64,000 nucleotides of DNA from IMG/VR virus record IMGVR_UViG_2974732567_000001, positions 36,199 to 100,198 of that record. The stretch is one strand, 5' to 3'. The position numbers were made by a program, and so were the translations under genes. This DNA is from a virus. Taxonomy: Duplodnaviria > Caudoviricetes. Below, one piece after another: positions 1-64,000 of the stretch. Within the stretch, counting starts at the first letter, position 1. Each line of letters starts with the position of its first letter. The notes beneath the pieces are model-generated. The model was given only the letters and a program-made list of their open reading frames with translations. It was not told the DNA's origin and made no database searches.

Positions 1-1
1 A

Positions 2-436
2 ACACAGATAGTTAGAGAAGGAGAACCAGAACTAGTAACTACAGTATATACTTATGAAGTAACTGTTACTTCTGATGTTATTGGTAGCTTTGATTCTAAT
101 ATGAAATACATCAAGATGTATTGTGCTACAGAGAATTATGTAAACGATTACATAGATGGAATAATCTACGATCCTAATACGTTATATGAAGCAGAGATAA
201 AGATGCTACATGGTTATTGTAGTACTTGTCTAGATGATAAGTAGATGCAAAAAATAATGATATTAGTGTTCAAAAGGCAGTTACTAGAATAGGCTATTGC
301 TACTTCTCATAATAAAGAAGCTATGCAATATTATTTAGATTTGGTACGCTTAATGGGCGTTAATGTTAATAAAAAATGTGATAATAATGGATGCTAGGAA
401 TGTAAAGTGTGCTTTAACGGGATGTGTTCCCTGTAA
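2..436 (+). CDS. Hypothetical virion-module protein, 5' partial (code 15), Cys-rich C-terminus
   Basis: Open from the window edge to TAA at 434-436 when three in-frame TAGs are read as Gln. Confidence 0.7.
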
Positions 437-647
437 TAAAAACTGCATCCAGCCTCTTAATCAATTCTTCTATATAACTGTAGATTATAAGGGAAATTTA
501 GTAATAATATCTGACTATGTTAAATACCCTGAAGTAGAAGTGGATCCAGCTGATCAATAGATTACGTTCCATGATAAAGAGGTTACGGATTTCAATAAAC
601 CTGATACTAAACTGTTTTACAATGGAATACACAAAATTACTTGGTAA
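387..647 (+). CDS. Small hypothetical protein, 86 aa (code 15)
   Basis: ATG 387, TAG 558-560 read through, TAA 645-647; overlaps both neighbours. Confidence 0.55.
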
Positions 648-1779
648 GGTAACCTTAACAACAGATGGTCTACACGATAGTGCTAGAACATATGATAGAC
701 TATGTTTAGTATATGACTCTGCATATAGATCCTTCATATCCATTAAAGAAGTACCAGCTAACATTAGTATTGACAATAAAACATATTGGCAACCATTAAG
801 TATAATTACAGCTGATAATGAGGATTTAATGGTAGATGAGAATCTACGTATTAAGTTTGCAAACAAAGAGTATAATCCTACACAAAATAGTGGTATGGGT
901 TATATTATACTACGCAAGAGAAAAGACAATATAATCACATAGGAAGACTTCAATTAGGCTAATACATTATATGTAGTAGAGTATGATTTCTATTTAGGTG
1001 ATGATACTATTACTATGCCAGAAGGATGTGCAATATACTTTAAAGGTGGTACTTTAAATGCTGGTACTATGGTAGGTACAGATACTATGGCATATGGTAC
1101 TATAAGTAATAAAGGAGATGCTACATTTGATGGTACTTGGTAGGAGTCAGGTACAGGAAGTGGAGGAGATCTTAGTGATTTAGAAGAAAGAGTAAAGAGA
1201 TTAGAAGAAGCTATGTTCCCGTATAAATTTACAGTTAGTGGAGGGGGAGTATATAAAAGAGGTACTACTACTTCGGTTACTGTTAAATGGTCATTTGTAT
1301 AGGGTACTACTCCAGCTACACCTGATACGTTGACTATTAATGGAGAAACAGTATCTACTTCATAGACTAGTAAAACATACTTAGATGTAGGTGTAGACAC
1401 TGACTATGTGATTAAAGCTACTAAGGATGGAATTGAATATACTGATACAGTTACAGCAAGATTTGTTAATCCATCATACTTTGGAGTAGTTCCTAGCAAC
1501 TTTGTACCTACAGAAGAGTTAGTTAAAGAACTTAGTAGTGGTGATATTATAAAGGATACCAAAACTTATTCTACTCCAACATTCACACAGAATGCTTAGA
1601 AGAACTGTTATGCATATCCGAAAGCATTTGGTATGCTAACTGATATTAGAGATATGAGTAATCAAAATTTGAATGGTTCTTATGTTTATACTGAAATAGC
1701 AATCAATGATGAGATGTATTACGTCTATGTTCTTAAGACACCATCTACAGTAACAAATTACAAAATAACATTTAATTAA
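622..1779 (+). CDS. Tail fibre adaptor/structural protein, 385 aa (code 15)
   Basis: Track ORFs 571..942 and 1408..1599 share a frame and are joined across TAGs only; TAA at 1777-1779; beta-rich C-terminal domain PSYFGV...YAYP. Confidence 0.75.
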
Positions 1780-1785
1780 AGATAT

Positions 1786-4515
1786 ATGATACAAATTATA
1801 GACAACTTTGAACATAGAAGTAAATTGCCTAACTTTACTAGAGACCAATTTACTACATTAGAGGACATGAAAAATGTTCGTGATGAGGATATCGACGAAG
1901 GACATATATCTTATTGCATATCCACTGATAAACACTATAAATTTAATGTTGGTAATGTTGCTGACGAACTCACAGGAAAGTGGCGAGAATTCAAAGGTGA
2001 AAAAGGAGATAAGGGAGAAGACGGTAAACCTGGTACAAGTGTTCCATCTAACCTTACTGCATTTGTCTTTAAGTCTAGCGAAAGCGAACCTAGCAAACCA
2101 GTGGGTGGTAGTTGGAACTTAGATACTAATATCTTTACTCCTCCAATAGGTTGGTATACAACAGATCAAGACATGGTCGGTACTATTTGGATGTCTTGGG
2201 CAGTATTTCAAACCGATGGTTCTATTTAGGGAGAATGGTCTACTCCGATAAGATTAACTGGAGAAAATGGTAAAGATGGACAAGATGGTAAATCCATAGA
2301 GTTCATATATAAAACATCTAATAGAACACCGACTAGTGCTGATAAACCTAGTAGCGTAAATGTAGATGGTAATGTACCAGAAGGATGGACTAATAACCCT
2401 ACCGGTATTACTGAAGGTACTCCATACGAATGGATGTGTAATAGAATCAAGACAGAAGACGTATGGTCAGATTGGAATGGACCTACAGTATGGGCTAAAT
2501 GGGGAGCTAATGGTAAAGATGGTGATGGAGTAGAATATATTTACAAAAGAACTATTACTAATGTTTCACCGGACAGACCTACTGAAGTAAGTCAAGAAGA
2601 TGAATTTGTTCCAGATGGTTGGACAGATGATCCTACAGGAGTTAATGAAGATAACATGTACGAATGGGTATGTGTTAGAAAGTATAGAGACGGATTCTGG
2701 GGAGAATTTAGTAATCCTGCTTTGTGGGCTAAATGGGGAGAGAAAGGTGAACCCGGTAAAGATGGAAATGATGGTACATCTGTTAATATTAAAGGAGAAT
2801 TAGAATCTACCACTGACCTACCAGAATCAGCACAACCAGGAGACGCATATGTAATAAATGGAGATCTTTATGTATGGGATGGTACAAAATGGAATAACAT
2901 TGGAGGAATAAAAGGTCCTGCAGGAGATTCAGCTTATGTGCACATAGCATTTGCAGATGGTGTAGAAACTGATGATGAAGGTATCGTAACTATAGTATAC
3001 GGTTTTACTACAACTGGTAGTGTTATAGGAAAAGCTTATATAGGTACTTATGCTGACCATACTGTAGCAGATTCGTAGGATCCACTAGCATACAAATGGT
3101 AGAAGAATAAAGGAGACAAAGGTGACACTGGAGAACCTGGAAAAGAAGGTCCTCAAGGAGTACAAGGTCCTGTAGGTCCAGATGGTAAGACTTATTACAC
3201 ATGGATTCGTTATGCAGAAGATTCAAATGGAACTGGTATAAGCAATAATCCCGATGGTAAATCTTACATCGGATTGGCATATAATAAAGAAACTGCTACG
3301 GAAAGTAATGATCCAGATGACTATACTTGGTCAAAGATAACTGGTGAAGATGGAGTACCGGGTCCTGCTGGTGAAGATGGAAAGACACTTTACACATGGA
3401 TCAAGTATGCAGATACAATGCCTACATCCTCATCTAGTACGATATACGATGTACCTAATGAGAGTACTAAATACATTGGTATAGCAGTAAATAAAGAAAC
3501 AGCATCCGAAGGTACTGATCCTATGGAGTATACTTGGAGTTTATTTAGAGGTGCTGATGGTACTAATGGAACAAATGGAAAAGACGGTAGAGATGGTAGA
3601 ATCACATATCCAGCAGGTATATATGACGCTACTGTAACATATACAGCCACTGATACTAAAGCACCATATGTGTTATATGGTGATACATATTATGTAATGA
3701 ATGTTACTACTAGTTGGACTGGTTCACAGAATGAAGGTAAAACTCCAGCAGATGATTATGAACAAAACGGTGAACATGCTACTTGGATACCTATGGAGAA
3801 ATTTGAAGCAGTATATGCTAAATTATTGATTGCAGATAATGGTACATTAGGTAAGTTCGTGTTTAATGGAAATTACATGTTTAGTCAAGAAGGTGTTAAT
3901 AGTGATGGAGATAGTTCTAATAATTATGAGGACTTCAATCCAGATAGCCCTGATTCAGGAAGTTTTTAGCCTAACTTCTATGTAAATGGACTTACAGGTA
4001 AAGTAGTTGCTAGGAATGCATATATAAAAGGTGCATACAAGGAACAAACTAAACTAGTAGATAATTCTAGTTATTCTTATGTAACACTAGGTGGAGGTAA
4101 TATAAGTGTAAATAGAAGTGTAGATGATATAATGGGGAGAGGTACACATCAACATATAAGTGTTGGTAGTGGTTGGATATACGATATTGCTAGTGCTGAA
4201 AAACAATGGTCGGCATATACTGTTACAAATATATCAGATACCCCTCTTTTGATAACAAATTACTTTTCCGGTTGTTTCAAAGCTTTTTGTTATCTTGGAG
4301 ATTTGTATTATGGAGTGATATTACCCTCTAAATACAGTTCTGTTACATTAACAAAGATAAGAGTACCGAATAATACTGCTATTGATTTCGATGGAATATC
4401 TAATGCTGGTTATGTAAATGAGTTAGTGTTGATAAGTCCAAATCAAAATAGGGTGGTTTCTATTGTAGATAATTGGACCGTGGGAAGGGTTACTTATAAA
4501 ATGTTACAACTCTAA
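1786..4515 (+). CDS. Collagen-repeat tail fibre protein, 909 aa (code 15)
   Basis: Four same-frame fragments joined at TAGs; Gly-X-Y runs (GEKGDKGEDGKPG); repeated YTWI.YA..../YIG.A.NK.TA.E..DP..YTW modules. Confidence 0.85.
2491..2740 (+). repeat. 16-bp direct repeat TGGGCTAAATGGGGAG (2491-2506, 2725-2740) marking an internal domain duplication
   Basis: Exact match; both copies encode WAKWG at the end of duplicated PEGWT/PDGWT modules. Confidence 0.8.
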
Positions 4516-5537
4516 TGAAAAATGCGATAGATAAGCAATTGAGATATTCTGTTAAAATAAATTACAGAGATGTTTTAGCATCTATCTGTGTAAATGAACT
4601 AACATCTTTACTTAGTAAAGTAGATTTCGTTCAAGATCGGTAGATGTTGAAAGCTATGATCTGTCATTGCGAAAGACAGATAGGGACCGACATTCCACTA
4701 GGATTTACTACTATATGTAATTTGTTCACTCCTTATACAGAACCTGAATGTTTACACGGTAGAGTAATATACAACCTATTCCAATTAGGAGGAGGTATAG
4801 AAGAAGCTCCGATTGATGGTAAGTAGTATGCTAGACAGAATGCTAAATGGAGTGAAGTTACAGGCGGAGGTGGAGGAGAAATAGAAACAAACACTCCTCT
4901 AGTTAAACCAATCATGACAGTATAGTGGACTAATAAAAGAACTGGTAATACTAGTAACTCACTAAACATTAATACTGAAATAGGGGATACCTATAAATGG
5001 AGTGGTAACTATATGTGGCAATCAAAGAAAAATTATAAAGATCCTGAAACTATGGAAAGTAATGTATTTAGTGAATTAACAGAAGATGGAATACAATCTC
5101 CTACAGTAGAGATGGAAACATTATCTAATGCTAATTACTATGTAACACTTAAAGCTCCTAAGACTGGTTATGAAGTAGTAGATGGACAGTTAGTACCAGC
5201 TACTGGAGATGACGAAGAAACAGTAAATAGTAAAATTACATTCCTATATCCTGCTTATTATGGAGTAGAAGGTAATATGAATAAACAATTAGTTTCTTCT
5301 AACAACATAACTATATCCAATATAACTACTAGTGGCAGTGAATATTTTGTGTACAAATATCCTAGTAATTTTCCTAAGCTGACTACTATTACTTAGAATG
5401 ATGCTTATAATGTTACACAAGCATTTAACTATAGTGAAGAATCATTCACAACTGATACAGGACTTAAATTAACAATGAGAGTATATACTTCTGCTAATCC
5501 AGGAGCGTTTACTAATGCTAAACTAAATTTTAAATGA
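4515..5537 (+). CDS. Tail fibre adaptor with foldon-like motif, 340 aa (code 15)
   Basis: TAATG coupling at 4513-4517; EEAPIDGK(Q)YARQNAKW resembles the fibritin foldon; C-terminal PAYYGV...YKYP domain resembles that of 622..1779. Confidence 0.75.
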
Positions 5538-8500
5538 CAGAGAGTATAATCACATTCCCGTCGAAGATTGGTAGTAATAACCCTAAAGCCTATGGAGCAG
5601 TTAATGCAACATAGGTTTCTGGGCATAAATAGGTTTTTACTACTAGTGATCTGTATACTATTTCTGATTCTATACTTAGCGAAAGTAAAGATAACACTAA
5701 TAATGATGCTATAGGTTAGAGGTGGTTCGTACAGAGTTCATAGGCTTATTACCAATTAATCAGCTGGGAAAATAGAAATAATAGTAGAGGTTGGTCAGTA
5801 GTGCAAGGCGGGAGTGGTGATGGAGGTACTAACATTGTTATATCAGATACTCCGCCTTTAGATACTAATGACATATGGGCCGATGACTCCGAGAAGTCAA
5901 TTCCTGAATATGTAAATGAAGATTTACAGAGCTTAATACAAGCTGTTAATACTATTCAATAGCAAATTAAAAAGTATGAATACGCATTTAACAATCAGTT
6001 GAGTTCAGGAGATTTCACTAATAATACAGCTGATGTAATTACTAGTGTAGACCCAGAATAGCCTGTAGAGTATACAGAAGAATAGAACCTAAAATATATA
6101 GGAACTAATACAGCTAGAGATCCAGAGTATCCAGCATACTCTGAAACAATGGTACCTAACCTTAAGCACTTATGTATTAAGGCAGGTAAATATACAGATT
6201 TACTAGCTAATCAAGATAAATTTTTAAATAGTGAATTATTGTGGTGTACCGATACCCAAAGGCTTTATATTAAAAGTGAAGGTAACCTTGTATGGATTAA
6301 CAAATCCGGAGGTGGTGGAGGTGAAGACCCAGACCCAGGAGACGAAGGCATGACTAAAGATGATTTAGATAAACTGGACTATATTGGATTTGTAGCTCCA
6401 AGTGGACAAACTTATCGTGTTAAGGTAAGTAACGATGGTAAACTTATTGTTTACATGAAAGAACTCGATACACCTCAAGCAGAACCAACTGGAGGACAAA
6501 CAGATCCTTCTACAGGTTGGGTGTATGTAACATCTCTGTATTTACAGAAATTGTACATTAATAGTTTGTATTGTGGTGGATTAACTGCAGACGAACACTC
6601 ATATAATTATTGCTCCCATAACTTTGTAGAACTATCCAATTTGACTGATGCTGATATCAATCTTAACGGTTTATCACTACAGTATTCTAGTGGTGGAACT
6701 AACTGGGAGGTTCTTCCTCTTGAAGGGCTAATTAAGAAAGGAGAAACGTTCCTCATTAGAGGAGCACAATGTTCAGTAATGGACGCGAATACTACTCGTA
6801 TTAAAGTAAATAGTTATGATATGGAGTGGTATGCTAAGGACGGAGGATTAATTAAGTTTGATAACACAAAAGCTAAATTCTACCTTACTTGGGGTGATAC
6901 TTCCTCTAGTGTAGCATCGCCATATAGTAATGTAGGAGGTAGTTATAAAGTTAGTAAAGGTTATATCGACTTAGTAGGATTGAATAAAGAGAATGCAGGA
7001 GATGCAGACACTATTGATGCTAAAGAGAATAGTCCTTATGCATATCTTAATTCTAATAGACTATTTACTAAGTATTATAGTATGGATCCAGTTAGTCAAG
7101 CAACTAAGGCTCTGAGTGCTAGAAATAACGCTAATGATTGGTATTTCGTAGATCTTACGAAAGATGTTATTCCTATGATAGAATCTTATACTCCTAAGGC
7201 TACTTATGAGCATAAAGACATATTCTACAATAAGACTAAATTAGACGATACTAAGCCTAATTATGTTACTTGTACTTTCGGTATTCAAGCTACTGCTCCT
7301 AATGCTACTAGATGTTTTAATTGGATATCTACCGAATATCACGATGAATTCCTATGGTATAAAAAGTCTACAGAGAGTGATTGGAATAAAGTAGAATCAT
7401 TTAAAAATGAAACTGGGAATAGGAAGTATTACAATAGAATTAGATCTGAATTTACTGACGGTACTGCATTTACTACTCATAAGGTTATAATCAAAAACCT
7501 TAGCGCAGGTACTTATGATTATAAAGTAGTAAGAGATGCTAATTATGAGAGTGATGTAATGCACTTTACAGTTAGAGAAGTAGGAGATGATTTCACTTTT
7601 GTTCAAGTATCAGATCAATAGGGATTCAGATGGGATGAGTATCAGATATGGAAATCATCAGCAGAATACATAGCAGAAAATGTACCAGAGATGGAATTTA
7701 CTGTTAATACTGGTGATATGACTCAAAATGGTAATCGTGTCAATGAGTGGATTGATTACTATACAGGTAGACAAGCTATGAGAGATTTCGAGGAAATGCC
7801 TGTTATCGGTAATAATGACCTGTGCCCTGCTAATATCTATCAGTTAGGTAATGGAGGCGATAGTTCAAAGATTAATCCTAAAAACCTATCATTCTTCTAT
7901 ACTTTTGAAATTGATGAAGAGAATCCACCTATATTCAATATTGAGGATAAAGAAGTGTTTATTGATTCTCTATATTCATTCAATTACGGTAATGTACACT
8001 TTATGGCTATCAATTCTGAAATTACAGATGGTACTGAAAAGAATGTATATGGACTGAGTACAAATGGTTTAGTATACTCTAATATGAAGACATGGTGTCA
8101 GAATGATATTAATAAGAATTCTGATAAAACATGGAAGATAGCATTTACTCATGAGTTACCATTTACTATTATTACCCAGAATGTGATCAGTAATTTCTAT
8201 TGGGATAACACAGAGAACAGTAAGATTGAAAGATCAGGTAGTCACTTGAACTATAATACTACAGCTGATAATAAGTACTGGTTTAGTAAATTCTGTCAGG
8301 AGAATGACATTAGATTGGCTATAGGTGGACACAAACATACCTATGCTGCTACATTCCCTTTAAAAGAAAATCCAGCTAGTACTATGAAACCTATTATCCA
8401 AGTAACCGAAGAAATGTTACAAGAATCGTTTGGTACTACTACTCTTGCTTCGGATGACTCTGATCCACAGTTAGAGGGTCAACTATTCCCATCTACATGG

Positions 8501-8914
8501 ATTGGTAATGATGCATATAAGACTCAAAAACACTTGTGTACATTTGAATTAGTAGAGAAGATAACAGCGCCTGTATATATTACTAATCAAGCTACAGGTT
8601 ATAAACACACTTCTAATAAAGAGTTGCCATCTCCATACACTCCTTGGGATCACTACTTCTTCCCAGCTACTATTACTCAAACTAGTCAAACGGATATTAC
8701 AGCTAAAGTAAATGCTGGGCAAAGATATCCTTTCTATACTATTTATAAGGTATCTGCGGATAATATTCAATGTACTACTAAAAAGATAAATTATCTATTT
8801 ACTTCTGCTGGTAAATATAATGTTAACATTCCTAGTAGTAGTAATCCTCCTGCAGCAATTGGTGGAAACGGAGAAATTAATAGTGGTAATGACATAATTG
8901 TTATAACAAAATGA
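5534..8914 (+). CDS. Lamin-tail-like + FN3 + calcineurin-like (purple acid phosphatase type) metallophosphoesterase, 1126 aa (code 15)
   Basis: ATGA coupling at both ends; LTD-like FVELSNLTDADINLNGLSLQY; FN3-like HKVIIKNLSAGTYDYKV; motifs SDQ(Q), TGDMTQNG, IGNND, THE, GGHKH. Confidence 0.85.
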
Positions 8915-11900
8915 ATTTAAAAAAGTATAATGAATCTACCGGCACTTGGGATATAATTTCTTCAGGTAATGCTTCTGGTATCATGGTTACTGACCCTCAC
9001 TTTTTAGAAGAGGGTCAAACCTTTAAATCCGTTAATCAGGTATTAGTGGATATGGACGATAAAGTAGAAGAGACTAAAAGAAATCTAAGCTGGGTCGTAT
9101 TAAATGGTACTATTGGTGGCGGAGGAAGCGGTGGTGGAACCACTGCTTCTATTAAGCTTACTGACAGTAGTATCGTTACTACTGAAGGCGTACATTATCT
9201 ATATTCTACTTCTACTAAGTTAACACTACATTATCTTATTAGTTCTACTAAACCTAATGAGAAGTATAACATATCTGTATCACTAGATGGTAATACTATT
9301 ATAAGTAATCAAGTAGGTTATTCTTCAGTATAGGGTACATTAGAAATTCCTAATATTGCTGAATTTTCTAGTTCAGCTAGTCACAGTATTGTTGTTACTG
9401 CTGAGAATACAGAAGGTATCTCAGTAAGCCCTTACTTACTTACTGTAGTAGAATCATCTATCAGTCTAGAATCTTCCGTAACTTCTGTAACTGCTACTAT
9501 AGGTTTACCATACAATATTACTTATAAAATAACTAATAAGGTATTAGGTTCTGAAACTTCTCTTATAGTTACTAATACAACTAATGGTATATCTAAGAGT
9601 TATTCTGTAGGAAAATTTACTTCAGTAGAACCTAAGTTATTAGATGTAAACTTCTTTGACTTATTCAATGGTGCTACTCCTACTGCTGGTAGTTCATATA
9701 CTATATCTGCGCAAGCTACTACTTCTGTAGATACTTAGGTAATTCAATCAGATACTGTTACTAATAAAGTAGTAGTAGAAGATGGACAAACACTAGTAGT
9801 ATTGGTAGATGGAATCACTACACAAGCTGATATAGAAGCAGGAACAGAACCAACAGAGTTCGCATAGTCTGGTAATATATCATTCTCATTTACTCCGTAC
9901 TTAGCAGGAGTATCAATTATATATTATGCTATCAGAATACAAAGAGGTACTATCACAACTGATATAGGTAACTTCGATGCTGATAGTAGTAATTTCAATT
10001 CTAACAGTTATGTGTTAAGAGGTAAAGCTCAAGTATTTAGTTGGTCTATTCCACAAGAAGAATCATACTTGGGAGACTATGTTATTACTTTAAGATGTTG
10101 GTCTGAAAAAGGTAGTCCTATAACTGATACTATCCTTAGATGTAATGTCATAGCTGCAGATCAAAGTTTGATTCCTACATAGAATCCAAACAATACTATG
10201 TACGCATAGTGGAATATAAAACAAGCTACATTCCCTCAAGAAACATCTGCTAAAATCTGGCCTAGTGTTGTATCTAACTTTATTATGCCAGGATAGCAAG
10301 AAGAACAATCTGTAACTACCAATTTAAATGTATATGATACTAATGGTATACTATCAGGTTTCTTGAATGAAAATGGATAGAGTAAATTAAGACTAGCCGG
10401 AGAAGCATATGGGGTAGTAGATTTACAACCATTCGCTGCATCTACTGCAGATAATACTAACTGGTCTAGACTAGGTTTTACTATATCTACTACATTTAAA
10501 ACAGACTTACATCCATACAATGATAGAAGTGTGTTCTTTATTGGAGATTACTCTTCAGATAATCAATTTCAAGAAGGTATTAAAGTAGACCTTGAAGATG
10601 TAGTTTGGAAGTATACAGACGGTGCTATTAAAGAAAGTATATCTTGTAAGATACAATAGAATACTGTAAATACTCTTGATTTTGTAGTAGATCAAAGTAA
10701 CAAGGAAGTAAAGATATTTGTCAATGGAGTATTAAATGTAGCCAGAGAGATTAAAGATAATTTCACATGGAGTAGTTCTAGTAAGATATATCTTGGGTGT
10801 ACTTACCAGAATGATAGACCTACTAATTTTAGTGATGTGGAATTCTATGAAATGAATTTATTCAGATCTCCACTAAATGATAAGCAAATAGTAATTAATG
10901 CTCTAAATGCTAGAGTAAGATCTACGCTTACTAGTACAGGTTCTGTAGACTTTACAGAGTATAATAACCTCAAATTAAAGAATTTCTTTAGCATTACAGA
11001 AAACAGTAATGCATCTACTTTATGGGACGATTCTACCGGTACTTATGCTAAGTTGAATTTTAATAGTTTGATAGGTGACGTAAATAGAAAACCACCATTG
11101 CCTGTAGCATTAATCAATTGCTCCAATTCAGGTTTTACTAAAGCTGTATACGAGGCAATTGGTCCTAATACTACATTGTATAATGGTTGTACATTCAGTT
11201 ACTTCGACCCAGATTCTACTAGTGGTTCAGCTGTATCTACTACAGATATGTCTATATAGATTCAGGGTACTTCATCTACAGGTTATAGAAGTAAGAACTT
11301 AGAGGTTGCTTTTAATAAAATACTAACAGACGATGAAGGAAAAAGCATAGGTCCAGAGTTATTCCAACCTAAAGCTACGTGGATGCCAGAGAATCAATTT
11401 ACTTTGAAAGCAGACGTAGTGGACAGTGCTCATGCTAATAATGCATCTATAGGTAAATGGATCAATGATAATGCAGATGTGTTATTCGATAAGACTCCTC
11501 CTATGCAAGAACTAGAAGCTAGACGACCTGTAGACTCTGTTACACCTAGTGAAGTACACAATGAAGTTACTATTAAGCATACTCTAGAAGGTTTTCCAAT
11601 CATTCTACTTATATAGTTTGATGGTACTAGTACTCAAGAAATGTTAGGTATATATTCATTTAACTTGGGTCGTGCTGCATACTACAACATGGGTATGAAG
11701 TTCTTAAAGAACTTTACTACTAAGATTAAGAATGTTACCGGAGAATATGTAGATCAACCTCTTCCTGCTTTCATTACTAAGTATGAAGCTTATAAGGTGG
11801 ATGAAAACTTCGGTAGTATAAATCAATAGTAGATTTACTCGTATGAATTCGGAGATAATGCAAACATAATAGAAACTCCAGAAGGTATACAACATACAGC

Positions 11901-14900
11901 TCTATTTATGTAGGATGACTTAACTGTATTACAGCACGTAGGTGAATTCAAATTTAATGGAGCTACATAGGATGCTACATCTGTAACTGATAATAATATA
12001 TGGTAGAGGTTGTAGTTATTATTTACTACTCTAGCTGGAATGACTGGTGAAGAGATAGATAAGTATAGGTGGAATACTATCAATAAAGGTTATGAGAAAA
12101 CAGGAGGAACTTATCCTGCATAGCAATCATGGTCTGCATTAGCTGATGATCTTACTTTAAGATTGAGTATTAGAAATGCTTATTCATACTTCATGATATG
12201 TGTAGTATTTGGGCTTGTTGACTCTCTAGGTAAAAACATGGTATTAAGATCGTGGAATGTTGGAGGATCTCTCACAGATTCTAATATGAACAAATGGTGG
12301 CCTTGTTTTTACGATATGGATACTGGAAATGGTATTAGTAATACTGGAGAAGAGAACGTGGCTAAAACCGCTTATATAGATGGTTTTAGTAATGCAGATG
12401 CTAGTTCAGGAGTAAACTCTTTAGTAATCAAACAAAATGATCCAAACAATGGTTACGATGAGTATTCTAGTAGATTATGGGATGTATTAAGAGATAGTAG
12501 ATTCATAAGTACTGGAGTATATTCAGGAAGTGATTACAATGGTTTATGGGACTTATGGAGAACTAATAGTTCTTTATTAACCAGTTCTTCTATGTATGTA
12601 GAAAATTACTTCAGTGCTCAAACGAAAAACTGTGGAGAACTTCTATACAACTATGACTATAGAGTAAAGTATCTTACTAAATACCAGAAAGATGAAGACA
12701 GTCCTGCTTCATATGCTAATGTAGAATTCTTGCATGGTACACGTAATGACTTTGTAAGAGATTGGTTAAAGAAGCGTTTGACGTTTATGGATGGAGTATT
12801 CTTGTTTGCTAACAATAATGTTATTTATCCCTACAACGAGAAAGGTTCATTTAAATGTGGTGGAGCTTAGACTAACAATTCTAAACTTACTGTTAAGATA
12901 AATAGTCCTGCTATTCTTACAGTAAATATAGGTAATGCTGCTGGTAGCGAGACTAGATATTATATTGAAGAAAATGTAGATACGGACATATATCTTTCAT
13001 CATTGTCATCTTTCAATACACAGATTACTGTTAATAATATGTCTGAAATAAGTAACATGATGGGACTAGATGAAATTAGGTTTCAAGGTTTTATGACATC
13101 TATGTCATTGCCTAGTATGTCCGAAATAGATATACAAAATACTAGTACATTATCATCGAATCCTATAGACTTTGCTACTATATTCGTTAAGAAATAGGAT
13201 GGTAAGAGTGTTTCAGATATTAGACATATTAACTTGTCTAACACTAGTTTTTGGTCAGGAAACAGTGGTGTTAACTCATTTCCAGTAGACGTATAGAACT
13301 ATAACAAATTAAAGACAATAGATATATCAAATGGATGTGTAACTTCACTAGCACTGCCTAATGCCGCACTATCTACTCTTACTCTAACAAATTCTGCGAT
13401 AGAAAGAGTAACTCTAGCTGACCAACCTTTTATTAGTAAAATTGATTTTACAGGATGTAATAAACTACAATCTGTAGAAGTAAGTAATTGTAACTAGATA
13501 ACGGAATTAGACTTACGTAATTTGAGTGACTTAACTAGTATCAATATTATTGGTTGTGCTAAGCTTGAAAGAATTTATGCACCTAACTGTAATAAGTTAG
13601 CCACATTTAATGTGTCAAATGCTAATGCACTTAAGTCTGTAACACTATCTAATTGCAATAATGCTAACTTAAGTATTAGTTTAGTAGGAGCTTCTAATCT
13701 TGAAGAACTGAATCTAGATAATACAAATACTACTGATGTAATTGAATTTGCACCAGGATTCAATAAATTGAAGGTATTAAATATTGCTTCAAGTAATATT
13801 AATGCATTTCAATTTGGAAATGATCCTGTAGCTACTACATCTACAGGTGAAAGAATACTAGATCTTAGTCCATTTACTTTTACTAATCTGTATATGTACT
13901 ATAATAGTTCTAAGTATGTAAAATTCAAGAATAGTAAAACCAACCCTTTAGAAGTTAATAGTTCTACCTTTAATAATTGTTCTAGTTTAACCAGAGTATT
14001 TGGACACATAAAACTAATATCAGGAAGTGTATTCAGTACTTGTCCTAACTTCTTTATACACGACGTACTAGAAGACGTGACTATTAAACCAACTAGAGGA
14101 CAATGGTATGGTCCAGATACAGATACTGCAGAAGGTTAGGAATAGTGGGATAACAATCAAGGATTAGAGACTAATATATCTATAGGTACTACTAATTTAA
14201 GTAACTGCTTTGTAGGAACTAAAGTAAACTTATACGATGTATATTATATATTGAACATGTGTGACAATGTTGAAAATATTGTTTCTATATTTCATTCTTG
14301 TTCAAATGTAATTACAGATTTTAGTAATCCTTTAAGTAGAGATACATTTAAATATTGCGGTAACATTACTAATGCTACTAATGCCTTCTACGCTACTAGA
14401 CTAACAGGTCCCATGTATAGTCCTACTCATACTGGAGATACAATTACTGAATACAATGGTTTATTAAGCCCTTTGAAGAAGTTAGTATATTGTAATAGTA
14501 TGTTTAAAACTACTGCTGGCAATTTCTACATAGATGATTTGTTCTTCGCAGAGATAGGCAACAATCAGTATTTACAATTGGCGCATCTGTATAGTATGTT
14601 CAATTACGGTGATAGCAATGTAATATTTGTGGATAACTGTGATGAAACTTTAACTTCAACAGAAGTAGCAGAGGGACGAAGAGCGTATGCTAGAGCATCT
14701 AAATTATTAAGAAATCTTCCCAATATAGATACTATAGCTAATATGTTTAATGGTTGTTGGTTTAATTTCGATACAGAAAGTACTGACGATAGTGTAACAT
14801 ATAGTCCGTTATTTGCTTATAATAATAAACTAAAAGTAGTTAGTTGGAGTTTCAGAAATATCAAAGCTAAAGGTTCATTGATTAATCTATTTGGTGGTAA

Positions 14901-16854
14901 TTCAGTATTTGATAGCAGCAATTTATTCTCTAGGCAAATAACTAAATTATTAGGATGTTTCTATATAACTTCTAATGATGGAGATAAGGTGTATTTCCCT
15001 ATACACAATAGTATGTTTAGGTAGATTAAACTTACTTTACAATACATAGGTAATGCAGAAGATATTAATCAAATTCCAGATTAGGCTGCTACATGTTTTC
15101 ATGGCGCTGGTATAAATAGAGTATTTGTTAGAGAGTCTGATGAAATATATCCTTATGATGTATTTAAAGGCGTTGTTAATCTAATTGCATGCCCGTGTTT
15201 CTTTGCTAACATAACTATTCCTAATTCCAGTGGTGTAGTATATGAACTACCAGGAAACATCTTCTAGGACTGTTCAAATCTAGTACAGATAACAGGTTGC
15301 TTTAGAAATCAATCAGTAAAGTATAAGTTGACAGGTAAAGGATTTACTAATTGTAAACTTACAAATGTTGCATATGCATTCTATGAAGATTCAAACAGTT
15401 ATACAAAAGAAGGAGGAGTTCCATATGGTTTGTTTTATATGGAAAGAGATGTAGTAAGATCTTCTACTGGTTGGAGTTATGCAGATGCACTTAGACTAGG
15501 AATAACTGAAAACTTTGGTATAACTGAAGAAGGAGAACATGATCCTGATGCAGTACTTCCACAAACTATTGATTACAGTGAATCAATAAAAGCTGTTAGA
15601 AGTAGTATAACTGATATGCGGTATGCATTGGCAAATTTCTCTAGCCCTAATGCGGAAGGATACATCAGAAAGCAAGTAGAATTAAATACTGTTGAAGATG
15701 CAGGAGATTTGATAATAACTAATGAAAATTACAATGTCTCAGAATTCATAGTAAATACTGCGTATGATCCGAGAGATCAAATACCTAATCCTGTGTATGA
15801 TCCTAATAATCCTGGTTCTACTCCAGAATATATTGATAATCCCAATAAGAATATACATAGAGTAATAAAGAATCCAAACTATAGTCCTTACAAGAAAATA
15901 TGGAATATTGATTACTATGATGGAGTATATGGTCTAGGGGATTTGATATAGAACAGCACTTTGTATCAGAACATACAATCTGGTGTTATAACAGATATTG
16001 ATCCTAATATACCATCAGAATTCTTCAATGAAGATGATATGCGATATCCTCTTAGTCCTGCTGGATAGCATAGATTAGATAGTATGAATTACATAGTTCC
16101 ATCAGATCTATTTAAGTATTGCGTCAATAATACTAATATTAATATATCAGATGTTCTCACAGGCAGTGGTAGAAAAATTGATAATGGAGTACAAAGATAT
16201 AATTATGGTATATATGGTAGAATACCAAATAGAATATTCAAAACTCTCACTAACATATCCAGTTTAACTAATGTGTTTGCGTATTGTTATTGCATTAATC
16301 CATATACTTGGAATGACGATAGTAATAATGGACAGATGTTCCCTTCTGATATGTTATCTAACAATACTGCATTAAAAAGCGTTTCAGGACTATTCCGTGG
16401 AATATATATACCTGCAAAAGTAGTTATACCTTCTACTTTACTTAGTAAGAACTTAGCTCTTACAGATATATCTTATTTATTCTATGATGCTACATTCCAA
16501 GGCTCTGCTGATGATGTTCAACAGTTAAGTGATACTACATTCTAGTATAATTATATATTACAGAATATATCATATGCATTAGCTAGTACCAGTTCTACTG
16601 GAGGATGGATGGGACAAGGACCTAAGAAGATAGGATCAAATCTGTTTACTCAATCTAAACATAAGAATCTTACGAATGTAACAGGTTTATTCTATGGAGA
16701 TACTTCCACAACAGGTTCTGTGCCAGAATTCTGGACATGGCTAAATAATCTTACTAATACGAATAAACAAAATGTATTTGCTTACATGAGTAAGAGTCTT
16801 ATCACTAATAGTAGTAGTATACCAGAACAATGGGCAACTAATATGAGGGATTAA
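8911..16854 (+). CDS. Giant virion-module protein: Ig/LamG-like + CotH-like kinase + LRR/BspA-type repeats, 2647 aa (code 15)
   Basis: Eleven same-frame fragments separated by TAGs; QGTSS..YRSKN, TLKAD, GIYSFN, GLVDSLGKNM, WPCFYDMD; LxxLxLxNxx and MF/FxxC repeats downstream. Confidence 0.8.
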
Positions 16855-16855
16855 T

Positions 16856-17041
16856 ATGGATGTGAAGTTATTAACTGATAGAGAGTTATTAGAAGGCATA
16901 TATACTATGTTGTAGTATGTATTAGTCAAGGTAAACGAAATAGATAATGACGATAAACAATTTGGCATGAACTTAGCTGCTGACTTACTCGGCAGCATAG
17001 TTTATGACGCTCAACCTAGAACTACAAGATATGCAAATTAA
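16856..17041 (+). CDS. Small hypothetical protein, 61 aa (code 15)
   Basis: ATG one base after the upstream stop, one TAG, TAA 17039-17041. Confidence 0.6.
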
Positions 17042-17267
17042 ATGGTTAAAAGAAAGTAATAGAATGAAGCACCTGAAGTACGCAATTGTACCAGGTGCTC
17101 TGTTCACCATACTATTCGTAGCTGGTCTAGCATCAGGTATGGAGTTTAAAGATAAGATGTATGGTGGTAAATGGGATTGGTTAGACTGGATAGCTACTAT
17201 AATTGGTGGTATGATAGGTCAAGCAATTCAAGTAGGTATAATATTATTATTGAAGTTATGCATATAA
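17031..17267 (+). CDS. Small membrane protein, 78 aa
   Basis: Two hydrophobic segments flanking EFKD...WDWLDWIAT. Confidence 0.7.
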   Translation: MQIKWLKESNRMKHLKYAIVPGALFTILFVAGLASGMEFKDKMYGGKWDWLDWIATIIGGMIGQAIQVGIILLLKLCI

Positions 17268-17719
17268 TATCAGAAAGAATAGCTAAAAAGAGTACATATA
17301 CTATAAGTAATATGTATATAGATGGTGTTAAGTTCTGCAATGTTCTTGAAGATACAGACAGAGGACTTACACAAGATATGCCATTAGAGGATATATAGAA
17401 AGCTAAAGTATATGGTAAGACTGCTATACCTACTGGTACATATAAAGTTACTTTAGATGTTGTGTCTCCTAAATTTAGTAAGTACAAACAGTATAAATTC
17501 TGTAATGGAAAGCTACCTAGATTGTTAGATGTACCTAGTTTCAATGGCATTCTAATTCACATAGGTAATACAGAGGGGGATACAGATGGGTGCCTGTTGG
17601 TAGGAAAAAATAATGTAGTTGGTAAAGTAACAGAGAGTACTGCAATATTTAAAGCATTATATGCTAAGATGCAAGAAGCAGTAGAAAATGGAGAAGAAAT
17701 TACTATTACTATTAAGTAA
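17258..17719 (+). CDS. DUF5675-family L,D-transpeptidase-like peptidase (candidate endolysin), 153 aa (code 15)
   Basis: CNVLEDTDRGL, TAIPTGTY, GILIHIGN...DTDGCLLVG His/Cys motif; one TAG at 17396-17398. Confidence 0.85.
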
Positions 17720-17739
17720 TACAGAGGGGGATACAGATG
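17565..17739 (+). repeat. 24-bp exact direct repeat GTAATACAGAGGGGGATACAGATG (17565-17588, 17716-17739)
   Basis: Exact match read from the sequence. Confidence 0.9.
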
Positions 17740-20382
17740 AAAACAATTTTATATAATCCAATATTCATTAATCCTTAGGCATACTATGTGTTTCCAAGGT
17801 TAACTAGGTATCTACAGCCAGATAATGAGTCTACTGTAGAACCGGCTAACTATATAGGTACTATTGAAGTAAAAGTAATAGCATATGGAGATACTACTTT
17901 AAAAAGAACTTATTCTAGTACAGATTATATAGACCTAAGCGAATTCAAGAACACTTGGATACGCATTAGTCTATTTACTAAAGTAGGTTCATGTGTCTTA
18001 GGAGAATGGAAGATTGGTGACATGCAGACAGACTTACCTTATATAGAACCAGAAGTATTAGCTTCTCTTAAGGCTGTAGTTGTAGTAGGTAACAAAAGTA
18101 ATAGTGATAGTGATAGAGCTATTGTTAGGAACTTAGTAGATAAAGATAATCCGTTTATAATTAGTAATACTTCTTATAATCTTAATAGTGGTTATGGTAA
18201 ATATAATATTACTTTTCAATACTTTCCATATAGAGAAAACATAATAAGTATAAGTGATAACAAAGTAGTATTTGATAAAGGAGGATAGCTATTATTACCA
18301 TATCCATCAATGGATGAAGACATACCGTCATTTAAAATAAAGGTTAGCGGTTTAAGTGAAACTTATCATTTTAGGTATTATTACAGAACAGATGATGGAG
18401 TTCAACAATCTATAAACATGGCTAAGGATGGATATTATGAGTTACCTATAGGATATAATGTACAAAGTAGTTCTGATGGCACTAATTGCGGTTTTGCAAA
18501 TAACGGTTCTGATATAGTAACTATAGAATAGGTACCTGAATTCCAAGGAGCATTTGTTACAGATGGCGTTAATGACTTGATTACTTCTACTAAGACTGTA
18601 GAAGAGATGTTAGGAGGAAGCAATGAGCTAACCATTGTGTCCATGATTCATCAGGTTAAAGATTCAGCTAATAATGTATCTTTTACCAATTATATAAGAG
18701 GTAGTGCCAATGGCTATTTCCGTAATATCGTGAATAACTACGACAAGACTGGAATATATGGATATACTTCTTCTGACTTAATGGGTCTTTCAGTTGTAAA
18801 TAATATATTAGGCGATAAGAATGATTATACAGCTAATGGTGACAATAGAGACTCCATAATCAATGGTAATTTTAGCGTTCAAGGATATTCGTATAATGAC
18901 GGTAATAATACTGGTGATTTTAGTTCTGTAGCTTGGTACTGGACAATCATCGCCAACAAGGTACTGACTACCGACCAAATCAAGCAAGTAATCGCTTACT
19001 TCAACTTGGATAGAACTCTTAAACCTGATATACTGTGTAATACTATCAAGCAGGGAATCACTAACGAGAACCACGCAGAGTTTGGCGACAAGCTGATTGA
19101 CTTTTCAGGTAATGGTAGAGATATCCAATTAAATAATCTAGCTTGGAAAGGCGGTAGTGGTATCGCGGCTAAACAATATGAAACATTTAAAGATTGGACT
19201 AATACTCCTTATCAAACTTCGACAGTAACAGAAATAGATGAGTTTACTAGAGTAGTAGATTCTACTTCTAATGCTTATTGGGTAAGTATGATTAATAGAA
19301 CTTCTGATTTTGATAAAGTTCATGATTCTATTAATATAGTTCTATACCAAGATGATATGCTATTAGTTCATGAATGTAAATATAAGATAGACGAGAATGT
19401 TACAACTAAGGCATTATACGAAACTTTAAAATCGGGTGTAAATACAATAACATTAGCAACTATTGATAAGTTTACAGATATACCGGAAGATGCAGAAATA
19501 ATGAGTCTTGGCGAATGGGTTAATCCTAAAAGTAACAAAGGTTCTGTTAAGATAACTCTATTACCTAGTTACAAAGGAGGATTGTTGCTTGACGGAGTAA
19601 ATGACTTCGGTAAGGTGACAGGGATGCCTGTTTACAAGGATTATACTTTCATTATAGATAGACAAATAACATCTATTGGTGATACAGCCGGAGTAGTCGC
19701 TTCTAAATCCGAGGATTCAGCAGACGCAACTAAGCATGGAGCCTTCATATTTGAATATTTAGCTGCTCCTGATAAGATAAGTACTTGGAGTTTCTATAAA
19801 GATAATGGTAAAGTTGCTAATACTGATTTTACTAGAGGTATAAGTTATCAATCAACATATAGTTATAATGGAAAAGATTTAACTATCGGAACGTCTAAAG
19901 ATAGTGATAAATTATGGCTAGGGACAATTCGAGATAGAGATTCTCGTTTCTTCAACGGGGCTATCTACTCTCTCATGTCTTTCCCCTACTCCATGTCCGA
20001 GTTTCTAATCGAAAGACAACTAAAGAAGCATAAGTTAGGAACACTATACCCTAATATGGTTGAATTTAGACCTGTTATTAAAAGTAGTGTTGAATTAGCA
20101 AGTAAGCCAACATTTGTAATAAGAGGTACTCCTACATTGTTAAATGCAGGAGATTATATACCTGAAAACAGTGAAATATGGGTGGTGATAACCATGAATA
20201 ACGCTGCTGATAGGATGACTAAATTTGTTATCAACGGTAATACTATTGATATTCCTAGTTCTGCGTATAATCCTTCTACTATGAAATATAGTTTTCCTTC
20301 TACAATAGATAGTAAGTCTCCACAGAAGATTACTATGACTATCGAACAGGATGAAAACTACGTCCATTAGATTTTTATTTAA
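17737..20382 (+). CDS. Multi-LamG (ConA-like) receptor-binding protein, part 1 (modules 1-2)
   Basis: Fragments 17788, 18310 and 18577 joined at TAGs; two DGVND modules; frame lost at ~20362. Confidence 0.7.
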
Positions 20383-21197
20383 ATAATTATCAAAAGAGAA
20401 TTAATATAGGCGATTATATACCCAAAGATGTTTATCTTAGAGCTATTTTTTATCTAAAAAATAATGTTGACGAACTTACGGTATTTACATTTAACGGAGT
20501 AAATATTGATTATAAAAGAAGTGTGGTTGATGATACGGCTTTTAATATTGGCGCAATATATAATTATGATTCTCCACAAGAAGTAAACATCACCATTGAC
20601 GAGTACATCAGATACGAGGATATAGACTTTACGAATTGCTATCCAGGAGTACCTCGTATTTATGTTAATGATAAATCTGTAACATGGGGTGATAAATTAA
20701 AAGTAGGAGATGAATTTACATTCTATGGGAATGTCAACATTTTACCTGAAATGTATAATGTTTTAGTAAAAGCATTATATAACGGAGAAGAGATGGTTTA
20801 TGGCTCAATTGGAACTATATCTAAATCTATGGCATTTACTAGTTTCAAAACTTATACTTTTGACGATAATGAACCGAAATGTATTCTATCTCCTAGACTA
20901 TTGAATATACCTAACAGCTCATATAAAATACTTGGATACATTCCTGATATATCCGGTCACGGTAATAATGGAGTTATCCATAACTCGGCTTATGCAGGAA
21001 TGAGTGGAGCCAATGGTTATCCTTATGATTATAAATCATCGCGTTTCACAGTTCACGCTAGCGATGTTGTTCTCGTAAATAGTGAAACTGTTAAGTATGT
21101 AAATGCTTTAACTCAAACATCTTTCTATTATAGAAATACAAGTTATAAAGGAAAAATTAAAGTAACAGGAATAACTAAAGCTATTTCTAGTGGTTAG
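20361..21197 (+). pseudogene. Multi-LamG protein, part 2 (out-of-frame continuation, module 3 N-half)
   Basis: NIGDYIP...SPQEVNITID repeats NAGDYIP...SPQKITMTIE of part 1; DISGHGNNG matches DFSGNGRD; no ATG at the start of the open frame. Confidence 0.6.
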
Positions 21198-22264
21198 GAA
21201 CTAATTATGCAAATACTGTGTATGCTAAGATGTCTCTCTACGACTTTATGCTCTTCGATGAAATCTCAACGGACGATAAGATACAGGAATTGAATGAGTA
21301 TGTGGGCGTTGAAGCAAAAGTAGAGAAACCTGATTATTATTGGGACGCTTATGGTAAGACTAACTTTGATGAAGATAAAGCAACTATTCAACAAAGAGGT
21401 GTAGCTGTAGGTGATTATGATTTGATTAATTATAATCATGCTTACGATAAGATGTCAGGTTATGATGGTTATGAGTTTGCTAAGTTTGATAATGAACTAG
21501 ATTGGTATTTAACTCCTGATAATGGTTATATTGATGTTGTATCTCGAAATGGATATAGTATTACACTTAAGAATCTAAGTACTTCGGATTATGGCTGGTA
21601 TTTCCAAAACAGTACTGTTAAAGAATTTATAACAAAGGATATCCCATTTAAAGTTAAAGCTAATAAATCTATTAGAGTTTACTGGGATATGCATTCCTAT
21701 AAATCTAACGGGGAAAACTTTGGATATGTAGTTAATAATATTACCTTAAATCCTAATGAAGATACTTCTATTAATTTAAGGCATTTAACCGAAGAGGAAT
21801 TAACTGAATTAGACGCAAATAAAGATAGAATGTACTATCTGTTATGGTTTGATTTATCTACTCTTGCAGTAGACGAAGAAGTTACCATTGAAATGCTTCC
21901 TCTGTATCCTAATGGTTTGGTATACGATGGAGTAGAAGATTTTAGTGTTAATAAGAATATTCCTATAATTGATGACTTTACAGTAATCGCAAAGAGAACT
22001 TGGTTAGAGGAAAATATTTCTGACAAACCTTTTATCATTAAAGGTGACACTTTGTATCCTGACGGGAACCAGAATGCTTTCTTATTTGAATATGGCAAAC
22101 TATCTACTTATTCTTTCGGACAAAATAACAAGTATGATGAGAGTGTAGTTCCTTCTCTAATTTCTTGGGCTACTCCTACATCACTAGAGATTAACTTCCT
22201 AAAGAATCTAATGGAGAAAGACGAAATAATTGATTTAACTAACCCAATATTTATACAAGAATGA
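21191..22264 (+). pseudogene. Multi-LamG protein, part 3 (module 3 C-end and module 4)
   Basis: Frame opens with WLGT (cf. KLWLGT in module 2); VTIEMLPLYPNGLVYDGVED; ATGA coupling to the next gene. Confidence 0.6.
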
Positions 22265-22536
22265 AATATATTGTTGTACCAGCCGAAGTGCTGATTGATA
22301 TAACACAAGATACACTAGACGAAATGCATTTAGTATTTCGTTATAGTGTAGATGGAACTGAAGTAATCATGAAAGTTGCTAACTATGAATTACTATTCCC
22401 ATCAGCAATGACATTACCTTTAACAGAAGAAGACGAAACTCCGGAAGTAGTATATCCGTATCCTACTTATGAAGGAGAAGAATTACAGAAATTGTTAAGC
22501 AGTGATAAATGGACTAATAAAGAAGAACAACTATGA
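22261..22536 (+). CDS. Small acidic protein (fibre chaperone-like), 91 aa
   Basis: Intact ORF coupled on both sides; RYSVDGTEVI and L.S..WT ending. Confidence 0.7.
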   Translation: MKYIVVPAEVLIDITQDTLDEMHLVFRYSVDGTEVIMKVANYELLFPSAMTLPLTEEDETPEVVYPYPTYEGEELQKLLSSDKWTNKEEQL

Positions 22537-23063
22537 GAGAAACTATAAATTTCGTACCTAGTAAGTCAACTCCCAATCACAAAGAAGTACAGTATTGGAT
22601 AGACTTACAAACTGATCCATATGGTAGATGTATTAAAGCATGGACTGGATCTGAATGGAGTACTATTACTGATAATGATCTAATTGAATCTATTAACAAA
22701 GAACTAGCTAATAAAGCGAATAAAGCTACTACTTTGTCTGGTTACGGTATTCAAGATGCATATACTAAGGAACAAGTAGATGCTAAAGTAGCATCTGTAT
22801 ATAGAGTGAAAGGTTCTGTAGCTAATTTTGAAGCACTACCTGCTACAGCTGTAGTTGGAGATGTATATAATCTAACAGATACTGGTGCTAACTATGTATG
22901 TATTGTAGCTAGTCCTGCTGAATGGGATAAGTTATCTGAAACAGTAGACTTGAGTCACTGTGTAACATCTGATGAAGTATCTACTGTAGTATCTATGACT
23001 TAGACAGAATATGATGCTTTGTCCGTTAAAGATTCTAAAACACTATATTTAATTCACGAATAA
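22533..23063 (+). CDS. Tail fibre adaptor, 176 aa (code 15)
   Basis: ATTLSGYGIQDAYTK, YRVKGSVANF and a C-terminal T(Q)TEYDAL..KD..TLYLI fibre motif after a TAG. Confidence 0.8.
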
Positions 23064-23064
23064 T

Positions 23065-24306
23065 ATGAAATTAGGAGATAAAAATATTGTAGCTGCATAT
23101 CTTGGCGATGTTAATGTATTTACTAACTATTATGGGGTTAGCTTTCCTATAGAACCGTAGAATACATTAATGACTAGAACAGGATACATGCCTTGGCATA
23201 AAGAACTTCCTATACATTCTAAGATGAAGTCTTGCACGATTACTTCTGATGGAACAGTTAAATATCTTAATGCTACAGATAGAACCAAGTATGAAGATGG
23301 TACTGATAGAGACATGACATTAAATACTATGGTAGAAATACCAGAGTTTTGGTATAAATGTATGAGAGATGATACTACTGTATATTTGAACTTATATCCA
23401 GCAGATCCTCATATTCCAGAAGCTGAACATGTAGAGAAGTTCTATATTTCTGCATATGAAGCGTCTAATGTAGACAATGTGTTAAAATCTATTAATAATG
23501 GATCTATCACTCCGGTAGTAAGCATTAATAGAACTACTATGCAATCTAGAGCTAGGGCTAATAACTCTAGTACTACTAATTGGAACATGTATACTTATAG
23601 AGCTCATAGAATACTTACTGTGCTTTACTTAGTTGAATATGCATGTACTAATAGTCAGAAAGCTTTCAATGCTGAATTAACTGCAGAAGGATACCATCAA
23701 GGAGGTTTAGGAGATGGAGTTACTGCAGGTAATATTAAAGTAAATGGAGTTGATACATGGAGTTTTATACCTTGTGGAAGTACAGACGAACATGGAAACT
23801 CTACTGGTATAACTTCCGTTACTGTTAATAGTACTGACGCAGAAGGTGTTGCAACTCAGAAGTCTTATAATGTTCCTACTTATAGAGGTATTGAGAATCC
23901 ATTTGGTCATGTATGGAAAAATTGTATAGACATACTTGTACATTTTAATGCACAAACTAATAAAAATGACGTTTATATAAATACCGACTTAAGTACATTT
24001 GGATCTACTGATGTATTTGATTATGACTATCAATGTAGTACTACTATTACTGAAGGTTATAAGAAGAAATTGGTATACAATGCAGCATTTGACATATTTC
24101 CTCCAATAGATGAAGCATTTGGTGGTAACACTACAACTTATTGGTGTGACTACAATTGGACTAACAATAGTACAACTGATAGGCTAACAGTAATAGGCGG
24201 TTTTGCGGGTTATGGTGCTAATTCGGGCTTGCTCTGTGTTGGTTCTCACCTTGGGCCCGGCCATGCTGATGCTCATGTCGGTACTCGGTTAATCTATATA
24301 CCGTAA
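23065..24306 (+). CDS. DGR target receptor-binding protein with C-terminal C-type-lectin-like VR, 413 aa (code 15)
   Basis: MVEIPEFWYK, YISAYEA, YRGIENPFGHVW, GG......SGL......VGTRL; 3' end matches the TR. Confidence 0.9.
24194..24284 (+). repeat. DGR variable repeat (VR)
   Basis: 91-bp ungapped alignment to TR: 22 mismatches opposite TR adenines and 1 T>C. Confidence 0.95.
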
Positions 24307-24342
24307 TTTAATTAAAAATATAGATAGGTTGTTCCTCATCAT

Positions 24343-24433
24343 TAAGCAGTAATGCGAGTAATAGTGCTAATTCAGGCTTACTCAATGTTAATTCTAACAA
24401 TGAGCTCAGCAATGCTAATGCTAATGTCAGTAC
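24343..24433 (+). repeat. DGR template repeat (TR)
   Basis: AAT/AAC/AGT-rich non-coding copy of the VR between target and RT. Confidence 0.95.
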
Positions 24434-24487
24434 ACTGAATCCGTAATTAAAAAAAGTAAAGAAATTAAGAGACTGTAGAGGGAGACC

Positions 24488-24501
24488 TTGCCCCTTGGCA
24501 A
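24488..24501 (+). ncRNA. DGR spacer hairpin TTGCC-CCTT-GGCAA
   Basis: Inverted repeat downstream of TR, in the position of the DGR RNA spacer. Confidence 0.5.
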
Positions 24502-24562
24502 AAAATAACATACTAATTAACTGTGCTAGTAACATATGTGAAAACTCGGTAAGGGATTACAG

Positions 24563-25588
24563 ATGAAAAGATATAACAATTTATTTGACAAAATAGTAAC
24601 TTTAGATAATCTATATTTAGCAGATAAAAGAGCTAGAAGGCAAAAACAACACAGACCCGAAATAATTGAATTCGATAAGAATAGGGAGAAGTTACTCTTA
24701 GATCTTCAGAAGAAATTAATAAATGGTGAATACAGAACTTCTGAATATTACATATTTAAGATATATGAACCGAAAGAAAGAGAAATATTTAAACTTCCGT
24801 ATTATCCAGATAGAATAGTTCATCACGCAATAATGAATATAATGGAACCTATATGGGTATCTTCTTTCGTTAAAGGCACTTATAGTTGTATAAAAAATCG
24901 TGGAATACACAAAGCTTTAAAAGATGTCAAACATGCATTAAAAGATGAAGCTAACACATAGTATTGCCTTAAATTAAATGTCAGAAAATTTTATCCTTCA
25001 ATAGATCATGCAATATTAAAATAGTTGATTAGAAAGAAAATAAAAGACAAACAACTGTTAGTAATATTAGATGAAATTATAGATTCAGCAGAGGGAGTAC
25101 CTATTGGAAATTACTTATCATAGTTCTTTGCTAATCTGTATTTAACATATCTAGATCATTGGGTAAAAGAAGAAAAACACATAAAATATTACTTCAGATA
25201 CGCAGATGATATTGTAATACTTCATGGAGATAAAGACTATCTAAGACAGTTATTCAAGGATATGAAGTAGTATCTAGAAGAAAGACTTAATATCAGTTTT
25301 AAAGACAATTGGCAAATATTTAAAGTAGATGACAGAGGTATAGACTTTGTAGGATACAAGATATTTCATACTCATACTCTTTTAAGAAAACGTATTAAGA
25401 AAAACTTCTGTAAAAAGTTAAGCAAACTGAATAAGAAATAGAATCTAGATAGGCACGTTTACCAACAAAAGATATGTAGTTACATAGGTTGGATTAAATA
25501 TTGTAACGGTCGCAATTTATTTAATAAAATGACTAAACATAAAGAGCTATTGCAATACATATCTAAGAATAAAAAGAGGAAAACCTAA
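24563..25588 (+). CDS. DGR reverse transcriptase, 341 aa (code 15); motif-A Asp replaced by Asn
   Basis: EPKEREI, YPDRIVHHA, YSCIKNRGIH, YCLKLNVRKFYPSIDH, GVPIGNYLS(Q)FFAN, YFRYADD (25199-25210), GIDFVGY; five in-frame TAGs. Confidence 0.95.
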
Positions 25589-25634
25589 ACAAGTAACTTA
25601 CGTTTTAAAAGTATATCTCAGATAAAATTGTCAT

Positions 25635-25664
25635 CCCTGTCAGAGCAATCTCTCAGGGTTTTTT
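25635..25664 (+). terminator. Intrinsic terminator-like hairpin after RT
   Basis: CCCTG..AGAG-CAAT-CTCT-CAGGG followed by T6. Confidence 0.65.
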
Positions 25665-25682
25665 ACTTTCAAATTACTTGCT

Positions 25683-26213
25683 ATGATTTACAATGTAGGA
25701 GATTCAATTATGACTTTGTTCAAAAGTATATTTAGTAGCGCAGGAAGATTCGCCAGCAGTTGCTTTGCTGGAATAACATCTTTCTTAGCACCAGTTTAGG
25801 TAGCTATAATTGCAGCGACTAGTTTTATACTGATAGATGTCATATTAGGATACAAGGTATCAAGAAAATACGGACATAAACACGTTGAGTCTTATAAACT
25901 ATGGAAGACTATTAATAAGATGTTTGAAGCAGCTCTATTAATAGTAGGCGCATACATAATAGATACTCATATCGTGATTTCATTAGATTTGCATGCTGTA
26001 GAGTTTGTATCCGGTATGATATGTGGAACAGAATTCATATCTTGGCTAGAATCAATGAAGGATTTACATCCGAATTGCAAAGTATGTAAAGTATTAGACA
26101 AAGTACTCGGCAAGGTTATCAAAGCTAAAGGTGAAAAGTATCTAGGAGTAGATTTAGATATAAATGATTTTAAACCAAATAACAATGATAACAGCAATAA
26201 TATCAGTAGTTAA
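25683..26213 (+). CDS. Phage holin (holin_4_1-like), 176 aa (code 15)
   Basis: Hydrophobic segments; FILIDVILG, ESYKLWKTINK, EFISWLES; one TAG near codon 39; second ATG at 25710. Confidence 0.75.
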
Positions 26214-26823
26214 CTGGCTTGCAAAGAATTTCAAAGCACTTACCATAGGTTTCATATGTATTCTCTCGGTAAGTGCTTTTTTTATGTACAAGCAGCTACA
26301 AAAGAAGGACAAAGAAATAGCTAGACTATCCAACAACAGTGAATATTATTAGTCATTATTTGACTAGAGTAGTGATGAAAATAGAACATTACAACTAACT
26401 ATATCTGATCTCAATACTAGTAGAGATAGTATAGTACAACAATTGAATGAAACTAAAAAGAAATTAAAAGTCAAAGATAAGAATCTGGTATAGGCACAGG
26501 TAATCAATACCGAAGTTAAAGATTCCGTTAAAACAATAATTAAAACCAAAGAAGTTGACTTTACTTAGGAATTAAAATTAAACAATTTAACAACTATCAT
26601 AGTAAGTAGAAAAGACTCAATCTTAACAGCCACATTAGATTTGAAAAACTAGCAAACGCTGTTTGTAGAAGAAAAGAAAGAATATCGTAATAAGTATAAG
26701 ACGTGGCTAGCCAGATTCTTTCACTTTGACTTCAAAAAAGATGTTCACAGAAAATATACGATTAACAATTCTAACAAACTTATCAAAGTAACAGATACTA
26801 GAATAATAGAGATTAGTAAATAA
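26185..26823 (+). CDS. Spanin-like membrane-anchored coiled-coil protein, 212 aa (code 15)
   Basis: N-terminal TM helix, coiled coil, beta-rich tail; directly follows the holin; five TAGs. Confidence 0.6.
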
Positions 26824-26853
26824 AATCAATCTATAATATTAATCAATAATAAT

Positions 26854-27369
26854 ATGCATAGAATAATCCGTACAAAGGCTTATGAAGCTAAACATGGTCC
26901 TCACTTTGATGAAGAACATGCCCGTAAAGCTGTAAGTAAGATGGAAAACGAAGACGGATCTAGAGGCCAACATTGGTCTGTAGAAGAAACCTCTGCTCTT
27001 GCAAATCAATATGGGATTCGCTTTGATAGCAAATTCAATAAGTATGATTGGTATGTTGCATTAAATATGGTTTACTCTGATTACTACAAAGTAATTGTTA
27101 ACATGACCGGTTCTAATAACTCTAAGTATTTTGTGGAGTTAGCTAAAGCTTGGTTGAATGACAAAGACATTGATGAAGGTAAAATGTGGTACTATTATAT
27201 TTATGTAATGTGCGATAAGCTGAGAGATGCAGAAGAAGAATACTTCGATAGAAACTACAGCAAATATGAAGATGAAGATGATGACGATGACGAACCTTAT
27301 GGAACTTACCGTCATAGTAGTTTCCAATGCCTAACTAGAATAGAAAGAAGTTAGTAGACATAGTTATAA
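26854..27369 (+). CDS. Conserved Bacteroidetes-phage hypothetical protein, C-terminus probably truncated
   Basis: HGPHFDEEHARKAV..M.N, HWSVEET, NMVYSDYY; acidic tail, then abrupt change after ~27320. Confidence 0.7.
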
Positions 27370-27743
27370 GTTGTGGTGGTGAACAAAAGAAGTTAACAGT
27401 AGAGGAAGGCAAATCATTAATTAATGATACTCAACTAGGTCTTACTGTAGCTACAGACAAACAACATATAGTTAATATGGTTAAATCTAGTTACAATGAA
27501 TACAAAGCGAAAAAAGAAGCTGTTGCTAGATATGACGAAGAAATGACTAAATGTGAAGCTATACTTAAGTAGTTAGATTATACAGAGAAAGAGCCTGAAA
27601 AGGAAGATCCTAGAATATAGGAATTACAAGATTAGATTAGAGAACTTAAAGATTTAATAAAACAGGCAAGTAATATGGTTCCACCTTAGATGAAATAGAT
27701 GTTACCATAGAATATGCAGAAAGCAATGAATGAGGCTAGTTAA
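27327..27743 (+). CDS. Coiled-coil hypothetical protein, probably N-terminally truncated (code 15)
   Basis: Open with TAG=Gln to TAA 27741-27743; frame extends upstream as (Q)(Q)FPMPN. Confidence 0.6.
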
Positions 27744-27760
27744 CACTAGCCTTTTTTTAT
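27733..27760 (+). terminator. Intrinsic terminator
   Basis: AGGCTAGT-TAAC-ACTAGCCT followed by a T-run. Confidence 0.85.
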
Positions 27761-27876
27761 TTTAAGCCTTTTAGACAAACGCTATTATATTACTTGACCA
27801 ATTGTACTATTAAACCCATAAAGTGGCTTAGAACTCATCTAAATACGTTATAAAGATATTTAATAAATAATGCATT

Positions 27877-28539
27877 ATGAAATTAAACACACTGAATACT
27901 ATTATTGATGATATTCTACTTGAATTGCGCAATAGTTCTGTAGCGGAATCAGAACATATAAGTAGGATATAGATTGAGCAATGGATTCATAATTATAGAG
28001 CTGTACTTATCAAGTAGGATATAGACAAAGGAAGGGATATAAATCCTATGTACGTCTAGACTATCCCTTGTGTACATATTGATAAGACAGATAGTGTAGC
28101 TGGTCACACAGAATATAAAAGCGACATAGAACTTCCAAAGCTCATAGACTTTCATTTCAGAACAGGTTTGGTATATGTTAAAGACATGTATGGTAACTTA
28201 ATACAGTTAGGAAATGAAACTAAAATGAAATATCAAAAGTACAGAAAATATACATGCGGAGACTATATAGCGTATATTAAGAATAACAGATTATACGTAG
28301 AAGATCCTGGTAATACTCATTAGTTAGAATGGGTTGAAATAGGAGTAATAGCCGAGAACCCTGCTGATATAAATGAATGTTTTGACCCGGATGATTCTTA
28401 TCCTGCTCCTGCTCATATGATACCAGTTATTAAAGATATGATATTTACTAAAGAGTTAAATATCATGCATCAAATGCCATCAGATGAGACCAATAATTCT
28501 AGAGATGATATGTAGAACCTTAATGTTAAGTAGCAATGA
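27877..28539 (+). CDS. crAss tail ring/structural protein, 220 aa (code 15; absent from the track)
   Basis: TLNTIIDDILLELRNS...IEQWIHNYRAVLIKQ...ENP..INEC.DPDDSYP; ATGA coupling; synteny. Confidence 0.75.
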
Positions 28540-28979
28540 AAAAATCGTATACTGTAATAGACTTCTATGAGTTCTACTTATCCTACATCGAAAGAGATAC
28601 TGTATACGATGTTGAGTACAAAGTGTACCGACAGATAGTTGAGGATTACTTTAGATATATCGTAGAAGAAGTAATGGAAAAAAGTAGAGAATTTAAACTA
28701 CCCTGTAGATTGGGAAATCTAAGTATAGTGAAAAGGTAGCCTAAAAATTTTGATAATAAAAGTCTTAGAATAGACTATCATGAAAGTAAGATACAAGGCA
28801 AACCGGTATATTTTATAAATGAGCATAGTAATTACTATAAGTTTAGGTTTCTCTGGAGTAAAAAAGATTGCTTACTGATTAATAAAACAAGATATTAGTT
28901 CGTAGCATCAAGAGCTAATAAACGTAAATTAGCTTAGATAATTAAGAATAAAGAACATGATTATATGACAATCAAATAA
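28536..28979 (+). CDS. IHF/HU-like protein of crAss-like phages, 147 aa (code 15)
   Basis: FKLPCRLGNLSIVKR, basic composition, position before the tail tubular gene. Confidence 0.7.
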
Positions 28980-28983
28980 GGTT

Positions 28984-29892
28984 ATGATAGATAATAAGTT
29001 AATTAGTTCAAAGGCTGTGTTAGCTAAAATCATAGCCGACTTAGATCTCAAAGAAGATGAAATAAGAATAACTGATGTACGAGAATGGATTGGAGAAGCT
29101 ATGGAAAAGATTGGAGCAGTACAACAGTTAGAACATAAGGTTGAAAATATTAGAGTAGAGAATTATCAAGCTAAATTACCTTGTGATTTATATAGATTAA
29201 ATCAAGTAGCTTTCTCATTTGAGAATGGTTGTGGTTGGTTACCTATGAGAAAAGTAACTAACTCTTTTGGTATATACAAGAAATGTGGTCAATGCGATCC
29301 TAAAATGTTAATACAAGATGATGCATTGATACCTTTAGTAAAAAATATATTTAATCTAGATAGCGATAAAGAAGCCATTGATGTACTTAATGAAGACAAA
29401 AATGTTAAACAAACCTTGAGTGCTTTAGTAAATCAATATACTATACCTAGTAATAATGGTAGACTGATAATAGGTAACCCTGCTACATTTAATGTAGGAT
29501 TACAATACTCTACTAAACCTGGTTATATTAATATAAATGTACCGTGTGGTTGGGTGAAAATATCATATCACGCAATAATAACAGATGAAGATAGTATGCC
29601 AATGATACCTGATCTTCCATCTTATTTTGAAGCTATATTTTGGTATGTAGCCATGAAGATGTCTTATCCTAAATATTTGAAAGGACAGCTTAGTTAGAAT
29701 ATATACTACGATATGCGAAACTCTTGGAACTTCTATCGTAAACAAGCTTACGCAGAAGCTATGATGCCTACTGTAGATGAATTAGAAACTATTAAAAATG
29801 TTTGGCATAAGCCTTATACTGAAATGAGAGATCATGATACTTTCTTTGAAACTACAGGTGATGAACAAATACTTTATAATTGGAATAGATGA
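28984..29892 (+). CDS. Tail tubular/ring protein (Ttub), 302 aa (code 15)
   Basis: EWIGEAMEKIG, AKLPCDL, DEDSMPMIPD..SYFEAIFWYV; precedes the muzzle gene. Confidence 0.8.
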
Positions 29893-32800
29893 TGACTAAT
29901 ACATTATAGACAAATACATTTACAGGTGGTATGAATCTCGATGTAGATGTTACCATGATACCAAATAATCAGTATAGATACGCAGAAAATGTACGCGTTA
30001 TTACTGATACTGCTGGTACTACCGGAGTATTGCAGAATGTCTAGGATACTAAAATGGTTGAGGGAGGAGACTTTATAAGTTCTGGTGAAAAAGTATTAGC
30101 TACAACTACTATTGATAAATATGGCATCATACTTACTGTAAATGGTGATAAGATATGTAAAATATACAGAGTTGAAAATTATGACAATCCTCCATTGGTA
30201 GATAGTGTAATTGTTAAGGGCAAGCTTGGTTATAATAAAGATTCTCAAGTAAAAATCTTGGCTAATTACGAATCTGCAACTGTCATAAAGATTTATATTG
30301 CCTGTCCAGATCAAGTGATAAAAACACTTAACATAATGGATGGTAGATATATGCAAACTCCTCAAGGTAATCCTCTACTAGATAGTGATGGCAATCTAAA
30401 GAATGTGAACTTGCTAGACATACAAATGTCCACATTGTTAAATGCTCCCGAAGTAATATCATTAGGAGGAGGATCTTTAACTACAGGTATAGTACAATAC
30501 GCATACCAATTGTTTAATGCTCGTGGTTCTGCTACTAATTTTTCTCCAGTTAGTAATGCAATACATCTAACTAATAGTGATGTTTCTGGAGGGTAGAAGA
30601 ATTACATGGGTAATAACAAAGACGTAAATTCAGGTAAAAGCGTAAATTTTAAAGTCAAGTTAAACGATATTCCAGAAGGACTATTTGATAACATACGACT
30701 AATAAGAATAAAGTATAATGATTATACTGAAGATCCTGTAATAGAAGTATTTCAAGAAAATGAAATAACTACTTCTACAAATGAATATACTTTTAATGAT
30801 ACCGGTGGTACAGCAATAAATACTATTACTATAGAAGAATTCAATAAGATTCAAGAAAGTACTTTTACTGCTGGTACTATAGAAGCAAAAAATAATATTC
30901 TATTTGCGGCTAACATTAAAGAATCTACCTGGAAACCGGAATATGATGCTAGGTCTTACAGATTTACAGCTAATAACAGATTGATATTAAACGGGTCTAG
31001 TTAGGATCAGAACATAGACGTATTAGTAAGTAATACTAACTTAACTACTACCTTATCTTCTATACCGCAATCGCATGATTGTATTAACCCTTTCAATAGT
31101 TAGGATCCTAGCTTTAACAATCGAGACGTATGTAAGTACCAATTTGGTACAGGAAAATTAGGGGGAACAGGTTTAAATATAGATTATGAGTTTGTTACTA
31201 CTGATATTACTCTTGATGACAATTTTACTAATACGCTTACTATAACTACTCCAGTATCTACATCTAATTAGATAAGAATTGATAGATTAGACGGAAGTAC
31301 TCTAGAAACTATATCTTTAGGTCCTAGTGGAATCAATAGATTTAAAAATTACGCGGATCCATACTTTGCATCTAAATATAAAGGATATCACAGAGATGAA
31401 GTATATCGTTTCGGTATTGTGTTCTTTAATGATAGAAATGTGGCTACTCCTGTATATTGGATTGGTGATATTAAATTTCCACATTGCTGGGAGGCGTGTC
31501 CTTGGTACGTACAAGATTTAACTCTATATGGTAAAGCTATAGGTGTTAACTTTAAGATAAAGAATTATCCAGATGGTGCAAAAGCATATTAGATAGTAAG
31601 ATGTAAAAGAACTAAAGAGGATAGAACGATTCTTACACAAGCGTTATTATCAGGCACAGTATCATATCCGTATCATTCTGTAAGAAATGCAGATTATGAT
31701 ATAGCGTCTGAGAATACCAGAAGACCTTATACATTCTTAGGTAATAGTTGGCAGAAGATAGGTCAAATACCAAGTTCAATACTAAGTGGAGTAAATTATC
31801 AGTGGTTAGTAAATGAAAGAGTGGATAACTATATATCTACTTTAATTAGTCCTGAAATAGATGCCAATCAAGATGATATGGCTAAAAGTATTAAAGGATG
31901 TAGAGCAGATATGTGTTTGAAATTGGATCCAAGAACTAACTACAAAGCTGTATTACCTAGTATTTATCAAGCTACAGCTTATGGGTACTATGTTAGATCT
32001 AATAGAACTTAGGTAGTAGATGATGGAATAGCAATCACGAACGAATATACTACACAAAGTGGTTAGACAGGATCTATTGCTAGTTCTCCCTTAGAATCTA
32101 CAAATGATATATTCATAGTAGCAGATGGCGCTGAATATACTGGTATAACCAATGTAATAGGTAAAAGATACATTGCTCATTATACTGGATTTAATACTAC
32201 TAGAGGTAAATTCGATATTAATGAATCAGTTAGCCCTGTTATAATGGAAAACTTCTCTTGGCCGGATGCTGCATCAAAACATTCTTCTATCTCTGGTAGA
32301 ACATATCTTAATGCTTCTGTAAGTCACAATGGTAGACAAGATAATGAAGAAGTATATAATAAAACAGGTTACTTTGGAAATTGCGTTGTCGTTACTAGAG
32401 ACAATAACAATATTGGAGTATAGTAGAACATAAATATAGACAGAGCAGGTGAAGAACCTATGACTCCTAGAGTATCTGGAGTAATTGCAGATCTTATTAG
32501 AGAATTTAATTATACACAGTTTACTACTCCTATAGTAAACATAAAAACAGATAACATTCCTTATAGTGGCAACACATACAGTGCACGTAGTAATTCTACC
32601 TATGTGAGTACTTATACTTACCATAATGTGTCTGACAGTAGTGTAACTGTATTTGGAGGTGATACTTACTTAGGTGTATTAGATCATAAAACAGTAATGT
32701 ATATTCCACAATTTTGGGGTGGTACCGAAAGTCCAGATATAAACTGTGGAGTATCTGTATCTGATTATATTCCTTTTGAAACTACTATAAATTTAGCATT

Positions 32801-34004
32801 ATTATATGGTAGCTCTGCATCAAGAATGTCTTCAGATGATCTTGATTATGTAGATCCATACTTGTCATTGACCATAGCTGGAGCTTCTTATGGTGGGCAT
32901 ACATAGTCTAAACCATACTTTGCTTATAATGACGCTTACTCTAGACAACCAGATGCTCAACTATATGTAACAGATTCTAATTATTCTATTAGTAATCTAT
33001 AGTCTGGAAATAGAATAAGATATTCTGGTACTAAGACTGCTAATGAAATATCAGATAGTTGGACATCATTTAAAGCTGCTGATTATCTAGATGTAGATTC
33101 TTCTCATGGAGATATAACTAATCTAAAATAGTTTAACAACTAGTTACTATTTTGGTAGAAGGATGCAGTAGGAGTAGCATCTGTTAATGATAGATCACTT
33201 ATAACTGATAATAATCAAGCTCCTCTTGTATTAGGTACTGGTGGAGTTCTAGATAGATATGATTATCTCACCACTTCTAATGGATCCGATAAATCAAATG
33301 ACAAGAGTATTGTTGGTACTCCTAATGGTTTGTACTGGTATGATGATAATAAGAATGAGATATGTTCATATGGCAATGGAATATAGAAGTTATCTAAAGT
33401 TAAAAGTGTTCAATCTTGGTTGAATACAGATAAACAAAAAGCTAAAGTAAGTATATATGACCCTAAATTTAATGAAGTACAGATCGGATTTGAAGATAAG
33501 GTTCTTACTTATGATGAACAAATTTAGTAGTTTTCTTCATTCAGAACATTTAATCCTGATGATTATCTGTCTTTTCCAGATAAGCTCTTGTATATCAAGG
33601 ACTAGATAATAAAAGAAAATGCAAATTTTCCGTTAAATGAAATGAAATCTAGGTTACAATTTGTAGTAAATAAAGATCCTTTACTTACTAAGACATTTGA
33701 TAATGTGTTCTTCAGTGGTGAATTCAAGGATGTTAGAAAGATGATTCAAGCCATTAAGTTTACTACAAAGACCCAAGAGAGTACAATATTTAAAGATAAT
33801 ACAGAAATAAATAATCCAATAGAACAGAGAGAAGATACATTCAGATTCGCTGTTGGCAGGGAGAAAAATCCAGTAGATGATATGTCTTTACCCAGTAGAA
33901 TGAAAGGTAAATATATGATATGTGATTATATATTTAATTGTAATGACTAGCATGATTTCAAACTCCCTAATATGAATACAACATATAGATATTCAATGGT
34001 ATGA
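29889..34004 (+). CDS. Tail stabilization/muzzle protein (Tstab), 1371 aa (code 15)
   Basis: NTFTGGMNLD, KGYHRDEVYRFGIVF, FGGDTYL, LGTGGVLDRYDY, SRMKGKYM. Confidence 0.85.
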
Positions 34005-36199
34005 AAAAGATAAGTAAAAGAAATAAATATGTAGGCGGAGGGATGACTCCTTATATGCGAACTGATTTCAATTCTCAGTTGCCCACACAATTAACCGCTC
34101 CATATTCTGTATAGCAATATGCTCCAGGTAATGCCAAACCTACTAGTTCAGCAAATTTCTTGCAATCAAGTAATTTTGCGAACATGATGGGTGGTTCTAG
34201 TAGTGGCGGAGGTATGGCAGGAATAGGTCAAGCTGGTGATGCTATTAATTCTATGATTAGTAATGTAACAGGACCAGCTACTGCTTCTACAGTAAGTGAA
34301 TCCAGAATGCAAACAGCAATGGGCACTATCAGTGGTACAGCCAAAGGTGCTGCTGCTGGTTTTGCAGTAGGTGGACCGGTTGGTGCTATAGTTGGTGGTG
34401 TAGCAGGTTTAGCTTCTGGTATTGCTGGAAAAAAAGGATCTGTCGCTATATCTAAAAATCCATATGATGATACTGTTGATATTAAATACGGAACAGGTAT
34501 CAGAGGAGGAGCTAGAAATAGAAGAAAATTACGTCGTCAGGCTGAACAGGCGCAAGCTAATGCTAGAAGTAATCAAGCTAGCTTACAAATGGGAAGTATG
34601 AATGAATAGGAATTTTATGAGGATTATGATAATGATATATAGACAATGGCACAAGGTGGTATGACAAGTAGTCTTGCATATGTAGATGACGGAGAGTTAC
34701 TTAATACTCCACAAGGAATCATCACAGAGGTACCAGAAGAAGGTAAACCTACAGATAGTAATTTGGTTAATCTGCCAGAAGGTACTAGAATACTTAGTGA
34801 TAAAAGAAAAGTACCAGGAAGTAAAGAAACATTCGCACAGATGGGTAAGAGATTAATGTCTAAAAAGAAGACAACTAGAACTGATAAATATGCAGAAAAC
34901 GCTGCAATGCTTAATGAGATGAATGATTAGGCTATTTACAATAAATTGTTTGCTATATAGGAAGGCACTAAAGTAAGTAGAAAAACCAAGAATGGAATAT
35001 AGGCAGCAGCTGGTGGTGATGTAATTACTGCAGCTAATAAGGGTAGGTATGTTAAAGTTGCAGACAGATTGTATAGACCCTGGAACTATTGGGAAGATAC
35101 ATATGACTCTACAAGGTATACTCCTAGTAAATATAATACTGTTAATACTCCTACTGCTGTGTCTAATAATCTTAATTTGAATAATGAGATTCAGAGCAGA
35201 GTTCCTGATGAACAAATAGCAACTCCAAGAAGAAATACTCCTAACTTTTTCACAAATGCCTCTTCTCTTGCTGCTAAGACATTAGCATCTGATGCTTTAG
35301 TAAATAGCGGAGAATGGAGAGGTGGAGTACCGTATTGGTTGTTGTCTGCGACAGGATCTCCTAGATCGACTAATGCAGAGTAGGCAATAACAAATGTATC
35401 AACACCTCCTGCAACAGTTACAACAGGAACTAGAAAAACTACTAAAAAGAATACTTTGATAGAACCTGTAAATAATGAGTTGGATCTTAGTGGAGAGACT
35501 ATATCAAGAGTAGGAGATGAAGTAGCTCCTTATATAGCTACAACAGGAACTACTAATACTACAGATAATTCAAGAAGTAATCCAACAGATAACAAAAACT
35601 GGTCACATAGTATAAATGATATACTTACTGATATTTCAGCGTTAGCTCCGACTATATCAAATATGTATGCAAGACCAGAACAGTTTAATGCTACACATAA
35701 TCCTTACGAATCACAAATTAGATCTACCATGGCTAATCGTAAGTTTGATATTAGTCCTGCTAAGAGAGCTATCAGAGAAAATAGATCTATAAGTAATTAC
35801 AATGCTGCTAATTATAATCCGAGTACAGGAGCTAACTTGGCTTACAGGTTGTAGAGTCAAATAGCTGCTGATAAAGCTATCGCTGATTTATATTCTACAG
35901 CTAGTAATGTTAACAATCAATATGCTGGTGAATATGCTAATACTTTAAACAGTCTCGGACAGCAAAGAGTTAATGCTACTAATATGGCTGTTGACATGAA
36001 TGCTAGAAGCAGAGCAGCTGCTAGAAATATTCAGAGAACTGCTTTAACTCAATTAAGTTAGTATGCACAAAATAAACAGTTGATGAAAAACCAGAAGAGT
36101 AGAGATATGGCTATGTTGGATATGTATGGACCGTTTCTTGAAGCTGGTTATAGTTCTAAAGATTTTGCATCATTCATGAAGAAATTTAAAAAAGGATAA
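34001..36199 (+). CDS. Virion cargo/ejection protein with Gly/Ala TM segment, 732 aa (code 15)
   Basis: GAAAGFAVGGPVGAIVGGVAGLASG; AYVDDGEL; position after muzzle. Confidence 0.75.
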
Positions 36200-36201
36200 T
36201 T

Positions 36202-37872
36202 ATGGCAGCAAATATGTATGATCAAGCCGCGTAGGCTCAATTTATAAATACTTATGTACCTATTAATTTTGGAGAGTTATATAGAATAGGTGCAGCACAG
36301 AAAGCTGCTATAGATGAAGCAGCGCAACGGTTTGGAGCTCAATTATAGAAATTTGGTGAGTTCCAATCGCCTTCTTAGATAGATACATAGAGATATTATG
36401 ATCTTACTATAGGTAGAGAAGATTTCCAAAATGCTATTAATCAAATGGTGGCTAATCCAGATTACTTAAAAGATGCAGCTAATAGATCTTAGCTATAGTC
36501 TATGATAAATAGTGTAGATTATTCCACATTAAGTAATCTAAAGTCTAGTAGAGACGCTATGTTAAAGCGCTAGGAAATAAATCAAAGATTAATGCTAGAA
36601 AATAGATTTAATCCGTTGTGGCATGATGTAGATTTTGCGAATTATGATACAGTAAATAGCAAGATATTTGATGATATTACTCCATTACCATATATGTCTA
36701 TAAGAGAATTAGTAGAACCTTATGTAAACAACCTTAAAGGAGAATTTTTAGGAGCTAAAAACGGCTTTTTGTGGAATGGAGTTACTGACGAAATGACAGA
36801 TGCACAATTACAAAACAATCTCTCAAGTATACAGAATACTCCTCAATATCAAAAATATTTAGAGACTTATCAGAAGATGGGTCTTAGTCCTGAGCAAGCA
36901 CAACAACAATTGCTTAATGAAATATATACAGCCGGTCGTGAATATACTTGGAATAAAGCTGATAGAGATCCTATGGCTATAGAAAATATGAGATTGCAAC
37001 GTAAATATGCATCTGCTGCAAATACAGCAAGTAATCTACTTAATCTTACCAGAGTATTGGAATCGGATGCAACTCGTAATCATTTGCTTAAATTTACAAA
37101 TCTTACCCCTTAGGAAGTGGATGCTTTTGCAGAACAGGGATTCAAAGCGCTTACTCCTGAAAAACAGCAAGAAGTACTTAGACTTAAAGATCCAGGTTAT
37201 GTAGAAAATCAAATGAAGAATTATTATGATTCAGTTCTAAAGGATACAAGAAGAAGAAGTACTGCTGAAGATGCTGTAATTGATCTTATGTCTACTCCTA
37301 TAAGCTATGAAGCTTCAGACAAATATGCAGCATACGGAACTACTGGAAAACAAGATAGAAACGGCTTCTATACAGTGAACAATAGTTCAAACTTTAAATT
37401 AGCGAAAGAATTGGTATACAAGACTATTGGAGAAGAAGCAAATAAAGGATTGCAGAAATTTATTAGTCTTTGGAATGATGGTAATAATTTCTCTAATTTC
37501 AAAATATCTTCAGACTAGAGAATGATATCTGATGGAAAAGATATTTATGTAGTGAAATATGCATATATACCAGAAGATCAATTGCTAAAAGCCAGAATAG
37601 ACAGAAAATCATTGTCTGCATTGGGTACTCCTGTGACTGTAGATGCTGGTCTTAAAACCACCGAGAGATATGATAATAGAGGAAATTTAGAAAGTACTAC
37701 TACATCTTCAAGTACCCCAGTTAAGAGTATACGAATTACAGTATTACAACAATTACCTAGAAGCGGAGAAGCTGCTATAACATCTGATGCAGCATGGATG
37801 GATAAAAACCTAGGAATACAAACAAAAACACAGGATATACAGGATATGTTATCTTAGGAAGAAAACCTTTAA
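36202..37872 (+). CDS. Virion cargo protein, 556 aa (code 15)
   Basis: MAANMYDQAA(Q)AQFINTYVPINF start; same-frame fragments joined at TAGs. Confidence 0.75.
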
Positions 37873-37883
37873 TATAATAATTT

Positions 37884-40800
37884 ATGAAATTTTCTGACGA
37901 TTTTTTATCAATAATAAATAGAACTAGTGATAGTCAATTTGGTACTGGAGATTATGGACATATTGACGATGAATATGTTCCTACCAGTTAGGAAGAATAG
38001 ATAGAGGCTCCAGAGCAAAGTGATGAATCAGAACTTAGTTCTCTTAAAAAAAAATTAGATGATATATATATGCCAGTAGCTTTTATGACTAACCCACTTA
38101 CTGCTATGGTATATGGTGCAAAGACTGGTTATGAACTACTTAAACCATAGAAGGATTCATTAGGAAGAACTACTACATTAGCAGAACAAGCTCTTAATAT
38201 AAACACTAGAGACGCTTTGTCTTTAAATGTTACTTCTAGGTAGAAAGAGTTGATGAATACAGAGGGTAAATGGTTACCTGAAATTGAAGAAGCACAAAAT
38301 TATATATAGAGTCAGAAAGAATACATACAACTTCAAAATCAATTAAGAGCCAATCCTAATGATACAGAACTCATTCAAGTTTCTCAATAGAAACTGGATG
38401 AGTTATTGAAGTTATAGGAAGACATAAAAGAGAAAGCTGAAACTAATCCCTATCTTAGTAATGTATTCTATGGGGCTGTAACAGAAACTGTTAATCCTTT
38501 ATTACCTAGTAGAAAAATAGAAGCTTCTACAGTAAGAAATCAACTAGCAGAAGGTAGATTATATCCGTATTATGCGGAAATGTCATGGAAACAGAATAAC
38601 ATTGACTTTACTTAGAATAATCCTGCAGCTTTGAGTCAGTTAGATATAAAAGCTGCCAATCTACAGAAATAGTTAGATGATGCTAAATTGGAATATGACC
38701 GTAAGTCCAATGAGTTGAAAGATAAACAACAAAGCTTAAAGACAGCCCATTGGTTGCACGATCCTTTATTTGGAGTAGTTCCCATGCCTTTTTTTTATAA
38801 TCCAGAAGCTATAGATCCAGTACTTGATAAAAAACGTAGTGAAGTTCAAATATCAGCATTAGATCCTTCTACATGGAAATATGGTATAATGAACATTGGT
38901 AGTAGCGCCTCTGAGCTGCAAGGAATGAGTTGGCAAATGTTAACTGCTCTTGGTATAAAATGCGGTACAAAATTAGGTGGTAGTCCATTAGCTTGGGCTG
39001 CTGGAGAAGTTGTTGTTAACTCACTCTTCACATAGTATTTTAGACATAAAGAAACTGCGGGAGAAGTTATGTCTAACTATGTAGAAAAATTAGCTAATGC
39101 TGCTGCAGACAATAAATTCAATCTGCAAACGGTACTAGATGACTATACTAAGGAATTGCAGGCTATGGGATATGATACAAGTAGTATGAACGAAATGGAG
39201 AAACTTCAATTTGGTCTTGCTTATAACATTCCTACTAAAGATAGCAATTATAATTCTTTTGCTAAAGAAGCTCGAAAAGGTTTAACTCAGATAGAAGAAA
39301 CAAATAATGCGTTAGCTCTGGGGGATTACGCTGAAAATTTAGGTTTAAGCTATGGTGGTAAATTATTGAATAAATCTATTGGATTTAAAGCAATAATGAA
39401 TAAAGCTGTAGATCTGGCTACTAAAAATAGAACAACAGCTGCTCTTCTTGCAAAACTTAATTCTAAAATAGATAGAGCTGCTGTTAAACTTATGAAAAAC
39501 CCAGTGACTAGAATGAAAGTAAAGCACGTTCGAGACGCTGGAACAGATATGGCTTTGGCTTTAGGTAAGAGATGGTTGTTTGAAAGTACATAGGAAGGTC
39601 AACAAGGAATGATAGGTAGATGGTACCAAGATCTTCCTGATAATGCTCAAGTACCAGACACTTACAATATATTTAGAGGAGCCGCTACTGCAGGTAAACT
39701 AGCATTAGAAGCTAATCTAGCTTATAGAGGTATGCACTGGGATGATAAGTACAATACAGACGAGTAGTTGAAAATAGAAATGGGTATTGGTGGTTTTATT
39801 GGAGCTCTTATGGGTAGTGGAGCAAATATATCTAACATCAATGACATCAGACATCAACTACAAGCAGACAATGTAGTAAAAGCGTTAGCTGCGAAAGGAT
39901 TTGAGAATGCTGAAAATAACTTTAAAATAGCTCAATTCTTAGATTATGCTAGAAAAGGTAGAAATGTTGATGATCTAACTTCTAGTTTGTAGGACTTCAA
40001 AGAGTACAAGACTGAAGGAGTAACAGACGAGATGATCGACGAAGATATACGTTTAGCAAAAGATGTGTCTGCTATTTATAGAAATAAACTTATAGACTCT
40101 AATCTGAAAGAAATGGGTATAAATCGTAAGAAAGATAAGTTCTTTGAAAGATTTGTACAGTCTACTGTAAGTTTATACGATAAGTAGAAAGACGCTGAAA
40201 AAGCTAAAAGAGAAGGAGATGTTAACATAAATAACATTACTACTGCTATAATAAATAGTACTGATACTAATGATTTTAATTCTTTTATAGATGGAGAATA
40301 TGAAAGTTATTCTAAAAACTTAGAGAAAGAGAATGGAGAAGCGATATCTAAATAGGAATTTAAATCTAGTATTGTAAATGCGGTAGCTTCTAGAACTCTT
40401 GCCAAGACTCTTAATAATCTGCGAAAAGATTTAACTTCGCGAAAAAAGACTTTAGAACAATTAAAAGATGAATATGACTTACAAGTATCTACTACTGGAA
40501 TAGAAGGTATGTTGAAGTACATAAACGATCAATTAAAGAACATTCAAGAAGAACAAAATAGAGTAACTGGCGAAAACAAATGGATAAAGTATGTAATGCA
40601 AAAATCTCCAGAGTTCGTTAACCAACAGGAATTGGAAAAAGAAATGGCAATCAGTGCATTAAATACTGGTATCCTTAGTAGCTTAAATGCCCAGCTTAAC
40701 GCATATACTACCGGTAGATTATCTGTTAAAGATAGATATTTAGTAGAAAGAAAACCAATATACTCTAACTTATCGGATGAAGATAAACAAAGTATACTGT

Positions 40801-43800
40801 AGAAATATGCTGAAAAGTATAAACAACAGCACGAAACCGACGAAGAACCTACAAAGAAACAAGTAATTGCTTTCTACAATAAGGCAATTCAAGATCAATG
40901 GTCACAATTAGAAAATGACGCTAACGTAGAGCAAGTAGAAAGATTTTTAGCCAATTCTTTATTTTTAAGTAATAATAGAAGAGATATACAAGAAGAAACG
41001 CAGGCTAGAAAAGAAATTGAAGAAGAGACAGGAAATATAGCTGCTAAAAATGATAGTGAACAAACATCTGAACAACAGGCTAATGACAGAGAACAAACAG
41101 ATGCAGAAGAAAAGTTAGCAGAGCAACCTGAAGTAAAACTTCAAGTAGAAAAAGAAAAAACCGATACCCCGGATGAAGTAAACGTAACTACTTAGCCTAC
41201 ACAGCAAGATAGAACTACAGTTCAAGCTCCTATAGATTCTGTAGATGTTACTGCAGTTGCTCAAGCTCCTGCAGATGAGATCTCTTTGTCTACTTCAGAA
41301 GATATAGATAGAATCTTAGAAGATACTCTAGAATAGAATCCTGATGAAGTGTTATTAGAAAGTAATACTGGAATACTTCCTGAAGATAAAGTAGATATAG
41401 ATACTCCGGTAGAGTCGTCAGAATTAGACAGAGTATCGGATGATACTTTACAGGAGGATGCTATAAGAGCTAAACTAGAGCAAGTAGAAGATGGTCAACC
41501 TATTGTAGTAGAAGAAGGTGTAGAACTCGTTAACCAAGAGCAAGGACCATAGGAGGTAATAGAGTCTACCTCTTCTAATGAATCTCCGCAGCCTACTATT
41601 GAAGAACAGGATAAAGAAGATAAGAGCGAGCAGCCTGTTGTAGTTACTACTGCTAAAGAACCTAATAAACCTACAGAAGTAATAGTTACTGCTGAATCAT
41701 TTGATGGATCTGATACCAAAGATATATCTATTACTATAGAAGAACCTTCTAACATGATATATTCTGATGGAACAGATGTATGGGTTGGAGATGAAGACCC
41801 ATCTTTAGGTACGCATATAGAAGATAATCAATTGGCACTGTAGAATGCTATGGAAGAATTAGATGCTGTAGATCTAGCAGCTACTACACGTGCAGCAGAA
41901 TTATTAGGACAAAGTGATAAAAGTCCGGGTCTAGATACTAAGAAAAAAGTAGAAACTAATAGAATACATTCTACATTCTTCTTCGCTTATGAAAGTTCAG
42001 AAGTAATGCCTATACAGACTTAGGTGAACGGGAAGTAGGTTGCTGTCAAATTCGATGGAACTAGAATGCCTGGTTCTGAATTGTCTAAGAAGTTATCTAT
42101 ACCCGGTTGGTTATCCAAGTAGAAAGTATATTATGTGGTTACAGATTCTAAAGAAACTAGAAAATTAGAAAAAGATGCTGCAGATAGACTGGCTGTACAC
42201 ATGATAATTGAAGAAGTAGTAGATGGTAAGAAACGCATATATAATGCAGCCTTATATACTCCTGATAAAGCTAGAACTAAAGTAAGAAAATGGAATGTTT
42301 CTGTTGATAAATAGAATGAAGAAATACGTAAACTACGAGAACTTAGAAGAGAGATAATAGGTAAATATGTTAAAAAATATGCTCCTAATTATTTCAATGA
42401 TACTAAAGTAGATCTTCCAAGTACACCGCAAGACGGAATCGTACCAGTAAATTTACGCTAGAGTAATGGTTCTATAAATAGTCAGTAGGACGAAAATGCT
42501 CCTATATATAGATCACTAACTTCTGTATAGGAATTCGGTATTAGTTCCGAACCTTATGAGATGAGTGAACAAATATTATCTGGAGAAGTAGAATTTGGTT
42601 ACGGAAAAGGTCCATTTCCATTAGATCCGAATGACGCTTTTAGTATAGTACAATTTGACGGATCTACGAAAACTAGTGCACAAGGAATAGGTTACGCTGG
42701 TAAATTATATATAATACCTAAAATTGCCAACACTCCTTCACAAAGTGTAAGCGCTCCTATAATGTTATCAGAGAAGAGACATTTTATACCGGGAGGATCT
42801 AGAACTCTTGTTACCTCATACACTCCAAATGGTAAAGCTAAATATGATGACAATGGTAAGCGTATACCTTTGACTAGCGCTGAATTGGTGTTTAGATTAA
42901 TAACTGGAACATTATCTATTAGTAATCAGCCTGTATATCAAGATATATTAAACATATTATGTAATCACGGTCCATCTACTATTGCCTTAGGAGATTCTCG
43001 TGTAGATAAATTATCATTTTATGTTAGAAAAACTTTACATACATTTTAGAATGAAAAAGATGAGACTTTTTTAATGTATGGAAGTAGAACTTCCGAAGGT
43101 TCTTATGTTACCAAATATCTTAAAGTAAAAGACGCAAAAGGGCAATCTGTATTTTCGGAAGCAGAGGCATGGCAAACTATTAGAGATATCTCTAATAATA
43201 TACACTGGAATACTGATAAAAATATGATGCAAGAACCTATACCAAATAGTATAGTACAGGAAGCCATCAATTATATGAATACATATAAAACAGATTATTA
43301 CAAAGTGTTAAATTGCGATGATCTGGTATTCACTATGAATGATTTAGGACTTACCAAAAATGAAAATGGAGAGGTAGTAAAATCTCATAATGAAGCTCCT
43401 ATTTTAATGTCTTGGATGATTAATCATCAGATATTAAAAACCAGTGTAGGAGAAAGAGCTTTCAGAGATCCATTTATCTATGCGGATGGAGCACAAGAGG
43501 TAGGAGACCCTACTCCAGTTACTCCTACTATAACTGGGCCTACTACTACAGAAACTCCTAGAAAGGACAACATATCTACTGAAAGTACACAAGATACTGA
43601 AGTAAAACAAGAAGCAGCGGCTCCGGCTAGTAAGCCATCTTTTAAAGACAGACTTTTATCTAAAGATGAAGTATTGTCTATGGGTCTTACACCTAAACCA
43701 AGATGGGAGTATATACTTAAAGAAGACGGTACCACTGTGATGTTACCAAGTCATAATCCAATTGTAGCTAAACTGAAAAAGAGTTCAGGTCTTTATTCTA

Positions 43801-46800
43801 CTACAAAAGGTAGAGGTAAATTTGACGAACAAAAGGCTAGAAAATGGTTAAAAGATAAACTGGGTTTAGATATTGATAATGTACTAGTTACTGGAGCTGT
43901 AATGAAAATGGCAGATGCTCCAGAAGTATATGGTTTAATGAAAGTATCTTTTAACAGGATATTTAAGGAATTTAATCCTCAAATAGTGTTGTCTGAACAA
44001 GCTGGACAAGGTATAGAATATCATGAGGCATTTCACTATGTTAGTCAGCTGATTCTTGATGAAGAACAAAGAAATCAAGTATATTCCGATTATATAAAAT
44101 CTCATCCTGAGTATAAGGGATATACTAAAGATTAGATGGAAGAAGTATTAGCAGAGGAATTTAGAACTTATATGATAAATGAATCTAACACTTCTCCTAT
44201 ATATAGAATGAAAAAATTCTTTAAAGCTTTGTGGAATCTTGTCACATCTTTCCGTAACAGACCGCTCAATGCACAATAGACATTATTCCAAGCTATAAGA
44301 TCTGGTAGATTTAAAAATAGCAAATCGTTTGTTGGATAGGAAATACTATAGGAATTCGCTGAAAGACATTCAGAAGGTATGTATTATTATGCTCCTGGTA
44401 TATCAGATGTTCAACAAAAATCTACTCCACACATAACTAATGCATCTACTATGTACAATATCATAGAATCATTGAGTAGTACAGCTCTTGCTACTCTGAA
44501 TATTCGTACTATGGATGATATACGTAATTTGAGGTTAGACGATGTATTTAATATAATATAGTATAACTATGATTACGGAGTATATGATGAAAATCCTACT
44601 AACAAACAGATAGTAGAGGACGTATTAAAGAACAAAGAAATATTTGCTAAACAGATTAGAGCTTTTTTACAAGAAGTGGGTATTAAAAGTATTGAGAAAG
44701 AAGAGACAGAAGTAGCTGAATAGATGTCTAAAGATACTGGAGATACTTACGATAACATATGGGATAGAAATTCATACGAAATAAGTAAAAAAGCTAATGT
44801 TGCCTTTAATGCAAAATTGTTTTTCTATTCTATACCGAAGAGTAAATTTATACTCACTGAAGATGGGATTAAAGTAACAGATACTATAAAAGACCCTATT
44901 TTTGATATGGATGTAGTTCAGCCTTTTGATATTACTTGGAATAAAATATTAGAAAATCTATGGGCTTCTAATGATTGGAATGATCTATTGTCTAAAGTAA
45001 GAAGATTGGCTAAATCTGATCCTTTTTTTGCTACTCTTAGAGATTATATAGATAATCCCGAATATCCTTTACCTGAAAATACTGTGACTCAATTATTAAC
45101 TACTATACAAAGTGCTAAGAATAGTATGGATACCATTAGCATTAAACCTACTGAAAATGCTGCATTAGGTAAAAGGACTTGGGAAGTATGGGATAGTGAT
45201 AGTTTAAGAAAGATAGCATTGTTACCATCGCAGTGGTCATAGAACTTTATGCTCTCTACGATGATTACTACCGATAGTAAAAATAGATCTATTATAAATC
45301 CGAAAGCTCTTGCAAAGATAACAAAGACAGTTAATAAAATAGATTCTAATCTTGATATAATATTAAAAAAGAGACATAAATCAGAAAATATAAAACTGTT
45401 TGAAGAAGTAAAGAGCGATTTTCTAGATTTAGTAAATGATTTAGGAATTGATTTTGATAACGATGCTCTTACTTATTTACTTGGAAGTATAAGTACTAAA
45501 GAATCTACTGGAATAGATGGAGTAGATGCATTCAATATAATATTTAGGACTAAAAATACTAATTCTAATAATGGAGCTGCTATTAATTCTATTTTACACT
45601 CTGTATATGCTAATATTAGAGTAATGGCATCTAATAAGTCTTTGGTTGCTAAATTCAAAGGAGCTACAGTTAGCGCTGATAGAATATTCAATTACTTTGA
45701 TTCAAACAGTGTTATAAATCTTATGGCTGTTGCTTATGGACAAACTCATCCCACTCCAGAGGAATTTAGTGTAACTGGAGCAGATGGCAGTTTAGTTTAT
45801 CCTATTACTCAAAACAACTATATGTCGGACTAGATTAGATGGCTAAATACCAATAAATATGGTAAATTGTAGAATTTGAGCGCAACTCCTTATTGTAAAA
45901 ATAGCCTTATTGTAAAAGCATTATTGGGAAAAAATAAACCCAAATTAAAGCTTCATACTCTATTGGCAATAGAAGACGAGCTCACCGATACTAGCAGAGA
46001 TTACTTTGGTATAACTCCTTTAGAAGATTATATTACCAAATTAACACTCTCTGAATAGAGTAGATTAGTACTTCCTACCATGTCAGATAAAAAAACATGG
46101 TATAGTATTGAAGGTATAGAACTCCCCAAAAGTTATTTATACTCCATTTACTCTAATCCTAGTAGAGAAGGAGAAATAATAGAAACTCCGATAGCTAGAA
46201 GATTCGATGAAAACGTATTAAAGATATTTTACAATTATTTTGTCGATGAATTTAACGCTATCACAGAATATTATAATACTAAATCTGATGTAGAGCAGGG
46301 AAAATCTAGATATTATTCTAATTACCATGGAAAGATAGGTAAAGATGGTAAAATGAAACCAGGGGGTAACGGAGGTAAATTTAGATATTTCAATCAAGTT
46401 ATTATGCCTAACGGTGAAATACGTTCATTGAATGCTTTGTTACAAGCCGCAGAAGAAAGTAATAATCCTTCGCTAATTAAAGAGACTCTAGATAATATAA
46501 GAAAATTATTTATTGATGATCCTCTTACAATGCATAATATTCTTAATACTATGTTATTAAAGAGAGTAGATTAGGAAATAGAAGAAGCCATTAAATTGGG
46601 TGTAATATCTAGAAATGAACAAGGTTATCTGACATCTGGAAATTTACCTACAAACATCTATAAAGAATATAAAAGTCATTTTAATTCGTCATCCGATGAA
46701 TAGAATTCAGATGATGCTATATATAGTATTATCGCTAACTTTACTGTTAATTATGCGATATCTATCGAAGAAGTAGAAAAATGTTTCGTAGGAGATCCTG

Positions 46801-49800
46801 CTTTCTATAAATGGAAATCTAGTAAAGAGGTAGGTATATTTCAGAGAGATGTAGATAAAATTAAACGTCTTTCATCTGTATTATCTACAGGAACAAATCT
46901 TAGAACTTATTGGGGAGAAGGAGATCCGAGAAATGATACTAAATTCGTAAGTGCGGTAATGCAAGATAATCAAATAGGTTCTGATTATTATGATTCTTTA
47001 AAACAAATATTCAAGGCTTCTTTCATAAGAACTATGTTATAGAAGGAACATCCGGAAATGACGGATAAACAATTATTTGATGCAACCAAGAATGAAAACA
47101 AAATACAAGAGTCTTATAATAGTTTATCTGAAGATTCTAGAAAATTCGTAGATAAGCAATCTGAAAAAGCCGCAAATCCTTACGCTTATGATGATGAAAA
47201 TAATAGTGGTAACATAAATCAAGCAGATGCCGCTGTCTATATCAGACCTGCTATGTATAAGCGTGTAATGTAGTCTTTAGGAGAATGGTCTCCAGAAATA
47301 GAAGAAGCATATAACATATTAGAATCTTCTGACGATGTTCTTAGTAATCCAGAATTATACGCTAAAGCCTTAAGAGCTTCCATAAAACCTCTTAAAATGA
47401 TGTATTTTGGAGATAATTATGATTCTGTATCTAAATTAAATGTTCCGACATTTGATAAAATGGCTTTATTCCCTATGTTCAAGATATTATCTAAAGCAGA
47501 TAATAAGTACATATACGATAGAATGAACAATACAGAATTAGGCGTAATTGATATGTTATTGTTTGAATCAGCTGTAAAAGTTGGAGCTCCTCAAGATAAG
47601 TTCAAAGCGTACAATGACAATAGAAACAATAGTTTTAATAAAGAAGGACTAAACAAACCTTCTACTATGATAGTTTCAAACGGAAACGTTGTAGAAAGAC
47701 TTAATGATGGTTTAACTACACGAATCCAAGATATAAAACAATTGAGATTACAGCTTAATACGGATCCACACGAACACACGGATAGATCTTTTGGTACACA
47801 AGCTATAAAGATAGGTATGGGTAATGTAGTGGATGATAGATACTACGGTCATAATAAAGGAAAGCATATATCTGGAGCTCAAATAAAGAAAGATATATTC
47901 GGTTCTATTAAAGCTTTATCTACTCTAGGTTATATTTCTTTAAAAGGTGGTACCATTAATGGCAAAAAGAAAAAAGGTAGATTCTTTAAATTAGACGGTA
48001 CTATTGATAAAGTAGCTTTATCTAGATATTTAGTAGGAGAAGCTACTGGTAATGCAATGTCACAAGAGATAATAGAAGCATTAAAACTTGATAGCAAAGG
48101 TAATTTTAAAGCTCCTATATCCTCTCTTAGTGTTCGTAATTGGATTGAAAGTAAAATAATTTCTCTGATAAATAAAGAAGTAATAGATGTAAATACTCCT
48201 GGTGGATCTGCTATCCAAATGGCTTCATTTGGTTTTAAAGCCAATGATGTTATAACAGATGCAAACGAAGATACTAGACCGTTTAATGACGGAAAGAAAC
48301 TTAGTTTCGACCCTAAAAAGGGTAGTATGGAAGTTATGTTAAGTACAAATTTCTTTAGAGATGTAGTACCTATAGATGTACAATCACAAGGTTATGTTGC
48401 TATAAGAAAATGGTTAATAGACAACAATATCATAGGAAGTCAAAGTGAACCGTATGGAATTGGTTATCGTATTCCTACGCAGGGTCTATCATCTACTTTT
48501 TCATTTATAGTAGCAGATGTTTTACCAGCTCAGACTGGAGATACTATTGTAGTTCCAGATGAATTTACTGCTATGACTGGTTCCGACTTTGATATTGACA
48601 AGTTATATATATCTACCTATTCGTATGACCCAAATACTCATTAGAGATATGCTTGGAAAGAAGATGCTAAGAATTATACAGATCAGTCTAAAGGAGCTCT
48701 TATAAACAAGCTACTCGATAGTTATATTCTTGTAATATCTGATGAAAAAACCCTGTCGGAAACAAGAGCTTCCATTGATACTCTTACTGGTATTCTTACT
48801 AAAGAAATACTTCCTAAAGTAAGCGTAGACGAATTGAAAGAGGCTGATTATATGTACGAACTTATGCCATCGTTCCAAGAATATAGAAAAATGGAATACA
48901 CATGGGGTAAAGCTGGTATAGCTCCTTTTGCTCTTAATTCTACTAATCATTGTTTAACCCAAGCTACTCATTTACGTATGAAATTTTCTCATAACAATAT
49001 ATACGGCTTGGGGCAATTTGATGAAATTAATGGTTAGGATGGATTTAAGATACTAGACTGGTTGTCTGCTATGATCAATGCGCATGTTGACGTAGCTAAA
49101 GATCCTTACATTATTAAACTTAATGTAAATTAGGTTACTTATAACATGACTAGTTTATTGTTACGTGGAGGAAAAGGAGAAAATACATTCTTCTTCTTAG
49201 CTCAACCAATATTGAAAGAATTTGCTAATATTAAAATAGCTAACAACGGCGCTATTGGTTCTAAACAATAGTATGACAATGCTATAATAAGCGAATTAAT
49301 CAAAAAATATAAAGATATGTTAAAACGTTATCCTATATCTCAATCCTATAAAGAATCAATATTAGAGATTACGGATGAAGATAGAAAATTAGCGTTTGAC
49401 AAAGATAAGTTGTCTCGTACATTAGATGCTTTTAGAAAAAATCAAGTCACTCCAGAAGACATAAAAATGTAGTTAATAGTACTTACCGCATATAATGAAT
49501 TAAGTGGGGACGCACAGACTATGGCAGACTTAGTTCAACGTTCTTAGATAGATACAAAGAAATACGGTAATAATATTACTCAATTATAGAACTTTTATAA
49601 TTCTTATCAAACATTTATTAAAGATCATCAATAGGATTTTTATACTCCTGATACAGAAGGAAAAGAAGATCTTAACGGATTAGAAGATTACTTTAATAAA
49701 ACCTTCTTGAATAAGAAGTTGGTATATGCTATGGATTTAGCTAATAATATACTGAAAACGCAAGTGTTTGGTGCTACTAATGGCTATAAAACTATCTTCA

Positions 49801-51368
49801 CAGAAGTGATGCATAATTTAAGGGGTGGGGATTATACGCAATATGTAAATAATTCTCTTACACTGTAGTTATACAAACCTACTAGTAATAAATAGTTAGT
49901 AAAGAAAGTAAACGATAAAGTAGAAAGTATAATACGTGCAAAGGTAGTTATGTCTGGAACTAATCTTAGACTAGATGATGATCAAATAAATGATATGATG
50001 TTTGGTAAGAATAATATAGCAGGTAGACTGAATGCTGTTAAAAATTATATTAGACAGAATAAACAAGATCCTAATCTAGTTACATTAACAGATGAGTAGG
50101 GTAATATCACAAATGATTTACTGAATTATCTACAAGGTGTTACGATATCTGCTAAAAATAAAGCTAACAAGATAGTAACTGCCACTTCTTCTTTGAATAA
50201 TTCGAGATATTATGAAGATCGTTTGAGATCTGCATTCTATGATTTACTTACTAATGATGATCCGATAGTAAGACAGTTAGCAGAAGATTTGGTTAAGTAT
50301 TCATTTATAACTAGTTATGATAATAGAACTCCTAACTCATTCTTTAACATAGTTCCTATGGAATATAAACAACAAATTGGTTATTTAGATTCTATAAAAG
50401 AAGCTATGAACAAACTGATAAGGAATGATATAGATTTAATTAGTGATGCATCTACTATGGAAGAACTTACAGATTCTATCTACCTCAACATGGTTAGAAA
50501 TTATTGGATAGATAACGATATAGTTCCTTTATATATACCTGAGGTAGAAGTAAGATATGGAGAAGAATCTAAATCAAATACAGTGTATTTAGCTAATTCT
50601 AAAGATGTCAATTACAATTCTATAAATACCGTATTCGTAGCTGTTGGAAGTTCAGAAATTAATAAAAATAACAAGTTTGTCAAAATCGGTGGTTCTAAAT
50701 CAACTAACAGCGTTTTATATTAGAGATCTGGAGTAATCGTAAATGAGGATGGTAAAACTATTGGAATTGTTTATGTTGCTATACCAAAGTTAGGTTTTAA
50801 CAATGGCGCAAGTTCTATATATGAGTTGTATAAGAATGGTGCTGAACAATCAGCTTTTTCTAGCAACAAGTTTACAGACAATATGATCAAACAAACCGTT
50901 GAAGAATTGGATAATATTGTTAAGAAATACACCAAAACTATTAACAATTCTCAATTCATTAAAGATGAAACATACTCTAACATAAACCAAGTTAAAGAAT
51001 ATCATAATTTGGAACAAGAGTTACAAAATGAATTAATAGAATCTTTTGGTGATAGTGGTATACAATCTGATCCTGAAAGCATAGATAGTGATCCTTCTTT
51101 AAATTTCGTAGATACTACTGATAATTCTATTACGATAGAAGATTTTAATGAAATAGATCAGATGCTAGGAGGAATAGAAGAGGCTAATGACTCTTTTGGA
51201 GAAGATTATGCTATGCCTGATGAATCGTATTTTGATTCTACGGAATTAGTAGACGATATTGTTGGTTCACTCTAGGATTCAGAACTTGGAATTACAGAGG
51301 TTAATGAATATCTGAATAATCTGAAAGAAGAAGGTAAAAAACGTAAAAAACATTGTAAGAAATCATGA
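37884..51368 (+). CDS. Giant virion RNA polymerase polyprotein with zincin domain, 4494 aa (code 15)
   Basis: Seventeen track fragments in one frame; HEAFH (44022-44036)..EEVLAEEFR; YRIPTQG and TGSDFDIDK (DFDID 48585-48599). Not every gap was read codon by codon. Confidence 0.88.
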
Positions 51369-54300
51369 CGTGTTTAAGAACAGAACTGCCTGAAATAAAG
51401 GCGTAGTTAAAAGAATATACAGACATATTAGGTAGCTATGATGCTGCCTATTATGTCTTATCAGAGAATAATGGTTATGGTTTAGAATTAGACGATTAGG
51501 GTCAAGACTCTAAACTATATTAGGATCTTTTAAGTCATTTCAACAATGATTCTAAGATGGCTATCAGAGAAAAATCTAAGATATTTTTAAGTAATTTTAG
51601 AAATGTTTATAAAGATTTAACTGCAGAACCTACAATGCAACAGGTACTAGAATACCAAACTCAAGATTCTTTAAGTGAAGAAGCCAAATCCTTCTTTGAT
51701 ACAGATAAAGATTTAAGAGAACGCGTAGATCAAGCTTACAATGACTTAGAAACAGGTTTAAAACAAACAGAAAGTAATTATGATTCTAAAGATAAGGCAG
51801 AATTAGACGCTATTTTAAAAGATATAAATACTAAAATATTGAAAGGTTTGCAAGCTAGACTACGAGTGAATACTAATCCTGATCCTGAACTTAGAACTAA
51901 AATAAAGAAAGAATCAGAATGGTTAATTGCAAATATTAGCGAAGGTCTTAAATCAGATTTAGATAACATTAATGAGTTTTTAGCTAATTTAAGATTTGAA
52001 TTGCGACCTACTTTCGAATATCTCGTTAATGTCCGTAGGAAAGGACTGAACATAGATGATACTAAATTAAATGATTTAGATTAGAACTTCTTTGGTTTCT
52101 ACAATGATATAGTAGATGAGATAGTAAGTCAGTTAATATACAAAGAGAATTATAGAGAAATCATAGGAAAAGATAGTAGTGGAGAATATATATTAGACAG
52201 AATGCTTAAGAGAGCTAAAGACTACTAGGCTATGCTTACTGATGGTTATTCTATAGTAAAAGGTAAAATAGCAGACAATGCTAGAGAGAACTTAAAGTAG
52301 GTAGGGTTAGAAGTAAAAGCCTCTACTATATATGATTACTCTAAATCAAATCCATCTCCATCTCAAAGAGATATAGCTTGGCTTACTTATATGATTGGTG
52401 CTGGTGATAAAATTAATAACGATGCTATTAAAACCATATTTTATCTCATAAATAAGGCTGAAAACGAGACTAACAAAAATACATATGCTGTTATTTCCAG
52501 ATTAGAAGATCTATTAAGTAAAGCTGGAAAATATAATCAGAGAAAACTATTTGAAGTAGATGATGATGGTAACACTACCGGTTATATAGTTAGAGCTAGA
52601 AATTATGGTAAATTCGAAAAGAATTATGCCGAAGCCATGAAAAAAATAGCTTCTGAATTAGGAATAGATCTTACAGATATAAAAGCTCCTGAAAACAGAT
52701 AGTTACGTATAGAGTACAATAAGAGAAGAAATGAATGGTTATCTAAACATACCGATAGAAGATATACTAAAGAATATTACGATATGTTTAACCATCTAAG
52801 TGAAAGTACTGTATCCGCTAGAGAGGAAATTCAATTAAAAATACGTCAATTAGTAGATAAAACCAGAGACTCTGTTGGTATAGCTCACTTAGATAGATTG
52901 AGTGATAAAGAATATAATACTTATAGAGCTTATATTCTTGAAAAGAAACAGTTAGCTAGTATCTATGATACTACAGGTATTAAAAAGCAAGGAGAGAAGC
53001 TTAAAATAGCTGAAGAATTACAGGAACTGAATAAAAAGTTGTCCGAAGGTCTTACTATGACTAAGAATAGTAAAGCATACGAAGAAGAAAAAGCTAGAGT
53101 TATGGCTGACTCAAATCTAACAAAAGAACAAAAGTAGAAATGGCTAGAACGAAATTCCCAAGTACGCTATAAAGATGAATTTTATCAGAAACTAGAAAAG
53201 CTGGAAAAAAAATATTACGGTCCTGTATACGCTGAACTCCAACAAAGACGTAGATCTATACTAAATCAACATAGAGATGACATGACAGGCAACATAGATA
53301 TAGATCATATGTCTGCTAATGCCAAAGCCGCAATATAGTGTTTGTCTAGATAGATGTCTATTATTAGAAAGAATAAAAAAGTAGAAATATAGGAAGGAGA
53401 CGCTAAATTTGAAGATATAGCAGAAACAATTCCTACGGAATAGTGGTATAGGGATCTTAAAAAGTATTATTATAATGTGGTTTTAGAAGATCCAGAATCC
53501 GCTGAAATGTGGTTAAGAGCAAACGCATATGACATTAAAAATCCTAAAGCTTGGTATACTAAAGTAGTTCCTAAGGATAAAAGTTTGATAGAGTACGCTC
53601 CTAATAGCAACTGGTTAGAAGTGTCTAAAGAATCTAAATTTTATAATAAATCATATTACGAGGCACAGGAGAAGTATTCTGATTTGGCAAATGAATATTG
53701 GATACCTAAATCACAAGTAGTGGAGAATGGCAAAGTTGTTGAGTCTTATGATAATAGTAAAAATTATAAAGAAATAATGGATAATACGGCTCTTAAAAAC
53801 TTAAGACAGGCTTTATTAGACATTATAAAAGAATCTAACGACAAGTTAACTAATTTGCATAAAACTTATCCGTATAGAATTCCATAGAAATCCGGCGGTT
53901 TACTTAAGTATATACATGCTGGTTGGAAAAGAAATTATATAGCAGGAGCGTTTAAAGGATTCATAGATTATTGGAAAGATTTGATTTCATGCCGTAATGA
54001 CGATGTAGGTTTCAATAGGGCTCTTACTAAACCAAATGGAGAGAGATTAAATGTAATACCACAATACTATTTAAAACGATTAGATAATCCAGAATATTTA
54101 ACTGCCGACTTAGTAGGTGCTGTAATATAGTTCTATAAATCTTGCGAAAGCTGGAAAAATAAAACTCAAATTCAACCTAGAATAGAGATATTGAAAAGAT
54201 ATGTTCAGGGCATAAAATATACCAAGAGATCGGGAGAAGAAAAAGTAGGCGACACTAATGTATATAAGTTTGTTAAACATTTTATAGACATGAACTTATA

Positions 54301-55786
54301 TGATATTAAAACTCAAGACGTTAGTGTAAGATATGGAGATAATCCCAGTGGTAAAATGTTTGGTTTAATACCTTATAAAGGAAATGTTTTTGGTCTTACT
54401 TATGATATAAGTAAACCTAGAGAGATAAACATATCAAAAATGTTATCTATACTAAAAACGTTAGGTACTCTTAGAAACTTAGGTTTAAACTTAGCATGCG
54501 CCTTGACAGGAGCTTATACAGCATTGCATCAACACATTGTTAATGCTCTTATTCAAAGATATTATAATCCTATAGATGCAGGACATGCCTTATTTGATAT
54601 AACAATAGATTCATTTTTTGCTATATCGAACGTTCTGGGAGTTTCTAGGAAAAAAACATTCATTACACGAGCTATGGAGTTGTTCGAAGTAGGAGCCGAA
54701 CTAAACCCAAATGCTACTAATAGATTATCGTTAGTTAACACTGTTACCAAACATTGGGCTTTTGGTCCATATTCTCTAATGGATCATGTAGTAAAAGGAT
54801 AGATACTAGCTTCTGTAATGCATAACTTTAAGTTAGTAGAAGAAGACGGCAAAAAAATTTTTATGAGTAGAGAAGAATATAAACGTAAACATAAACTTCC
54901 TACTTATGCTCCAGGAGATTATATGGATTGGAACCTTGGAAATAAAACTTCATTCTACGATGCAGTAGAGTTTGTTGGTGGTAGAATGGTTGCTAAAGAT
55001 AAATCAAATCAAAAAGCTGTAGATGAGGCTATTGATAAAATATCATATATAGCTAAAACATTAGCTCAATCTGCAGACGGTTAGCTCACCTCTTTACAAA
55101 AACCTGTAATTTTGTCTAATTGGGCTGGTTAGTTTGTAATGATGCATAGACAATATTTACCAGTAGTTTTACAGGAAAGATGGTTAATGTCTAGGCAATG
55201 GGACTATCAGGCTCAAAGGTATAGAGAAGGAGTATTCAAAACGGTAGTAAGATTATTTGACAATGCTATTGAAAATAATGAAAATCTGATTAAAACTTAT
55301 AAAAAGTTAAATTAGGAAGATCCGTTAGTAAGAGAAAATTTAGCAAGACTTGTTTTTGAAGGAATACTGTATGGTGGTTTAAATATGATACTAAGGCCGC
55401 TATTAGAGCAATTAGCGGACGACGACAAGAAAAACATCGTAAAACAACTATTAGCGTATGTGGTAATGAGATCACAGTTCGAAACAATGGCTCCTTATAA
55501 TCTCTTAGATATGGCGTCTATTATTAAATCTCCTTCAGCTATAACAGATTATGTGGGAAATATATTTGAATTATTTTCTAATCCGGTAAGCGTTATATAT
55601 GATAGAATATTAGCATGGGCAAAGGATGAACCATATTATGATGAAGTGATAAAAAGAGGAGCCTACAAAGGTTGGACTAAGTGGGAAAGAGATTTATTAA
55701 AACTCACTCCATTTAGAAATATATGGGAATTGAAAGATATATAGAGTAAAATAAATTACTATAAAAAATAGATACTAAGAGAATAA
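51365..55786 (+). CDS. Large helical cargo protein of the RNAP cluster, 1473 aa (code 15)
   Basis: ATGA coupling; same-frame fragments; TAA 55784-55786. Confidence 0.8.
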
Positions 55787-55792
55787 ATAGAT

Positions 55793-55819
55793 AAGGGCTG
55801 TTGTGAAACAGCCCTTTTT
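55793..55819. terminator. Terminator at the convergence of late and replication modules
   Basis: AAGGGCTGTT-GTGA-AACAGCCCTT stem-loop followed by a T-run. Confidence 0.85.
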
Positions 55820-56244
55820 CATTCAAACCTTTTATCTAAATCTGTTATCGTATTATAGACAACTTCTTTAATTTCTTTGTTTCTATCTCCCCAGAATTGG
55901 AATATAGGATACCAATCAGTAATACCAAATCCCAAATTTCCAGTTTGCTTATAATCCTCAAGTTCTCTACTATCTTCAGACTTTAAAGTAAATATAGTAT
56001 GTTTAACAGAATTAATATTGAATAATCTTTTGTTAAAATATGTCTTTTCACAAGTTAACCAACCTTCAATATCTTTTTCTTCTTCAATATCGTTGAATAT
56101 ATAGTCTAAATAAACAAAACCCTTAGAATAATCATCATAAAGGCTTGTATATAGTCCATTAAATGATTTATGTTCCAAGGGTTTTCTTTTACTTAATACT
56201 CTAGGAGATAGTAGTACTAATTCAGGCGTTAATTCCATCTTCAA
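55819..56244 (-). CDS. Hypothetical protein (start possibly 56238)
   Basis: Intact ORF in the replication operon. Confidence 0.65.
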   Translation of the reverse strand: MKMELTPELVLLSPRVLSKRKPLEHKSFNGLYTSLYDDYSKGFVYLDYIFNDIEEEKDIEGWLTCEKTYFNKRLFNINSVKHTIFTLKSEDSRELEDYKQTGNLGFGITDWYPIFQFWGDRNKEIKEVVYNTITDLDKRFE

Positions 56245-56389
56245 TACAAAATTCTCCGTCTACTTCAAGCGTTGAATACTGTGCTTCTTCTTCAACATTT
56301 TCAATAATAACACTGTTATACATAGCTTCAATTGCGCTCTCATCAGAGCCTTTTAATTGTTTTAAAGTTTTATAATTCTTCAGTTCCAT
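56222..56389 (-). CDS. Small acidic protein, 55 aa (below track cutoff)
   Basis: MELKNYKTLKQLKGSDESAIEAMY...; fills the gap and overlaps both neighbours. Confidence 0.55.
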   Translation of the reverse strand: MELKNYKTLKQLKGSDESAIEAMYNSVIIENVEEEAQYSTLEVDGEFCIEDGINA

Positions 56390-57341
56390 CTTCTTCGTAA
56401 TATTTACGAGTATGGTCCCAATTTCCTGTCTGATAGTGATATGAAATTTCTGTTAAAGTATTTGCTATTAGGTCTTTACGGTCCAATAACTCTTTTTCAT
56501 TTAACATATTGAATACACGTACTTCATTGTTACCATTACTTTGGATAGCTATAATGTACGCTTCTAAATCATAATCTTCTATATTATAACCTTGATCTTT
56601 CATATACCATGTAAGAGCAAGAATATAGAAAGCAATTTGTCTATAATAGTCATATTCTTCTACAGAATGTTTAAAATTATAGACATCTGCTGTTGTTTTT
56701 AAGTCAATAAGAATGATCTTTCTATTAGCATGATCAATCTTAACTCTGTCTAATAGTGACTTACAAGGTACTCCTTGTACTTCTGCTTCCCAGTTTATAT
56801 GGAATTCATTGTGACATTCCATACCTGGTTGATTTGTTAATAGTTCGTCTGCCTTCTTATGCTTATCAATATTATCTTTGATATTTTTAAGCATATTTAA
56901 ATCAGCAAATGATATTATTGTATACAAATCTGTTTTTTCTAAAGCTTCTATATATTCAGCAAATTTGAGCTGTAACTCTTTTGCTTTCTTTAACATAGCA
57001 TCCTTAGACATATTGTTACCGGAATATGCAAACTTATATGCATCTAGTAATTTATCATCTTCTACTATTTCTTCAGATGAATGATAACGTTCACAAAATG
57101 TTAACTGTTGTGCAGTTTTAGGTTTTTCATAATCAATAACAATATAATTATGCCAGAATTCATCTGGCTGAAGAAGATACATGTGTATCATTGTACCTTT
57201 ATCAAGATACTTTGCACTTATACCTTCTTCCTTGCCGTCAAGCATATCCTTGAGATAGCGTGGTCCTTTCTTTAAGAACCACCCTATTGCAGAATTTGAT
57301 ATTCGCGTGTTATCTTCATAATACGGAATTTCTATTTTCAT
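56370..57341 (-). CDS. PD-(D/E)XK exonuclease (RecE/ExoVIII, DUF3799-like)
   Basis: ISNS, GTMIH, CKSLLDRV, LIDLKTT, YYRQIAFY. Confidence 0.85.
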   Translation of the reverse strand: MKIEIPYYEDNTRISNSAIGWFLKKGPRYLKDMLDGKEEGISAKYLDKGTMIHMYLLQPDEFWHNYIVIDYEKPKTAQQLTFCERYHSSEEIVEDDKLLDAYKFAYSGNNMSKDAMLKKAKELQLKFAEYIEALEKTDLYTIISFADLNMLKNIKDNIDKHKKADELLTNQPGMECHNEFHINWEAEVQGVPCKSLLDRVKIDHANRKIILIDLKTTADVYNFKHSVEEYDYYRQIAFYILALTWYMKDQGYNIEDYDLEAYIIAIQSNGNNEVRVFNMLNEKELLDRKDLIANTLTEISYHYQTGNWDHTRKYYEEDGTEEL

Positions 57342-58234
57342 GCAGCTTCTTTTAATTCTTCATCACTAGGATTTTCATCATCTGATACTTCTTCATTATA
57401 TTCTTTATATAAGAATTCAGTATTGATATTTCTATCCCATTCGTTTTCATCTTCTTCAGAACTTTCTATAAACTCTTTTTGCATATCAAAAAAAGTATTA
57501 AGTTCCTCTAAAGTAAGAGGTTTATCTCCGTTTAATCTGAAATAATCTCTTATTATAAGTTTTAGATACTCTATAAATTCAATCTTTATAGCATTATCTT
57601 CTTTTTTCATAATATCTACAGTTACTATATTCAGGTCTTTTTTAAGATTATAATAATCATCCAATATTGAACAATTATGTTGCCCTAGATGCTTGTATGA
57701 TGTTCCGTCATGCCAGTGCCCAAATAAATGATGTTTGTACTTACCAAAGCAGTAATGTCCTAATGAGTGATTATGGTTAGGATTATCATGCGTAAGTAAT
57801 ATATCACACTTAGGTATCTTTTCAAATGGATTATCTTCTATCTCATTGGTAGAATATTCAAATGCCCATTTACCAAATAGTATTGGATTTATCCAAGGTG
57901 TTCCATAAAAAGATACTCCTTCATAATTAAATAGTTCATCTGCTAGAAATCTTACTTTTCCATCAGTATATATTTCATAGTCTTCAACGAATCCTTTCCA
58001 TTCTTTTAATTTATTCTCTAAATAAAAGTCATGATTACCAGGTACTGCAATTACCTTTTTACAAGGTAAGTCTTTAACCCAATTTGCAAATTCGTTCTGA
58101 AACCACTTAATAGAATCATCCATTTGTCTTTGAATATCTAAGGGAACTATATCACCACAGATGCATAATACATCACATTTAGGAATATCTTTAATTAGAT
58201 TTCCATGAATATCGCTTATTCCACATATTCTCAT
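57338..58234 (-). CDS. Calcineurin-like metallophosphoesterase
   Basis: SDIHG, CGD, PGNHD, LTH, FGHWH. Confidence 0.9.
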   Translation of the reverse strand: MRICGISDIHGNLIKDIPKCDVLCICGDIVPLDIQRQMDDSIKWFQNEFANWVKDLPCKKVIAVPGNHDFYLENKLKEWKGFVEDYEIYTDGKVRFLADELFNYEGVSFYGTPWINPILFGKWAFEYSTNEIEDNPFEKIPKCDILLTHDNPNHNHSLGHYCFGKYKHHLFGHWHDGTSYKHLGQHNCSILDDYYNLKKDLNIVTVDIMKKEDNAIKIEFIEYLKLIIRDYFRLNGDKPLTLEELNTFFDMQKEFIESSEEDENEWDRNINTEFLYKEYNEEVSDDENPSDEELKEAA

Positions 58235-58285
58235 AATTCAATGATTTGGTAAGCCTATATATAATTATTAAATAAAACATTATCA

Positions 58286-59065
58286 TTATGTTAGACTAAT
58301 GTTCATATCTTTAGCTAGTTCATCTAACGGAGTATCTTCAAATAAATTAACCTCATCTAAGAACGCAGAAATATTATCAAATGATTTAATTTCCATATGT
58401 TCTATTATAAAATCTACTACTTCATCTATTTTCTTTACTCCCTTGTCTTCTGCCATACAACGTACAAACACTGAATTAGAATTTGCTTCATATTTCTTGA
58501 AGTAACGAATACGTGAACAACGATCGAAGAAGTTGTCATCTATCTTTCCTGTTTCATTACAGGTCATTAGTACTAATTTCTTAGTATTATCTTCGACACC
58601 ATCTAAAAATCCTAACATATCTGTACTATCCCAGTTGTAATCGTTTTTTTCTATCTCATCAAACAATATTACTACAGGAGTAGTAAACTGTTTAAAGAAA
58701 GAATTTAGTCTACTGCTAGGATAACTAGTAGATACTATAATAATAGGCAAATTACTTTCTATAGCAATACGTTTGGAGAGCATCGTTTTACCTGTACCTT
58801 TAGTACCTGAAAGTAATACACCAACTGTTTTACCAGAATTTTCGGAGTTGAAATATTTGAGTACACGCTCAATGAATTCATTATCCTCTTTAAGCTTGTA
58901 TAACTTCTTAGGCATGTTAAAATTACCATTTTCCTTTAAATAAGATCTTCCAGATCTACAATCAAAGTAAAGGTCATAAATTTTACCATTCTTAAGATCA
59001 TACTCTAAACCGTCAAGTTTAGGTATTACGTTAATTTCATCTCCAACTTTAATAAATTCTGCCAT
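58286..59065 (-). CDS. AAA+ ATPase
   Basis: Walker A GTKGTGKT, Walker B ILFDE, MTCN sensor, DRCSRI. Confidence 0.9.
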   Translation of the reverse strand: MAEFIKVGDEINVIPKLDGLEYDLKNGKIYDLYFDCRSGRSYLKENGNFNMPKKLYKLKEDNEFIERVLKYFNSENSGKTVGVLLSGTKGTGKTMLSKRIAIESNLPIIIVSTSYPSSRLNSFFKQFTTPVVILFDEIEKNDYNWDSTDMLGFLDGVEDNTKKLVLMTCNETGKIDDNFFDRCSRIRYFKKYEANSNSVFVRCMAEDKGVKKIDEVVDFIIEHMEIKSFDNISAFLDEVNLFEDTPLDELAKDMNISLT

Positions 59066-59076
59066 GATATTTGTTT

Positions 59077-59457
59077 TTATGTTTTTAACTTGTCGATTAA
59101 TTCATCAACTTGTTTCTATGTGTGTACTACATAAAACCTAGTTTTAGGTTCATGTGTATACAAATAGTAATTAAATAACTTTTCACGTAAAGGCCATGCC
59201 TCATTTGGAAAGCCTTTACATTCAATCACAAAACCTTTACCAACAAAATCTGGTAAATAGGTCATTGATCTGTATTTCTTTTTGTTAAAAGTAAAAGCTG
59301 GAAGTAGCTCATATCTATGCATTTCATAATCTGCCTAGATTTTTGCTTCTTTCAGCTTTTTATATGTATATGTTTCAAGTTTACTTCGAAATTTAATTCC
59401 GTCATATTCGTTAGGAGTTGCATTTCGAACTCTACCTTGTTTTTTCTATTTCTTCAT
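59077..59457 (-). CDS. T7 endonuclease I/DUF1064-like PD-(D/E)XK nuclease (resolvase candidate), 126 aa (code 15)
   Basis: YDGIKFRSKLE, YLPDF, IECKG; complete only if TAGs at 59446-48, 59335-37 and 59116-18 are Gln. Confidence 0.8.
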
Positions 59458-60409
59458 ATAGCCATTTTTTTACTTTTTCAAATTCATTTAACTTAATAGC
59501 ATCAGATATATCTTTTGCTTTAAATTTCTTATGGACTAACATACCTTCTAAGCCTGTTTTGAGGCTCATTTTACGGAGATATTTTACTCCTGCTTCATCT
59601 CTATCAAACAATATAATAATGCGTTTAAAACGCTTCTTTAATTGTTCTAGAATCTTATCAGGTATAAATGTAGATTCGGATGAAGGCGAAATGGCTGGAA
59701 TACCCATTTCATATAAACACATAACATCTTTCATACTTTTGGTAATAATCAAGATATCACCTGTCTTTGGAAGTTGCTTAAACCCTTGAATATCTAATTC
59801 AGTAAGATTATTACGCCATTTTGTATATTTATCTGCTAAAGGTTTATAAATCTTAAAATGATTATATACCTTATAAGCATACATAGGATTATCCTCTTTA
59901 TAAATGCTTTTTACTATGCCATTACATAGGTAGTACTTTATACTACTTACTCCAAATTTTCTTAGAGTTTCTACCGATATATTAAACTGCTTCCAGTAAT
60001 TGATGTCAGTTTCAGTGAATTCTTGACGTACAACACCAATTACTGTTTCAGTTGACGGTATATATTGCTTAGAGCTAACGAGTTGCGTATCATTAGTAAT
60101 TTTAAGTTTTTCAACAATATCTTTAAGTATATCTGAATAATTAGTTATACCTGTATAAAGTTCTATAAACTTTATTACATTTCCACATTGACCTGTTCCA
60201 TGATCCTTAAACAATAACTGCTTTGTTTTTCTACTATAAAAGCATCCAAATGAAGGAGTTTTGTCTTTTCTCAATGGAGAATTATAGATCATTCCTACTT
60301 TAAAATTACCTATATACGCTGCATATATATCATATTCTGTTACTCTAGAAAGAATCCAATCTAGAGTTATATTAAATGTGTCTTTTACTTTTGTTGTATC
60401 GTAAACCAT
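59432..60409 (-). CDS. DNA primase (DnaG-type TOPRIM); ends at 59411 if the TAG is read through
   Basis: SPLRKDKTPSF, ITKSMKD, LFDRDEAG, KDISD. Confidence 0.85.
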   Translation of the reverse strand: MVYDTTKVKDTFNITLDWILSRVTEYDIYAAYIGNFKVGMIYNSPLRKDKTPSFGCFYSRKTKQLLFKDHGTGQCGNVIKFIELYTGITNYSDILKDIVEKLKITNDTQLVSSKQYIPSTETVIGVVRQEFTETDINYWKQFNISVETLRKFGVSSIKYYLCNGIVKSIYKEDNPMYAYKVYNHFKIYKPLADKYTKWRNNLTELDIQGFKQLPKTGDILIITKSMKDVMCLYEMGIPAISPSSESTFIPDKILEQLKKRFKRIIILFDRDEAGVKYLRKMSLKTGLEGMLVHKKFKAKDISDAIKLNEFEKVKKWLYEEIEKTR

Positions 60410-60424
60410 ATGATATATTATTTA

Positions 60425-60498
60425 TTGTCAAAGTAATGGGAATCGAACCACATCATATAAGCGATCAACCTTATACGTAACCCAATTAATATACTCTA
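60425..60498 (-). tRNA. Degenerate tRNA-like element
   Basis: 74-nt cloverleaf: TAGAGTA/TACTTTG acceptor, TATAAG/CTTATA stem with 8-nt loop, GGTTCGATTCC T-loop, 3' ACAA. Confidence 0.45.
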
Positions 60499-60679
60499 CT
60501 CTAATAAATATTTCAATAATAACCTTGCTAGCCTACAGTTATTATATACTTTATTTATTTTTCTTTCGATTAAATTAATTTGTTATACTTCGGTATAAAA
60601 CGTAGGCTGTGTACTATAGTACACTAACCTACGTATTCCTAGCTTATGCTCTAGGTAGCAACTGTTTTTTTAGAGTTTA

Positions 60680-61300
60680 TTAAAACGGCAAATCGTTATC
60701 TTCTGAAGAAGTTGTAGATAAATCATCTACTTTTGTTTCTTTATCAGCTACGATAGGCTTAGTGAATTGATCAATAGACAATTCACTAATTAAACTCTTA
60801 TTTTCTGGATTTATTTCTTTATCATAGAACCCTTCTGGAAGTACCATAGGTTCAATAAATGCAAATTTAACATATGTAGGTAAAGTAGTATAACCTTTAT
60901 TGTTATATACTACCTTAATTTTCAACAAGATATCTTTATTAGCAGCATTTAGCATTGTTACTACCCAATCAGTAAACTCTTTATAAGAGTTACCATTAAA
61001 ATTCAAAACTCCTTTTGGATAGAAACAATTCATAATTCGCATTATACGAGTGACCTGATTGGTTACCTTAGTCTGATTCTGTTCTTCAGTATCACCTTCT
61101 TTTTTGCTAGGTTCCCATTCAGTATGCAGCAACTCCTTACCGTCTTTTTCGAATCGAAATTCCATAAAGTTTTTACCAGTAGGTGATGATGCAGCTCTTA
61201 CGCCTGTAAATTTAACATTATCGTGAATACCTGCTTCTAGATATTTACTACTGTTATCTGCTATTGTTACTTTGCTTGCTAATTCTGTACTGTAAATCAT
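60680..61300 (-). CDS. Single-stranded DNA-binding protein (putative)
   Basis: OB-like N-terminal part, acidic tail ending DNDLPF, follows the AAA_24 gene. Confidence 0.7.
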   Translation of the reverse strand: MIYSTELASKVTIADNSSKYLEAGIHDNVKFTGVRAASSPTGKNFMEFRFEKDGKELLHTEWEPSKKEGDTEEQNQTKVTNQVTRIMRIMNCFYPKGVLNFNGNSYKEFTDWVVTMLNAANKDILLKIKVVYNNKGYTTLPTYVKFAFIEPMVLPEGFYDKEINPENKSLISELSIDQFTKPIVADKETKVDDLSTTSSEDNDLPF

Positions 61301-61317
61301 AATTTCTTTGTTTTGTG

Positions 61318-62061
61318 TTATTCTTCAGGTAAAAATATTCTATCCATATGAAACTCAATGTTGTTGTTTTCATCACTTTCTGCAACAACTATATTCTTAC
61401 CTCTTAAATGTGGTGCTCTAGCTTCTCTTACAATATTGTTACCTCCTTCAAAAGAAATAATAGTCTCATTTCTTTTTCTGTATACATAACCAATTGCATC
61501 AGCTTCACCACAAAGTATATCTCCAAGTCTACCAGTTAAGTCTAATGTCATCTCTGACATCTCTTGACCTTCTACATTTATCTGTTTATCTCGAGTATGA
61601 GCAATTAATATAAGATGATCACTTAGATCTCTGAACAAGTCGATTACCTTTTTCACAGCCATTCTAAGCCACATATACCCACTTCCATTTGGTAATGTAC
61701 GAATGTCTGTTCCCTGATAATTTTTTCCTTGGTTTGTGCTTTTATATAGTTGTATAGCATAACCCATGCACAATTCCTCTAGTCGAGTTGCATTATCTAT
61801 AGTGATATACTTATACGGCTTCTTGCCCGTATTCTTAATTTCTTCTCTAATTGCAGATACAATATCTCCAAAATCCTTTACAGATCTTGCTTGAACAACT
61901 AGAGCAGATAAAGCCTGATAACCATTCTCTAAATCTATAATAAGATTATTTTCTAAGGAAGCCATAAGACTAGATTTACCAGCCTTAGGCTTTCCATAAA
62001 AAATCGAGAATTTTGGATTACATACTTCTATTTTTGTTTTTTCCTTTGGTAATACAATCAT
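61318..62061 (-). CDS. AAA_24/Sak4-like ATPase
   Basis: YGKPKAGKS, IIDLENG, ITIDN, ILIAH, ADAIGY. Confidence 0.85.
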   Translation of the reverse strand: MIVLPKEKTKIEVCNPKFSIFYGKPKAGKSSLMASLENNLIIDLENGYQALSALVVQARSVKDFGDIVSAIREEIKNTGKKPYKYITIDNATRLEELCMGYAIQLYKSTNQGKNYQGTDIRTLPNGSGYMWLRMAVKKVIDLFRDLSDHLILIAHTRDKQINVEGQEMSEMTLDLTGRLGDILCGEADAIGYVYRKRNETIISFEGGNNIVREARAPHLRGKNIVVAESDENNNIEFHMDRIFLPEE

Positions 62062-62138
62062 AAAGCTTGTTTATTTTTGTATTCCGTGTATTTTGCCAAA
62101 CTCTGATAATCTCTGATAGTACGGAATTAATATCTTAT

Positions 62139-62570
62139 TTAGAACCAACCATTATTTTTAATCTTAATCGTAATATCAATAATAGTTTTCTTTGTTTTCG
62201 GTTTTAGATGATTCAGTGAACCTGGAATAATAGGAATTATTTCATATCCAATCTGAACAAAATTATCGAAGATACGAATCGGAGTACCGAACTCATCCTC
62301 AAAGTCATAATCTTTAGCAAAAGAACTAAGTCCCGCCAAAGCTTTAAAGAACTCATCTTCCAAATCGTATTTGTTACTTAGGAAATCATTTGCAGTATAA
62401 TATGTATTGTTCGGAATTGAATCAATCATATAGAGATCAAATGTTGTCTTTTTCTCTTTTTTGCCACCCAGCCACGGATAAGCATTCAACATTTTGTCTG
62501 CAAGACTTTCTTTATAAGTATTAGCACTGTTATTTTTCTTCGGTAATGTAAATGTATATGTTGTAATCAT
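62139..62570 (-). CDS. Hypothetical protein
   Basis: Intact 143-aa ORF within the operon. Confidence 0.7.
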   Translation of the reverse strand: MITTYTFTLPKKNNSANTYKESLADKMLNAYPWLGGKKEKKTTFDLYMIDSIPNNTYYTANDFLSNKYDLEDEFFKALAGLSSFAKDYDFEDEFGTPIRIFDNFVQIGYEIIPIIPGSLNHLKPKTKKTIIDITIKIKNNGWF

Positions 62571-62583
62571 AGTTTTCAGCCTT

Positions 62584-63558
62584 TTAATTGTTATTACTAA
62601 ACGAAATCTTCTTCATAGGTTCTTCTTCCTTTATAGTCTCAATCAAATTATTGTATTTTAGATCGTTTTCAAACTCAAGTATCGCACATTCTCCAGCATC
62701 CCTATTTTTTAGGATATGAAGATAGACTTTATTCTTAACTAGTAAACGATTCGGTCCATACTGTTGTATATTGAGTAATTCCGGTCTGTGAATACAGATA
62801 ACATAATCGGATGCATGAAAAATAGTATCCGCAGAAGAAATATCACTACGCATTGGATAATGCATAGATGGATTGTTAATCCTATCAGGAGCTTCAATGT
62901 TTCGATTCATCTGTGATAACTGAATTATAGTAGTATTAGGGTATTTTTTAACCTTAATAAACAGTTTCTGTAAATCGGAAATCACTTTCAATGCAGATTC
63001 TTGACCTTCTACAAGCAATGTATGATCAAGGATAATAACGAATTTTTTACCCTTAGCATAATTTTCATAGAAGTAATCAATAGTAGAAGCTATCTCATTA
63101 ACCGTCCCAGGTGTATCAACATAATATATCTGGTATGATTTTATTTGTTGAGATGCTGTCTCAACTTGTTCTAATGTTTCATCTGGTAAATCTTCATTAG
63201 AACTGTATAGCTGTGCAGTAGTTTGCCTTAACTTACTACTTAATTTTCTACCTACCTGCCTTGAACTTAACATCTCAAAAGAGAAGTTAAGGATAACTAC
63301 ATCCTGTTCTGGATTTAGATCTATTAAATCATTTTCAAGCGTATTAACAAATGATGATTTACCACTTCCTGATATACCTACTATAGTATATATCGTATTA
63401 GGCTCAATACCACCCATACAGTGTTTATTGAACTTATTCCATCTAGTCTTCAGAGATTGAATCTCATGATTCTTTCTCTGTTTTATATATTCTACTGCCT
63501 CTTTTGCTGCAGTAGATATATGACGGAAAGTAAGTGTATTAGTAGAGTTCTGTTCCAT
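62584..63558 (-). CDS. DnaB-like (SF4) replicative helicase, C-terminal domain only
   Basis: GISGSGKS, FSFEM, ILDH, LSQMNR, ASD, ILKNRDA. Confidence 0.9.
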   Translation of the reverse strand: MEQNSTNTLTFRHISTAAKEAVEYIKQRKNHEIQSLKTRWNKFNKHCMGGIEPNTIYTIVGISGSGKSSFVNTLENDLIDLNPEQDVVILNFSFEMLSSRQVGRKLSSKLRQTTAQLYSSNEDLPDETLEQVETASQQIKSYQIYYVDTPGTVNEIASTIDYFYENYAKGKKFVIILDHTLLVEGQESALKVISDLQKLFIKVKKYPNTTIIQLSQMNRNIEAPDRINNPSMHYPMRSDISSADTIFHASDYVICIHRPELLNIQQYGPNRLLVKNKVYLHILKNRDAGECAILEFENDLKYNNLIETIKEEEPMKKISFSNNN

Positions 63559-64000
63559 AACTATTATTAATTACAGGTTCTTCTACTTTCATTTGTTCCT
63601 CGTAAGTTTCCCACTCATGTTGAGTGAGCCATTTCCACATAGTTTTCATATAACCAATTTTACCAGTAATCATTTTATTATCTATCTCATATGATAAACA
63701 TTTCATAATATGCTGGTGCATAGCTTTACTTTTGCCAATTATTCGATTATATTCTTTCCTACATTTGTTCACATTAGCCCTCAAAAAACCTTTAGTTCCA
63801 TCAGGTCTTATAACATAAACTGGAAATAGGTCATAAAATTCATCAAACATAGATTTATCTTCTTTAAGAAGTTCTTCTAGTTTTTCTGTTTTCTTTATGA
63901 CAGTGGTATTGTCTACAGTGCTGGTAGCAATTAAACCACGAGACTCTAACTCTTGTATTTCTTCTTCATTAACTAGGCTGAGAAGTTTCTGAATGTCTTG
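63539..64000 (-). CDS. Hypothetical replication protein, 5' partial
   Basis: Frame open to the window edge; FDEFYDLFP...WLTQHEWE resembles replisome-organizer C-terminal domains. Confidence 0.65.
   Translation of the reverse strand, partial: QDIQKLLSLVNEEEIQELESRGLIATSTVDNTTVIKKTEKLEELLKEDKSMFDEFYDLFPVYVIRPDGTKGFLRANVNKCRKEYNRIIGKSKAMHQHIMKCLSYEIDNKMITGKIGYMKTMWKWLTQHEWETYEEQMKVEEPVINNSYGTELY

Follow-up and report, generated by a model that had tools for sequence, protein, structure and literature searches.

The gene pair analysed here has close counterparts in annotated phage genomes. In phage cr113_1 (Buchavirus coli, Suoliviridae), and also in cr109_1 and cr52_1, a gene for a 'phosphatase' (gp57 in cr113_1) and a gene for an 'internalin-like protein' (gp56) occur in the same order and among the same neighbours, and these records carry no CotH label. 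Bacteroides phage crAss002 (Jahgtovirus, Intestiviridae) encodes the same cassette as gp19 'phosphatase' and gp20 'transferase', also adjoining lysis genes. In cr124_1 and cr7_1 the homologue of the second protein is labelled 'spore coat protein-like protein', showing that annotators had already recognized its likeness to CotH; no experimental test of the crAss002, cr124_1 or cr7_1 cassettes was found in the literature searched. Giant CotH-like proteins of gut phages have also been described as DGR targets (Roux et al., PC_00012; Macadangdang et al., 'domain group 3'; the 2245-aa hankyphage tail fibre p00; Benler et al. 2021). In the hankyphage, the distant CotH-like homologue, itself a DGR target, follows the baseplate genes, and mass spectrometry of particle preparations detected large tail proteins. 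Both genes are thus annotated in near-identical GenBank phages, and phage CotH proteins of giant size appear in three papers.

We analysed a window of 64,000 nucleotides, positions 36,199 to 100,198 of the IMG/VR virus record IMGVR_UViG_2974732567_000001 (Caudoviricetes), which belongs to a stop-codon-recoded crAss-like gut phage. Under translation table 15 the region of interest yields exactly two open reading frames, in agreement with the two ATGA-coupled giant genes reported in the first-pass annotation:

5534-8914, plus strand: ORF A, 1126 aa, 8 in-frame TAG codons read as Gln; predicted fibre-like phosphoesterase protein
8911-16854, plus strand: ORF B, 2647 aa, 29 in-frame TAG codons read as Gln; giant protein with predicted LamG, CotH-fold and LRR parts

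The two genes overlap by ATGA at 8911-8914, and an overlap of the same kind joins ORF A to the gene upstream of it (5534-5537); both were read directly in the DNA. TAG recoding is supported by a tRNA with a CUA anticodon (CTA in the DNA; genome 24176-24250) and by the strand-biased distribution of TAG, which is abundant in the plus-strand late genes and nearly absent from the minus-strand block. With table 11, the region 5534-16854 breaks into 10 pieces of at least 80 aa, and the earlier figure of 13 or more pieces under the standard code is fair given the 37 TAGs in the pair. The accompanying expectation that standard-code annotation would hide the pair did not hold, since the GenBank records of cr113_1, cr109_1 and cr52_1 (93-95% identical) contain both genes at full length.

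The following parts were recognized in ORF A:

5534-6523, plus strand: N-terminal region (aa 1-330), with a Gly-rich linker at its end; least conserved part of ORF A
6524-7243, plus strand: lamin-tail-domain (LTD)-like beta-sandwich region, with the Pfam LTD match at 6593-6775
7286-7570, plus strand: Fn3-like N-terminal domain of purple acid phosphatases (PAPs), from a PF16656 match
7598-8344, plus strand: metallophosphoesterase catalytic domain, from PF00149, Foldseek and motifs
7607-7624, plus strand: motif D694
7706-7738, plus strand: motif GD728xxQ731
7808-7822, plus strand: motif GN760-N761-D
8144-8161, plus strand: motif H873
8324-8344, plus strand: motif GH933-K-H935
8345-8911, plus strand: C-terminal beta-rich extension, from model secondary structure and conserved alignment columns

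The structural model of ORF A (pLDDT 88.6) matched kidney-bean PAP (E 4.9e-18) and PhoD (E 1.2e-10) in Foldseek, and its Metallophos match (PF00149) scored 28.4 bits, over the Pfam cut-off of 21.5. Matches to LTD (PF00932, 26.9-28.5 bits, cut-off 34.3) and to Pur_ac_phosph_N (PF16656, 20.8 bits, cut-off 30) lay under their cut-offs; the LTD-like region is all-beta in the model (pLDDT >85) and is the most conserved part of ORF A across loci, and the model from LTD to the C-terminus aligns with plant PAPs, which have a PF16656-type domain. Searches of aa 1-330 against Pfam and PHROG gave no match, and in distant loci this region showed 22-47% identity or no match. The phosphoesterase motif residues are invariant in 25 sequences of 36-77% identity. 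Two canonical PAP residues are substituted, the Tyr metal ligand by Gln731 and the His of GNH(D/E) by Asn761, and in the same 25 sequences the six other metal ligands and both substitutions are invariant or nearly so. With this Tyr ligand and His missing, the chemistry of ORF A may differ from that of PAPs. Of the PAP-type metallophosphoesterase behind LTD/FN3-like domains that had been proposed, the fold (by model and Foldseek) and the LTD-like domain therefore stand, whereas the PAP active site does not. By its modelled structure, ORF A is a PAP-fold metallophosphoesterase with a family-specific metal site.

In ORF B, the first-pass annotation had placed a CotH-like kinase motif set, and all of its positions proved correct (QGTSS 11263, YRSKN 11284, TLKAD 11401, VDSLGKNM 12217 and FYDMD 12307). 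They fall in one feature:

11095-12807, plus strand: predicted CotH-fold kinase-like core, 570 aa with large insertions, from the AF2 model, Foldseek and VIA-align

The key residues are Q785-G-T-S, K795, K833, D1104-x3-K1108-N1109 and Y1134-D1135-M-D1137. The AF2 model (pLDDT 81.4, pTM 0.86) matched 5jd9/5jda in Foldseek (E 3e-6, probability 1.0), every other chain having E>1, and VIA-align superposed it on B. cereus CotH 5JD9 with Z 20.7 and rmsd 3.5 Å over 348 of 358 residues, the runner-up fold being HipA (Z 8.1). PF08757 (CotH) was matched by 17 of 35 family members (best E 8.9e-10; 27.1 bits against a cut-off of 23.8 for relative L065), with the matches of relatives centred on the D-x3-K-N...Y-D-x-D segment, and the family profile found PF08757-annotated proteins at 1e-48. 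Among 184 relatives of 25-65% overall identity, K126, K164, N440, D466 and D468 of the core are kept in all of the 182-184 with a residue at the position, and D435 and K439 in 182 of 183; the invariant active-site columns are also common to 21 PF08757-annotated proteins. The Lys, Asp, Asn and Asp singled out earlier are thus the family's invariant positions, and the proposed CotH-like kinase fold is borne out by the match of the model to 5JD9. Judged by motif order and spacing, the ORF B residues would map to B. subtilis D228/D251. The model points to a CotH-fold phosphotransferase in which none of the conserved active-site residues is missing.

One or both of the enzyme domains might instead have lost catalysis and been exapted by a receptor-binding fibre, to bind or to act as rigid spacers. 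By analogy, the CotH proteins of Mucorales are invasins that bind a host receptor; the window's own core is too divergent to match Pfam CotH even at E 10, and insertions make it ~300 aa longer than 5JD9 (671 versus 358 aa). The loss of two canonical residues from the phosphoesterase also fits, as does the GenBank curators' reading of ORF B as an 'internalin-like receptor-binding protein'. However, the polar residues expected of a kinase active site persist in 182-184 of 184 relatives despite their divergence, and the 25 phosphoesterase sequences keep, with few or no exceptions, the six remaining metal ligands and both replacements. Without catalysis, or at least ligand and metal binding, this degree of conservation would be difficult to account for, and we regard exaptation as quite improbable.

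Outside the core, ORF B, which matches PHROG 9915 (E 3.5e-26), has four further parts:

8911-10410, plus strand: N-terminal region with a conserved ~70-aa head, a Gly-rich linker (9115-9138) and beta-rich modules
10447-10890, plus strand: LamG / concanavalin-A-like lectin domain, from PF13385 and PF02973 matches
12988-14010, plus strand: leucine-rich repeat region, from PF23952 LRR_EndoS and LRR_4
14011-16851, plus strand: C-terminal ~850-950 aa, internally repeated, with Phe-x2-Cys motifs; least conserved part of ORF B

The N-terminal region, presumed to be the virion-attachment part, had no match in Pfam, and its head has a consensus common to 50 members of the family. Both lectin matches lay under their cut-offs (Laminin_G_3 PF13385, 26.4 bits against 27.6; Sialidase N-terminal PF02973, 24.5 bits against 26). 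In a search with a cut-out piece of ORF B, LRR_EndoS (PF23952) reached 30.2 bits, over the cut-off of 27.9; LRR_4 scored 24.9 bits, and the family profile matched internalin-J 3bz5 (E 1.7e-14). The last ~850 aa had no Pfam match in the window's phage or four relatives. By hhalign, aa 1721-2150 and 2151-2647 match each other (probability 97%, E 3e-11), and these C-terminal repeats matched the LRR region with a probability below 4%. Hence, of the ~1250 aa of LRR/BspA-type repeats described earlier, ~340 aa (1360-1700) score as LRR and the last 850 aa do not in Pfam or hhalign. The C-terminal end, presumed to be receptor-binding, is 75% identical to that of cr113_1 and 37-40% identical to those of crAss002 and the DAC phages.

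Next, the pairing of the two genes was surveyed at 80 IMG/VR loci, those with enough upstream DNA being informative. An A-like gene lies immediately 5' of B on the same strand in all informative loci except one (L080), in which it lies 7.4 kb upstream; in another (L083) the pair is tandemly duplicated as one unit. It is also present in crAss002, 179-kb Bacteroides phages, DAC23 and Bacillus phage G (gp352/gp353), so that the co-occurrence anticipated for Crassvirales extends well beyond them. The identity matrices of A and B correlate (Mantel r 0.95, reached in 0 of 2000 permutations), as is partly expected from shared ancestry alone. The hankyphage p00, on a distant branch of phage CotH fibres, is without a phosphoesterase partner, indicating that pairing is a trait of the giant family and not of every phage CotH protein. 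We read the pair in the window as a further copy of a two-gene phage cassette that is both widespread and mobile.

The pair sits in a tail-fibre block, as had been noted: the two genes upstream match PHROG tail-fibre and tail-protein families, and the pair comes immediately after tail-protein genes and ahead of lysis genes. The nearest neighbour is:

4515-5537, plus strand: 340-aa tail protein, possible adaptor, a table 15 ORF matching PHROG 25379 'tail protein' (E 6e-7)

This protein is weakly homologous to the 420-aa protein at 517-1779 (E 8e-5), and BppU_N (PF10651) is fused to CotH in some relatives. Such a setting bears on a further explanation, in which the particle brings both giants along, inside it or on its surface, and they pass into the host envelope or cytoplasm upon infection, there to rewire host proteins by kinase and phosphoesterase action, the LRR arm binding a host protein. 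Very large cargo proteins are present in virions of crAss-like phages, injected bacterial effectors often combine LRRs with an enzyme, and the phage G pair sits among non-structural genes, which also counts against a tail-fibre role; moreover, Roux et al. proposed that CotH-like DGR targets manipulate host signalling. Position in the tail-fibre block and the BppU_N baseplate anchors of relatives speak against delivery, as does the build of ORF B: at 2647 aa, with several domains that include a lectin and with an end that evolves fast, it looks like a fibre. We consider delivered effectors very improbable indeed.

Together, our data are best explained by a mobile cassette of two giant appendage proteins that resemble fibres, are each centred on an enzyme and probably act on the host envelope. 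This explanation draws on the folds, on the strictly conserved catalytic-type residues, on two genes that adjoin tightly and are inherited together, and on their tail-gene setting. Both proteins would be synthesized late, after TAG suppression is switched on, and mounted on the tail via their N-terminal parts; LamG and the variable C-terminal end of B may then bind the host envelope, and during adsorption the two enzymes might put phosphate groups onto envelope glycans or proteins and take them off again (or cleave them). The lectin domain suggests a glycan substrate, as does the reported distant kinship of CotH to Fam20-type secretory kinases. That the pair writes and erases on one substrate, or acts on the host surface, we purely infer; the literature searched held no activity, substrate or virion proteomics for ORF B or close relatives. 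Outside the cell, where a displayed kinase would still require a phosphate donor, ATP is in short supply, which counts against action at the host envelope. The same puzzle has been noted for cellulosomal CotH (PMC12774918).

The donor problem would be solved if the enzymes worked inside the infected cell, where ATP is plentiful. On the model of Bacillus CotH, whose polyphosphorylation of the coat proteins CotB and CotG serves construction of the outer coat, the CotH domain might phosphorylate phage structural proteins before lysis (possibly itself or ORF A) and the phosphoesterase trim or reverse this, making the pair a virion-maturation system and not a host-surface tool. Indeed, the only role proven for CotH is to phosphorylate structural proteins while a proteinaceous shell is being assembled, and in purified form it autophosphorylates (PMC7821199). 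The late expression that TAG recoding would enforce also fits, and the strict co-inheritance of A and B would suit an enzyme and its partner or substrate. However, reading the translations of A and B revealed no Ser/Lys/Arg-rich repeat like those of CotB/CotG, the lectin and LRR domains suggest outward action on host ligands, and DGR diversification of relatives' C-termini marks receptor binders. We hold assembly-time modification to be unlikely, and favour the envelope-directed cassette.

Compared with known enzymes, ORF B shares with Bacillus CotH (B. cereus 5JD9/5JDA; B. subtilis; PF08757) a fold over essentially the whole CotH chain and the same order of Lys, Asp-x4-Asn-type loop and Asp-containing metal loop. 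It differs in its ~15% identity, its ~300 aa of insertions, its place within a 2647-aa lectin/LRR phage protein and the lack of CotB/CotG-like substrates nearby. ORF A has in common with plant PAPs (kidney bean 1KBP/4DHL) and Bacillus PhoD (2YEQ) the Fn3-like N-domain and metallophosphoesterase sandwich (Foldseek TM 0.67 on target), and retains the PAP ligand positions Asp, Asp, Asn, His, His, His. Unlike PAPs, it has an added LTD-like domain, a 330-aa N-terminal part and a C-terminal beta domain, and the GDxxY Tyr and GNH(D/E) His correspond to Gln731 and Asn761, both fixed across its family. Like ORF B, the giant DGR targets exceed 2000 aa, combine carbohydrate-binding, CotH-like and LRR parts and lie in phage tail modules; in them a retroelement rewrites a terminal C-type-lectin variable region, whereas ORF B has no end of this kind, and the hankyphage p00 match is weak (28.5% over 140 aa). 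Bacillus phage G has an adjacent pair in the same order, of which gp352 ('metallophosphoesterase') matches the LTD-to-phosphoesterase profile of ORF A (E 5e-40) and gp353 is 28% identical over 80% of the CotH core, but this is a 498-kb jumbo phage of a Firmicute host, with smaller proteins (866 and 2055 aa) and neighbours that are not obviously structural. The crAss002 proteins are 52-72% (A) and 37-59% (B) identical, in a phage of a different crAss family that uses the standard code, whereas the window's phage recodes TAG. The near-identical cr113_1 is 94-98% identical over most of both proteins, gp57 being 94-96% identical to ORF A and gp56 95% identical to ORF B over the core; identity falls to 85% in the LRR region and 75% at the C-terminal end of B, indicating that it is the presumed receptor-binding end that differs between the two phages.

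Under the standard code, window positions 5534-16854 fall into a row of short ORFs, whereas translation with table 15, in which TAG is read as sense, resolves the whole stretch into two ORFs, ORF A and ORF B, joined by an ATGA overlap. The junction between the preceding tail-protein gene and ORF A overlaps likewise. The features bearing on this reading are as follows.

Window 5534-8914, + strand: ORF A, 1126 aa, 8 in-frame TAGs; LTD-like region and phosphoesterase
Window 8911-16854, + strand: ORF B, 2647 aa, 29 in-frame TAGs; LamG, CotH core and LRR
Window 37884-51368: giant ORF of 4494 aa with 55 in-frame TAGs, followed by a 1473-aa ORF with 20
Genome 24176-24250 (complete record, G000:C1), about 12 kb ahead of the window start: tRNA with anticodon CTA, labelled tRNA-Pyl by ARAGORN

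The phage record is 100,198 bp long with terminal repeats, and the window is its right-hand 64 kb. In-frame TAGs number 0-1 per ORF in the minus-strand early blocks versus up to 55 in the plus-strand late ORFs, and the CTA-anticodon tRNA is likely the TAG suppressor. Reading TAG as sense is therefore justified rather than a mere opening of frames, and the late-gene TAGs together with the CUA-anticodon tRNA place the genome among the TAG-to-Gln recoded (code 15) phages. This tRNA adjoins a tRNA-Met and lies just before the TAG-rich late block. The 4494-aa and 1473-aa ORFs probably encode the very large virion proteins that crAss-like phages typically have. An antisense ORF at 13083-13544 is unsupported as a gene, as it sits within ORF B and requires two TAG read-throughs.

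The first-pass annotation had assigned a CotH-like kinase fold to ORF B from a set of motifs, and every motif coordinate it gave proved exact when re-read from the sequence. Direct searches returned no such assignment. PF08757, the Pfam CotH family (gathering score 23.8 bits), was matched neither by whole ORF B nor by the cut core, even at an E-value of 10, nor in a six-frame search of the genome, and NCBIfam and PDB sequences gave no match to the core, queried as the whole protein or cut. No CotH match was obtained when the core was searched as the family profiles A1, A2 and A3 against Pfam, NCBIfam and PDB sequences, or when the single distant members L065 and L083 were searched against PDB sequences; profiles built with whole proteins were overwhelmed by LRR matches.

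The fold was nevertheless established, because three independent routes converge on it: transitive homology, structure and profile reach. When the core (aa 670-1340) was used for an exhaustive search, 441 relatives were retrieved; most are giants, 2500-3500 aa long, in which the core is similarly placed. The domain alone was cut from IMG/VR loci and aligned, and 17 of the 35 aligned relatives matched PF08757 (best E 8.9e-10), the matches centring exactly on the D-x3-K-N...Y-D-x-D segment; L065, at 27.1 bits, was the single member above the gathering score. Structurally, Foldseek of the AlphaFold model of the core (pLDDT 81.4, pTM 0.86) against the PDB returned the Bacillus cereus CotH structures 5jd9/5jda (E 3e-6, probability 1.0), all others lying above E 1, and VIA-align superposed the model on CotH with a Z of 20.7 and an rmsd of 3.5 Å over 348/358 residues, the next fold being HipA (Z 8.1). 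Finally, 30 proteins for which PF08757 had been precomputed as a label were reached by the family profile, the best at E 1e-48.

Sixteen columns are invariant between ORF B and 21 PF08757-annotated proteins: Q785, G786, S788, K795, K833, P864, G894, F895, G913, Y1093, D1104, K1108, N1109, Y1134, D1135 and D1137 (ORF B, protein P0002, residue number = domain number + 669). Among the relatives with a residue at these positions (182-184 of 184), K795, K833, N1109, D1135 and D1137 showed zero variation, and D1104 and K1108 one deviation each. In B. subtilis CotH, mutation of the catalytic D228 or the metal-binding D251 abolishes activity (PMC7821199), and by motif order and spacing we infer that D1104-x3-K-N1109 and Y-D1135-M-D1137 are the equivalents of these sites, with K795 and K833 as candidates for the ATP-binding Lys. 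Since the key residues are near-invariant, the core shows, as far as conservation can tell, the pattern of an active phosphotransferase and not that of a decayed fold.

For ORF A, a match to PF00149 (Metallophos) at aa 689-937 scored 28.4 bits (cut-off 21.5), while Pur_ac_phosph_N (20.8 bits, cut-off 30) and the LTD match fell below their cut-offs. The model of aa 331-1126 (pLDDT 88.6) has the two-domain fold of purple acid phosphatases (PAPs), an Fn3-like N-domain followed by a phosphoesterase sandwich, and its top 23 Foldseek matches were plant PAPs and purple acid phytases (E 5e-18 to 2e-14), with PhoD next. PAPs bind their metals through seven ligands in the motifs DxG, GDxxY, GNH(D/E), VxxH and GHxH. 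ORF A keeps six of the seven positions (D694, D728, N760, H873, H933 and H935) and has Gln731 in place of the Tyr of GDxxY. Asn761 replaces the GNH(D/E) His, which assists catalysis and is not a ligand. Both replacements are fixed in 25 sequences of 36-77% identity. Thus, the earlier label 'purple-acid-phosphatase-type' holds for the fold only: because the Tyr ligand and the GNH(D/E) His are replaced, ORF A has a PAP fold with a family-specific conserved metal site and is not a true 'purple' PAP. It is likely a hydrolase. That one or both enzyme domains of the two proteins are pseudo-enzymes, a reading for which these replacements speak and against which the near-invariant CotH residues speak, is less likely.

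In ORF B, a LamG-type lectin domain lies N-terminal to the CotH core. The region C-terminal to the core had been described as about 1250 aa of LRR/BspA repeats, and this was only partly confirmed. The only LRR models to match are classical ones rather than those of the BspA type (LRR_5/DUF285), and they cover about aa 1360-1700, a stretch in which the family profile also gave weak matches to the cell-surface proteins 4fs7 and 4gt6. PF03382 is a precomputed label of one distant relative. The last 850 aa match no Pfam family in ORF B or in four relatives, and the proposal that they are further copies of the same LRR was rejected, the hhalign probability against the LRR part being below 4%. They contain an internal duplication (window 14071-16851), with aa 1721-2150 aligning to aa 2151-2647 at an hhalign probability of 97% over 107 columns. 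Phe-x2-Cys motifs recur through aa 1721-2647. The C-terminal end is the least conserved part of ORF B, at 75% identity to the Buchavirus near-relative cr113_1 versus 95-98% elsewhere, a pattern in keeping with a receptor-binding tip.

The two genes travel together. In 80 core-bearing IMG/VR loci (24-96% identity to the window core) and in GenBank phages, all domain blocks of both genes match in the same order, and in the IMG/VR loci a gene with LTD and phosphoesterase lies directly upstream on the same strand wherever the upstream DNA suffices, with one apparent exception, L080, where the phosphoesterase gene, still upstream, is 7.4 kb away and four genes on the opposite strand intervene. Individual loci of note are listed here.

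L080:1-7405 and G001:C1:93261-96338 (the genome of L080), 208-kb phage contig: phosphoesterase inside a 1696-aa open frame; 3526-aa CotH/LRR gene
L083:5351-21438, 247-kb IMG/VR phage contig: two tandem cassettes, of 918 + 2143 aa and then 1005 + at least 974 aa
L089, Bacteroides phage p00 (hankyphage), 31489-38226: DGR target of 2245 aa, a misc_feature 'hypothetical protein' after the baseplate genes
L090, MAG contig labelled Erysipelotrichaceae, water buffalo rectum: CotH core, 64% identity
L091, MAG contig labelled Paludibacteraceae, yak rumen: CotH core, 36% identity

L080 is the only locus in which broken adjacency was seen. The two tandem whole copies in L083 indicate duplication of both genes together, as one unit. 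The identity matrices of the two genes correlate with a Mantel r of 0.95, a value partly expected from shared descent. The pair was found in Suoliviridae (cr113_1), Intestiviridae (crAss002), 179-kb non-crAss Bacteroides phages and Bacillus phage G (gp352/gp353), and for Lak megaphages a match was obtained for the CotH core alone. The co-occurrence foreseen for Crassvirales therefore held in the loci with enough upstream DNA (7.4 kb apart in L080), and beyond crAss-like phages too. Not every phage CotH fibre has a phosphoesterase partner, as the hankyphage p00 is without one although the profile's positive controls were matched; the DGR-target fibre of this phage belongs to a distant branch and matches the CotH core weakly, in its N-lobe.

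Three genetic codes are used for the cassette (loci L053-L058, L060, L064, L067, L072, L074 and L082): the standard one, one with TAG recoded (5-16 TAGs in the core) and one with TGA recoded (6-12 TGAs; L057 and L060). In the non-crAss phages DAC16-23 and SJC03 (L016-L029, and L085, which is DAC23 33350-44984), the whole cassette is 65-70% identical to that of the window, whereas in crAss002, from another crAss family, identity is 52-59%, suggesting from sequence comparison that the cassette moved between unrelated phages sharing hosts. A search of genome contigs with a single protein returned only two MAG contigs, L090 and L091. Both probably come from phages and were binned into bacterial genomes, so that their labels are unsafe as host assignments.

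The two genes upstream of ORF A match PHROG tail-fibre and tail-protein families, lysis genes lie downstream of the cassette in relatives, and in some relatives the CotH domain is fused to a BppU_N baseplate anchor. Moreover, DGR targets of gut phages include giant CotH-like proteins (Roux et al.; Macadangdang et al.; Benler et al.), and large tail proteins encoded after the tape measure were detected in hankyphage particle preparations by mass spectrometry. From this indirect evidence, the ORF A and ORF B proteins are likely displayed on the tail; that they are injected effectors is less likely. The small genes at 517-1779 and 4515-5537, each ahead of a long fibre gene, share 24% identity over about 250 aa (E 8e-5), a weak homology that fits repeated adaptor-then-fibre pairs. 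An N-terminal 'plug' shared by ORF A and ORF B with the upstream 909-aa fibre was rejected, as the similarity was not significant; between the ORF A N-terminus and this fibre none was found.

Based on these data, we moderately favour a general picture of two enzyme-bearing tail appendages whose targets would be phosphate groups in the envelope of the host. A true writer/eraser cycle on a single substrate, as the first-pass annotation had entertained, is considerably less probable. The main rival, modelled on CotH and its partners CotB and CotG, is that virion proteins are modified before lysis, while still in the cell; because the reaction would take place in the cell, this reading removes the problem of ATP supply that tail display carries. 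A specific form of the tail-appendage picture, which we regard as improbable, is a virion-displayed phosphoryl-transfer machine in which the lectin-guided CotH domain and the phosphoesterase chemically edit the envelope at adsorption. As a glycan kinase like Fam20B/POMK, the CotH domain would transfer phosphate to a sugar of the capsule or lipopolysaccharide, with extracellular ATP or another compound as donor; phosphate-linked groups would be cleaved or removed by the phosphoesterase; and jointly the two would create or unmask the receptor. If true, this would be a phage-host surface chemistry undescribed so far, common to crAss-like phages, Lak megaphages and Bacillus phage G.

CrAss-like phages rank among the most abundant human-gut viruses and, to our knowledge, the way in which they recognize the Bacteroides envelope and get through it is poorly understood. 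Kinase-fold and phosphoesterase proteins with active-site residues kept are carried by crAss-like podoviruses, 179-kb Bacteroides phages and a Bacillus jumbo phage. Their retention side by side, with these residues untouched, across such different phages and three genetic codes points to a conserved biochemical step, either during infection or in building the virion, that awaits explanation. As culturable carriers exist (crAss002, DAC16-23 and phage G), the question is directly testable. Our literature search found neither an experimental test of either protein nor a paper joining CotH with a phosphoesterase in phages; giant CotH-like phage proteins are mentioned as unstudied (Benler et al. 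2021; Roux et al. 2020/21; Macadangdang et al. 2024).

In GenBank phages 93-95% identical to the window, both genes are annotated at full length, as 'phosphatase' and 'internalin-like protein'; the crAss002 record labels them 'phosphatase' and 'transferase', and cr124_1 and cr7_1 label the ORF B homologue 'spore coat protein-like protein'. The cassette of the window is thus of a kind already known and labelled, though experimentally untouched, and, being a near-copy of annotated Buchavirus genomes, it brings no new biology; the interesting part is the conserved pairing of the two genes.

Follow-up and report, generated by a model that had tools for sequence, protein, structure and literature searches.

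The window analysed here is a 64,000-nucleotide stretch (bases 36199-100198) of the circular 100,198-bp genome of a gut crAss-like phage placed in the Suoliviridae. The phage is Buchavirus-like, with a genome of ~100 kb, and its closest named relatives belong to Buchavirus (Crassvirales, Suoliviridae, Loutivirinae). The minus strand of the window holds a replication operon in which a DnaB-type helicase, a 143-aa protein of unknown function, a Sak4-like ATPase, a 206-aa product labelled 'SSB', a 270-nt gap, a primase and the nuclease studied here are followed by an AAA ATPase, a metallophosphoesterase, a PD-(D/E)XK exonuclease, a small unknown and a terminal hairpin (Table 1). Family matches were obtained for the DnaB-type helicase, the Sak4-like AAA_24 ATPase, the AAA ATPase, the Toprim/zinc-ribbon primase, the calcineurin-like phosphoesterase and the PD-(D/E)XK exonuclease. 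These agree with the names that a first-pass annotation, made from the letters of the sequence, had given to the helicase, ATPases, primase, phosphoesterase and exonuclease; the name 'SSB' did not gain the same backing, as the 206-aa product has no family match.

Table 1. Features of the nuclease locus and of the code switch. Positions refer to the window unless marked as genome positions.
Feature	Position	Strand	Remarks
DUF1064-type PD-(D/E)XK nuclease gene, putative Holliday junction resolvase	59077..59457	-	126 sense codons; requires read-through of TAG as Gln
TAG codon 4	59446-59448	-	leader amber codon in basic N-terminal tail (MKK#KKQGRV)
TAG codon 41	59335-59337	-	inside nuclease domain, variable position
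TAG codon 114	59116-59118	-	conserved glutamine position
DNA primase gene (Toprim + CHC2 zinc ribbon)	59432..60409	-	325 aa under standard code
AAA ATPase gene	58286..59065	-	TAG-free; starts 11 nt after nuclease stop
Last small gene of the operon	55819..56343	-	TAG at codon 28 of longest frame
Hairpin closing the replication operon and the convergent late operon	55793..55816	both	AAGGGCTGTT/GTGA/AACAGCCCTT; perfect 10-bp stem, 5 G-C pairs, T-runs on both strands
Suppressor tRNA, anticodon CTA	genome 24176-24250		between small plus-strand early genes and late block, just upstream of the latter

The nuclease gene, which begins with the ATG at 59455-59457 and ends with the TAA at 59077-59079, overlaps the primase gene by 26-47 nt, and a scan for terminators found none near it. 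Together with the 11-nt spacing to the AAA ATPase gene, this arrangement makes it plausible that the nuclease is co-transcribed with the replication operon, which lends support to the shared transcript assumed in the first-pass annotation. In crAss001 and phi14:2, the replication operon is transcribed as a middle unit. One RNA run, from chicken gut, contained only 5% of the sampled sequence words, all of them in contigs. The hairpin at the end of the operon is likely to be a bidirectional terminator, and the hairpin scan as a whole returned 11 terminator-like sites against 2.0 expected. Promoter scans found no late-promoter motif upstream of the nuclease gene: sigma-70-type sites occurred at chance level (49 against 49.8 expected), the Bacteroides-type promoter TTTG-N17-23-TAnnTTTG gave 2 matches against 2.9 expected with none near the gene, and the AAC-N16/17-CGTT motif had no match upstream of it. 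The 270-nt gap upstream of the primase gene (60410-60679) is non-coding; its equivalent in Oafivirinae holds ordinary tRNA genes (Leu-TAA, Val-GAC, Gln-TTG).

The phage reassigns TAG to glutamine, and its genome encodes a suppressor tRNA with anticodon CTA. The plus-strand late genes of the window contain 207 TAGs in 18,132 codons (1.1 per 100 codons), and one late ORF of 4,494 codons carries 55 of them. With TAGs in the late genes, a CTA tRNA and TAG positions that align with CAA or CAG, the genome both uses the reassignment and encodes the means for it, as the recoding described by Borges et al. (bioRxiv 10.1101/2021.08.26.457843) demands. A third tRNA-like gene (genome 24065-24167; L322:19066-19168) immediately precedes the CTA suppressor tRNA and a tRNA-Met. 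Its sequence is interrupted, once the anticodon loop has begun, by 32 inserted nucleotides; it scores 35 bits against the Rfam tRNA model and was missed by ARAGORN. In the early arms, which lie beyond the window (genome 11717-23302, L322), several small ORFs contain TAGs the position of which is ambiguous, such as those at codons 7, 20 and 28 of 13517-13927 and at codons 25 and 37 of 19304-19543. No PHROG match was found for any of these TAG-bearing small ORFs, which may be recoded genes or artefacts of ORF calling.

The nuclease ORF has three TAGs in its 126 codons, at the positions given by the first-pass annotation (4, 41 and 114), which left the strand unnamed, and neither TAA nor TGA interrupts this minus-strand frame. 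There is no ATG, GTG or TTG between TAG4 and the conserved core, and the two further TAGs (codons 41 and 114) lie inside the domain, so the full-length nuclease depends on read-through. The longest standard-code sub-ORF is 68 codons long and lacks E28. An internal start at M46 was rejected, because this Met is not conserved (Q/K/T in relatives) and its product would also be without E28. It follows from the sequence that a full-length, catalytically complete nuclease would be impossible to make without TAG read-through, and the gene is suppression-dependent as Borges et al. use the term, in that its full-length product requires in-frame reassigned stops. Across 68 unique orthologues, the codon-41 column has TAG in 8 and otherwise L/K/T/I/N/M/R/S, while the codon-114 column has TAG in 17, CAG in 34 and CAA in 17; this mixture of TAG with CAG and CAA directly supports the reading of TAG as Gln.

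When TAG is translated as Gln, residues 16-98 of the product match Pfam DUF1064 (PF06356) with 44.6 bits against a cut-off of 24.7 (E 2.2e-11), and the protein matches phrog_190, 'Holliday junction resolvase', with E 7e-15. An AlphaFold2 model computed with 28 orthologues reaches a mean pLDDT of 87, and its best fold matches are PD-(D/E)XK nucleases with Z 7-8.8, led by the I-Bth0305I catalytic domain (Z 8.8) and VRR_NUC (Z 8.3) and joined by Bax1, TnsA, Vsr and Hjc. E28, P69-D70, E79 and K81 are invariant in the 28 orthologues, which places the E, PD and (D/E)xK residues of the superfamily on a restriction-endonuclease-like fold. In two papers on the PD-(D/E)XK superfamily, DUF1064 is listed among the predicted nucleases to which no function is assigned and is noted as a neighbour of genes for recombination and replication, and the family to which the protein has its significant match, also called the phiH ORF25 family, typically sits beside RecT, DnaB, DnaC or SSB-type phage genes.

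The product had initially been called an 'endonuclease I-type' resolvase, a label that gave way to DUF1064, since the score against the T7 endonuclease I family (PF05367, Phage_endo_I) falls short of the Pfam threshold (20.0 bits against 29.1). The two enzymes are nevertheless alike as small PD-(D/E)XK proteins with the same E...PDF...ExK motif order, in an alignment that covers the motifs, and T7 endonuclease I entries (3cae, 1m0d, 1fzr, 2pfj) are the top sequence matches in a PDB profile search, at E 0.1-1.1. The fold search, by contrast, ranked I-Bth0305I, VRR_NUC, Bax1, TnsA and Vsr higher. Foldseek, run with a monomer model that cannot show domain swapping, returned 2pfj and 3cae at E 0.4-0.6, and neither is among the VIA-align matches listed. 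The gene product is probably a small structure-specific PD-(D/E)XK nuclease that serves as the branch or Holliday-junction resolvase of the phage. The more specific name 'Holliday junction resolvase', which the 94% identical orthologue in cr109_1 also bears, is an annotation-level assignment that draws on phrog_190 and RefSeq and on the similarity in fold to VRR_NUC and Hjc.

Within the window, the nuclease gene stands apart from the operon around it. The ten other replication-operon genes comprise 2,409 codons with no true internal TAG, or two TAGs if their longest read-through frames are taken, against 3 in 126 for the nuclease (Fisher p = 1.2e-4 to 1.1e-3). The comparison with the late genes (207/18,132) reveals no difference (p = 0.18). 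As its TAG density differs from that of the operon and not from that of the late genes, the nuclease is coded like a late gene: it is a late-coded gene inside an early-coded operon. The absence of internal TAGs from the neighbours, already remarked on in the first-pass annotation, survives a closer look at the two TAGs of the read-through frames, of which that of the primase is its stop and that of the last small gene precedes the likely start.

The TAG of the primase frame (59432-59434) is codon 326 of a 332-codon read-through frame and lies where the primase and nuclease genes overlap. No other gene of this operon ends in TAG, and the primase stop falls inside the nuclease leader, in another frame, 12 nt downstream of TAG4. 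Once the code has switched, the primase would be extended by 7 residues, up to the TAA at 59411-59413, and its terminal TAG is kept in ~14 close relatives. For the last small gene, the alignment with the cr6_1 homologue does not begin until residue 42, an ATG is present at codon 36, and some relatives have three TAGs, at codons 26, 28 and 34. We rejected it as a second recoded case, as TAG28 most likely precedes the true start, for which the ATG at codon 36 is the probable candidate, and the gene is then probably standard-coded.

Relatives were collected from four IMG/VR scans and 15 GenBank/RefSeq records, giving ~320 loci, 279 of which have recoded late genes (1.81 TAG per 100 codons in the latter). 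Gene families were compared by means of representative queries, and an ORF was counted as needing suppression when its longest standard-code sub-ORF was shorter than 90% of its length (Table 2). Orthologues of the nuclease are suppression-dependent in ~70% of the recoded relatives (193/279), compared with 0-4 loci for each neighbour family, and all conserved neighbour families have 0-0.035 TAG per 100 codons. The enrichment of TAG in the nuclease amounts to ~20-fold or more over each conserved neighbour family and to ~10-fold over pooled same-strand ORFs. In the 80 closest loci, every TAG in a neighbour gene falls at one of the ends of its ORF, either as a real stop or upstream of the real start. 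The proposal that orthologues in other recoded crAss-like phages should be TAG-enriched relative to their operon neighbours is hence largely borne out, with the Oafivirinae and one Loutivirinae lineage as exceptions.

Table 2. TAG codons in the nuclease and in neighbouring gene families at loci with recoded late genes.
Gene family	Loci	Any TAG	Needing suppression	TAG per 100 codons
Nuclease (this gene)	279	196	193	0.66
Exonuclease	279	20	1	
Primase	273	26	3	
Sak4-like ATPase	268	2	2	
SSB-like	261	9	4	
DnaB helicase	258	11	0	
DNA polymerase	257	46	1	
AAA ATPase	209	10	1	
Phosphoesterase	168	6	1	
Two conserved unknowns	254 and 188	0	0	0

The operons of some relatives also contain HNH and 'mobile intron' endonuclease genes, and these are not TAG-dependent. 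The signal is therefore specific to the DUF1064-type nuclease and not a property of nuclease genes generally, and a general rule that dangerous nucleases are gated in these operons was rejected on the same ground. Such insertions (for example L085:9031-9570, L082:4861-5616 and L082:10742-11608) sometimes split the AAA ATPase, helicase or phosphoesterase genes. The nuclease gene itself is syntenic in all subfamilies of the Suoliviridae, including those with the standard code, which indicates that it is not a recent insert. Of the 41 Kehishuvirus-like loci of Steigviridae retrieved with the crAss001-type homologue, none departs from the standard code.

The clade pattern emerges from a tree built for the neighbouring exonuclease. 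The orthologue is free of TAG in the Oafivirinae (~85 loci), the late genes of which are recoded, and dependence on suppression is conserved in three subfamilies: the Bearivirinae (~67 loci) share a single TAG, fixed at the position that corresponds to codon 33, and in the Uncouvirinae and Loutivirinae a TAG lies in the basic N-terminal leader, with the extra TAGs at codons 41 and 114 belonging to the window's own lineage. One recoded lineage of 10 Loutivirinae loci also has a nuclease without TAG. Because these Loutivirinae and the Oafivirinae are TAG-free despite being recoded, the lock must be dispensable. A BLAST search with the suppressor tRNA of this genome found a homologue in just 1 of the 5 relatives' records (cr7_1) and does not account for the differences between clades. 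On the exonuclease tree, the state 'needs suppression' changes 2 times, the leader TAG 7 times and the body TAG 8 times; that the first of these changes just twice points to few independent origins. Genes with a leader TAG overlap an upstream primase, HNH or small ORF by 4-59 nt in some cases and follow a gap of 130-290 nt in others, and given this variety of upstream arrangements we rejected the idea that the primase overlap brings about the leader TAG.

We propose that the gene carries an amber lock, to which we assign a probability of about 0.6: the nuclease would sit in the standard-coded 'middle' replication operon, be made once UAG is read as Gln and be functionally late. Probably transcribed together with the operon, its message would offer ribosomes a single start codon followed by UAG at codon 4, with further UAGs at codons 41 and 114. 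As long as the host reads UAG as stop, ribosomes would release a tripeptide and no enzyme, and so early a stop would also spare the making of truncated fragments. Once the CUA-anticodon tRNA reads UAG as glutamine efficiently, the full 126-residue enzyme could be produced, and the protein would be late in function despite the place of its gene in a middle operon. Judging from its codons, the nuclease can probably be made only after the code switch of the phage, which we take to set in late in infection. What the phage would probably gain is that branched intermediates of replication and recombination, which may be harmed by early expression of the nuclease, would remain uncut while the Sak4-like ATPase, the exonuclease and the Mre11-like phosphoesterase produce them, and that debranching would coincide with packaging.

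The main competitor of this reading, to our minds a serious one though rather unlikely, is that there is no gate: the enzyme would be needed only late, selection on its codons would be relaxed, TAGs would drift in at the frequency of late genes and the early absence of the protein would be a side effect. TAG density in the nuclease (2.4 per 100 codons in the window, 0.66 in the family) is indeed no higher than in late genes (1.1-1.8), the ratio TAG/(TAG+CAA+CAG) of 0.22 is similar to theirs, and the TAG-free lineages and the small number of independent state changes are what such tolerance would leave behind. The basic leader moreover has many AAG and AAA codons, of which AAG needs a single mutation to become TAG; yet the leaders of the Oafivirinae are equally lysine-rich and do not have a single TAG. 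Mere drift also sits poorly with the distribution of the codons, given that ~72% of the TAGs in the 80 closest loci (68 unique sequences) fall in the first ~10 codons, or ~8% of the gene length. In the Loutivirinae and Uncouvirinae, a TAG is present among the first ~10 codons in 19 of the 20 leader types, against a baseline of 9.4% of late ORFs with a TAG in codons 2-10, and the position of this TAG turns over among at least 8 alignment columns while at least one TAG is retained. The turnover with retention and the clustering near the start argue for selection over tolerance, an argument that, given the modest number of independent lineages, is no more than suggestive.

The TAGs could alternatively act as a dose throttle rather than a timer, with read-through competing with RF1 and one to three UAGs keeping the nuclease low throughout infection. 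Resolvases act catalytically and suffice at low copy number, and several TAGs would multiply the attenuation. A protein of 4,494 residues made through 55 UAGs, though, implies late read-through of >~95% per codon, at which three UAGs cost little, while the yield before suppression would be essentially zero, as expected of a switch. Since the long late ORF demands that late suppression be efficient, the TAGs are better understood as a switch than as a throttle, and we regard the latter as improbable. That the nuclease is the only recoded gene of its operon might also suggest decay, or a recent transfer from the late region or from another recoded phage. Against this, the frames of the 305 orthologues examined stay open for ~125-140 codons and are interrupted by TAG only, never by TAA or TGA; the catalytic E28, D70, E79 and K81 are invariant; and the position between the primase and the AAA ATPase or exonuclease is constant in every subfamily, standard-code genera included, all of which makes a pseudogene or a foreign gene highly implausible.

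An extension of the amber-lock reading, which we put forward tentatively and hold to be possible but somewhat less than even in likelihood, concerns its maintenance. In the Loutivirinae and Uncouvirinae, selection may maintain a dedicated amber codon in the first ~10 codons of the leader, re-created at or moved to at least 8 positions in the course of repeated rebuilding of the gene's 5' junction, and it would thereby keep a junction-cutting enzyme off during recombination-dependent replication. The fixed codon-33 TAG of the Bearivirinae would solve the same problem, which the Oafivirinae would solve by other means.

Recoding as a switch for late and lysis genes of gut phages has been published (Ivanova 2014; Yutin 2021, PMC7886860; Borges et al., bioRxiv 10.1101/2021.08.26.457843; Peters 2022, PMC9523058), and the present phage resembles those described there in its phage group, its standard-coded replication block, its late genes with TAG read as Gln and its phage-borne suppressor tRNA. 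Borges et al. named only the amidase, the spanin, the tail tube and one unknown family as preferentially TAG-coded in crAss-like phages and called the replication machinery of these phages standard-coded; the resolvase-like gene does not come up there. In the TGA-recoded Agate phages, they also described a preferentially recoded group I intron homing endonuclease in an early gene, the expression of which would be 'prevented until late'. The hallmark of the nuclease is one TAG in the first ~10 codons and not a heavy TAG load. Full-text searches of the literature turned up no mention of a recoded resolvase or DUF1064 gene in Crassvirales. The suggestion, made at the outset, that the switch extends beyond structural and lysis genes is accordingly new in naming a resolvase-like gene and anticipated in its logic by the homing endonuclease of Borges et al., a direct precedent; the finding extends a timing idea already in print to one more gene.

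Other phages offer instructive comparisons. In T4, the nucleases I-TevI, I-TevII, I-TevIII, segB and mobE are encoded in early transcripts, and their translation is delayed by an RNA hairpin that hides the ribosome-binding site. These genes share with the crAss-like nuclease the presence of a DNA-cutting enzyme in an early or middle mRNA that is translated only late; they differ in that T4 uses an RNA hairpin over the ribosome-binding site together with a late promoter within it, whereas the crAss-like gene would use a codon of changing meaning. Endonuclease VII, the packaging-linked junction resolvase encoded by T4 gene 49, is reportedly also subject to translational delay in an early transcript. 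T7 endonuclease I is the product of gene 3, a class II gene without any codon lock, unlike the nuclease gene described here.

As a practical matter, gene callers that assume the standard code miss or truncate the nuclease gene. The gene also offers a compact test system, in which a 10-codon leader with or without its TAG is combined with the presence or absence of the suppressor tRNA, and which could time the code switch in crAss-like phages. If the proposed amber lock is real, stop-codon recoding would time a single gene inside a host-code operon, beyond the block-wise code of the late genes. A junction-cutting nuclease would then be the one function of the replication module that these phages must keep off early, and T4 would follow the same logic by another mechanism.
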